Shown: piece by piece, positions 1-64,000 of the stretch
Position numbering within the stretch: position 1 is the stretch's first letter
How the letters are laid out: the number at the start of each line of letters is the position of its first letter
DNA from: Eledone cirrhosa
Lineage: Eukaryota
NCBI GenBank assembly: GCA_964016885.1
Contig: OZ024743.1
Coordinates: 368,528,001-368,592,000, forward strand
DNA: 64,000 nt
Reading direction: 5' to 3'
Position numbers and translations under genes: made by a program
Notes under the pieces: generated by a model
What the model saw: the letters and a program-made list of their open reading frames with translations, nothing else
What the model was told of the DNA's origin: nothing
Database searches by the model: none

Positions 1-1139
1 AACCTGGGATCCATGAGCTAAGTTCAAAATTTCAAGTACTTTGTGAAAAAACATAATATACACACATTATTGGATATCCATTCTTTAAGTATAAAAAGTT
101 TTCTCATGGGAAAATTCATTTATATAAAAGGGATCTTTGGTAGTGAAAATTTGGGACCACTGCTCTATATTGTTTGTGATTTTAGCAATTACCTGGTTGT
201 AAAAAGAAAATACACTTTAGACCTATCAAATAAAATTCATTAAAACATTAATAATGTGTAAAATTAATATTATATAAATGAAATTAATATTATATGAATA
301 AAAAATATATATTAATATTTTATGACAGAATATCGTTTACTCATTTCAATACCAGTCTGCCCCAAACTTCCCATATTAAAGTGTTTATAATTTAATTAAA
401 ATCTGAGCAAAAATCTCATTAAAAATCAATGTTAACATGGGTGTTTTTTTTAATGTAAGACCTTTTATTAAATTGTATTACTAGCATGGGCTTAATATAC
501 AAATAAATAAATAAATAAATAAATAAATAAACAAAAAGTTAGTGTTAGAGTTGTTTTACAAACTTTCCTCCAAATTCTTGATTATCTTTAAAATTAATTG
601 AAACTCATAGGCACCGTATACTTGTCAGAAATATTTTAGACAAGCTCTTGTCTAAAGATTTTGAGCCTTCCCCATCCTCAAACTGTCTTTAACAAAATAT
701 TGATTAGATATAGATAGATAGATAGATAATTTGCTATCTTATTTGACTAGCGATGATAATATGATATAAAAATATATGTACAAATGAAAAGGAAATTATA
801 TTATCAAAACAGCAAAGTTATTCCAGAACATTGCATTTAAAAGGAAAAACAGGAAATAACATTGAATCAGGGGAATAACTTTGAATAGTATAAGATATAA
901 AGTAAAATAGATTTTTAAAAATATTTTTTAATTACAAAATAACGATTGAAAAATATGTTTTCCTAACCAAATGAATAAAACATAAAATAATTCTCATATT
1001 TTGTCACATTTATGGAGCAATTCATCTGCAAATTTACTTTTTGATATATCTGTTAATTAATTAATGAATCACATACTGCTATATTGATAACAGTCTTGGG
1101 TCTAATGATATTACTAATATTTCCTTGAAATTGTAACTA

Positions 1140-1525
1140 TGTGTTAGTCAGTCTCTTCTTCATACCGTGAGCAAAGAAAATCCAACTTTTTTATGGTCTA
1201 GAGCCTGCATTAGGTGAAAACTTCATTTTTTCAGCTTTTTAGGGCTTTTTTGAGGCGTTACATCTAGCCGATTTTCCCGAAATTTCAAGGCATATTATGC
1301 ACATAAAAAAAATTCCTTTTCTTGATCCCCTAGGGCCCTCATTAGGTGAAAACCTGCATTTTTCCTGCTTCATCGAGGAAAATCTTAAAGATTATCCAGC
1401 CATCAGAGTATTCGGTTTATTTTCTTTACATATTGTCCATGCATGCAGTTTTTCCACGATTAGGTCTGTTGGCAGCCCGCGTTCCAAAATACCTTATCCT
1501 GTGCAACGCCGGGTACCACTGCTAG
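1140..1525 (+). mobile_element. Non-autonomous Helitron (same family as 48147-48589; 5' end uncertain)
   Basis: Ends cctgtgcaacgccgggtaccactgCTAG|T. Confidence 0.75.
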
Positions 1526-1561
1526 TATATATATATATTTCTCTGTGTATATAATGCATCA

Positions 1562-2620
1562 CTTTGATTGGTCAGTCAATCCACACAGATGCTTCTTTGA
1601 AACTATATTGTTTTTCTCCTTTATTTATTTTAGTAAAAGAAAAAATATGGAGACAGAAGACATCACAAGTGTTTTTTATATTCTTTTCTAAGTTACAGTT
1701 TTTAGCTTGCCAACTCCTAGAGTAGAGAGAGTCAGAGCAACAGATCAATGACAACTATGTCACAGTTTCTCTCATTTTTCTCCCCATTCCTATGGTAGAG
1801 CAAAATTTCAACAGAATATGGAAATTGAAGGCATCAAAAATCATGCACCTTTAAACCACACATGTACACTTGAAAAGTTTTGTTTCTTTTCAATGAAGCA
1901 TAAACGCATTTGAAATTTTGTTTCTTTTGAAAGTAGAGTCAGTATCCACCTTCTTCATTTAATGTGGGAGGAAGAAAAATCAGCAGAAGGGTAGAATTTG
2001 AAATTTATAACAGAGTTGTGGTTGAGAGATGAAAATTAGCCAATTTAATTCGTTTTTGTTTCCATATGTAGAGTGGATAATATAGTGGTAGTTTTAGAGT
2101 TTTCAGTAAAGGTCAATCAAATTACCTATCTTTCCATTGAAGTTGGTAGGTATTTTGAATTTATAAATTGAACTTTCTCCACTGAAAGCTAAAACTACCA
2201 TTATTTCCCACTCTATCCTCTGTATGGAAACGAATCTTGCTCTAATGGAAGAAAATGAAAGAAAAATATGAAATAGCAAATATTGGAAACAGAGAATATA
2301 AGGAGAGGAAAATAGATGCCCACTAACTGTGACATAATGGTCATCTGTCTTTTCCTTTGCTTCCTTCTCTCTCTCTCCTCTGTGACTGGCTTTTTATGTC
2401 CATACTTTCTTCATATTTTTACTAAAATAAATAAAGAATACTTGTTATATCTTCTGTTTCCATATACCTTTCTATTAAAATAAATCAAAGAAAAAACAAT
2501 ATAGTTTTAAGATTTGACTCCATATCATAGCAGTAATTTACTTTCCATAAAAAGTCTGGATTGACTAACCAATCAAATAGACACGATCTGAAAAAGTGTG
2601 GATTGACTAACCAATCAAAT
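1562..2620. repeat. Degenerate approx. 1-kb fold-back element
   Basis: tttgattggtcagtcaatccacac vs gtgtggattgactaaccaatcaaa, plus further nested complementary blocks. Confidence 0.65.
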
Positions 2621-2896
2621 AGACACAATCTGAAAAAACTCCCAGCTCTGTCAAAACATCACTTCTTGCAAGATCAATGAATAGTTGGAATCCTGAAATT
2701 TTGTAGTAGTTGCTACAGTCTTAAAGAAAGATAAATGTATTTTGCATCCAACTTGGAGATACAGAAGATGATACAAAGGTTGTAACAAAGAAAAAAAGTG
2801 GATATAATCAAAATGAGCATTCTGTTGTGTGGATGTGGGTGCCAGTATGTGTGTCTATCCATCTTTTCCTTCTATACGACTATATATATATATATA

Positions 2897-3019
2897 CTGT
2901 AGAAAACCTGCCAGACAGTCCTATGCGAGCAAGACAATCACTCTTGCCTCAAGTGGGAAAACCCCCGTCCAAACCCATGCAAGCGTGGAACACGGACGTT
3001 AAACGTTGATGATGATGAT
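2897..3019 (+). mobile_element. Short 3' end fragment of RTE subfamily B
   Basis: Near-identical to 9678-9800; preceded by (TA)n; ends in gatgatgatgat. Confidence 0.85.
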
Positions 3020-3375
3020 CAATCTTCCTCACCATTTACTGTTCATTTTTCCATGCTAGCATGTGTTAGATGAGTTGTCCCATTGTGAGACAAACCAGAT
3101 CAGGTGACTGTGTTTTACTCATACAGAACTGATTTTGGCTTGGTTTCTATGGCTCGATACCCTTCCCAACACCAACCACATTTACAGTGTGTACTGGTTG
3201 CTTTTTGTCATGACACCTACATGACCACTTTGCAGTGTGGACTGGGTGCTTTTTTATTGTAACACCTACATGAACACTTCACAGTGTGAGATGAGTGCTT
3301 TTTTGTCATGTCACCAACACAATCACTTTACAGTGTGGGCTGGGTGCTTTTTGTCATGGCACTTAAAGAACCACT
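3020..3375 (-). mobile_element. Older RTE 3'UTR fragment with tandem approx. 48-bp subrepeats
   Basis: Aligns with 49044-49360 and with the subfamily A 3'UTR (ccatgctagcatg...acaccaaccacatttacagtgtg). Confidence 0.8.
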
Positions 3376-3407
3376 AAAATATGGAACATTTCACAAATTT
3401 GCATGTC
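3376..3407 (-). pseudogene. U6: U6 snRNA 3'-terminal fragment (retrocopy)
   Basis: aaaatatggaacatttcacaaatttgcatgtc vs reverse complement of the conserved U6 3' end aaaatatggaacgcttcacgaatttgcgtgtc (recalled sequence): 28/32 identical, three of four mismatches are CG>CA. Confidence 0.75.
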
Positions 3408-6400
3408 CATAGTCATAGAAAAGTCATTTCTATAAGAAATAAATATGTACCTTCTCTATTAATATATTGTGTACCTTATTTAACTGTGGTATTTTTTTGT
3501 TCCTATTCAGAAAACTATTCTTAATCAATTATAATTCCAGATTTTAAATAAAATATAATCTAATTTGAACTTCAAACGTATTCTATCCCTCTTATTCCAT
3601 TTCCTTAGCATCCTTGCTACAACACACTGGAAAAGATGGCTGGTTTGATCTATTCCCACTTTTATCAACCAACTTTTTAATGTAGGCCCATTTACCACAA
3701 GAGTATTAGGCCTTATTCCAGCACCACTTATTCTGACAATACTGGTGAACTGACATCACAGTAGTTCTATTTAGTAGTTATAACACCTACTCTTTTATCT
3801 AATAACAAGAAACAGTAAGCTCTCCTTTTGTCTTCTATACGGCAAGGATAACTTAAGGCTTAATAGTATATGAAAAGAGTTCTGTTCTAATTGCACAAAG
3901 GAGATGAAGTTTCTTGTGTGAGTAGCAGAGAGGATAGCCTGTTCATTTAGTTTAGCAGTTACTCTGAACAAAAAAGAAGAATGCCAAAAAGAATGAACTA
4001 ACAGAGATAACATAGAGTAAAGAGGACTCAGTATTTTCAAGAACAACTTCTGTAGTGCTAGTGACATGATAAAATGTACCAAATTTATGCTGTGAAGTAG
4101 TTGGTAATAGGAAGGGCATCAAACCATAAATGTGTAGAAAAATAATACAACATATAAAGCAACAGTGTTAGCCAATTTTTCTCTACTGATGGCAAGGACT
4201 TCATTGTGTGGCAAAACACTGTTTTTTCCAACCCATACTGTCATCGAAATTCAGACAGTAACAACCTGTCCAACCCATGTCAGCATGGTAGGGGATGTAA
4301 GAAAATGATGGTGATGATGATAAAAACTGTAGAGAAAAGTAAATATTAGTTATTAAGGTAAAGAGAATACGACATAATGTCATAGATTTGTAAATATTAC
4401 TTGGAGAATAGAAGTAAGAGCACAGCAACACAAGGCATTATAGGGCCTTTGGACTAATACATTATATTGTTAGCACTGTCATGTTATTTCTGAAGACTGT
4501 GATTTTGGAGTCACTTGAAACATATTCATAGGAATAATGCTGACATTCTTCTTTTAATTGTAATTAGATTTTCTTGTAAGGCAAACATTTTTTTTTTTGG
4601 CAAAATATGAAAACAACGAAAATGAGAGCTGTCAACAGCCTCACCCAACCGATATACTTTTTATTTAATTGAATTTAAGTGCCATAGGTTAAAAATTCTT
4701 TTTTCATTTTTGTTGCTGAAATAGGAAGAAGACACTGCAGGTGAGAGTTGTCAATCAAACAATAATTGCACAGAAATTAATATATGCTTATAAGTAGAAT
4801 ATAATCTCACTGGTGCTAATTAAATGACTGTGAGAAAGCTCTTTAAAAACACTGAGCAATCATCTCAATAAGTACTGTAAGTCAAAACATTTTTCTTGAG
4901 TTAGGTTGTATAGAAGGAGACAGGAAGACTGCAGGGATACTTTAAAGTTTGCATATGTTTGTGTGTGAAGAAGCAATGTATTCTGGAGAAATTACCAAAT
5001 ATTTCATGGGAAATTGCAGGGATTCATTAGAGAATTTTGTCTTCTTTCATTGATCATATTTCAGACAGCAAAAATATCTCAAAGAAGTTAATGACAGCCA
5101 TTTGAAGAGTTGTGGTTTTTACAAATGTTTCAAAATAAGGTTCCATGAATTTAATAACCATTTACAGATGATTGCATTGATATATAAAGTAGTAAAGTTG
5201 TTATAAAAATAAATTAGCATTTGGTCCACTTACAAACCAAAGCAAACTCCATCAACATCAAAATCATCATCATCATTACCATCATTTTACATCTGCTTTC
5301 CATGTTGACATGAGCTGTAAGGGTCATTTTGGTTCAAGTGTGTTATTATTCAGAGTTACTAGCTTCCTAGATGTATCAGAGGACTGCGCTTCACTTGTAC
5401 ATTTTATTTTTAGTATGGTTTCTACAGCTGGATGCCTTTTCCAACACCAATCACTTTACAGAGTCTGCTGGGTGAATTTTATTGTGGAAGCAGCACTAGA
5501 AAGGTTGTCTCTAACAAGGCTAAAGAGCCTTCTCTACCTTACATTATTTGTTTGATTGCCAACCACTTTACTGAGTGTACTGGGTACATTTTATCATGGG
5601 TCTAATACTAGAGAGATTGAATTGTTGATTGCAAGGCTAAGGAGTCCTCTTAAATCTACATAGTCACCGTTCTTTCAAAGTTAGCTGATATTGTTGTTTA
5701 TGTTGGTTAGCACTGATTCAATAGTTCTATGATCAAAGTATTCTAGCTATGATCACCTTTTTATTTAGGCTTAATATATCAAAGAATATTTAGGACTATA
5801 TTATCTAATGTATCTATGTTTTTCTTTTAAAGATGGTATTGCTTGTTTGAGAAATATTTTACTGTTATTTCTATTTCTAGCAGGCCAAGTGATCATGCAA
5901 AATGTCTTCTTGCATTTCATAAGGCTCCCTCTATTTTTTCATTTAGTTGAGGTTTCTTTAGAGGGTTGAGAGAAAAAGTTTGATGGGTTTATACATGTTA
6001 TATGGTGGACTTTTTCAGCCTATGTCAACATGAGAAACTCAAAGTGGTGGGAAAGACAGTAATTCTAGTGATGGTAATGATGATGACAACAATAATATTG
6101 AGGATTATCACCAGCAGAGGGTATAATGATCAAATCTGTCTCTTAAACTTTGGACAAATACTATTTTGTATGAAACTACTTCCTTCCAATGGTAATGCAA
6201 TATCATTTTTTGCAATTATTCTAATGATATTACAGCAAGCTGACAAATATATAACCATAGTGATATTCAACCATAACAATATTTCTCGTATTAACTGTAA
6301 ATGTATCAATTACTATTTACTAATCAGCAGTATCTTCACTTCACTATAATCATAACTTTAATGGTAACTGTTAGTATAGTGATATATTCATATTTTATTA

Positions 6401-6443
6401 TATCTAGTAAAATGTTAATATTGTTTTGATGTGTTTGCCTACA

Positions 6444-6476
<33 letters not shown>

Positions 6477-6712
6477 GTATATAACATGTTATAGATTTTT
6501 ACAAGATTTACTAAATATTTGATTAAAATGTCTGGCCTCTGTTTATGTGTGCAATAGAGATAGATAGATGGAGACAGAGAGAGATGTGTAGTTAAGGAGT
6601 TCAATCTGCAACACATGGTTTTGGGTTTAATTTTACTGCATGGCATTTTGGGCAATAACAGAAGAATTTAGTAGATGGGAACAGAGCTAAATCCTGTTTG
6701 TGTGCATGTATG

Positions 6713-6762
<50 letters not shown>

Positions 6763-6813
6763 TATACATACATGCACATAAACAGGATTTAGCTCTGTTC
6801 CCATCTCTCTCTT

Positions 6814-6849
<36 letters not shown>

Positions 6850-7580
6850 CACACACATATACATACATGCACATAAACAGGATTTAGCTCTGTTCCCATC
6901 TCTCTCTTTCTCTCTCTCTCTCTCTATATATATATATACACACACATATATATACATGCACACAAACAGGATTTAGCTCTGTTCCCATCTGCTAAATTCT
7001 ACTAGAAAAAAGAAAAATATCCAAATAGAAGTTGATGACACCCACACTTTCAAATATTCGATCGTTCCCCCTTCTACACCCCAATGTATGTGTGAACTTA
7101 AATACTTGAGTAGATAAGTGTGTAGATGTGTTTGTATGTATGTCTGTAGGTGTACAGGTATGTGTATACATGTGTATATGTATGTGTGCATGTGTGTGTA
7201 TATATATATATATATATATGTGTGTATTTATGTGTATGTATGTATGTAGATATATGTGTAGGTATGTGTATGTGTATGTATATATATATATATATATATG
7301 TATGCATATGTATGTATATGCATATATGTGTGTGTATGTATGTAATATATATGGACTATAAGTATATTTACATATAGGGAAGTGAATATGTGAGCTAGCA
7401 CGCCACCCCCACCCCCACACACACATATACTTCCCCTCCCAAACCAATATCAACAACATACATTTCTGACAAATATTCCAAAACTATCCTTATTCTTCTC
7501 TTTGCTGTCATCCCATTCTTATCAAAAGACATGTATTTTACACCTCATTAACCCACCACCAGACACACCTAAATTCATCT

Positions 7581-7900
7581 TTAACCCTTTAGCATTTACA
7601 TTACTTTATATTTACTATTATATTTTCCCACCGAGGTTAACTTTGCCTTTCATCCTTACGGGGTCGATAAAATAAAGTACCAGTAATACACTTGGATAAT
7701 TGCTGGCCTTGTACCAAAAGTAGAAACACTTTATTTCACATAATTATCTCACATAATATCAAATCTAAGAGATGTAGATATTATTTATTTTGAGAACAAT
7801 ACCTTAACATAAGTCTGAGCGGCCAGTAACAGCCAGTTTGAACAGAAAGAGGTGAGAGAATTCTGGCCGGATATGGCCGGTTTAAATGCTAAAAGAGTAA
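7581..7900. mobile_element. piggyBac-type MITE interrupted by a SINE fragment
   Basis: ttaaccctttagcattta ... taaatgctaaaagagtaa; body is the reverse complement of 28545-28773; SINE piece at about 7631-7727. Confidence 0.78.
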
Positions 7901-8599
7901 TATAGAAAATTATTGTAGGTATTCTTTTTTAATTTAAGAGAGTTGATTCAACTATAAGAAACGAATTTGAAAAACATCCTGCCATTATATTCATCAAAGA
8001 TCATTGATTGAAATGGAACCAGCAGGATGGCACTTTTACAGACCCTTTCTTAAACACTATTTAAAAAAACCCAACAGCACTCCCAACCCATTATCTTGCT
8101 GTCACCATTCACCATTTTCATATATATGTGTGTGTGTGTGTGTGTGTGCTTTAAATCTTCATCAACACTCCTTCACTCCCACAGCCATTAACACCCCACC
8201 CTCCAGACACATTCAAATCTCTCTTATATATAGTCACACATCACAACACAACCTGATCTCAGTTTGACAATTGCCACTGGTGAATGCGAGAAAGTTAACC
8301 AGGAATCTTTAAAGATCTTCCCACTGAAGTTAACAAAGAACTTACTAGATCTGCCAACTCATAATATTATAAAATTAAATTAAATTGTGTAGAACTACAA
8401 GTGAAGTCATTCTTTTCTTTTTTCAAATATATATATATATATATACAGAACAGTAAATATTAGCGAAGGCCAAACGAAGTTGTGCATAAATTTATTCAGC
8501 TATTATACATTTTTCTCTGGGGACAACAATTAGGCGGTGTGATTGCCACATGACTCTCAGCCTGAGTTCATCAGATAGCAATTAGAAATAAAAACAAAC

Positions 8600-9445
8600 A
8601 ACTGCACATAAGACAATGTCATCAACAATTTCATATCAGCTAGGTGTTGTGAAAGATGTCTTGTGCTTCTACACTTTTGATGGGGAAATCCATCAAAATT
8701 ATCAATAGCAGTGCATAATCAAGTATGATGATAAATAAATATGGTGCAAGGGGATCATCTTGAAGTATACATGTGACTACCTGAAAGAAGTCAGTTTCTC
8801 CTTCTACTGTCAGTGTTATAGTGAGATTGTTTTCATACATGATCCTTATTCCATTAATGGGTGTGAGAGGAATACCATATGCAAGTAGAACTTCAAACAT
8901 ACATTCACGGTTAATGCTATCAAAAGGTTTTCAAAAATCTATAAAGGTCAATACAGTTTCTTTTTTTATGATGTCTTACTTCTTTGTTTAGATGTCGGAG
9001 AGACATAATCTGTGATCTTGAAAACAAGATTTAGGAGGAAGGTTTAGCCTTCCTATCTCAATGCCTATTTCAATGAAATTCTTGTATGATTTGACAGATA
9101 AGGTTGTCCTATTTTCTATTATTTTATTTTCAACTTTTGCAGCTACATTAGGATTATACAAAACATTCCATTTAAGAGTTTTTGATGGAATTTTTCATGT
9201 GCACAGAAGCTAAGTTTGTATTTAGCAATTAGGTTATGTTCATTAAGAGATCTTTGAAGGTAGATCTCATTTCTACAAACTAGAAGGAAGTTATGCTGAG
9301 GATCTGTTTAGATATTTTCAGATAACTCATCATAAAATTGTAGTATTTCATCATCACTGTACCCACTATGAGGAGAGTAATGTGAGATAATAGTGGTTTT
9401 AGGGTTGCCTTTAAAGGTTGCAGTCACTATGCAGTCATGTGACTT
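8600..9445 (-). mobile_element. Decayed RTE-like LINE (third family), APE and RT remnants
   Basis: [19 protein letters not shown]...FYDEL (APE) and MFEVLLAYGIP...ILQDDPLAPYLFIIILDY (RT). Confidence 0.75.
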
Positions 9446-9586
9446 ATATATGTATATATATATATATATATGTATAAATATATATATGTATATATATATA
9501 TAATTATATGTATATATATATATATGTATATATATGTATATATATATATGTATATATATATATATGTATATATATATATGTATATA

Positions 9587-9811
9587 GTCCACGCTGTAAT
9601 GTGGCCGTGTAGGCAACACGGTAAAAACCTCCCAGCCCCACACTGTAAATGTGGTTGGTGTTAGGAAGGGCATCCAACTGTAGAAAACCTGCCAGACAGT
9701 CCTATGCGAGCAAGACAACCACTCTTGCCTCAAGTGGGAAAACCCCCGTCCAAACCCATGCAAGCGTGGAACACGGACGCTAAACCTGGTGATGATGATG
9801 ATGATGATGAT
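9587..9811 (+). mobile_element. 3' end fragment of RTE subfamily B
   Basis: Matches reverse complement of 61001-61220; shared core ggttggtgttaggaagggcatcc; (GAT)n tail; TA flanks. Confidence 0.85.
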
Positions 9812-9904
9812 GTATATATATATATGTATATATATATATATGTATATATATGTATATATATATATGTATATATATGTATATATATATACATATATATATT
9901 TATC

Positions 9905-10325
9905 GGTGATAAAAGCCGACCTTACCCAACTACACCTCTCAAAGTCAATGACACACGACCGTGACTTCTGGCGTCACGCAGTAATACAGGGTACCCGACC
10001 TCCCATGGGTACATGCTGAAGCATATAAACAATATGCCCCCCCCCCCCTCCACCGCAAGGTGGCCGTGGAGGTGCCACGGCAAAAAAGCACCCAGCCCAC
10101 ACTGTAAAGTGGACGTGTAGGGGCCACGAAAAAGCACCCAGCACTCACTGTAAATGAGGTTGGTGTTAGGAAGGGCATCCAGCTGTAGAAATCAAGCCAG
10201 ACCAGTTCCTGTATGAGCAAGGCATGGTCAGCCGACCAGACACTGCCCACAACAGGACAACCCGTCTAACCCATGCTAGCGTGGAAGAACGGACGTAAAA
10301 CGGTGATGATGATGATGATGATGAT
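9905..10325 (+). mobile_element. 5'-truncated copy of RTE subfamily A (last about 420 bp)
   Basis: Near-identical reverse complement of 10664-11082; encodes [11 protein letters not shown]...PPMGTC; (GAT)n tail; TA arrays on both sides. Confidence 0.92.
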
Positions 10326-10388
10326 ATATGTATATATATGTATATATATATATGTATATATATGTATATATATGTATATATATATATG

Positions 10389-10419
<31 letters not shown>

Positions 10420-10434
10420 GTATATATATGTATG

Positions 10435-10481
<47 letters not shown>

Positions 10482-10510
10482 GTATATATATATATGTATA
10501 TATATATATG

Positions 10511-10559
<49 letters not shown>

Positions 10560-10606
10560 GTATATATATATATGTATATATGTATATGTATATGTATATA
10601 TATATG

Positions 10607-10655
<49 letters not shown>

Positions 10656-10663
10656 TTATATAT

Positions 10664-13600
10664 ATCATCATCATCATCATCATCACCGTTTTACGTCCGT
10701 TCTTCCACGCTAGCATGGGTTAGACGGGTTGTCCTGTTGTGGGCAGTGTCTGGTCGGCTGACCATGCCTTGCTCATACAGGAACTGATCTGGCTTGATTT
10801 CTACAGCTGGATGCCCTTCCTAACACCAACCTCATTTACAGTGAGTGCTGGGTGCTTTTTCGTGGCGCCTACACGTCCACTTTACAGTGTGGGCTGGGTG
10901 CTTTTTTGCCGTGGCACCTCCACGACCACCTTGCGATGGGGGGGGGGGGGCATATTGTTTATATGCTTCAGCATGTACCCATGGGAGGTCGGGTACCCTG
11001 TATTACTGCGTGACGCCAGAAGTCACGGTCGTGTGTCATTGACTTTGAGAGGTGTAGTTGGGTAAGGTCGGCTTTTATCACCTCATCCCAAGTCATCTTG
11101 GGTCTCCCCACTCCGCGGTTTCCATCAACTTCTAGTGCTCTGCACCTTTTTATGCAGCTGTCATCCTTCATACGCATCACATGTCCATACCAGCGTAACC
11201 GCCTCTCCTGCACGCAGCATTTGATTCCTCTTATGCTCAGTCTCTCTCTCAATTCATTTATGCTTTGTCGTTCACGTATATTACTGTTACACATCCATCG
11301 GAGCATGCAGGCTTCGTTTCTCTCTAATCTACGTAAGTCTTCCACCTTCAGCGCCCAGGTCTCACTACCATGCAACATCGCTGTTCGGATACACGCATCA
11401 TACAGTCTGCCTTTCATTCTGAGGGAGAAGCCTTTTTTTGCAGCTAGCAGTGGTAGTAGTTCCCTAAACTTCTTCCATCCCGTTCTTACCCTAGTTATTG
11501 TACTTTCTGAGCACCCACCTCCGTTGCTAATTCGGTCACCTAGGTAGCAGAAGCTGTCTACTGTTTCTACAGGGCCCTCCCAGAGATTGGTGGTACTTGT
11601 TTCCTGTGGCTGTTTGCTTGCTGTTTCAGCACAGCTGCTGCATGTGAATCCTACATTCTTAATTAAGCTTCCTGAGATCCCGCTACATCTCTTGTGTACC
11701 CATTGTTTGCATTTGGGGCAAAGAATGGAGTTCCTACCTACACCTTTCCTACATACTGAGCAAGGCCATTTCCCTGAGGGGATCTGGGTTCTGTTTTCTC
11801 GTCTACTTACAAGGACCTTAGTCTTTGTCATGTTGACTTTGAGGCCCTTTCTCTCTAGTCCCTGCTTCCAGGTTTGGAATTTATTCTCTAGTTCTACCAT
11901 AGATTCAGCTATGAGTGCGAGGTCATCAGCATACAGGAGTTCCCATGGGCATCCGGTCTTAAACTCCTCCGTTATTGCCTGCAGGACTATGATGAACAGG
12001 AGAGGGCTAAGAACAGAGCCCTGGTGGACCCCAACCTGTACGCTAAATTCCTCGCTATACTCATTGCCAATCCTAACTTTGCTGACTGCTCCCCTATACA
12101 TGGCTTGTACCGCTTTCACAAGCCATTCATCTACTCCTAGTTTTCTAAGAGCCCACCAGATTACTGCACGTGGAACTCTGTCAAAGGCTTTCTCAAGGTC
12201 GACAAATGCCAAGTAGAGTGGCTTACTTTTAGCTAGGTACTTTTCCTGTAATTGCCTCACAAGGAAGAGTGCATCAGTGGTGCCTTTCCCTGGTACAAAC
12301 CCAAATTGCATCTCGTCTATATTCACCCGGTCCCTAATCAGCTGTGCTATAACTCTTTCTGTTACTTTCATGACCTGGTCCATCAACTTTATACCTCTAT
12401 AGTTTCCTCTATCTAGTGCATCGCCTTTACCTTTGTAGCAGTTGACAATGATGCTACTGCACCAATCTTTTGGTATGGCCCCCTCTAGTATTACCTGGTT
12501 AACGATACGTGTGGTTATAGTGTGACCTACAGACCCAGATGCCTTCAGCATCTCGGCAGCTATACCCGATGGACCGGTTGCCTTCCCTATCTTCATATCT
12601 CTGATTGCCTTACTTACTACGCTGCCGCTGACTTGTACTGCTGGTCCCTCTATAGGGTCTACGTGGGGTAGGGTCTCTTCTTCCCATGCATTCTCCTCAT
12701 TTAGTAATCTATCATAATGACTCTTCCATGCATCTTTCTTCTCAGCACTTGTGAGGGCAAGCTCACCTTTATCATTCCAGATACACTTCTCTCCAATGAC
12801 ATCACAACTATCTCTGACACACTGCCTCGCAATCTTGAATACCTCCTGTTTCTGGTCCTCACGTTGTAAAACATGCTTGAATTTTCTATCCTCTGCTTCC
12901 CTCCTAGCTAAGTATACTTGTCGCCTAGCTTCCCTCTTGGTCTCTATGTAATGTACCCTGCTCCCCCCGTTCTTCCATTCTTTCCATGCCTGTCTCTTGG
13001 CCTTGACTGCTTCATCTACCTTATTGTTCCACCACCAAGTCACTCTCCTCCTGCTTGAGGTCTTACTCCAGCCACAAACCTCATCCGTCGCCTCTAGTAA
13101 GTTATTTTTTAGGAACTCCCAGTTCTCTTCTACGTTAAATGTCTCTATCTGTTCTTCTTTACTGTCGTAGGCGTTGAGTAAAATATCTTTAAATCTGTTA
13201 CTGGTTGAGGGGACTTTCAGCTTCCAGATCTTTCTTGTCCAGGTTGGCCTCTGTTTCAGGGCTCGTCTAGTTCTGACCGTGAGGTCGCTGACAACTAAGC
13301 TATGTTGGGATGTACATTCCTCACTAGGGAAGGCTTTTGTGTTTACGACCGTCCATCTGTCACGTCCTCTGATGAGGATAAAATCTAACTGACTAGAGTG
13401 CTCCCCTGATCTATAGGTGATCAGGTGGTTGTCGGGTTTTTTAAAGTTTGTGTTACATATCGACATGTCATTGGCGTCGCAGAATTCTAGAAGTCTGAAT
13501 CCTTCCTCATTCCTTGTGCCAACTCCATGGCCTCCATGTACTCTATTGAAGCCGTCGCAGTGTTTACCTACGTGTCCGTTAAAATCTCCTGCAATGATTA

Positions 13601-14704
13601 GGAAGTCCTTGTCGTCTGTTAGAGCAGTAGTGTGTATTAGGGACTCGTAAAACCTATCCTTAAGTTCGTCTGGCAGCCCCGATTGGGGTGCGTAAGCTGA
13701 TATTATTGTGGTAATTGTCTTATTCAGGACTAGTCTGAGTTTAATGATTCTTGCATTTACCCTGTACACTGAGATTACTTTATCTACCCACTTGTCAGCT
13801 AATAGTATACCTACACCACCCATCCCATCGTCATTTCCCACCCAGAAAAATTTGTAGCACTGGCTTTTTCCTACAAGGACTCTAGCAGACCCTCCTCTCC
13901 ATCTAGTCTCTTGCACACAGCATACATCAACTTCCTTTCGCTCTAGCATTTCTACGATTTCTCCTGCTCTTCCTTTCATTGAGCCTACATTGATGGTACC
14001 AACTCGGAGTTTTGGGCATTTGTCGACACTCGTAGGGGAGGGTCTCTGGGTTGGCGCTTCACGTGGGTGCTTGGTAGCTCGCAGATTCATATTTCATCTA
14101 TTGATTCAGAGTTGCTCGTGTATTCCCAGCTCATCCATCCATAACGGTGGGAAAATTGAGGGCTAGAAGGACAGTGGTGGTGGGGTAATGGCAGGGTGTG
14201 TTGGGATGCGCCAGAGGAGGAGAGAGTTAGTTAGGCAGGTAGTAGCAGCAGCAGCAGTGGAAATGGCATGCTAGGTTTGATTGGTCGAATAGACTATGGT
14301 GGTGTGTGGGGGTGGGGTGGAGGGAAATTGTGAGGTAGGAACTGAGGGTCGCATGGTAAATATCCAAGTTAATACTACATCAGTGAAATTAACAATAATA
14401 ACGTCATGAAAAAAGCTACTAAGAGAAACCCTCGAAAATTTATCGCTAATACAGCAGGGAAAATTTAACGCTAATACAGCAGGGAACATCATAATATTAA
14501 CGACAATATGTAGGCTAAAATACCTTCGTAGATTAGATGGATGGCTGGCTGGGAAAATTTGAATCAGCTCTAGTGGTACATTTTAGCAGAGAAGAATGGG
14601 AAAGTGTCTTATCTCTTCAATATTTTCAGATTGAATGAATTAGGTTAAAGACAGGGTAGTAAGCCTTAAAGAAGTGCATAGAGAGGGGGGGGGGGTAGGA
14701 ACTG
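10664..14704 (-). mobile_element. Full-length, apparently intact RTE-clade LINE (subfamily A) with (GAT)n tail, inserted in (TA)n
   Basis: About 610 bp 5'UTR, single 1040-aa APE-RT ORF, about 300 bp 3'UTR ending in (GAT)n; both ends abut TA arrays. Confidence 0.93.
10968..14090 (-). CDS. RTE LINE ORF: apurinic-like endonuclease plus reverse transcriptase with inserted PHD-type zinc finger
   Basis: APE motifs GTINVGS, CVQETRW, SAYAP, GDFNGH, LDFIL, SQHSLV; RT motifs YRGIKL, QFGF, FVDLEKAFD, GVHQGSVLSP, YADD, FCYLG; RTE C-terminal RLRWYGHV and GRPKMTW. No stops. Confidence 0.95.
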   Translation of the reverse strand: MNLRATKHPREAPTQRPSPTSVDKCPKLRVGTINVGSMKGRAGEIVEMLERKEVDVCCVQETRWRGGSARVLVGKSQCYKFFWVGNDDGMGGVGILLADKWVDKVISVYRVNARIIKLRLVLNKTITTIISAYAPQSGLPDELKDRFYESLIHTTALTDDKDFLIIAGDFNGHVGKHCDGFNRVHGGHGVGTRNEEGFRLLEFCDANDMSICNTNFKKPDNHLITYRSGEHSSQLDFILIRGRDRWTVVNTKAFPSEECTSQHSLVVSDLTVRTRRALKQRPTWTRKIWKLKVPSTSNRFKDILLNAYDSKEEQIETFNVEENWEFLKNNLLEATDEVCGWSKTSSRRRVTWWWNNKVDEAVKAKRQAWKEWKNGGSRVHYIETKREARRQVYLARREAEDRKFKHVLQREDQKQEVFKIARQCVRDSCDVIGEKCIWNDKGELALTSAEKKDAWKSHYDRLLNEENAWEEETLPHVDPIEGPAVQVSGSVVSKAIRDMKIGKATGPSGIAAEMLKASGSVGHTITTRIVNQVILEGAIPKDWCSSIIVNCYKGKGDALDRGNYRGIKLMDQVMKVTERVIAQLIRDRVNIDEMQFGFVPGKGTTDALFLVRQLQEKYLAKSKPLYLAFVDLEKAFDRVPRAVIWWALRKLGVDEWLVKAVQAMYRGAVSKVRIGNEYSEEFSVQVGVHQGSVLSPLLFIIVLQAITEEFKTGCPWELLYADDLALIAESMVELENKFQTWKQGLERKGLKVNMTKTKVLVSRRENRTQIPSGKWPCSVCRKGVGRNSILCPKCKQWVHKRCSGISGSLIKNVGFTCSSCAETASKQPQETSTTNLWEGPVETVDSFCYLGDRISNGGGCSESTITRVRTGWKKFRELLPLLAAKKGFSLRMKGRLYDACIRTAMLHGSETWALKVEDLRRLERNEACMLRWMCNSNIRERQSINELRERLSIRGIKCCVQERRLRWYGHVMRMKDDSCIKRCRALEVDGNRGVGRPKMTWDEVIKADLTQLHLSKSMTHDRDFWRHAVIQGTRPPMGTC

Positions 14705-15965
<1,261 letters not shown>

Positions 15966-15967
<2 letters not shown>

Positions 15968-16177
15968 TCACCCACTTATTCCTGATGAGAGGGTCGTAAA
16001 CACTCCTTCCAGCAGGTCCTGTCAGAAGCAACTGTCTCCAACTGATCCGGAAATCAGGCCAAAATCGGTTCTGTATGAGCAAGACATGGTCATCTGATCT
16101 CGACTTGCCTCAAATAAGACAACCCGTCCAACCCATGCTTAGCATGCAAAATGTATGTTAAACGGTGATGATGATGA
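15966..16177 (+). mobile_element. 3' end fragment of another RTE subfamily (C)
   Basis: Tail ggttctgtatgagcaagacatggtc...acccgtccaacccatgcttagcatg...ggtgatgatgatgat homologous to the subfamily A tail. Confidence 0.75.
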
Positions 16178-16749
16178 TATCTGTATCATGTTTTGTTGCC
16201 TTAACTTTCCGGTTGTCAACTTCTGATAATGATATTTACATCTGTATCAATGATGCAGCTGGTGTGTGTGCACACACTTTCACAAGAGCAAACACAACAG
16301 GGGCACATGTACAAAAATACATATACACACACAGTCACATACATACTGGTGTGCATTCTTACATATGTACAGAAGCACACATACATGTGCACACCTAAAT
16401 GCATGAAAACACACATGTTTTTGTCTTTTTTCTTTTTTTTTTTGTTATTCATTGAAATATATTGTTTCCTGTGTTTCAAAAAGTAAATCCAATTAAATAT
16501 TTAAATTTAGTAAATTAGTTTTATGTTTTAACCTGTTTTCTCACCTTTGTTATTTTCTTGCCAATTATTCCATTTTGTTGTTCCACTTCTGTTGTTGCTT
16601 CCATATCTTTCTCTCTCGTGTTTCTTGATTATGACTATTATTATCATCTCAATTCTTTTTCTTTCTTAATGTTGGCTCTTATTACTATAAAGACAACAGT
16701 AGTGGTATTGGGTGGGTGTGTAAATAATGTTGTTGTTACTGTTATTTTT

Positions 16750-17110
16750 AAAACCAAGTCAGCCAGAAATGTGTAGACCGTTAATTAAAAGCATTTTTAC
16801 CTTGACCATCCTATCTTATATATCAAGGACTAGATTGTTCTTTCATTCTCTTGTTTAAGATAGTAGGATGCGATCTAAGGGACATTTGGCTGCCATCTCC
16901 AACATGTCATTGAGGCTCACTCATTGCTGTTGTTTTACCTTGGTCAAAAAGACTAATGATTAAAAACATTCCAGATGCATCCCACCCATCTTTATTTCAA
17001 ACATAGAATATTGCGGATTTCATTGTCTAATAGGTATGTCTTTCCTTTCTTTAAGACACACAGTGTAATTTGAGAGGGATTTGACTGCTATTTCTAGAAG
17101 GTTTAGCAGC
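16750..17110. repeat. Old interspersed repeat family (also approx. 5700-5930, 35590-35950, 42460-42560, 51650-51815)
   Basis: Recurrent ttaagatggta...atttgagagggatttg(g/a)ctgctatttctagcagg motif. Confidence 0.55.
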
Positions 17111-20100
17111 CACATGCTGGCTAGCTGATTGTTGTTAATGTTGTTGTTGAAGATATTGTTTAGCCCTAGCTTAGTCCTGATCTTGCAGCTCTATGATGAT
17201 CTTCCAATCTTGAATAACATGTTTATTTTTCAGATATAATGTCTCTAAGACTACATTTTCTTTCCATTGTCTGTTTTCTTTTAAATGCATATGGTGAACA
17301 CACACACACACACATTTCCCCTATCCTCTAACTGAAATATTAATAAGTGAAGTACTTTTGTCAGTTGACTTGAAGCCATTTATAAAATGTGTACCACAAT
17401 AGCACAATCTATGATTGTTACATTAAGGTGTGACACAGAGACACCTCATGTAACCATAAGATGTCGCATTAGATTTTTGTGTATTTTATTTTTTCACTTT
17501 AAGCTGTCAAAGTTCTACTAGTGAGCAGTTTGCAGGTGGCAAATAGCGATACAGCCACCAAATATGATGGTTAGTTGCGATATAAGCAGGCACCTGCCAG
17601 ACAAATAAGCAACCCCAGATCAACAGACCTATAGTCTGAAGTAATGTCAAGAAAATTTTCAAGTTATACTATACTGGGAATTTGTCTACAGAATAATCTA
17701 GAGAAATCATCATGATAGTGATTCAATAATTGAATGTGGATATTGCTGATTGTTCTAATTTCCAATAAATACTATTTATGATAAAGATTTGTTAAATCAT
17801 TATAGTATCGATTGCAATATATCACAGACAATGATTTAATCTGAAACTCAGACAGATCAATGTGTTTCAGTCTAAATCTAACTTAATCTCAATATCAAAC
17901 CAAATCGTTTTATTTCCTACTGTCTTTTTTGTCACTGAGCAACTTATATTTATGCCTGTTAACCATCAAGGTCATCCTTAGTTAATTTCTAAACTTGATC
18001 ATCACAATTTGTCATAAACACTTCCATTTCTCACTTTGCCTCTCCTTCCTTCATCTTTCACCCCACCATCCTCTCTCTCTATCACCCTTTTCTGTAACCT
18101 CATAATTTTAATCCAATTGATCCTAATTCCTTTCTAACATAAAATGACATCAATCTATCATTTTTGGGGGTTTTTCATTTAATCTTCAAAACTTTTGAAG
18201 CAAAATACTTTTTGCCAATTTGGTTTTCAGTGGTAGATATAATGTAGATATAATTCAATCTTATCTGTAAACTCGTATAAGCTCCTGAAGATTAGGTCAC
18301 AATTTTGAAGATATGGTCAATATTGGGCCTTGAAACCTTAGGTAGTGCTTTTGTTCCATGTATTAACATAAATGAATAATATAATATCAATATATATAAT
18401 CATTTTTAATGTCAATTTCTAGTTCTTTTGGGAGCATGAATGTAAAATATTTCCATGGACAATTTTGGATTTCAAATGTCTCAAAAATATAATTCTTGTT
18501 CTGTTTTGATTTACATTTTTAAATGAACAAGATGTTTATTAGATTCTGGAGTTAATGTTAGAGACTGGAAGAAATATTGAAAATATATTTCAATATCTCA
18601 CCATGTTTTAAATGTTAACATTTCTGCTTTGTAGATGTTTACCCTTTTTCAGGATTTTGTTATCATAAGTAGTTTGCCTTATGTCTCCTACAAGATGCTA
18701 GTGTGGTTTGATATCTTCTTACTCATTAGATGTACTAAACATAGTTTTGGTATTCTTGGTAAAGCTGAGTGTTATATGTACTCAAAATATTTTTTCATTT
18801 ATCTAAACAGGCATAGTGTAGTTAAGGAGTTCACTTAACAAACATGTAGTTTTGATTTCAGTCTCACTGAGTGATTCCTTGGGCGTGTTCTACTAAAGCT
18901 ATGGGTTGACTAATGCCTTGTGAACAGAATTTGATAGATAGAAATTGTGCAGATGATGTATGGGAAAATAGAATAGTGAAAGATGTAGCTGGTGAATTTG
19001 AGGAGTCACTAAGTCTTGTGGAACGGTCTCAGTAATACACAGGGAGCAACATTGATGGTCAAACAAGCTCAAAACATGCATGTTGGTTTCACCAAGTTAA
19101 CATTAGAACAATGTTGACTCTCTTCTGTATTGGCTAAATATTTTTCCACTAATTATATTTCACATATGAGACTCCTTTTGCATTTTTTAACATTAGGAAA
19201 ATCTTACAAGTCAAAATAATCACCATCATTTGCGATTACCATCTATATCTGTAGGTTTGAAAAGAAAAAGGAAAACAGCGCTCAATCGGGAAGAGAGCAG
19301 AAATATTATATTATTTATTTATGATCTTATAAACTCGTATAAGTGCCTGCAGAAAGGTCACTAATTTGATGCCTCTTGTATTTTGGAGGTATGGTCAAAT
19401 TTTTGGACCTTGAAACCTTGGGTAGCACCTATGTTCCTTGTACCAATATATAACAAACCATTTAACACATGTACAGAGTTCATCTTGCGATGTTCTTACA
19501 TTTCTAAGTACCTTTTAAAGAACTGGCCTCCTCAACTTTCTTCCCTGATTCCATCTACTGTCATGCCATCAGAATTCATTCAGTGTCAAATCCCACCTGT
19601 AGTTGTTTGCTTTTTCACTACATCAGTCAGATCCCGTCTGTACTTGTGCATTAGAGTGTATTCATTTCTAATGCTCAGTGATTGGTTGAATTAGGAAGCT
19701 ATGCTGAGTTTGAACGAATCACTGCATGTTTTATGAATAATGTTATCAATGTGGTGGTTAGTTACAAGTTACATGTGAGAAATAAAACCATGTTGTTTTT
19801 AGAAGGAACATTTAAAAAAAAAACATGGCGTTGGATAGTGATAGTGATTATATTTTCAAAGGCTTTTCAGAAACTTATATAGCTGGAGCAGAAAAAGAAC
19901 TATGTAATATATTTGAAAAATGAAGAGAATTTATCAGATATTGATTTAATGTCTGAATCTGACTCTGATAAAGATATATCAATGATAAATTTGTACGGTA
20001 ACTGAGGCGACAGCTGTGATGACTAACAAACTTTAGAATGGAGTGATCAGTTTTCAGAAGTTAATGTTAACGTATCCAAAAGAAATCCTGGACTAGGGAA

Positions 20101-20254
20101 TATCTTAAACTCTGAGAAACAAGAAACAGATTTTCTTTCTTTCTATTATTTACTGAATTGGCAGTATCGGTAGAGTGTCAGACAATATGCTTAGCAGCAC
20201 AGAATTACAGTCTATTCTCTGCTGAATTCAAATTCCATTGAGGGCTTAAATCTA

Positions 20255-20960
20255 TATTGTGTAGGACCCATTTAAAATCAGTCTTCAAACTGATCACACT
20301 TCCAAAGTTATTTTTCAGCCATTTTTGCATCTCATTGTGAGTGTGAGGGTTTGTTCCATCTTTCTGGAACCAGAACTCATTCATTAAAGATAGGTACATG
20401 ATCTGCAACTCCTTGTTCAAGTCTTCCAGGACCTACATGTAGCCTTCCTTTGTGACTGTAGAAGTGACACGGTTTTCTTTAAAGAATTGGTCAATCAACC
20501 CTCTCTCAGAAATGTCAGCCCAAACAGTGTATTTAGCTGAGTGGAGAGATTTGACAGCCATTTCAGTGGATTTCTCAGACCCCCAGAACACATTGATCTT
20601 AGAATTTATCCATCCCTTTAAGTGAAAGTGAGATTCATCAGAGTTTCACAGCAGATTAAAAAAATTTGAGTTGTTTTCTATCTTCTCCAGCATTTTCTCA
20701 GCCATAGCGTTTCTCTTGGTCTTATCAACTACAGTAAGCTTTTCTTTAATTTGTGTTCTGCAAGATTCTGTGGAGGGACCCAAGGATTGACTTCTACACA
20801 GCATTTGATAGACAGGCATACTATTTCTTTTCTGATTTCTTATACATAACTTCCTCTATATGCTTTCTGGGTTGTCCAAACTGGCTAGGTCTCAAGCTTC
20901 TTCACCCAGTTTTGTATATTGCCAATCCTTGCCTATGGTCATACATTTTGTGTAATGCCT
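20255..20960 (-). mobile_element. Tc1/mariner-superfamily transposase remnant (rosa/DD41D-like motifs)
   Basis: DESHFHLKGWINSKINVFWG, VWA and WFQKDGTNPHT on the minus strand. Confidence 0.7.
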
Positions 20961-20989
20961 GAAAGAATATGATTACAAGAATATGATAA

Positions 20990-21370
20990 CGAATACAAGC
21001 AGCCGATATGGAGTTCCTCCAAAGAGTTTTTGGAGTAATGTTACTTGATAGTGTGTAGCTCAGAGATCAGAGAATCACTCCAGGTAGAGCCACTACTTCT
21101 CTTAATTGAGAGATCACAGCTTCAGTACTCAGTGATTAGAATGTTTTGGGAAAGAATTGCTGGACTGATTTCATCTACAAAACCAAGCTGCAGGAGATCC
21201 TGTGTTAGACCCTGAACAAGATGGTTGGATAACATCCATGAGCTTGGCTAGTCTCATGTGGAATCCAGCTGGATCAATTGGTATGGGTTACTTCTAACAG
21301 GACCCACTAGAAAGCATGCTTGAAGACTCTTCCCCCATGATCTTCTCAGTAATAAGTGGGCATGAAAATA
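20990..21370 (+). mobile_element. C-terminal fragment of an Expander/Rex3-like RTE
   Basis: Translates to IQAADMEFLQRVFGV...SEIRESLQVEPLLLLIERSQLQ. Confidence 0.65.
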
Positions 21371-22431
21371 GGTACTTTGAATGGAGATTTGTCTATTTCA
21401 AAGAATGCATGAAATTGCTCCTAGCTGTTTGTCAAGTCACAGTTATAGTAGTATTTCGCTCTAAAAATCTGGTGTTGGAGCTCCTATTGGGTTTTTGTTG
21501 TCTTCTCAAACCTGCTGTATCCTGAAATTAAAGGTTGATTGATTAGAAAATGGATATACAGTGATACAAAATGTACACAGGACTTTTTTTTTTTATTAGT
21601 CTCCCTGCATTTGTGAATATGTATTTGTGAAAAGTATTAGGATTAAATTGGTTAGGCAGAAACTGTGTGGAAGCTCATTGGATCGATTGTACCTGAAATT
21701 TAAAGAGCGAGTCTTGTCACACATTGTCACATTGATTCTGCATTAGAATTATAACAGTCTATGGAATATTCAGTCACTTACTGTGTAATTCAATGAGTCA
21801 GTCACTATGTTGATAGAAAAACTAGAATACTAATCATTACAATGAACAGAACATTTATTTTACTGTTATTTACTTGTAAGCATATATATACAGCTGACAA
21901 AACAGAAATAAATGGCTCCACTTCTGAAATATAAAATGAATGATTAGCAGTAGGAATAGAATTATCCAGCTATAGAGAGATCTTCTAACTAGTTGTTCGA
22001 CCTACTAACAATAGTAAACAAATCACATCTGTTACCTTAAAAAAGAAAGGGCACCTTGGACAATGTAGTACTGGATACACTCTGATAAAAAGCAAAGTAA
22101 ACAAGATAGGTTGATTTGCAGCTGAAGCAATGCCTTTGATCATAAATCTTTTTGATCAAGATTGATCTCTGGTTAAAAAAAAACAAAAAAACGGCATTAA
22201 TGCAACAAATAAATCATCTCACTCATGATAGCATGGAAAAAATCGATGTAAATAAAACAATTACATATAATTTATGTATAAATGACTGCATGTATGTCTA
22301 TGTATATACATAGGCTTGTGTCTGTTTTTGTGTGAGGTTGGGGGTAAAATATCAGTCTCATATCACATTTCATTTAGTACATGTGTTATTGTGATCACTG
22401 TAGTCTTCATCAGAACTGCAACAAATAAATA

Positions 22432-22616
22432 ACTGTTTCTACTTTAGGCACAAGGCCAGCAGTCACCCAGTGCATTACTGGTACTTTATTTTATCGACCC
22501 CGTAAGGATGAAAGGCAAAGTCAACCTAGGCGGGATTTGAACTCAGATCGTAAAGGGACGTAACTATGCTGGAAAGCATGGTGTCTGACCCTCTACCGAT
22601 ACTGCCAATCCACCGC
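22432..22616 (-). mobile_element. tRNA-derived SINE with Meta-domain-like core (other copies approx. 7631-7727, 28050-28233, 31240-31430, 32605-32730, 39430-39610, 43860-43920)
   Basis: A/B-box-like head (tggattggcagtatcggtag / gagttcaaatcc) and core gcctttcatccttacggggtcgataaaataaagtaccag; flanked by repeated gcaacaaataaataactg (TSD). Confidence 0.82.
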
Positions 22617-23494
22617 AACAAATAAATAACTGCAACTAGAAGTATTCACTGTTGCTGAAGGTGCCATATAACTTATCAATGTTAAAACGGAATTAAATGA
22701 TGATCATGCAGATTCTGTTATAAGTAATTTCAGGAAAAAGTTTAGACTATGACAGTGTGATATAAATTCTGATATCTTGTATATAATTAATGTGGAAGTG
22801 TGGAATTTCCTGTGAAATTTTAACCCACAATTCTTCATGACATTAATATTAAATTAGCTGAACTCATGGAAATTCTTCATTGTATCAATTTTCTTATTTC
22901 TATTCATAATTTTATGAATCTTCAAAACCTTGTTTCATTATGTTAAAGATTTCAATTATTTCTTATATTTTTTTCTATAGTTAAAGTTGTTTTAAAGTAT
23001 AACACACGAACATAAATTCCGTGACAAACATTATAGATCAAGGGTTGACAAATATGTTTCGAGGAAAGTCAGATTGGAAATATGTTAGTGTCTTGCAAGC
23101 CAAGGTGAATAAAACATGAAACCATGATCATGCAAGACTGTGCAATTAGCTTGTTATTTTTCTTTGTAATTTAATGTTTTTCATTATAAGTGTTTAACAT
23201 AAAATACATGTTTTTCACTGGAGATATAAGGAATAACCAAAAGAGAAGGCTTTTAATTGTCATTGAATAAGCTAACTGGAAACTTAGTTCTTCTTAAAAG
23301 ATTCAGTTTAACAGATAACTCTTAATTCCACAAGAGTGTATACATTAAATAATTGATGATTTAAAAAACATGAATATTAGTTTAAAAAATAAACTAAATA
23401 AGCTGTTTTCCTCACTTTACCACCACTACCACAAGCAACTGTGGTGTGTGTGTGTAAGTAAATAGCCATCTCTTTCTTCTGCCCCATACCATTA

Positions 23495-23694
23495 NNNNNN
23501 NNNNNNNNNNNNNNNNNNNNNNNNNNNNNNNNNNNNNNNNNNNNNNNNNNNNNNNNNNNNNNNNNNNNNNNNNNNNNNNNNNNNNNNNNNNNNNNNNNNN
23601 NNNNNNNNNNNNNNNNNNNNNNNNNNNNNNNNNNNNNNNNNNNNNNNNNNNNNNNNNNNNNNNNNNNNNNNNNNNNNNNNNNNNNNNNNNNNNN
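23495..23694. other. Assembly gap (200 N)
   Basis: Run of N. Confidence 0.99.
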
Positions 23695-23745
23695 CCCTGC
23701 CATCAAATCTTTGTGTTTTCCTCTCACCTTTCCTCCATCTGCATC

Positions 23746-23962
23746 ATATACATGCATACATACATACATACATACATACATACATACATACATACATACA
23801 TACATACATACATACATACATACATACATACATACATACATACATACATACATACATACATACATACATACATACATACATACATACATACATACATACA
23901 TACATACATACATACATACATACATACATACATACATACATACATACATACATACATACATA
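23746..23962 (+). repeat. (CATA)n microsatellite
   Basis: About 50 near-perfect units next to the gap. Confidence 0.97.
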
Positions 23963-24693
23963 GGTAAATACCATGTTAATATCATACATATATTTTTTGC
24001 TAAGCCACCTATAAACTACAAATCAATCCATCCAATTGTAAGTGCTTTTTCTTTTTTACAACTTATTCTAGGGTGGGGGACAGCGTTCATAGCCTTTGCA
24101 ATTCCCTCACCCACAAAACAGGTGAGATTGGTCTAATTGATGCCTAGCCTGAATATCTGCAGATTTGTCTGCCATAAAAACATAGATGGGGGACTGGTTC
24201 AAATATTTGCAATAGGGAACTCCAGTATATGTACCCAAGGACAAGGTGGGGGTGTTAAGCTGAGTTGCACAGGACTTAAATAAAGATTTCTGAAATATTG
24301 GAGAAAATAAAGTCAATTAGATTTATAACAAATAACGCTTGGTTGTTTGTAATAGAGAAGTAATGGCAAATTAAAACCTGTCAGAATTTAATTCAGAATA
24401 TAAAAATATGTAACTAAATACAGCAAATTACTCTTCTGGTTCTGCCCATATGTATCAACTAATCCTCGCTACATGCATTGATCAGCATTTCATATATATG
24501 TATCAACTGGTCTTTCCCACATGTTTATCCTTGTTTTTAAAATAGATACACCAAATTGTTGTAAAAGGCAAATGAAAGGGCATCTGGCTATCTAGAAACA
24601 TCCTGTCCAATTCATGCCAGTATGAAAATGGAATTAAAAAATGATGATAATAATGACCTTCCTAAATTTATCATCAGTCCTCTGCACATTATC

Positions 24694-24878
24694 CGGTGGA
24701 TTGGCAGTATCAGTAGAGTCGGATGCCATGCTTTCCAGCATAGTTACGTCCCTTTATGGTCTGAGTTCAAATCTCGCCGAGGTTAACTTTGCCTTTCATC
24801 CTTACGGGGTCGATAAAATAAAGTACCAGTAATGTACTGGGTAATTTGCTGGCCTTGTGCCAAAAGTAGAAACAATTA
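24694..24878 (+). mobile_element. tRNA-derived MetaSINE-like copy
   Basis: Same head and core as 22432-22616 in the opposite orientation. Confidence 0.82.
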
Positions 24879-25611
24879 TCCTTATAATTGTAGAAATACT
24901 ACTTAATGATCTTTCTCTGGTAGATTCCCCAGAATGATTTCATGAACCAATTCCAGTATCTTTTTAAAGTACCAGGTATATCAATATTTCTGGTTTCTTA
25001 AATAGATAGATATATGACATTGTGTAGTACACCAAATAGAACTATCTCGTCACCTGAAAATCTGATCCATTATCCTTTTTAACATTGCACTTTCTTTGAG
25101 TTGGTGTGAATGCAATTGCATGTGAAGAATCCAGTTGGGGAAAAAAGAGCTGTTTCTATTTAGCCACTATTTGTACTGATATCAATAATGTATTGATTAA
25201 ACATATAAGGAAGTTTAAAGCAAATCTGTAAGCTAAGATTGAACTTTCATTCTTTTCTCTGAAAACCAATATATCAATCAGATAAAAACCAATAGTAGTG
25301 ATTGGACATGAAGCGAACAGTTATGATCAAATGTAAAGTTAACCTTATTGAAGTTACTTGCTGAATGCCTCTCAAGTAAAAATTTCTATGAATCCAAGCA
25401 AGTTAATCCAATCCTTTGTTCCAGAATGACCCATGACTGGCTCAGCTATAGAATACCTGGCTTAAAAGCGTTAACCCTTTTGTTAACATACTTCTAATGA
25501 AATATACTTCTAGTATGTTTCAATTAATTTTTAAAAAAATTTTTTAAATGGGGGAAATTTAGTAAAACAGTTAACTTTTTCATTATCAAACTGACGTTTT
25601 TGTATTTGGCT

Positions 25612-27600
25612 TTTACATATATCTTCCTTTTTCTGATGACCAAATGCTGAAGCTGACACATTAATGCACCAGCTTTTGCAATTCTTGCTCTTAATTCAGC
25701 CTCTTGTCTTCCATCACTCATGAACACGGCCCCAAGTTAATTGAACTTTTCTACCTGCTTTGGAACTCCATTCACATGTAGAGTATGTTGCGCAGGCTTC
25801 ATTGGGAGGACTTGTGTCTCAGTTTTCACAGCACAGATTTTCATTCTTTCCATGCATCAAGCCAATCAAGCGCAAGTTGGAGATCACTTTCTAACAAGCT
25901 AAATATTACCATGTCATCTTTAAATTCCAGCCGACTGATCCTACACCTGCCAGTCTCAATACTATTTCCAACCTGAATGCACATGTCAATCCTATTTAGA
26001 GTCCACCACACATTGAATAGTTTCAACTTAGCAACATTTATCTGAACACAAATGCTAGGGCATTCTTACAGAGACATTAGGGCAAGAAAAAGCTGTCCAT
26101 CAATCCTATATTCCTGTAGAACATACCACAACAGGTCTTGTGGAACACAGTCATATGCCTTTTCAAGGTCTACGGAACAAGCATACACCTCTTGGCAACA
26201 TTCTCACAATTTCTCAAAGGCCTGCTTCAGTGTGAATATTTAATCAGCTGCATTGTGTCCAGGATGAAAACTGCATTGTTTGTCAGCTAACCTGGATTCC
26301 ACAATATCCCTAAATCTCTTTTCCAGACACTTAGCATAAACTTTACCAGGGTGGTTTAACAAGGAGATCCTTCTATAATTGGGACAATCTCTCTTGCCTC
26401 CCTTTTTGAAAATTGGGATCATCACTCCCGATTGCCATTGCTTAGGTGCCTTTCCAGAGATCCAGGCCACTCAGCACACATGACTCCTCCAGAGAATACC
26501 TTGTCTATTTAAAGCTTTTAACATCCTCCAGTGGCCTTGCTACATTTGAACTTTTTAATTGCCCGTCTCCTCAGCCTCTGATAGGTTAGTCATCACTCCC
26601 AAATTCTGTTGTGACTGGGTTTTTATGAGATCAACAAAGTATTCTCTCCACCTCAAGAGGAGGCACCTCTGTGAAGAGAGGAGAACCCCAGACACATTTT
26701 TTTATATCAGGTGTGGAGGACTTCTTATTACAAAGTTGGAGGATGGTCTGCCAGCACACTTTATTTGCTGATCTGAATTCGGATTCCACCTTAACTTAAA
26801 AGTCCTACTATCTCTTAACATTGGATGCCTTTACTGTCTCTACTGCAACTTTTTGCACCTTTTTGTACTGTAAGGGCAAGAAGGAGGACTTATTTCCAAG
26901 CCAAACTTTGTAAGCATCCTTCTTTGCTTGGATGTCATCTTTGGCCACATGATTGAACCTAGAGGTCCTCCTACCACCCAGCACTACACCAAGCCACTTT
27001 TACCCACAGCATTTAACAGCTGAAGCAGAAACTGCCAAGCTGAATAGTCTCTACTCCATTACAATGTCCTCAGTTTGCTCAGCGAGTTCTCTGAATTTGG
27101 ATGCAATAGTATCTGCAAACCTGTCCATAACTTCCTTATCTACCAGTGATTCCCACTTTATCCTGTAGGTTGAGCTGGAACTACATGTTTTGTGGGCTCT
27201 CTTGGCTTTAGGTAGTCTCAGGCTGCAGATAACTAAGTGGTGATCAGTTGACAGCTCAGCCCCTCTTTTAACACACAAACATCCAGCACAGAATCAAAGA
27301 GATCAGAGACAGTAACGCATTCTGATAGCTGAGGAGTGAGGTGGTGGAACTTGTGAGTATCTACACTCCTGTCTGTGCAGTCTTTTCTAGTGCCACATCT
27401 GAATATTGGAGTTTTCATCATCCATCTAAATCTATAGTACCAGAGCCATGGAACTTTGAGAAAATCTCAACTATGTCTAGCTGGTAACATCTAGCCTTCT
27501 CCACAAGTTTCTGCTCCTTGTCTGTAAGCTTTGTAACATTCCAGTTCCCAGTTGTCAAGGTTGGCTCCCTTTCTGACCCTCCCTAAGGTCTCAGGATACA
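25612..27600 (-). mobile_element. Decayed RTE of Expander/Rex3-like type
   Basis: Fragments GAELSTDHHLV, WISGKAPKQWQSGVMIPIFKKG..DCPNYRRISLL, LLESDLQLALD, MSDGRQEAELRARIAKA. Confidence 0.85.
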
Positions 27601-28544
27601 TAACATTTATGCTTCCATCCCACGCCTCCTAGGATAGGTTGCAGACCCTTTTACCTATGACCTTAATGCATCCCTTGTTATCCCATGTAAAAAAAAGATG
27701 CAGTATGGATGTCTTTACTGTTTCCGGGAATATTGCAATGTTTTTGTGATCTCATTCTTGCCAGTTTTTAATTTGGTACTTTGCTCAGACCTGAGATGAC
27801 TAGGCTTTTTTAGAGGTGTCTTTTAATTGCCTCATCAATGCTACATCACTGGGTTGTGAGAGTTTTCTTGGGAGCTAACAACATCACCTGTTACTCCATC
27901 TCCCCTAATTAGTTTCCTTACTGTTGGTCTGGGCTGCTTATTCGTCCAGCAGAAGCCCACTTATATCGCAACTAACCATCATATCTGTATAATATCTACC
28001 ATCCGTGGCCCATTCTCTAGCTTGATTATCTAAATAATGTTTAAAGCCAGAAATTTGGACGGAAAGGAAAATTGATTATATCAACCCAGTGTTTGACTGG
28101 TACTTTATTTTATTGACCTTGGAACGATAAAAGGCAGAATTGGCCCTAGCAGAATTTGAACTTAGAATGTAAAGAGTTGGAACTAAATACTAGCATTTTA
28201 TCTGATGCTCTAATGATTCTAAAAATCCACCACCCTTATCTATATGATTACTGTAGTCAATTTGATTCACTCTGCTTTCTCCCTTGAAAAAAAAAAAAAA
28301 ATAACATTATTATTTATTAGAAAGTTATTTTGTGATAAAGTATACAATTTTATGCTGTTATAGTCACTACTTTATTAGTTTAAGTTTATAGTTAGTTTAC
28401 AGTACATGGAGGCACTGAATGTATATGTAGAAAGATTTCAGTATTTAAAGCATGTCTATAGCATTTACATGTTATTTTCTTACCTCAGATTGTATATTTT
28501 CCTCATTTTAAGTTTATATATAATGTCAACATTATCATCATTGT

Positions 28545-28773
28545 TTAACCCTTTAGCATTTAAACCGGTCGTATCCGGCCAGAATTCTCTCACCTATTTC
28601 TGTTCAAACCAGTGATAACTGGCTCCTCATGCTTACTTTAAGGTATTGTTCTCAAAATAAATAATACCAAAATCTCATAGATTCGATATTATGTGAGATA
28701 ATTGTGTGAGGTAAAGCCTTTTCTGTGAAAATACAATAGTAAATATAGAGTAATGTAAATGTTAAAAGGTTAA
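28545..28773. mobile_element. piggyBac-type MITE
   Basis: TTAA-CCCTTTAGCATTTA ... TAAATGTTAAAAGG-TTAA. Confidence 0.8.
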
Positions 28774-28796
28774 TGTCCTTTTTCTTTGTCAGCACA

Positions 28797-29040
28797 TATC
28801 ATCATCAGTGTTTAATGTCTATTTTCCATGCTTGCATAGGTTAGACACTTGTCGTGTCCTGAGGCCTGACTGTTCAGGAGACTAGGTCTTGCTTGTGTTT
28901 TGTTTTGGCTTGGCTTCTATGGCTGGATGTCCTTCCTAATGCCAAACACTTTACATGTACTGGGAGCATTTTATCGTGACTCTGTGACTCTAGCACTACC
29001 ACTTTTACAGGGTGGACTGGGTTTTTCGTCATGGCACCAG

Positions 29041-29043
<3 letters not shown>
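28797..29043 (-). mobile_element. RTE 3'UTR fragment
   Basis: catcatca...ttccatgcttgcataggttagac...ggctggatgtccttcctaatgccaa; 5' junction abuts (TA)n. Confidence 0.7.
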
Positions 29044-29076
<33 letters not shown>

Positions 29077-29101
29077 TGATACACGCACACTTACACACAC
29101 A

Positions 29102-29200
29102 CAGTGGAACCTCAGTTCACTAACATCTCTCATCGTGAACAAATCAGTTCATGAACAATTTTTCCAAACAAAATGTCTCAATTCATGAGCATGAGCCTTG
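29102..29200 (+). mobile_element. pogo/Tigger-like terminal fragment
   Basis: cagtggaacctcagttcactaac resembles Tigger TIRs; no partner end found. Confidence 0.4.
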
Positions 29201-29722
29201 AGCCTGCAACAATGGTTGACAACAAGCTTGGAGTATCGGAGGGAAAGCGCCACTTGCTATGTAGTTAGTTACTATGGTGATATTATTAGAATATATTAGT
29301 TACTATCGTGAAAATATTAGAGAAGAGGTCAGTGGCTCAAGTTATACAAGTGGCTGGGTGTGGAGTGGATGGTGATGAGTTAAACAAAGATAATTGACAG
29401 AAATTATGATTAGACAGGTGACTGCAAAATTTGATAGAGGAAACTTTAAAAGAATAACATTTTACTCCCTTAAAGGATATGCCTGATGTTAAGAGAATGT
29501 TATTCATTTAATTTTCTAACTGCTAATAACAATTGAACAGCTCCCTGTTTTTTGTTATCTCATCTACCATACAGATTTCAATTATAAAAGTTTTGTTTTA
29601 TCTTTGCCCCGCAAGATATGGGTTTCATAAACACGAATAAATATGTGTGTGTGTATATATATGTGTGTGTGTGTGTATATTTATATTTATATTTCGAATG
29701 TTGAGAAGTGACACACGAGTTG

Positions 29723-30486
29723 ATATATATTAGGAAGATGAAAAAAAGTAGAAAATGCTAATAGGATTTTCTCATAGAATAACAACAAAACATTTTTTTT
29801 AAAGTAATTTATCGTACCGGTTTCAGCCGATTATTATTTCGGCTTCTTCATGCTACAGGAAATATGGTAAAAAGTATATAATAAAATTAAGGTGTATATT
29901 AATTAGAAGAGGGTATTAGAGAACATAGTTTACATATATATAAAAGTTCACATTTTTGTTTATCTCTTTCTCTCTCTCTCTCTCTTTCTCTCTCTCTTCT
30001 CTCCTTGGTGGTTTGGTGGTAGTAGCTGCTAAAATAGAAGTTGGCTTGTTCCCTGTTACTGTCTGGCTGGCTGTTGACTATAATTGCATTAGTAGTAGTA
30101 GTTGTAGTAGTAGAGGGAGTAGAGGAAGAAGAAAAAGATGTGGTAGTTATAATAGGAAGAAGGCAAAGACGAAGGAGAAGAAGGAGAAGTAGCTGCTGCT
30201 ACCACCAAACCACCAAGGAGAGGCGAGAGAGAGAAAGAGATAAACAAAAATGTGAACATTTATATATACACAAACTGTGTTCTCTAATACCCTCTTCTGA
30301 TTAATATACACCTTAATTTTATTATATACTTTTTATCATATTTCCTGTAGCATGAAGAAGCTGAAATAATAATCGGCTGAAACCGGTTCGATAAATTACT
30401 TTTTAAAAAATGTTTTGCTGTTATTCGATGAGAAAATCCTATTAGCATTTTCTACTTTTTTTCTTATCTTCCTAATATATATATAT
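29723..30486. repeat. Long inverted repeat, probable inverted Penelope-like pLTR pair
   Basis: Arms 29723-30031 and 30190-30486 are reverse complements with scattered mismatches; each has a hammerhead-like core. Confidence 0.7.
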
Positions 30487-33309
30487 AGAAGAGGTAACAC
30501 AACAGTTAGTTCACCATACCGAGAACAATTGTTTCACCTAAGCGGATATATATATATATATTATCTTGTACAATTAAGTTTAGGCCATTACTCTCCATAA
30601 ACTATAAAAAAAGAATTAAAAGTCTGCTTTTATCTTAAACATTTATGTTTATTTCATGGTTGCACTTGTGTGCCAGATTATTTGATCTGAGATAAGACAT
30701 TAAAACTAAAACAATTGCATTGTGGTAGAACCATATTAGCCATTTAAAACACCTCAGTATTGTTATATTTATTTGTATTCTACTTTAATATTTGCAATTG
30801 TATTGATTAGTAAACATATATATATTAACAACATACTGAGAGTACACAATCATATGGTTATGGGTTCGATACCTGAACAAGGTGATGTTCACTTCACTGA
30901 AAATGAGTACTATAAGCAGCTGGTAATTAACCTTACAATAGACTGATGTCTCTTGTAACTTCAGTCACTTAACACCACATAAAACCAATATAAGCCCCTG
31001 TCTTTGTTCTTTCCATGCCAATATGAAAAAAACATACACCAAACTGATGCATACATACACACATGAACAATATTAAAGAATATGAATGTAACAGTACATG
31101 TTTTAAATGCTAATAATATGACTCTATCATAATGCAACTATATTGATTATTATGATCTCATTGATATTTGCTAAAGCATAGTTCCCATGTAAATTGAAAT
31201 GTACCAAGAAGATAATCATTAAGTTTCTGATCATAACTATTTCTAACACAGGTATGTGATCAGAGAACAGCCAATTAAATCAAGCCTACTACTTGTCTGG
31301 TACTTTATTTTTATCACCACCCCACACCAAAAAAAAAAGATGAATGGCAAAATAGACATCAGCAAGATTTAAACTTAAAATGTAAAAAGCTAAAACAAAT
31401 ACCATAATGTATTCTACCAATCCACTGCCCTACAAAGATTGTGATTATAAGACACTTATATTCTTGCTCCAATAAAGCATAACATTTTAAAGAATTAGTC
31501 CTCTATTCAACACTGCTTGGTCATGTTTGGAATATTATCCAAGTGCTGTTTACTAAATCTAAATGTAAGTCGATAAACTATTCAACATATGAGTATTTTA
31601 TACATTGCAATTAAAATCTGATATTAACTTTTAGATTCTCATTTCTTCAGGATATATGAAATATATACCTGAAACATAATAAAATATTTTCAATAGTTTG
31701 CAATATCTGTAGTACATTTTAATGCTTACTTCTATTAGATATCCAATAATTTCTGTAATAAATAGAATTTTATATCTATGTATTCCATAATTTCATATTG
31801 ATAAATCTAAACAGTATACACTGATATTATTAATAGTGTGTGTGTATGTGTATATATATTAAGAAGTATTTCTGTGTATACAAATATAAACTTTATATAT
31901 ATATATATGTTCAACTCTGACCTTCAACATTGATAAAGAAATATTGATATTTTCAATATAGTTCAGCAATTCCAAATTAGATTACTTCAGAAATATTTGG
32001 TGTCCTTTGATGCCTTCTTATATAATCAGCTGTTAGTTGTTATAGGTTTCTATCTATAAACCAGTTTTATATCTTTTTGCTTTCTGCTTTATTCTTATGT
32101 GAATCAATGGATCAATTTGTACACACCCCTCCACATACATTTGGTCTTGATTGTAAGTTTGTACAAGTGCTGTCCAATATATATAATTGCAACTGGCCAA
32201 ATGTTTAAGAAGTTTACTTTACAATTATAAAGTCTTGGCTTCAAATTCACTGAGTGGCATCTTTAGCATGTCTTCAGTCCACCTCATTCTTATGAGGGAA
32301 ATTGGCTATATGGAAACTGTATTGAAAACTATAAGATGAACCCTCCTTGTAGATAAAGGTGCAGCTTTGTCACACACTGTATTATAATATTTTGGCCTGA
32401 GTGCAAGTGTCTGTGGAATATTCAGCCACTTATACAACAATTCAACCAATAGATAAATCAATTGATCAACTAACTGGAGTACCTATCATCAAAACTAACA
32501 GAATCCATGTGCATTGAATGTGTATGAGTGTAATGGAACATAGTGCAGGCTGTTTATGTACTACACGTAATATTTTGTAAAAAAAAAAGTAAAAACAAAT
32601 AATAATGCTTTCTGATTTAGGCACAAGGTCAACAGTTTAGGGGTAGGGGAAAGTTGATTATTTTGACACCAGTATATTACTAGTACTTTATTTCATCAAC
32701 GCTGTAAAGCTGAAAGGCAAAGCTAACCTATAGCTCTCTTCTCTTCCTATTATTACCAAGATTCAAAAGGAAAGCCATCAAGGGATTCTCTACATGATTC
32801 CTCTCATATCACACTTTACTATAGTAAAAAAAAAAGAGGACACATTAGATAATATAGTAATTGATAGCCTGTGTACTTGTAATTCAAAGTACCATCCTTG
32901 TCACACTGTCACACTAAATCCTCATCATTGTGTTAGGGGTACATTAGATAATATACCATTGATTTAACAACTGGAATCTATCATCTGAATTTGTCAGAGG
33001 TCCATATGTGTGTTAGTGTCTGGGTATAGGTATGTGATTCTGTGTGTGTATGTAGGTACACATGTATTATTTAAATTTCTATAATTCTACAATAACTGCC
33101 AGATCTAAATGCTTCCATGCAATAATGTTTAAAGAATCCTTAACATTTGGCAAAACTTTCAATTTTGACATTTTCTTTCCATATTTGAAGTGTCAAGAAT
33201 TATTAACAATTATAAGTTTAAGATAATTATGATTTCAATAGGTATTATAGGTTTAAGACAAGATTAAAATAACCTATTAGGATAATTATGATTTTAATAG
33301 GCATTGTAT

Positions 33310-34565
33310 TAGACCATTGCAAAAGTTCATGCTTGATTTTCATTGTTAATATAAAATGATCGCAACCTGATACATGCGTTTGTTTTGGTGCCAATTTCTG
33401 GTGTGTTCTAGATTAAAACCTTGCATTCAGTTGTGAGTCAGACTTTGTTGAATGTTTTGTCCACAAATGAATGCCTTAAAGATGAAGGATGTAAAGTTGC
33501 ACTTTTGCCAAAATAGGCTCTGTGAATTTCAGAAAGGAGTAAGTGATGGAACTGTGACAAAAAACATTTAGAAGCTTCATTTGACTCATGCTCCAGTTCT
33601 TTGGGCAGTCAAAAAGTAGTTTAACAGATTTTGTCAGGGTGATTTTAACCTAAACATCAATCACACTCCAGGTGACCTACTGACGTTGATAAAGACTCTT
33701 TGCTTGCCATCATGGAGAATAAACTGAAGATTTCAACAGAAAATATTGCTAAGAGTTTGAAAATTGATGTTTCAACTGCCATTTAAAGAGACTTGGGTTT
33801 TGTTTCTAAACTCAACATGTGGGACCATATTCTCTGACAGAACATACCAAACTCGATCATGTTTTTACAGCAATTTCTTTGGTGTTATGCCGCAAAAAAG
33901 AACCGTTCTTGGACAGAATTGTCACAGGTGATGGAAAATGAATCGTTTATAACTTATGACACAGATGGAGCTGGAAACAAGCTTGTGAAAATGCAGAACC
34001 CATAGCTAAAATGGGCTTGGAGCCAATGAAGGTGTAGCTGTCGGTTTGGTGGGATTGCAGAGTGGTAATTCACTTTGAGCTTCTTCCAGCCAATGAAACA
34101 ATAATTGCAAAGAAGTATTGCGACCAACTCACCAACCAATCTTAATGAAGATATTCAAGAAAAACGGCCGATTTTGGCAAATCGAAAATGTTTCATTTTC
34201 CACCACGACAATACAAGACCACATGTTGCAAATCAGACCTTGCAGAAGCTTAAAAAGTTGAAATGGGAACCCCTTCAGCACCCACTGTATTCTCCTGACT
34301 TGGTTCCTTCAGATTTTCTTTTGTTCTGGTCTCTACAGAACAATTTTAATAATAAAGAATTTGACACTGTACATACAGTCAGTCAATCAAAAACTACCTC
34401 ACAACCCTCTTCCAATAAAAAACATAGTTTCTATGAAAATAGCATGAACAAGCTTGTAAAATGATGGGGGGAAATTTTAAAAACAATTGGGACTTGACTA
34501 ATAAATACTTTTTTGTATGTTAAATTTTATTTTTTATTTTCTAATCGGGCATGAACTTTTAATAT
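33310..34565 (+). mobile_element. Decayed mariner transposon
   Basis: TIR cores aaaagttcatgcttgattt / aatcgggcatgaactttt; transposase remnants IVTGDGK*IVY, FHHDNTRPH, HPLYSPDLVPSDF. Confidence 0.88.
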
Positions 34566-34631
34566 AATTATGATTTCAATAGGCATTTTAGGTTTAAGAT
34601 AATTATTTCTATATAGATTATAGATAATTAT

Positions 34632-34746
34632 TTCTACTTTTGGCACAAGGCCAGCAATTATATCAGTGCATTACTGGCACTTTATTTTATCGACCCCATA
34701 AGGATGAAAGGTAAAGTTAACCTCGGCGGGATTTGAACACAGATCA
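34632..34746 (-). mobile_element. 5'-truncated MetaSINE-like copy with 22-bp TSD
   Basis: tatatagattatagataattat repeated at 34610-34631 and 34747-34768. Confidence 0.8.
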
Positions 34747-36838
34747 TATATAGATTATAGATAATTATGATTTCAGTAGGCATTTCTTAATTGAATTTCA
34801 ATTAAGAAATGCCTACTGAAAAGTGCCTTGAAATTAAATTATATATACATGCTTTTAACAGAGTCCTCTCTGTTACAAGTATTCCCTCTTTCTCGCCAGT
34901 CTTAGCAGCTCTGTAAAAGGTCCTGGGTATTGCCTTCCCCATCCTGATTAAACAATATAGAATAAATAAATAAATACTCTAAAATGTCCTCATATACTGT
35001 AGGTGTATATTTCATATATCCTGAAGAAATCAGAGTCAAATAAAAATTAATATTAGTCATATATCAAATGTAACATGTGAAACAATTGTTTGGGTTATGC
35101 CAAAGGCTTCTAAGCTTTTTTGCGGGGAGGGGTATTCAAGCTAAAACTTTTAGTTTGATAAATATTTTTATATATCATTACAGGACATTTTGAAAAATTA
35201 CATGATGATGGAATATAAAATTAAGATGGTGCTATTAAAATCAAGCCTTTTTTTACAGATATATTGTTTATCTTGTTGTACAAAAGAAACTAGATAGAAA
35301 GAAGGGAAATTCTAGGATTAGTATACCCATTTTCTTCTGTTTTTCAGGAAAGTGACTGCTTTTATTAGATTATCCTCATAATAATTGATGGAGGGCAGGA
35401 AAGCTAAATGCTTGTTAGTTTCAATATCTAATTTTCAGTCTTTCTGATCATGAGACTTTTGTATAACTATTGTTGATAATGATGATAGTATTGTTTTAGC
35501 AGAATTAAGATCAAATCTTTGTTCATCGATCAAGTATTCAAACATGATTTAGTATATATTTTACAGTAAACTTTCCTAGAGATATAATTTAATGTTTAAC
35601 CAAGGTCAACTTTGATCTAGCAGACCTTTGAGGAAAGGTGTTCCAACCATTAACAATGTCTTTTCAGGCATAATGTATCTGGGACTGTATTATTCTGTGT
35701 CCTTTCTTAAGATGGTTTGTATAATACGAAGGAGATTTGAGAGGCATTGATGAATGATCACTATCTGAAAGAGAGATAATTTAATATCAAGCCAGTGAGC
35801 AAAAGTGTTCCAACCATCACCAATCTGCCTTTTCATGCATAGTGTATCTTGGGTTGTATTATCCTATGTTTCCTTTCCTTTTTAAGATGTTTGGTGCAAT
35901 ATGGGAAGATTTGACTACTGTTTCTAGCATGCCAAGCAACCATATAAAGGCTCTCACATTAGCATGTCATAATTTGATGTTTACGTAGATATTAACTATT
36001 AAGAATCAGAATCTTGTGTCTAATATCTCCACTGTGAACCTGAAGTTATTACAACTTTTCACGTTTGTTTCTCTCAGAACTTTCTCATTGATCATGAAGA
36101 ATAGTTCCTAAATCTTACGTGCTTCATAATCACTGAATTTTCACAAAAGCTAATTTTCCAAGGACTCTTTCATTCTCTAATGTCTTTTATATCGGTTTTA
36201 TTAATTTTCCAGTTTGCTTATTAGTAAATGTGGTTGCTATTCATTCTATATTGATTCATTCATCATGTTACACAGCTGCAGACAACAGCCTGGGTGATTC
36301 TCCTCTCTGTTAAGATTAATGCTATACATTATCATCATCATCATCATCATCATCATCAACACTTTAATATAACTATTCCCAGCAACATTTCACTTTCCAT
36401 TTCCCACGCTACTATAAATCAGATGAGTCTGTTTGGTCACATATCTTTATGTTCCTTAAGCTGATGATAATAAACTCCCACAATTTCATTTTTTAATCCA
36501 GTATTTTGGGGCAGATTGGAATCAAAAGGTTTAATAAAGATACTTCCTCAGTTCAGAAATTCAGTCAGTTGTAGTTTAGTCCTAGATCAGCTTTGATTAA
36601 GCAGAACTAAAGAAATTAAGTAGTTTAAAATGCTAGGTGCAATCTTCAGGTCCAGTACTGCAGGTATATCATGCCTTCCCTCAGTGTAGAACCATACTGA
36701 GTACTTTGATGTTCCATTGTTAATTTAATCTGATGTACACTCTGAGAAGGAATAGAAAATTTGGATGAGATACGAGTTTTTATACAATTAAGTTATTTCC
36801 AAAGCACAGTTTCAGGGAATTTCTAGTTTATATTAGAA

Positions 36839-38365
36839 CTAGCAGCTGAGCCCGGTTGCACCCGGGGCCACTTTTTATTAAGTTAATAATTTGAAAAATA
36901 TTATTGAAAGTTTATTATAAAGAAGCAGTTTCAGGAAAAAAAATAGAAATATGCACTTGGGGCTGGACGGCGTACAATGAGAAGTGGAGCGACGTAAAAA
37001 GTGTTGTTTATTAACAGCGAAATAGCAATGTCAATGATATGCAAGTTTGAAAATGCAGAAATAGAAGGTTTGTATGAAAGTTTACATTTTGATTGCCCTG
37101 GTCAGCAAGAGGGGCCTCTATATATTAGACGTTTATTAGAAGAGGGGGAAATAACTAACCCCAGTATTAGAACAGAGGGTTCGCAATGTAACGGTTTTAT
37201 TTCTTTTGTTAGAAAACAGTGACCTTTTTTCGGTTTGGCATTTCGTAAAATTCTACTGCAGAATCGATTTCATAAAATGGTACTGTATGATCGTTATAGA
37301 AGTATTTAAATTTAATATAGAGCAACTGTAATTGAAAAATGAAAATGAAACGTACTGTAGAAGGCAACAGTTTATTAACAGTGAAATAACGTTGTCTTTG
37401 ATATGTTATTTTAAATAAGACAATGAATATTTAAAAAAAAACTGAATTAATTAACTCGGCAACCAAAGGGCTTATAGATCCCATTCCTTAAGTTTACAAT
37501 GAATATTAAAAAAAAACTGAATTAATTAACTCAGCAACCAAACGGCTTATAGATCCCATTCATTAAGTTTACAATGAATATTTTTAAAAAACTGAATGAA
37601 TTAACTCCGCTTATAGATCCCATTCATTAAGTTTACATGCATGTATTCTTTAAACTTTTCATTTGACTTTGAAAAATACTACTTAGTGTTAGTGGTGGTT
37701 ATTAGAATTAAAATAAAAATGATAATGCCAAACCGAAAAAGGTCACTGTTTTCTAACAAAAGAAATAAAACCCTTACATTGCGAACCCCCTGTTCTAATA
37801 CTGGGGTTAGTTATTTCCCCCTCTTCTAATAAACGTCTAATATATAGAGGCCCCTCTTGCTGACCAGGGCAATCAAAGTGTAAACTATCATACAAACCTT
37901 CATAATCTGCATTTTCAAACTTGCATATCATCGACATTGCTATTTCGCTGTTAATAAACAACGCTTTCCACGTCGCTCCACTTCTCATTGTACACCGTCC
38001 AGCCCCAAGTGCATATTTCTATTCTTTTTCCTGAAACTGCTTCTTTATAATAAACTTTCAATAATATTTTTCAAAAACACCGAAAGAACGTTGTGTTTGA
38101 TATGTTATGAAAAAATTGATGAGTTTAAAAATTTGTATGAAATTGTAAATAAGACAATGAATATTGAAAGCGACTATCGAAAATAACTCATCCAAGTATT
38201 AGAACATGGGGAAATAACTCACTGGAAGCGATAGTAAATAGACCGTTTGGGGGCCCTAGGGACCACATTTTTCAAGTTAGAGATTTGTAAATTTTCATGT
38301 ACCCTCCGACCACGTCTACTACCATTGAATTTCAACCACCACCCATTTCACAAATATATATTAGA
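36839..38365 (-). mobile_element. Non-autonomous Helitron with internal inverted duplication and tandem repeats
   Basis: Minus strand A|TCTAATATATA start and ccccgggtgcaaccgggctcagctgCTAG|T end. Confidence 0.75.
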
Positions 38366-38689
38366 TTTACTTTCTCTTTTTGTTGCTCACATGTACAATT
38401 TAAGCAAATCTAGTGTTGTAAATGTGGTAGTGTGCAATGTAAAGAACTGCAATGATGTGGATGTCTCGATGGTGGATGAAATGGTAGTAGGAGAGAACTA
38501 ATTGTAATTGTGTGTGTATACATTATATATATATATAAACATTGAAATAACAGAGGTAAACTTTATTCCATAATTTTCTGTTTTCTCTGTTCAAATTCTA
38601 GCTGTTGCATAATGGTTATCACTGAAATATATATAACAGCGAATATCAATAAATGAAGCTAATTTTACCTGTGACTTACACTTGTTTAT

Positions 38690-39358
38690 ATCATCATCAT
38701 CTTCGTTTAACGTCCATTTTCCATGCTAGCATGGGTTAGACGGGAGTTGTTCCAATTTGAGTCAAGATTGGTCGGGTGACCGTGTCTCGCTCATATAGGA
38801 CTATCTAGCAGGTTTTCTACAGCTGGATGCCCTTCCTAACACCAACCACATTTACAGTGTGGAACTGGGAACTTTTTACCGTGTTACCTACACAGCCACA
38901 TTACAGCGTGGACTGTGTGTTTTTTGTTGTGACAATCTCGATCTCATTATCTCATTTATTTGGACTGGATGTTGTGGTACTAACTTTACAGAGAGAGCGT
39001 GGTGTTAGTGGGAGGATAGGGTAGGGGTAGTGGATTGTGGTGTATATTTGGTTAAGAGGTGCCTACTGACTGTAGGTCTCGCTTTGTACATAGGCAAGGC
39101 GGGTCTTCTGTATTACTGCGTAGCGCCAAAGATCTCGGTCCAGTGACATTGTCTTAGAGAGGTGCAAGTGTTTAAGGTCAGAATTTATTAGATCGTCCCA
39201 GGTTTTTCTGGGTCCACCTACTCCGTAAATACCATCAATTTTGATCACCCTGCACTTTTTTATACAGCTGTCGTCTTTCATGCGCATCATGTGGCCATAC
39301 CAATGTAGTCTTCTCTCAAGTAAACAGCATCTGATCCCTCTTATTCCTAATTTCTCAC
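38690..39358 (-). mobile_element. 5'-truncated RTE copy (related subfamily)
   Basis: Encodes MMRMKDDSCIKKCRVIKIDG..GGPRKTWDD; RTE 3'UTR; (CAT)n tail; 5' junction abuts (TA)n. Confidence 0.88.
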
Positions 39359-39390
<32 letters not shown>

Positions 39391-39624
39391 ATTTATTTAT
39401 GTATGTATATATAAAATGGTGTCTGATTCCGGCACAAGGCCAGCAATTTTGGGGAGTGGAGAAAGTCATTTAAATCGACCTCTGTACTGGTACTTTATTT
39501 TATCAACCCTGTAAGGATGAAAAACAAAGCTAACTTTGGCAGGATTTGAACTCAGAACATAATGGAATGTAACTTTATGCTGCAAAACGTGTTGTTGCCA
39601 ATCCACTGCCTATATATATATATA

Positions 39625-40401
39625 TCTGTATATATATATAAAATTAAGTATGTGTGTTTCTGTATTACCTATTACGACCGATTTTCATGAAACTTTACAG
39701 GCTCATAGATTAATCATCGGGAAGTGTTTTCTATATATCAGCGTATTGTTTTTTTATTCCGGGGTCATTCTGCATATAAAAATCGATAGGGGTCACCTTT
39801 TTTTAGTTATCGAAAAATAAGATTTTTGGCTCTAGCTCCCCTATTTTGCCACTGATTTCATTCAAATTTTAAAGCAAAATAGAATTTATCATTGCATATC
39901 CTGTAATGGCTTTATATTTTGCATTTGTTGTTCAGGGACGGTGTGCCAGCCGCTTAAATATTAAAAAATACCACTTTTAGACTCAAATTTCCACTTTTAG
40001 ACTCAAATTTCCGCATTAATCAACCTACTTTGTTCAAATTTTACACTACGCTAGATCTGATTATTTCACGTCTTAAAGTGGCTTTAAGTTTTGAATATTT
40101 TGTTCAGGAACAGTGTGGCAGCCGCTTAAATATTCGAAAATACCACCTTTTCGCTCAAATTTCCGCCTTTTCGGCTCTAGCTCCCACATTTTTCAACCGA
40201 TTTCGTTCAAATTCGAAACTCCCTCCCCCAGCATGCCCCTTCGTCAGTCACCCGCATTTTCCAGTGATATAGGTCATCACCACCCTCCCCCGCATGGCCT
40301 GTGTGTGGCCATAGATGAGTCAAGAAGCAGTCGCTAAGATCAACACCTTTTCATCAAAGCAGATATTTTACCTACCCAGGCAACGCTGGGTACTGCTGCT
40401 A

Positions 40402-40402
<1 letters not shown>
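39625..40402 (+). mobile_element. Non-autonomous Helitron
   Basis: A|TC start, cccaggcaacgctggg hairpin, CTAG|T end, inside (TA)n. Confidence 0.8.
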
Positions 40403-40451
<49 letters not shown>

Positions 40452-40874
40452 CAATTGTAAACAACAAGAATATTAGAAAAATTGAGCTAATAGGTTTTAC
40501 TACTATATGGCAGCAAACTTGCAGTGTTTAGGATGTCAAATAGAATGGGTTCTTTTTCAAATTTGTTTATTCAATATCCACTATAATGCTGTAAAATATA
40601 TTACTGGTATTTATTATATTGATCCTAATGTGAAGGAAGTTTAAAAAGGACTCTGTATTGTGGATATGGTGGGTTGTAAAGGTAGTTTGGTCCTATTGGT
40701 TTCAGCTTTATGTTAATGACCTTTCAGTGGCAGTAAATTTGTTGATGCCTTAGAGCATCAGACAAAATGCTTTGTGATATTTATTCTGATACATTGTGGT
40801 TTTACTTCAATCCCTAATGTGGTTAAATTTTCTTTTCATTCTTTCGGGGTCAATAAATAAGTATTTGTCTTGAG

Positions 40875-41140
40875 CAGTGAATTGACAGAATCATTAGAGC
40901 GTCATATATACCATCTTGTTCCAGTTCTGGGCATTCAGAGTTAAAATCTCACCATGACCTTGGGTGGTAGACATAATCAGTCACCCAACTTAACACCACC
41001 ACCTGAGCCTTTGGTACCTTTAGTGGAGTCCACTCTTTTGCAAGCAGGACTCCTGTTTGAGGATACCTTCCTCCAACCAGTCTTGGAAACCCTGAAAAGA
41101 GTCGTCGGTAATGCCCATTCTCCTGACCATGCTGGATATT
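40875..41140 (+). mobile_element. SINE with similar tRNA-like head but different body (second copy approx. 43925-44175)
   Basis: Head ttgacagaatcattagagcgtca...; body taacaccaccacctgagcctttggtaccttt also seen at 44033-44075. Confidence 0.55.
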
Positions 41141-41736
41141 TCTGATCAACAGAAGTGAAGTAATTGATAATTTGATTGCATCTCTTTACTAAACAAGGTT
41201 CCTTGTTGTCCAAGGCAGCCATTCTGTGTTAAATGTAAATGGATCCTCAGCAGTTTCAGTGATGAGTAATATTACATATTTGAACTCACACTGTCATGAA
41301 AGTCGGAGGCAGTGACTGTGGGAGTTTGGTTCCTTTGTGTTTGGACCTGATGTATATATTATTTTTACTATCCCCTCATTATTTCAACTTTTATAAATAT
41401 TTTTTAAGTTGTCATGCCTGTTAATATCCATTCAGTAAAATTATTTTTGTGAATCTCTCAAAATTTTCTCTGAATTAATTGAAATATTTCGTTGAATATA
41501 TATTTTTAAATTAAAGTTTGCAGATAGGTTATCTCATTCTTACTTGATAATTTACAACACACACACAAATGCATTCAGGACATATACATGCACACATTCG
41601 ACATATACACACGTGTTACTCCCTCATATCTCAATTATAAAGTAACATATTGCTGTTTGTATTGTTTAGCCCCCAAGTCAGCCTTGATTGAGGAGACCTA
41701 TGATGTATGTCATGTTAGTTATGATCACCATCTTTA

Positions 41737-42450
41737 TACAAGGTGGGCCATAAAGATCTCCCACATTTTGAAGGGATATAAAAAAAGAACACAACTATCT
41801 AGAAAAAACTGATTATATTTCTAAAAAGTACAGGAAAATGAGTTTTGTTTTCATGTTTTTTAAAAATTATATCAGACAAATAATGGTTGCTGTTGGCAAT
41901 ACATTGATGGAGTCATTCCCAGAAGTTCTCCATGACTATCCGGGTCATCTCAGGTGGAATTACATCAGTTTATGGCTCTGCATTTGGCATGATCTGTCTC
42001 AGTTAATTCTTGAACCAACATCATTTTGTAAGGATGCAGTTTCAAATCGGCATGCAGAATCTTCCTCAAACTCTGACTTGACATCCCTAGTGCTATATAA
42101 TGCCTATGAATGGAAAGCTTTGGCAATTGCTAAATGGATGCTCTTACTGGAGTCCTAGGTCTGCTAGAGGATTTTCTTTTCAGTGTGGATCAAGTTGCCT
42201 GAAGGTTAAAAATCAAAAGCAAAATAGTTTTCTGATCTGATACAGATGCATTTGAACCATGCACCAAGTGTCCACGTCAGGTTCACTGTTTCATTATTGC
42301 AGAATAGTTGTTTTTATAATATGCTTAAACAACAAAGTCACAATGTTCACTGGTCCAACTCCTGATGGGTACTGAAAATGATAGAGCCTAGCCTACAGCT
42401 CGCACATTTGGCTGCTCCAAATGTCTGATATCTTTATGCCCCACCCTGTA
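41737..42450. mobile_element. Internally deleted Tc1/mariner element
   Basis: TIRs tacaaggtgggccataaagat / atctttatgccccaccctgta with TA at both ends. Confidence 0.75.
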
Positions 42451-42599
42451 CTATATGCAGGGAATCTAGGACCATATTATCCATTGTTCTTTTTTTAAGG
42501 CAGTAAAGTGTATTTGAGATATATTTAGCTGCTATTTCTAGCAGGCTGTGTGACCAATTTAGGGCTCTTGTGGCAGTGTATCCATCTGTACATCTGTTA

Positions 42600-43010
42600 T
42601 CAATGCCATGATAAAGTTCTTCCTTCTGCCTACTTTTCCAGCATTGCTAAATGAAGTTTCTTTGCCTCTAATTCGATGTCATCTTCGAGGACTTTCTTCA
42701 GTGTAATCTTTGGTCACTTAACTTGTCTACATACATTTGGTTTCCAGAGAAGAACTCTGCCAGCAGATTCATTGTGACTTTTCACATGTCCAGCCAATGC
42801 AAGTCTCCATCACTTGCATTGGCAACCATAGCAGATTTATTTGTTGCATGTGCTTTCCAAGAGATGTTCTGGGCCTTTCCGAGTATTTGTGTGTGTGTGT
42901 GTGCCATTGATCTTCTTTAATGTTGTCTTTAATGTTCTCATAGAAGAGAATGGATTCAGCCATTGCTTTAAAGAGCCTCATTTTCATTGCTTTCTTAATA
43001 GGGAGTTAAG
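42600..43010 (-). mobile_element. Highly decayed RTE C-terminal fragment
   Basis: MKMRLFKAMAESILFY resembles the RTE LF...ESILLYG motif. Confidence 0.5.
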
Positions 43011-43653
43011 AGCTCCTTAGTTTGTACAACTACCTAGGTACAGTATCACACTTGGTATTATTCATGAGATAGGTATTGGTGGTGGTATATCAGTTGTAGA
43101 GGTGGTTGTATAGTTGATGGTTGTGGTAGTAAAGGTATAGTTGAGGTATTGAATGGTGTTGGTGGTTGAGTAACATACTTCAATAATTCAGAAATGTTCC
43201 ATGATTATCATCTTACCACCTTTTAGTTTTGTACTTTACACGATGCAAAATATTCTGCTCATTTTCTTTGCTGTTGATGAGATTTGCAAGTGAAATATCT
43301 TTGAAACAGACTTAGAAAGCTTCAGTTCAAAACACTGTGACAAACATTATATGATTTAGACAGTCTACTTCACAAAATTAATTTTTTTTAATTTTAGGTT
43401 ATACAAGAAAGAATAGAGGAATACATCTGAGAAATCAACTTAGGGCTGGTTTTGTAATAAATATTTTACTGTAACCCTAAAAAAAAAGATATTTTGATAA
43501 AGAATGTAATAATCATATGGAGGTTGAAAAACAATTATTGAGATGTTTTTTTCTGTTTTAGATCACATTATATTTTTATCAAAATTCTAAAACAAATTGT
43601 TCTGGACAATGTTGGTATTTTTTTTTTCAAATTTAACTTCTGTTCTTTTGTAG

Positions 43654-43806
43654 GTGCAATTCGCGAGGATATGTGTGGCTTTGAAGAAATCACACAAGCT
43701 CCAGATCCTGTTGAATCTCGTCCATTTGACCAAAATTTGGTCAATATTACCTACCCTAGCACACAAAACCAAGGCATGGCACTATATGAAAGAGTTGTGA
43801 TAGGAG
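43654..43806 (+). CDS. Nrx-IV: Penultimate coding exon of a Neurexin IV/Caspr (CNTNAP)-like gene (end of last LamG domain plus juxtamembrane stalk)
   Basis: Polypyrimidine tract and ttttgtag acceptor, gtgagt donor, 153 bp, phase 1-1, open frame (G)AIREDMCGFEEITQAPDPVESRPFDQNLVNITYPSTQNQGMALYERVVIG(V). It splices in frame to the 50163 exon (G+TG=Val). Resembles the Nrx-IV C-G-x-E...P-V-E-T/S-R-P stalk. Confidence 0.85.
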
Positions 43807-45794
43807 GTGAGTTGTCTCTTTTATTATAGTGGTGAATTGGCTGTCATTAAAGCATAGAATAAAATCATAGTCAACTTTGCCTTTCATTTTTTGGGGGTCA
43901 CTAAAATAAAGCACCAATTCAGGGAACTGGATTGGCAGAATTGTAAGAGCATCAGACAAGATGCTTTGCATTAATTGTTTTGAATTCAAATCCTGTAACC
44001 TACTAAGATAGCAGAATGAATCCCTTTCCCAGTCTAACACTACCATCTGGCCTTTTGGTGCCTTAGTGTCCACACCATTGCAAGCACATGGGCCATGATT
44101 CTAATTTAAGGACACTTTTCTTCCACCAGTTTTCAGGAGGCCCTAAAAAGGCATTGACCTCCCCTTCCTGACTAAAACACATCACAATAAATCAGATTAG
44201 CCTCTATAAATTTGATGATCTTTCCTTTTATGCAATGACTTCCTTCAGAGTGCCACTACTTACTTGGATCACTTCCTGTAGTTACAATAACTGATTTTGT
44301 TCTTCAGAACGCTTATCCCCATTCTAAAGTTTTTGGTAAACTATCCTATTTATTGCATTTATCACATATATCATAATATGCTTTGATTGTCTGAGGAAGA
44401 GGTGGGGGTCAATAAAATTTAAAACCATTAATCATTGTCAACTAATCTAAACTATCAGTTTTTATCTATTTTACCACTTCAGTATGACAGCCATAAACCT
44501 GGATATTCTGCTTAGAAATAACCTATTGAGAAAAATTTGTAACACATTCAGTTTCATATCAAAGAGAATAGGAAATATTGAAATGAAGCTATCTTCTATG
44601 AATTATTAAGTAGGTTATGAATAGTTGGCAGCATTTAAAATTTGCAAAACTATTGATGTATATAATAATTTCAGTAAAAACCTGTCAAACTAAATTTGAA
44701 TTAAAATATTCATGCAATCATCTCTTTTTCTATACTTATTGTCATTGTTGTGTCGCTCTGATTGAGCAGGACTATGACATGTACCTACTCATTGAAACAA
44801 TTAGCTGTGATCCACTACTCTAGATATACTATGTCTCTAACATGGAAGATGTCAAACTTTATTGTATGGGATGTAATGTGTCCACACATGTAATGACCAT
44901 TGTAGCAGTAGTCAGGGTGGGCTTCATTTAAACCTGTGTCAACTCTGATTCTGTAGTCATTTGGCTATAAATGTACCAAGCATGACCATCCCATTTTTTT
45001 CAGACGTAATTTCTCTAAATGAAGAGGAGGGTAGGACAAAGGAGGAAATAATAAGGAATATAAATATGGTGTCATAGGTGTAGGCAGGTAGGAGAGGTGA
45101 GAAAGTATGTCATAAGTGATGGGATTTGACAGGGGAATGAGCAGGAGGGGTAATCTCTGGTATTATGGGGGTCACTGCAATGATAAGAACAGCTACGAGG
45201 GAGTTATGATGTGTGTCAGGATTTAAGAGGGGTGGTTATGTACAGTGATGGTGAGAATTGCTACTAAGTAGTGGTATTGGAAGTGGGGCATGAATAGATT
45301 AGGTTACATCTTTTATGCTAAGCAAGTCTTCTCCGGTACCTCATGTCACCAATCCTCACAATCCTTTGTCATCTCTGTCATGAGGTTCAGCCTCCTGATG
45401 CTGGTTTTTGCTACTTCTTCCATGTCAAACTAGGTCTACCTCTTCCATGAGGCCCAGCCATTTATAAGTTTATATATATACTTGTCTGTATGTCTGTCTA
45501 CCAAACTACATCTTTTGCTGTTTGTCAATCTTTCTTTCTATCTATCTTTCTATCTATCTCTATTCATTTTCCTATATGTGTATCTATCTGTCTAATAATC
45601 TGTCATGTTGACGGATTATGCATAAAAATGTTTTTATTTACATAGCATTTCTACAGTCAACAACAAATATATATCATTGACTGGATTAAAGTCTCATAAA
45701 AGAGATAAACATCAAAACTAAAATAAAATAAAAAGCCTAGGTATTGGGCCCTCATATGTCAAAATTGGTGGAAGAATCCATTATTATATATATA

Positions 45795-45874
<80 letters not shown>

Positions 45875-47509
45875 CGCATATTTATTGCTCTTGACTGTAG
45901 GAGTGTTGCATAAATAAATAAAAATGTTGAAGCATAATTCATCAACAATAGATGTTTTTCCTTTTTAAATGAAATGCTCCATTCCTCTTTTGGCTTGTGT
46001 ACAGTCATACATGCACTCATAATAGTATTACCCAGTTTCAGTTCATTTTGGTAATCATTGTGCAAGCATTACCAGTAGTCAAGACAGACAGAGATTGAAC
46101 AAATATATATAGGATCTTCGTCATCATCATTTAACTTCTGTTTTCCATGTTTGCATGAGTTAGCTGTTATGTTCTGAGGACAGATTGGTCATATGTTCCA
46201 TTTCTCACATGGCCTCTGCACTACCACCTTACAGGGTGAACTGGGTGCTTTTTATCATGGCACCAATACCACCACTTTACAATGTAGACTGGGAGGGGCG
46301 CATAAGATGAATGGAGGGAACAGAAAGTTGCACCTTATTTACTGAGAGGGAAAGGAGTCATCCTCCACTGAGACAGCAAGCACCAGATCATGGGGCTGGC
46401 CTTGAAGAGAGTGACATTTGGCAGTATATTGTGGGGTCATATCAGGTTCTCCATGCTGGCCTGCACTGAGCAAGGAATATCAATTGAGGATGTGGGGGGG
46501 GGGGGGGGGTTAAAGTGAGGGCAGGCAAGTGGGATGTGGATATAATCTTTCCATGCTGGCATGGTTGTACAATGAAAGGTGTGAGTGGGGGGACTACATT
46601 GGCATGGGCTGAACAAGGAAGGACCTATGCAGGATGTGAATGGGGGAGGCCTAAAGACTGTATGTGGATTAGATGGTGTGGGAAAGCAAATTGGAGCATC
46701 AAGAGGATACTGGCAGATAGGGAGCTTTCTGCCTCATCCTTTATCATCCTTTCCCTGCTTGTATGAGGAGTCAAGCTTTATGAATAACTGCCTGCCACTA
46801 GTCAACTTAATCTTGTGTCATTTCTTTCTTGAGGTTCAGCAGCATGAGGTCACTGACTACTAAGTTATATTGGAAAGTACACTCCTTTCCAAGGAGGAAT
46901 TTTGTGTTTGCAACCTTCAATCAATCTGAATCCTAATATTGCTGATCATTGACATCACAAAAGTCCAGAAGCCTTGATCCCTCCTCATTTTCCTTATCAA
47001 ACCCAAGATAGCATGAACTCCATGAAAGCCCTTACAATGTTATTCAACATTTCCATTAAAATCACTGGCCATAATCATGAGGTCACCATTGTTTGTTACA
47101 CAACCATATGATGGCTGCCCTCTCGTTATTGAATGTAGCCATATCATGATATACCATTATTAATTAATTCTATTGTGCAATGCCTGTGCATGAAGATTTT
47201 TTTTTAAATGAGGAAAAACTGTGCACTGAGCCAATCCCACTCTCTGAGCGACTGTAGCTATAACTCGAAAAGAAGAAAAGATCAACATCATCGGTAACTA
47301 CTGAGCTGCAGGTTTTATATCGGAGTTATCCCAGTTTCCTGTGTTGCCTTCTCGAAGAAGAATGCCCTGACAAAGCTAGGGGGTCCTTCACTCCCAGTGG
47401 TTTAACAGCGCGATCATGTATCAAGCCTGACTATTTCTATGTCCCCGCGCATATACATACACATGCATATAGATATATACATATACATGTGTATATACAT
47501 ATTTACACA

Positions 47510-47702
47510 TTTTTGGATGGCCGTTGACTCTTATGAGTTCTTCCGCCCTTTGTCAGATTTTGTTTTTTGTCCTGCAGGGTGTCCAAAATCACCCCCTCAC
47601 CAAGTAAACTTGGTGGGGTTGCCAGTTTAGTCGCCAACAACCCGACCATGCGATAGGTTGTACTGGGTTACATGTTATCAATAGCACTCAAGAGTGACCC
47701 GA
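47510..47702. repeat. Unclassified interspersed repeat shared with 60260-60442
   Basis: Both contain aaacttggtggggtt(g/c)ccagtttagtc...gttacatgtt; possibly an RTE 5'UTR piece (inference). Confidence 0.6.
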
Positions 47703-47749
47703 CACACACACACACAAATATATATATATATACACACACACACAAGTGA

Positions 47750-48040
47750 AAGCACATGGTTTAGTGGTTAGAGCATTGGACTTGCAATCATGAGGTTGTG
47801 AGTTTGATTCTTGGACTGGGTGATGCATTGTGTCTTTGAGCAAGACACTTTATTTCACATTGTAGAAATGAGTTGTGATGTCACTGGTGCCAAGCTGTAT
47901 CGGCCTTTGCCTTTCCCTTGGACAACATTGGTGGCATGGAGAGAGGTGACTGCTGGTCTTCCACAAACAATCTTGGCCAGATTTGTGCCTCTAGGTGCAA
48001 ACCCTATGGTCATTCATGACCGAAGGGGATCTTTACTCTT
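47750..48040 (+). mobile_element. tRNA-derived SINE (different family)
   Basis: tggtttagtggttagagc A-box, gagtttgattc B-box, then gtgtctttgagcaagacactt. Confidence 0.65.
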
Positions 48041-48146
48041 TTGCTTGGCTTGAGATTATAATAGAAGACATTGCTCAAAGTACCATACAGTGGTATACAA
48101 CCTGAACATATATCTTAACCACATAACCATGCCTGTACCTACATAA

Positions 48147-48589
48147 TCTATATATATAAAACTGAGGATGTCTGTCTGTGTGTGTGTGTGTGTGAGTTTG
48201 AACCCCTAAAACTCGAGAAGTACCCAACCGACTTTTTTCAAACTTTACATGTGTATTACTTGTGTTTCAGGGAGTGTTATGCACATAAAAACATTCAACT
48301 TTTTGATCCCCTACTTCGTTTTTTCAGCTTTTTAGGGCTTTTTTGAGGCGTTAAGTCTAGCTGATTTTCCCAAAATTTCAAGGCCTATTATGCACATAAA
48401 AAAAATTCGTTTTATTGATCCCCTAGGGTCCACATTAGGTGAAAACCTGCATTTTTCGAGGAAAATCTTAAAGATTATCCAGCCATATTTGGTTTATTTT
48501 CTTTACATGCAGTTTTTACACAATTAGGCCTGTTGGTGGCCCGTGTTCCAAAATACCTTATCCCGTGCAATGCTGGGTACCACTGCTAG
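48147..48589 (+). mobile_element. Non-autonomous Helitron
   Basis: A|TC...CTAG|T ends with subterminal hairpin cccgtgcaatgctggg; body matches 1225-1525. Confidence 0.82.
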
Positions 48590-49043
48590 TGTAATATAAA
48601 ATCCACAAATATAAATATATCACATCAATTATCAAGGAATTCATGAGAAGCAAGAAAACCCTAATACTGGACAATCTCAAGATAGAAAACATATGGAAAT
48701 AAGTTCATATGAGTATTCAACAAATGAAATACAGGGATTGAATCTAGCCAAAAAAATGGGAAGAAATTCCAGTTAATGTGATCATCAAACTTATTGGTTA
48801 TATGCCTTGTAAATATGATTACATTTTGAGAAATTTCCATTACTCCACGAAATATTAGTGCTATATCATTTTATTTATTTCATTCCAATTTGGTTAAGAT
48901 TTTCAAACCAATCAAGTTGGCTGACTTAATTCTTAGTTTTGTTATTATCTCCATCTAGTTAGGATCACCTTGATTTCCAAGTCATCTGACATAGAAGATG
49001 TTATTTGTACAAATCAATACTTTCTCTCTGAGTCCTTACTCAA

Positions 49044-49480
49044 AATGGATGTTCATCATCATCACCGTTTAACATCCATTTTACCATGCTAGCATGGGTT
49101 AGACGAGTTGTCTCATTGTGAGACAAGCCAGATCAGATGACCATGTTTTGCTCATACAGAACTGATTTTAGCTTGGTTTCTATGGTTGAATGCCCTCCTA
49201 ACACCAACCACATTCACAGTGTGTACTGGATGCTTTTTATTGTGGCACCAAATTGACCACTTTACTGTAGGCTGGGCATTTTTTGTCATGACACCTACAG
49301 TGTGGACTGGGTACTTTTTGCCATGGCACTAAAACAACCTCTTTACAGTGTGGACTGGGAGGCTGGGGATTGAGGAGGTAGATCTAGGGTGTGGTACTTA
49401 TCTGGTGATGGTTGAGGTGTAGGGACGTGGGTGAAGGATGAGATATTAGGACTGTAAAACTAGATAACTGTAAAACTAGA
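49044..49480 (-). mobile_element. RTE 3'UTR fragment in the last intron
   Basis: catcatcatcaccgtttaacatccattttaccatgctagcatgggttagacg followed by 3'UTR subrepeats. Confidence 0.8.
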
Positions 49481-50162
49481 TAACTACAGAAGTAACGAGT
49501 GAGAGAAGATAACACTTTGGAAAACAAATCAAGTATATGGTAACAGTTCTAGTCAGTGACCATTTACCATGATCATTGAGTAGATACTGTTACATAATAT
49601 TGTATGTCCACAAATACATTGTAGATATCTTTACAATTTGTTACAAATAATAGTGTCTCTTATTTTACTCAAGTTTTGTCTAGGAATTTATTATTTTAAG
49701 TGTATGTTTAACTTCAGGCTACTTTGATTGATAAGTTCATTGATAGGTCTTTTTCTTTCAATATGAATTTTTTATATAAATTGAGTTTATATACTAATAT
49801 ATAATTTGTAATGGTATTATCTATAATATATTCTATGTATTTTGGGTCAGTGACTAGTTAAGACTATGTAATGGCCTGTATTGATGTGTGTTTTCACAAT
49901 GTAGTCTATATATGATACACATGTAGAAAAAAAAACTGTTCCTAAATTCTTCATTTAAAATTTTATGGATTGTCTTAGAAATATGCTTTTCTTCATGTAT
50001 TGCAATCTATGGAGAAATTGATCTGATGAAAGCTTAAAAAAATATTCCTGAAATATTTCATTCTTTTGTGTGATTTCCTATAAATTAGCACCCTATTGTT
50101 CCTATGACATTAAGAATGCAGTTTATAATTGTTGCATTTTTGTTTTTCTTTTTTCTTTTCAG

Positions 50163-50350
50163 TGGTTTTATCTCTGTTTCTATTGATCCTAATAATTGTG
50201 TTATACATAATCTGCTACCACACACGTCAGAAGGGAGACTATGAAACTAAAGAAGCTAAAGGGGCTGACTTGGCAGATAATCCAGATATGGCCATTATGT
50301 ATAATCAAGAAGGTTTACCAATTCCAAAACGACAAGAGTGGTTTGTTTAA
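50163..50350 (+). CDS. Nrx-IV: Terminal coding exon of a Neurexin IV/Caspr (CNTNAP)-like gene: TM helix, band 4.1-binding motif, C-terminal PDZ ligand
   Basis: Strong acceptor ttttcttttcag. Encodes VVLSLFLLILIIVLYIICY (TM), HTRQKGDYETKEAKGA (4.1m motif of neurexin/Caspr/glycophorin C type) and KRQEWFV-stop (compare Nrx-IV/Caspr2 EWFI/EWLI). Confidence 0.88.
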
Positions 50351-51530
50351 AATTTAACAAGATTTCATATCCAATCTGTATTGGAAAAATGGAACTATTT
50401 AGGAATAACACTGAAATGGGATATAACGCCTTTAATCATGTCTTTGATATGATTTATCATGTGAAACAGGCATTTTATACATTTCATATATCATGAATAC
50501 ACACCACTCACACACCTGCTTAAACACACATGCATTTGTGCACTTTCAGGCATGCCTGTGTGTACATGGGTGCAGACTCACATGCATGTGTACACACACA
50601 CACATGCATATATGCACATTAAAATGCATGATAAAATACACAATTTACAAGAACTAGAAATGATGAATATTGACTTAATGAAATCTAAAAATATTAAGCC
50701 TCCCTTTTCATATTCTGCTGGTCTATTTTAAATCAGGAACTCACAAAATAACTCCTATAAAAAAACAGAAAAAAATGCCAAAAAAAAAAAGAAAGCTAAA
50801 AATAATTTTTTTTCAGTTCCTCAGTTAATTTTTAATTGCTTTAAGGACTAATCTTTAAGATTAACTTATAAATTCTCACCTTATTTCACACTGCCGTGCC
50901 AATTCCATGAGGTTTTAGTTTTTTCTTCTCATAAAAAAATTATTTTTTTGAAACTGTTTTTATGTTAATCTGTGAGAAATTCTTTGGCTCTATTATAGTA
51001 TCTGTAGGCGTCACATTTATTTTACTTTTTAATTAGTTAAGATTAACAAATGCCATAATTGATATAAATAATGGCATCCTATAAATATTTATAAGCATTC
51101 TTTTATTTCATATATATAGTGTTTAGAATGTCATATCTTCCAACGCTTTTACATTATATATATATATATGAAGTCAATATTTTTTTTATTTTAATAATTT
51201 AATTTTTTTTTTTTTACATTTTCTTCTAATTTTATATTATTTTCCTTTGTTATTATAAAAGACACTTTTTCTCTCTCCCCCTCATGTAAATATATAACTT
51301 TTTGCTGGTTTTTCCATCTACACATTTTTTTCTTCTTCGATTGAACAAAATGAAAAGATCATATCACAGTGTTTTGAACTGAAGCTTTCTAAGTCTGCTT
51401 CAAAGATATTTTTTACTGTAGATGTATTCACCTGCAAATCTGATCAACAGCAAAGAAAATGAACAGAACTGCAACCTTTTCAATTAGTTTGAATTTTAAA
51501 AATAAAGTTTTATATTTTATACAAGAAAAT
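50351..51530 (+). other. Probable 3'UTR of the Nrx-IV-like gene
   Basis: AU-rich sequence free of recognisable TEs between the stop codon and an AATAAA followed by a GU/U-rich tract; end inferred. Confidence 0.55.
51501..51506 (+). promoter_or_regulatory. Candidate polyadenylation signal AATAAA
   Basis: AATAAA followed about 25 nt later by ttgttgtttattgttatttattctttttt (GU/U-rich downstream element). Confidence 0.55.
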
Positions 51531-52459
51531 TTGTTGTTTATTGTTATTTATTCTTTTTTTCAGTTTCAATTTACAGGCTTATAGTTCTGCTCCCCTATCA
51601 TTCTTGTGATGGTTGTAATCAGTGCAGACGAAAATGTTTGAAAATCTGTCAAAAGCAGACCTATGATCTAAGGCCATAACCATCCTATCTTATTATTCAG
51701 CATAGAGCACCCTTGTGCACTATGTCAGTCTGCTTTTTTTTAAGATGGTAGTATATGATTTTATGGAAATATGGCTGCTATTCGTAGCAGATCGAATGAC
51801 AACATAAAAGCTCTCCTTTATCTCATAATTGATTAGTTTTATTAAGTTGTTTAAAAAATATCATCTCTGTTATAAAAGGTAATAATTGGAGGTAATTACA
51901 GAGATCACAAACAGATGATCTAAAGCAGATGTGAAGAACCATTTTAATAGTTTGGAAGGGGAGGAATTACAAGTGCATAAACTCTGTGTGTCCATCTGTG
52001 CTGAAAAATCCCTAATTTTACAAATTCACAGGTATGATACTTATATTGATCAGGATTTTACAGCTGCTTTCCATGCTAGCATATATTAAATTACTGCTTT
52101 CATCTTAAATCTTATACCATTTGTTTGTTTTTTATAGTTGATTTTTATGGGTTTTTAGTGATTTTGTTAGTGGGAGGTTTCGAATTTGAATGTGGGCAAA
52201 ATTTTGCTTGTGGGTGAGGGGTTTGCATACCTTATGTTAGGCAAAAGTGGTTGATGGAGTTACAGCAAAGTTAGTACAAGATAATTCATTTGAATTAGTT
52301 ATAGTTTGTGTTTGCACCATGATGTGCTGCACAGTATTAGTATTTTGTATATATATATTAAATGAGATGCTAGGATCATTGGGAGAAGTAGGAGTCAAAC
52401 TAGTAACCTGCACAGTCAATCAGGAAATACAGGTTGGAGTCATACCCAATGACTAGCGC

Positions 52460-53586
52460 AGCAGTACCTCGATCTGTTATCTGGTGGTCCTTAAGGAAAT
52501 TAGGTGTAGAAGAATGGCTTATGAAAGAAGTACAAGCCATGTAAAGAGGAGCTGTCAGTAAAGTGAGGAATTCAAGGTACAGGTAGGATTTCATCAAGGT
52601 TCAGTTTTTAGCTCACTGCTGTTTATCATAGTTCTCCAGACCATAACAGAAGAGTTTAAAAATGGCTGTCTATGGGAACTTCTTTTCATCTGCTCATAAT
52701 TTGGTCCTTATAGCTGAATCCATAAAGGAACTAGAAAATAAGTTCTGACTATGGAAACAGAAGTTGGAATCAAAAGGTCTGAGAGTGGACTAAGTGAAAA
52801 CTAAAATGCTAGTAAGTAGGAGAGAAAATAAGACCCTGATTCCTTCAGGGAAATGGCCTTGCTCAATATGTAGAAAAGGAGTAGGCATAAACTCCATGTG
52901 GTGTACACGAGATGTAGTGGGATAACATCAGTGATATAAAACTCTTCAAGTCATTGGAAGGAAGGGTTCATAGTGTGGTTGACAGTGTCTGCTATCTAGG
53001 TGACTTAATCAGCAGTGGAGGAGGGTGCTCTGGGAGCATAATAGTTAGAATATGGATAGGTTGGCAGAAGTTTAGAGAACTACTCCCACTGTTGACAAGA
53101 AAAGGTCTCTTCTTTCGTACAAAAGAACGACTGTATGACACCTGTGTGCAAAGTTCGATTTTGCATGGTAGTGAAATATGGGCAGTGACTGCAGAAGACA
53201 TGTAGACTGGAGTGAAATGAAGTAGCCATGCTTCATTGGATGTACAACATAAATGTGAGAGAAAAGAAGAGCTTGGATGAACTGAGGGAAAAGCTGGGTT
53301 TAAGATGAATCTGAAGTAGTGTGAAGGAGAGAAGGCTGCATTGGTACAGACATGTGATGTGTATGAATCAGGATCGATGGGTGAAGAGGTACTAGGAAAT
53401 GCCAGTGGATAGAAGCCACAAGAGAGGTAGACCGAGAAAGACCTAGGCAGAGGTGGTGAGAGCTGACTTCAAATTGCTGAGATTCACAGAGATGATGATG
53501 AAATGTGAGTGAAGAGAAGCTGTGCTGAAAAAGACCTGTCCAACCCATGCAAGTGTGGAAAAGTGGACATAAAAACAATGATGATA
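52460..53586 (+). mobile_element. Decayed RTE relative of subfamily A (RT to tail)
   Basis: Remnants VPRSVIWWSLRKLGV, GKWPCSICRKGVG, VDSVCYLGDLISSGGGC, ILHGSEIWA with stops and frameshifts; tail acctgtccaacccatgcaagtgtggaaaagtggac. Confidence 0.88.
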
Positions 53587-53690
53587 CAGTGAAAATGATA
53601 TGGAAGGTGGTAACAAGCCTATACTTCCCTATACAGATCTGTCATAAAATCCCAAAAATGAAGCAAATCATTGATCTAATTAATCAGTAT

Positions 53691-53892
53691 TGTAGCAAAG
53701 CGACACCTGTGGTGTGATAGCTCTGATGTCACAAACGGACGTCATAAAAATAACACAGACACTCTAGGCAAAAAAAATGCAGAGCGACAACACGCATTTT
53801 TCTTGGAGCTGATTGTACAAACACGCACCAGCCATTCGTATTCTTCTGAATATTTTTGCAAGTCATAAATACACAAATACACGTCGTCTAAA
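53691..53892 (+). repeat. 5' LTR
   Basis: tgtag...gtctaaa; about 9 differences from the 3' LTR counted by eye. Confidence 0.9.
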
Positions 53893-54154
53893 AGTGGTTG
53901 ACCCTGATTATGCATTACACAGCCTTCTAAAAAAACTTCGAAAAACTTCTAACAGACTTCTAAAAACTTCTAGAGAAACATTTAATTTTTCTGCCTTGAA
54001 TTATTGTGATTTGTCAATTCCGGATTTTGCATTTCTTCTTTCTTCATGGATGTTGAGGGAAATTTGTGTTGTTTTCCCGTTGTTCCAAACATCTAACACG
54101 CGTTGCATTTCTTTACTTGGATATCATTCAGTATTTTTTATGTGGAACTAATAC

Positions 54155-54941
54155 ATGCTAATGATGAGTAGTCCTAATTTACCTGCATTCTCCGGTGATC
54201 CCAAGCTCTGGTTTGCGCAACTGGATGCATATTTTGCTGCAAGTGGAATTAAAACAGAGCAGAAACTCAATGTTTTGATTAGTGGTATACCTTCGTCGCT
54301 CGCCATCACGGTGAAAGATTTAATAACGGACCCGCCAACCAGTACTTTGTATGATTCGTTGAGGACGGAAATATTAAGGAGAAACTGCCGTTCTGCTGAA
54401 AGCAGGTTTCTGCATTATTGGAGGACGAGTGTTTAGGCGACAGGTTGGCGTCTGAAATTTTAGGCCACATTCGGGACCTCAGTGAATCACCCGATGAGGA
54501 TAGTTCATTTATCAAAAAGCTTTTTTTTTTCTCGCTTGCCAAACAATGTACAGATTATATTGGCTACCATAGTGGACTTGAGCTCGGTGGAGCAGATCGC
54601 TGCGTCTGCCGATCGAATTGTGGAATTCTCTAGGAAAACTACCCCGTCGGACTCGCTTGTTGCATCTTCGACTATTCCGAACGAACCCGTCTCGACACAC
54701 GAGGATGCCATGTTGAAGGCAATTGACGCGTCAAGTCGCAAAATTATGTAGGGAGAGTAGGACATCTCCCAGGCGGCCAAGAAGTTGTTTGCGTTCCTTC
54801 GCGACTTCACGCCGTAACGCCCGCTTGCTCGCCAGCAATTCGTCTTTTTGCTGGTATCATGCCACCTTCGCTGATAAAGCAAAACATGGCCGGCCACCGT
54901 GTAACTATTCAACTTCGGGAAACGCAGACCAGAGTCACTGA
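54155..54941 (+). pseudogene. Frameshifted gag of the Gypsy element
   Basis: Consecutive ORFs in different frames: PKLWFAQLDAYF, LGDRLASEIL, RLPNNVQIILA, CWYHATFADKAKHGRPPC. Confidence 0.8.
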
Positions 54942-54983
54942 AGGCGGCAGCTGATCTCAGTGCTACACACCCAAACCATCACT

Positions 54984-56800
54984 TCTTTATTGAGGACCTC
55001 CTGTCTGGAAGATCTTTTCTCGTAGATACGGGAGCCTCCTGCAGTATTTGGCCGGTGAACTGTGTTAAAGAAACTCCTCCTGAGTCATCAATGAATCTAC
55101 AAGCTGTCAATCATTCGCCGATACGGACTTTTGGACAAATCTCGCTTCCTCTGCAATTCAGAAATCTTCGACGAGAATTCAAATGGATTTATACGGTTGC
55201 TGACCTACCATATCCGATCTTGGGAGCGGATTTTCTACACCATTTTGCATTGACGGTGGATGTCCATGGCCGATGCCTAGTAGACGGCATTACTGATTTT
55301 TCTCTTCGTGGCCAGAAAGCTAATTTTCCAACAGTTAGCCCGACCTTTTTCATCGCTAATGCTGGGAAACCCTATCATGCATTGTTGAATTCTTTCCCAC
55401 AGCTTACTCTTGAAAATTTTCGAGTTGTCGAACCGACTCACACAACGGAGCATTTTATCTCTACAACTGGCGCCCCAGTGTTCTCACGTCCTCGTCGCTT
55501 GCCTGCGGACAAATTGAAGGCAGCACGATCCGAGTTCGACCACATCCTGCAGCTTGGCATAATTCGCCCTTCTACGAGCCCTTGGGCTTCTCCATTGCAC
55601 ATGGTACCCAAGACTTCTGGTGACTGGAGACCCACTGGGGATTATAGGAAGTTAAATGCTATAACTGTCCCGGATAGATACCCTATCCCACACCTGCAAG
55701 ATTTTGCATCGTCGTTGCAGGGATGTCAAATTTTCTCGAAGCTCGATTTGGTGCGAGCCTATCATCAAATTCCTGTCAAGAAAGAAGATATTCCGAAAAC
55801 GGCCATTACGACTCCATTTGGATCATTCGAATTTCTTACCATGTTTTTCGGACTTAGGAATGCTGCTAGCACCTTTCAACGGTTCATGGATGAGGTCACT
55901 CGTGGTTTAGACTTCGTCTACACTTATATTGATGATCTGCTTATTACTTGTCCCTCCCGTGAAGAACACATACGTTATTTGAATCTTTTGTTTTGTCGAC
56001 TCAAGGATTACAGTGTTCAAATAAATCCCATAAAATGTGTTTTCGGTGCGGAATTGCTGAATTTTTTAGGTCATGTCATTGACTCCGAGGGTATTCGACG
56101 CCTCCCTCAACGAGTTCAGGCTATAGTGTATTTGCCTCCGCCGACCTCACTTCGTCAGTTGTGACAATTCCTAGGACTGATAAATTTCTATAGACGTTTT
56201 GTTCCGCATTGTGCTAATCTACTCTTCTCTCTTACTGAGATTCTGAAAAATTGCCGCAAGAAGAACAAGGAAATCTCAGCATTGGCTAGTGCATCTTTGC
56301 TGGCCCACCCAGTGTCCAATGCCAAGCTTTCGCTTTGTGTTGATGCGTTGGATACTGCAGTGGGTGCAGTCTTACAACAGAATAGTGACGATCACCAACA
56401 ACCATTGGAATTTTTCTCCAGGAAGTTGAAGCCTGCAGAAACTCGCTACAGCACCTTTGGTCGGAAGTTGTTAGCCATCTACCTTTCCGTGAAACATTTT
56501 TCACATATGCTTGAAGGAAGGTGTTTTACAATCTATACTGACCATAAATCTTCGACCTTCGCTTTAAGGGCAAAGGCCAACAAGTACTCACCCAGAGAAA
56601 CAAGGCATCTCGACTTTATCTCGCAATTCACAAACGACATCCAACACATTCCAGGTTCATTGAACACAGCAGCTGATGCCCTGTCTCGATTGCCAATCAG
56701 TTCGATTGCGTCATCCCACGACATCGAGTTAAATCACTTGGCAGCAGACCAACCTGCACTGGAATCGTTGAATATTACATCAGCTGAATTTGCTACGAGT
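54984..56800 (+). pseudogene. Disrupted pol (protease-RT-RNase H) of the Gypsy element
   Basis: DTGA protease, [37 protein letters not shown], stop at 56162, then RNase H; ends before integrase. Confidence 0.9.
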
Positions 56801-56868
56801 AATTTGAAATACCTGAGCCACATACACCCCCCATCTTTCTCTTTTGCACACACACACACACGTTTCTT

Positions 56869-57069
56869 TGTAGGGAAGCAACACCTGTGGTGTGATAGCT
56901 CTGACGTCACAAACGGACGTCATAAAAATAACACAGACACTCCGGCAAAAAAAATGCAGAGCGACAACACGCATTTTTCTTGGAGCTGATTGTACAAACA
57001 TGCACCAGCCATTCGCATTCTTCTGAATATTTTTGCAAGTCATAAATACACAAATACACATCGTCTAAA
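56869..57069 (+). repeat. 3' LTR
   Basis: tgtag...gtctaaa followed by gtat. Confidence 0.9.
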
Positions 57070-57469
57070 GTATCAATCATCAATTATCTATTTTGGAAAG
57101 AAGCATCTTAAGACCAGGATTTTAATCTTCGGTAGTATTTTGGTCTTCTATATCTCACACTGCACAAAAATACTATTTACCTGCCCAGGGAAGAAATTTT
57201 AAATGTTCTCCACATAGTGTTAAAATAACGTTGAACAGAAGGGCAGATATTACAGGACAGGCCATACGTAGTGCTTTAAATAGCTCCAAACAGATCTCAA
57301 TTAAGACAACTCAAATTAATAAAATTTGGAGTAGTTATACTCCAAATGTTTTCCTGTTTTATTTACTTAACTATTGTTACTGAAGATTGTTATGCAATTG
57401 ACTGTTGGAATGTGCACTTATTTACATAACTGACACTCACAGTTCAGCATTCAGAGATTTTAATGAAAA

Positions 57470-59062
57470 TATTGCACAAGACAAGCTTAAAGGGTTCTGC
57501 TTTCATGATAAAACAGACAGAAATGGAGAATTATTGTTGAATCTTTAAAATGAACGTAATCGGACTGATTTGGAAGATAAGTATAAGAAAAAAACTAGGA
57601 AAGTTGTAGACATTTAAATATCCAAATGGTGCCCAAAGTCAACTTGATCATATTTTAATAAATAATAAATGGAAAAGTGATGCAATGAACTGTAAAGCCT
57701 ATAACTCTTCCTTGCCAATAGTTTCATTGTCCAATCACAGCAAGGATCAGATTATCACTAACAATAAAACTAACAAGACAAAGAAAATTCCCTTTGACTG
57801 GTCTGCACTAAACACAAATGAGAACATCAGGGAAAACTACACAGTTGAAATTAATAACAGATACCATGTTCTTCAAGATAACTCTGCTAACACAATGTAC
57901 ACTTGAGTCTTGAATAATCGTCCCCACCCAGCTTATTCCAACCCCACTGCTCATATTCCAATCCCTCAACCCCTGCTTATTAAATCTAGCTAATTTATCT
58001 CTAGCGAAATTTGATTTTAAGTGATAGCATTCTTGTGATAATTAATTTTCTGTAGACATAAAAGAACATTATACATAACAAAAAAGTACATTACAAGCAA
58101 ACCCATATGTTATAAATAAATAGGATGGGTTGGGGTCTCAATATGTAAACTAAACGACTAATTCTGTATTTTTTTAAAAATCAATGGAGAAAACCTAGAA
58201 AACTTACCTATTTTCCACACAACTCTCCCTCACCCTCATTACAACCTTACGCACACTTTTTCCAGCACTCCCGCTTATTCTAACCAGTCCTGAGAGTATG
58301 AGAATATATATGAAGCACATAAAAAGGCTACAGAACTTCACATATCTTTAAGAATAGTGCAAAGCAAAGAAGGTCTGATGGAAAAACCAAGAAGTAGTAA
58401 AGAAAAGGAAAGAATTAAAAAGTACCCATTCTAAACACATGCTTCATCTGAAACAAACAGCTTAAGGTTGAAGTTAAAAGAAATGATGCTTATATCAAAG
58501 AACAAGAAATCTACATGAAGGAGAAAAGAGAACTACTGCATAATGCCCACTTAAATCAAAAAGCTAAGCTTGCCTGGAATGTTATCAACAAAATAACTGG
58601 AAGAAAGAAATACAACTAAGGTAAGATAAAAGCTGAAAATCCAGAGGAAAGAGTAAAGTTGTGGAAGGGAGCATTTTGCTAAGTTACTTGGACAACCTCC
58701 CTTGATAGCTGAAGGAGATATTGACATGGTATTTGACCCATTGTGTATTGATGTTGGTGATTTTACAATGCAGGAGTTAAAATATGAAATCAAGTTGATA
58801 CAAAACAACAAAACTACAAGCTTGGATAATATACCAGCAGAAGTATGGAATGTATGCATGAATGATGAGATGCTTGAAATCTACCAAAAGATCTTCAAAG
58901 GAGAGGTATCGAAAATCTGGAGAAAAGTAGGAATAGTGCCTCTACCCAAGGAGTGTGACCTGGGATATACAACAAATTACATAGGAATCATTTTGTCAGT
59001 AGTTGCAGCTAAAATAGACAACAGAAAGCTACTAAGCAGAATAAGATTGCATCTTATGAAGT
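57470..59062 (+). mobile_element. Decayed RTE-like LINE (similar type to 8600-9445)
   Basis: YPNGAQSQLDHILINNKW (APE end), FTMQELK..LDNIPAEVW, IVPLPKECDLGYTTNYIGIIL (RT N-terminal part). Confidence 0.78.
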
Positions 59063-59344
59063 AGTCAAGGAAGATATGTTCAAAGATCCATCGCTCAACC
59101 ACCAGACAATACAAACCTCAGTAAGCAGTTGCCAGAAGCAAAGAAAAATCGTGAATTGTAGAGAGACTTAGTTAAGTATGTTTAACAGTGGTTGTAATAA
59201 TGATCTATCTATCTGCTTATCTAGCTATGATGAACTCTCCCATCAATTTCGATGTATGAGGATCTAAACAATCTATTCGGTTCATTCAATTTGAATGTTT
59301 ATATAGAGCATGGCATTTTAGAATTTAATTTGTCTGCCTCTTTT

Positions 59345-59905
59345 TTTCCCTCCCTTAATAGTGCCCTGAAGGATGGTTTGGACAAGGAGTTGTGATTGGA
59401 TATTTGACTATACTAGGCAAGCTGCCATCTTTTCACCATCACAAGGAGTGGTTCCTATCTACCAGTATATTTAACTTGCTGCCTGACAAAGCTGTTTGTT
59501 TTGTGCTCTGTCTATAGGATGTGGAGCAACCTTCTGAAGCACTCGTGCTCGAATGACTGGAATTTTTATTCCATGTCAACTGTAAATGTCCAACTCTCAC
59601 ACCCGTACAAAAGGATCGAAGTAACCAAGGATGTGTATAGTTTGAGCTTCGTTGAAAAACTGATGGAGTTGCTTTTCCATATGACATTCAGCTCTCCCAT
59701 GGCAGAGGTGGCCAGAGCGAATCTTGTCAGTATCTCCTTTAGAGATCTGCCATCTTTGGTCAGAGTGGATCCTAGATACTTGAAGGTGTCCACTTCTTCA
59801 AGTTTTCTTCCATTAACCAGAATCCTGCTCTTTTCTGAGCTGATCTCCATTCCATATGCTCCTGATACATTTTCCAGGCTGGTAGTGAGCTCCTGGCCAT
59901 CTAAT
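59345..59905 (-). mobile_element. Decayed RTE RT C-terminal fragment
   Basis: MEISSEKSRILVNGRKLEEVDTFKYLGSTL...LVTSILLYGCESWT. Confidence 0.82.
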
Positions 59906-60564
59906 TAAACTGACGATTGCTGCATGAACTACTGCTTATTATGAGACAAGCAGGATTTTTATCGAGACTTACTCTTCTAGATCCAACCTGTTCTGCTACC
60001 CTATGGTAGCCATATAAGAGGTTCCTCATGTAGGATGTGACTTTTCACCACATGGGTCAGTCATCGAACTGAGAGAGGCTAGGTGCTCAACTTGAATGAG
60101 CATATGTTGCGCTTCATCAGTTCATCGTCAGTTCACTGAGTGACATGCTGAACAAACACTGGGACACATGGGGACACCACAAAAGACCATCTAGTGCCAA
60201 CCAGTAAAAGCTACTACAGCTCTGTACACTCTTAAATTAACATAAACATATTTACACACTATTGGATTTCTGGTGAATCTCATGAATTCCTCTGTTCTTT
60301 GTCAGGTTTTGTTTTTCATCCTGCTGAGTGACCAAATTCACCCTCTTCGCCAGGCAAACTTGGTGGGGTTCCCAGTTTAGTCACTGACGACCTGGCCATG
60401 TGATAGTTTGTTCTGAGTTACATGTTGCCAGTAGCTCTCAGGAATATATATATTAATTAAAGGTTAATTAGTCTCTAATATCCCAATGAATGGATAAAAT
60501 ATGTTGATAAGATATCACTCAGAGAAGCAATATTACATATTAATTTAAGTAAGAAAAACTCTAT

Positions 60565-60998
60565 TTATGGAGTACAAGCCAGACAGAGAAAAAAAATATT
60601 TTAGCTAGTCTCGCTTATATAAAACTCTCCCCACCATGTTTTCGTTTGTGGAAGATTTTATTATTGAAATTACCAATAATTGAAGAATCTGCAATATTCT
60701 TCAGGGGAGTTTAATTCTTCAAAATCTAAAAGAATATTGATCAAGAAATTATACATACTATTTCATTTGCCAAGGCAACAAAAATGCATGTTGTGTAGTT
60801 GAACTATTAAAGGATAAAATATCTCTTAACATATTAGGACTAAGCTTTTGAAGAATTAAGCTCTCTGAAGAGTACTGCAGATTCTTCAATTGGTAATTCC
60901 AATAATAAATTCTTCTGCAAACAATAACATGGTATGGAGATTTTTATATAAGCAAGAATACCTGAAATATTTTTTCTCTGTCTGGCTTATACTCCCAT
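60565..60998. repeat. Imperfect inverted repeat (approx. 180-bp arms)
   Basis: tatggagtacaagccagacagagaaaaaaaatatt vs aatattttttctctgtctggcttatactcccata, continuing inward. Confidence 0.75.
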
Positions 60999-61000
60999 AT

Positions 61001-61493
61001 ATCATCATCATCATCAAGGTTTAGCGTCCGTGTTCCATGCTTGCATGGGTTTGGACGGGGGTTTTCCCACTTGAGGCAAGAGTGGTTGTCTTGCTCGCAT
61101 AGGACTGTCTGGCGGGTTTTCTACAGCTGGATGCCCTTCCTAACACCAACCACATTTACAGTGTGGGGCTGGGAGGTTTTTACCGTGTTGCCTACACGGC
61201 CACATTACAGCGTGGACTGTGTGTTTTTTTGTCGTGACACCTACACGATCTCATTTGTTTCGGCCTGGATGGTGTGGCACCAACATAACTTTACATTGAA
61301 AGGGGCGGTGTGGATGGGGTGGGGGACGGGGGTGTGTTTTGATAGAGATGCCTACTGACTGTAGTAGGTTTTTACTTTGTATTTAGGTAAGGCGGGTCTT
61401 CTCTATTACTGAGTACCACCAAAGGTCTCGGTCCAGTGACATTGTCTTGGAGAGGTGTAAGCGTGTGAGGTCGGAATTTATCATGTCGTCCCA
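61001..61493 (-). mobile_element. 5'-truncated RTE subfamily B copy
   Basis: (CAT)n tail on the + strand, 3'UTR matching 9587-9811, and ORF-end remnant similar to 39063-39290. Confidence 0.85.
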
Positions 61494-61500
61494 TATATAT

Positions 61501-63862
61501 ATCATCATCATCATCATCATCACCGTTTTACGTCCGTTCTTCCACGCTAGCATGGGTTAGACGGGTTGTCCTGTTGTGGGCAGTGTCTGGTCGGCTGACC
61601 ATGCCTTGCTCATACAGGAACTGATCTGGCTTGATTTCTACAGCTGGATGCCCTTCCTAACACCAACCTCATTTACAGTGAGTGCTGGGTGCTTTTTCGT
61701 GGCGCCTACACGTCCACTTTACAGTGTGGGCTGGGTGCTTTTTTGCCGTGGCACCTCCACGGCCACCTTGCGGTGGGGGGGGGGGGGCATATTGTTTATA
61801 TGCTTCAGCATGTACCCATGGGAGGTCGGGTACCCTGTATTACTGCGTGACGCCAGAAGTCACGGTCGTGTGTCATTGACTTTGAGAGGTGTAGTTGGGT
61901 AAGGTCGGCTTTTATCACCTCATCCCAAGTCATCTTGGGTCTCCCCACTCCGCGGTTTCCATCAACTTCTAGTGCTCTGCACCTTTTTATGCAGCTGTCA
62001 TCCTTCATACGCATCACATGTCCATACCAGCGTAACCGCCTCTCCTGCACGCAGCATTTGATTCCTCTTATGCTCAGTCTCTCTCTCAATTCATTTATGC
62101 TTTGTCGTTCACGTATATTACTGTTACACATCCATCGGAGCATGCAGGCTTCGTTTCTCTCTAATCTACGTAAGTCTTCCACCTTCAGCGCCCAGGTCTC
62201 ACTACCATGCAACATCGCTGTTCGGATACACGCATCATACAGTCTGCCTTTCATTCTGAGGGAGAAGCCTTTTGCAGCTAGCAGTGGTAGTAGTTCCCTA
62301 AACTTCTTCCATCCCGTTCTTACCCTAGTTATTGTACTTTCTGAGCACCCACCTCCGTTGCTAATTCGGTCACCTAGGTAGCAGAAGCTGTCTACTGTTT
62401 CTACAGGGCCCTCCCAGAGATTGGTGGTACTTGTTTCCTGTGGCTGTTTGCTTGCTGTTTCAGCACAGCTGCTGCATGTGAATCCTACATTCTTAATTAA
62501 GCTTCCTGAGATCCCGCTACATCTCTTGTGTACCCATTGTTTGCATTTGGGGCAAAGAATGGAGTTCCTACCTACACCTTTCCTACATACTGAGCAAGGC
62601 CATTTCCCTGAGGGGATCTGGGTTCTGTTTTCTCGTCTACTTATAAGGACCTTAGTCTTTGTCATGTTGACTTTGAGGCCCTTTCTCTCTAGTCCCTGCT
62701 TCCAGGTTTGGAATTTATTCTCTAGTTCTACCATAGATTCAGCTATGAGTGCGAGGTCATCAGCATACAGGAGTTCCCATGGGCATCCGGTCTTAAACTC
62801 CTCCGTTATTGCCTGCAGGACTATGATGAACAGGAGAGGGCTAAGAACAGAGCCCTGGTGGACCCCAACCTGTACGCTAAATTCCTCGCTATACTCATTG
62901 CCAATCCTAGCTTTGCTGACTGCTCCCCTATACATGGCTTGTACCGCTTTCACAAGCCATTCATCTACTCCTAGTTTTCTAAGAGCCCACCAGATTACTG
63001 CACGTGGAACTCTGTCAAAGGCTTTCTCAAGGTCGACAAATGCCAAGTAGAGTGGCTTACTTTTAGCTAGGTACTTTTCCTGTAATTGCCTCACAAGGAA
63101 GAGGGCATCAGTGGTGCCTTTCCCTGGTACAAACCCAAATTGCATCTCGTCTATATTCACCCGGTCCCTAATCAGCTGTGCTATAACTCTTTCTGTTACT
63201 TTCATGACCTGGTCCATCAACTTTATACCTCTATAGTTTCCTCTATCTAGTGCATCACCTTTACCTTTGTAGCAGTTGACAATGATGCTACTGCACCAAT
63301 CTTTTGGTATGGCCCCCTCTAGTATTACCTGGTTAACGAAACGTGTGGTTATAGTGTGACCTACAGACCCAGATGCCTTCAGCATCTCGGCAGCTATACC
63401 CGATGGACCGGTTGCCTTCCCTATCTTCATATCTCTGATTGCCTTACTTACTACGCTGCCACTGACTTCTACTGCTGGTCCCTCTATAGGGTCTACGTGG
63501 GGTAGGGTCTCTTCTTCCCATGCATTCTCCTCATTTAGTAATCTATCATAATGACTCTTCCATGCATCTTTCTTCTCAGCACTTGTGAGGGCAAGCTCAC
63601 CTTTATCATTCCGGATACACTTCTCTCCAATGACATCACAACTATCTCTGACACACTGCCTCGCAATCTTGAATACCTCCTGTTTCTGGTCCTCACGTTG
63701 TAAAACATGCTTGAATTTTCTATCCTCTGCTTCCCTCCTAGCTAAGTATACTTGTCGCCTAGCTTCCCTCTTGGTCTCTATGTAATGTACCCTGCTCCCC
63801 CCGTTCTTCCATTCTTTCCATGCCTGTCTCTTGGCCTTGACTGCTTCATCTACCTTATTGTT
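61501..63862 (-). mobile_element. 5'-truncated RTE subfamily A copy (RT intact, APE missing)
   Basis: Protein identical to 10968-14090 from NNKVDEAV onward except a few substitutions and one codon indel (AAKG vs AAKKG); same 3'UTR and tail. The N-terminus of track ORF 61805-63988 is flanking DNA. Confidence 0.93.

Positions 63863-64000: not shown

What the first reader, a model, noticed from the sequence alone, without database searches (positions are those of the whole stretch)
43242..51475. Intron segment complementary to the distal 3'UTR brackets the last two Nrx-IV exons
Seen: about 43253-43340 (ttctgctcattttctttgctgttgatgagatttgcaagtgaa / atatctttgaaacagacttagaaagcttcagttcaaaacactgtga) is the reverse complement of about 51364-51468. 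There are only about 4 substitutions and a roughly 20-nt bulge on the UTR side. One arm lies 300 nt upstream of the penultimate acceptor, the other about 30 nt upstream of the AATAAA, 8 kb apart. I saw no other copy in the window and no TE hallmarks. Known: coleoid cephalopods edit neural RNA heavily through ADAR, and long-range duplexes can act as editing-complementary sequences or affect splicing. Inference: a pre-mRNA duplex looping out the stalk, TM and PDZ exons could couple terminal splicing, 3' end formation, UTR editing or back-splicing of the symmetric 153-nt exon.
Basis: partly seen in the sequence, partly recalled or inferred. Interest (0 to 1): 0.72.

Follow-up and report, generated by a model that had tools for sequence, protein, structure and literature searches.

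The report
Inverted 3'UTR copy in neurexin-IV intron
In an octopus-type neurexin-IV gene, 88 bases from the far end of the messenger's tail sit copied backwards in a 179-kb intron 8 kb upstream, likely as a DNA-repair scar; the two copies could pair in unspliced RNA, but the one spliced transcript seen is normal and shows no editing there, and no matching copy turned up in the one relative examined, so it is probably harmless.

Summary
Real and not a transposon: 43253-43340 pairs with 51364-51468 (84 of 88 bp, 17-nt bulge); each arm has only these two places in the 3.0-Gb genome. The gene is an octopod neurexin-IV; the 5' arm ends 313 nt before the acceptor of a 178,758-nt intron. The regulatory reading gained no support. 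The one spliced contig (tissue unknown) is normally spliced and unedited in its majority sequence, with no circle. In a relative about 5.5% diverged, intron homology stops at a LINE 63 nt short of the arm and nothing covered the arm, though a filter can hide records. There are no G-U pairs; arm divergence (4.5%) matches species divergence. A second genome-unique inverted pair lies in the same intron with no exon between. Best reading: a local templated insertion, likely near-neutral, that may pair transiently and draw minor editing. The scan noted similar inverted copies at two other genes of this genome (unchecked). Unexplained: four further 10-12-nt UTR matches beside the arm, one complementary to the bulge.

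The parts
43253..43340 (+). 5' arm: inverted copy of the distal 3'UTR, lacking 17 nt, in the 178,758-nt intron
43350..43357 (+). further 8-bp helix with 51356-51363 beyond a 9-nt gap (predicted)
43399..43410 (+). 12-nt direct match to 51517-51528, which spans the mRNA 3' end
   Evidence: 33 of 5,000 shuffles, 8 of 4,606 real windows
43419..43428 (+). 10-nt stretch complementary to 51420-51429, i.e. to the bulge (would be a pseudoknot)
   Evidence: 16 of 3,000 shuffles; -14.6 kcal/mol
43464..43495 (+). two direct matches of 10 and 11 nt to 51411-51420 and 51402-51412
43404..43404 (+). point where intron homology with organism B ends; B has a high-copy LINE fragment, cut inside its reading frame, on the upstream side
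43654..43806 (+). penultimate neurexin-IV exon, 153 nt, phase 1-1 (stalk, start of transmembrane helix)
43807..50162 (+). last intron, 6,356 nt
50163..51524 (+). last exon: transmembrane helix and cytoplasmic tail to TAA at 50348-50350, then the 3'UTR; transcript contig ends near 51524
51364..51468 (+). 3' arm in the distal 3'UTR
51412..51428 (+). 17-nt bulge; holds two of the seven TGTA words of the UTR (51417, 51423)
51501..51506 (+). AATAAA, the only one in the UTR, about 18 nt before the end of the transcript contig

Best explanation
The intron arm is a single-copy, backwards duplicate of the gene's own distal 3'UTR that likely arose when a DNA break in the intron was patched by copying from DNA 8 kb away, and it is likely close to neutral. 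Shown: two copies only, inverted, 95% alike, sharp ends, no G-U pairs, no transposon family. Inferred: origin by template switching or break-templated insertion, around the time of the split from organism B; the 17-nt gap and the short flanking matches may be further switches of the same event. Predicted consequence: in those transcripts whose 179-kb intron is still attached when the UTR end is made, the arms would zip into a duplex of about 84 bp (loop 8.0 kb, or 1.7 kb once the last intron is out) and ADAR would edit a minority of molecules; the main product is normally spliced, full-length mRNA.
For: Copy number 2 against 39-1,113 candidates for six control pairs. Arm divergence 4 of 88 (4.5%, 95% interval 1.3-11.2%) does not differ from intron divergence between this organism and B, 17 of 309 (5.5%; Fisher p = 1.0), so no selection is needed to explain the likeness. 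0 of 3 transitions give G-U on the RNA strand, and the antisense duplex is the more stable (-136 vs -126 kcal/mol). No contig of B was laid on 43165-43380, while one 1,507-nt contig covered 43404-43865. The spliced contig carries the genomic UTR letters (4 differences and the 17 nt, exactly as the DNA) and the exact 1,201-nt spacing. A second genome-unique inverted pair (31618-31670 / 35001-35056, 86%, 3.3 kb apart) lies in the same intron with no exon between. Precedents: germline templated insertions with several switches in humans (PMC8421209, section 10 part 1); a 220-bp inverted copy from the next intron captured at a CRISPR target site in mouse Tbxt (PMC10901737, passages). Base rate: 4,597 edited against 492,832 unedited non-repetitive predicted dsRNAs in human, over 99% of predicted dsRNAs not conserved (PMC11838218, passages and Table 1).
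Against: B's contig breaks at a LINE, so a conserved arm could sit on another contig that the tool's filter left out (warns of this). Contigs drop minority variants, the tissue is unknown and no raw RNA reads were available, so editing below one half is untested. The template is the distal UTR just before the poly(A) signal, a small target. Three A-C mismatches are the kind ADAR favours (recalled). The bulge holds two TGTA words (8 of 1,164 17-nt UTR windows do, all from this one place) and has a 10-nt complement 80 nt from the arm. The mouse Tbxt case shows that such an accident can change splicing. No empty ancestral site was seen, so junction microhomology could not be tested.
Confidence: 0.66

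Rival explanations
1. Selected editing-complementary sequence: the arm (whatever its origin) is kept because it pairs with the UTR while the giant intron lingers, so that slow splicing in neural tissue or in the cold is written into the UTR as inosines, or the duplex tunes use of the poly(A) site by presenting or hiding the two UGUA words of the bulge.
For: Unique, long, stable complementarity inside one pre-mRNA; 33 paired adenosines on the UTR side, 26 not preceded by G; 3 A-C mismatches; 10-nt complement to the bulge (16 of 3,000 shuffles); editing with an intronic partner follows splicing efficiency in mouse and human (PMC6724681, passages); a conserved, edited intron-3'UTR duplex is described in human SON (PMC11838218, passage).
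Against: No majority editing in the one spliced contig; arm not found in B; no G-U pairs; conserved human duplexes are shorter and less perfectly paired than this one (PMC11838218); neither arm covers the acceptor, the AATAAA or the cleavage site.
Confidence: 0.2
2. LINE-made retrocopy of the mRNA 3' end with an internal inversion (twin priming; mechanism recalled): inverted 51468-51356, then a direct piece up to the poly(A) site, then a decayed tail.
For: The inverted piece starts just upstream of the last 55 nt of the mRNA, and a 12-nt direct match to the cleavage site follows 58 nt later with an A-rich run behind it. LINEs are abundant here.
Against: The 41 nt between should be about 95% like 51469-51516 but are not (score 42.5 against 34.2 +/- 4.6; 102 of 2,000 shuffles reach it); the direct match runs 4 nt past the transcript end; no clear target-site repeat (only 6-8-nt AT-rich words).
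Confidence: 0.06
3. Loop-out switch: the duplex bridges the two last exons so that the upstream donor joins an AG just behind the 3' arm (51487), giving an immediate stop and a secreted ectodomain with a tiny UTR; or it promotes a circle of the 153-nt exon.
For: AG at 51486-51487 lies between the arm and the AATAAA and would read V-stop in the right phase; the exon is symmetric; paired regions are enriched around circles and transcript ends in human (PMC8052449, passages and section 12).
Against: That AG scores -3.2, matched or beaten by 31% of all AGs; the 5,381-nt transcript contig is unbroken and no back-splice joint was listed; the 3' arm is not in the intron flanking the exon.
Confidence: 0.05
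4. Copies of a dispersed repeat, chance, or an assembly error.
For: About half of the surrounding 1.26 Mb has self-matches; the genome search skips very common words.
Against: 2 candidates only; score far beyond shuffles; an independent assembly of reads shows both flanks and double depth on the shared 34-mer.
Confidence: 0.02

Closest known systems
Mouse Tbxt insRCS2 allele (PMC10901737; passages)
   Same: A short single-copy piece of the same gene captured backwards in a nearby intron at a break, making a reverse-complementary pair in the pre-mRNA.
   Different: There 220 bp, about 1 kb apart, both arms intronic around one exon, with shown exon skipping; here 88 bp, 8 kb apart, natural, one arm in the 3'UTR, no effect seen.
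Germline templated insertions linked to MMBIR (PMC8421209; abstract and section 10 part 1)
   Same: Insertion copied from a nearby template, inverted, sometimes from several templates in both directions.
   Different: Junction microhomology cannot be read here because the empty site is unknown; the event is old enough to carry 4 substitutions.
Intronic editing-complementary sequences (GRIA2, GRIK2, FLNB type; PMC6724681, passages)
   Same: Intron-exon duplex that exists only before the intron is removed, so editing would track splicing speed.
   Different: Those have shown editing sites and were sought within 2.5 kb; here the partner is 8 kb away, two introns upstream, targets a UTR, and no editing is shown.
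Pairs of conserved complementary regions, PCCRs (PMC8052449; passages and section 12), and the SON intron-3'UTR duplex (PMC11838218; passage)
   Same: Long-range complementarity within 10 kb, near a splice site and a transcript end.
   Different: Defined by conservation across species, which was not found here.

Membership tests
Locally templated insertion (MMBIR/break-repair type) | Insert matches a nearby single-copy template | tested here: met
   template 8 kb away, two places in the genome
Locally templated insertion (MMBIR/break-repair type) | Empty site in a relative or other allele | tested here: inconclusive
   B's homology stops at 43404 at a LINE; upstream contig not seen
Locally templated insertion (MMBIR/break-repair type) | Microhomology at junctions, or several template switches | tested here: inconclusive
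   2 nt (AA) at the 17-nt gap (read); four 10-12-nt pieces in the flank, 2 to 200 of 3,000 shuffles depending on the ranges chosen
Intronic editing-complementary sequence | Intron and exon segments of one pre-mRNA are complementary over more than 30 bp | tested here: met
Intronic editing-complementary sequence | A-to-I editing in the paired exon segment | tested here: inconclusive
   majority sequence of one spliced contig equals the DNA; minority editing invisible; tissue unknown
Intronic editing-complementary sequence | Editing is lost when the intronic partner is removed | not testable with these tools
   needs a minigene or knock-out
PCCR (conserved long-range pair) | Stable pairing within 10 kb | tested here: met
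   -126 kcal/mol, 8,023 nt
PCCR (conserved long-range pair) | Both arms conserved across species | tested here: inconclusive
PCCR (conserved long-range pair) | Compensatory substitutions | not testable with these tools
   no orthologous arm obtained
Circular RNA driven by flanking reverse-complementary matches | Matches lie in the two introns flanking the circularised exon | tested here: not met
   3' arm is in the last exon
Circular RNA driven by flanking reverse-complementary matches | Back-splice junction | tested here: inconclusive
   none among the joints; contigs show presence only
Transposon-derived inverted repeat | Many copies in the genome | tested here: not met
   against controls 28-30, 52, 62, 63
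LINE-made retrocopy | Poly(A) tail, target-site duplication, copy reaching the mRNA 3' end | tested here: not met

The most novel reading that the evidence does not exclude
An octopod-selected RNA timer: the end of a 179-kb intron pairs with the far end of the neurexin-IV 3'UTR, and a second intron piece pseudoknots into the 17-nt bulge that holds two UGUA words, so that slow removal of the giant intron is read out as UTR hyper-editing and as delayed or altered cleavage at the only poly(A) signal.
Probability: 0.1. Interest if true: 0.72.

Novelty: new member of a known kind. Interest (0 to 1): 0.27.

Why it matters
As best read it is ordinary: one of probably thousands of local inverted copies in this genome (inference from 1 to 4 others in 1.26 Mb). 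It still shows how editing-ready duplexes can arise without transposons in an animal with heavy editing, and it gives a clean natural test of whether an 8-kb intron-UTR pairing forms before a giant intron is spliced: any editing of these two single-copy arms can be mapped without ambiguity. If it proved conserved and edited, it would tie splicing speed of a giant intron to the 3' end of a neural adhesion mRNA.

Tried and rejected
No RNA holder was listed as such; run X4 is taken as RNA because its contig is spliced. The tool's 'A>G: 2' for X4 (43289, 43306) is not editing: these are the genomic C51432 and C51398 of the UTR arm read on the other strand. Orthologous DNA was sought without success: look-alike stretches in the scan, 0; metagenome contigs, 2 unrelated membrane-helix matches; translated UTR as a probe, 0 of 15 candidates and 0 hits. 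Rfam: 9 weak matches in 42500-52500, all below gathering score, none on an arm. Cryptic terminal exon from AG 43398 (25 codons, stop, AATAAA at 43458): acceptor score 4.9 (top 4% of AGs, below the gene's own), no RNA contig there, site replaced by the LINE in B: rejected. No coding exon of the 22 mapped has a comparable intronic complement in 462 kb (the one strong series is a repeat past an exon end). Neither arm folds unusually on its own (z +0.2 and -0.7). Pfam found no family above cut-off for the two short exon translations. Paper searches listed nothing on a cephalopod neurexin-IV intron-UTR duplex (listings only; PMC13015580 and PMC9989829 read as passages, added nothing specific). Supplements were not opened; published octopus editing-site tables could bear on the UTR arm.
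Full report
OBSERVATION. 43253-43292 pairs with 51468-51429 and 43293-43340 with 51411-51364; 84 of 88 positions are complementary and 17 nt (51412-51428) exist only on the UTR side. The alignment scores 135; 100 shuffles give 30.4 +/- 2.6, at most 39. Searched against the 3.0-Gb own genome, each arm returns two candidates, itself and its partner. The same search returned 115, 445, 914, 1,113, 171 and 39 candidates for six other local pairs, so it does see repeats, and the arms are not one. A DNA run of the same organism has contigs across both flanks of the intron arm and a separate 34-nt contig for the perfectly shared stretch at depth 15 against 8-9: two copies, no assembly error. That run may be the source of the assembly and is not independent of it as a sample.

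THE GENE. The last exon's translation is 97% identical to neurexin-4 of Octopus sinensis and 95% to Argonauta; the protein maps exon by exon over about 490 kb of G000:C4. Only the last two exons are in the window. The exon before them ends 178,758 nt upstream of the acceptor at 43653. So the 5' arm sits at the far end of a giant intron, 313 nt before its acceptor, and the 3' arm 32 nt before the only AATAAA of the UTR.

THE TRANSCRIPT. Of 8 runs listed four were laid on 43165-43868. Run X4, not on record as RNA, gave one contig of 5,381 nt, depth 138, that joins the upstream exon (its end matches the genome) to 43654-43806 and reaches the UTR arm exactly 1,201 nt later, the genomic distance without the last intron; it ends about 51524. 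I take it as the mRNA. Over the arm it shows 4 other letters and the 17 nt, the same as the genomic UTR. The two 'A>G' rows are arm-versus-arm differences, not editing. No intronic contig, cryptic exon or back-splice joint was listed. Limits: one sample, tissue unknown, contigs drop minority variants, and differences within about 30 nt of an end are counted but not listed. This excludes majority editing in that sample and little more.

THE RELATIVE. Run X5 (organism B) has one 1,507-nt contig over 43404-43865 with 18 substitutions and 14 gap letters: 1 listed in the exon, so 17 in 309 intronic nt, 5.5%. At 43404 it turns into other sequence, which occurs 246 times in G000 and belongs to a LINE, cut inside its reading frame (family name RTE-like is my recall). 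Nothing from B was laid on 43165-43380. Either B lacks the arm (never had it, or lost it in the deletion that cut the LINE) or it lies on a contig that the tool's filter left out. I weigh this about two or three to one against a conserved arm (judgement). B's UTR arm was not expected to show: with the 17-nt gap the organism's own falls just under the 80% bar.

THE DUPLEX. Predicted energy -126 kcal/mol at 37 C, with 34 unbroken pairs: a good ADAR substrate if it forms. But it looks like a DNA copy, not a co-evolved helix: no G-U pair among 84, all three transitions give A-C on the RNA strand, and the antisense duplex is the more stable (-136). Three of three is weak evidence (1 in 8 under neutrality), and A-C mismatches are also what ADAR favours (recalled). 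Arm divergence, 4.5% (1.3-11.2%), equals the divergence between the two organisms, so drift since about that split explains the likeness.

BACKGROUND. In 1.262 Mb around the gene, 114 pairs were two-copy within the sample; at 2.5-20 kb there were 8 inverted and 3 direct, against 5 and 5 at 20-100 kb. Five of the 8 were searched genome-wide: this pair and 31618-31670 / 35001-35056 are unique, three are repeats; three were not tested. The second unique pair lies in the same giant intron with no exon between its arms. Leaving out the finding, 1 to 4 per 1.26 Mb extrapolates to a few thousand in the genome, and if distal UTRs are about 1% of it (assumed), tens of intron-UTR pairs would arise with no function. 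This rests on very small counts. Earlier, unchecked notes of the scan describe inverted intragenic copies at DALRD3 and cofilin in this genome with normal mRNA, and one conserved clamp at UBR2; they are leads, not support.

THE ODD DETAIL. The 160 nt right of the arm hold four more exact matches of 10-12 nt to the distal UTR: direct to the cleavage site, inverted to the bulge, and two direct to the bulge and its edge. With ranges chosen after seeing them, 2 of 3,000 shuffles and 0 of 1,050 GC-matched real windows reach four; with the whole flank 36 of 3,000; with a wider target 200 of 3,000 and 54 of 906. It may be a patchwork of template switches, as in complex germline events (PMC8421209, section 10 part 1), a pseudoknot over the two TGTA words of the bulge (CFIm binding to UGUA is recalled), or chance in AT-rich DNA. 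Most of these pieces lie in the part shared with B, which would date the event before the split and make B's state a loss or a hidden copy; B has a 4-nt deletion and a substitution in the last piece.

Skipping needs an acceptor behind the 3' arm: the two AGs before the poly(A) site score -3.2 and -3.5 on a matrix made from the gene's own 22 acceptors (lowest 6.8, in-sample). Back-splicing is normally driven by matches in the flanking introns (recalled; PMC8052449 passages report enrichment outside circles); here the 3' arm is in the last exon. Neither arm covers the acceptor, the AATAAA or the cleavage site. Editing is the one consequence that the geometry allows: the duplex can exist only while the giant intron is attached, as for intronic partners in mammals (PMC6724681, passages); if the last intron goes first the loop shrinks to 1,667 nt. 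In human, 4,597 non-repetitive predicted duplexes are edited and 492,832 are not, edited ones have shorter loops (median 509 nt) but contiguous runs near 30 bp like this one, and conserved ones are shorter and less perfect (PMC11838218, passages and Table 1).

VERDICT. Shown: a unique inverted copy of the distal UTR in the gene's giant intron; normal majority mRNA in one sample; no arm seen in one relative. Inferred: origin as a break-repair or template-switch insertion, like the mouse Tbxt insRCS2 accident (PMC10901737, passages; lead and the word 'scar' taken from note e1-9809099); near-neutral status; minor editing at most. Confidence 0.66, against 0.20 for a selected editing partner. It works, at most, like an intronic editing-complementary sequence; it cannot be filed as one. 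No paper on this element turned up in the listings. Interest 0.27.

Noticed in passing
window 31618-31670 and 35001-35056: Second genome-unique inverted pair (86%, 3.3 kb apart) in the same intron, no exon between.
   Followed up: partly
G000:C4:368392896 to window 43653: The second-last intron of neurexin-IV is 178,758 nt, by far the longest among the exons mapped in 462 kb.
   Followed up: partly
window 43726-43744: 19-nt near-perfect palindrome inside the penultimate exon, where the protein reads QN against PS in O. sinensis; no difference listed in organism B; may be a short-range template switch.
   Followed up: no
window 10968-14093 (-) and 61523-63862: LINE with an open 1,041-aa reverse-transcriptase-type frame (family from recall) and a 99.4% identical copy 50 kb away.
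   Followed up: no
window 36890-38075 and 29723-30482: Fold-back elements with long inverted ends; the first is a family with 914 candidates in the genome.
   Followed up: partly
window 43398-43475: Cryptic acceptor followed by 25 codons, a stop and an AATAAA: would give a secreted form; not seen in the transcript contig, acceptor absent in organism B.
   Followed up: yes
L127:3213-3361 / 9335-9483; L051:2096-2160 / L052:3072-3140; L075:4631-4690 / 7592-7651: Three more inverted two-copy pairs 2.9-10.9 kb apart whose genome-wide copy number was not tested.
   Followed up: no
window 51285-51292 and 50618-50623: A TGTAAATA word (Pumilio-type element, recalled) and a proximal ATTAAA in the UTR; use of the latter would give a UTR without the arm.
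   Followed up: no
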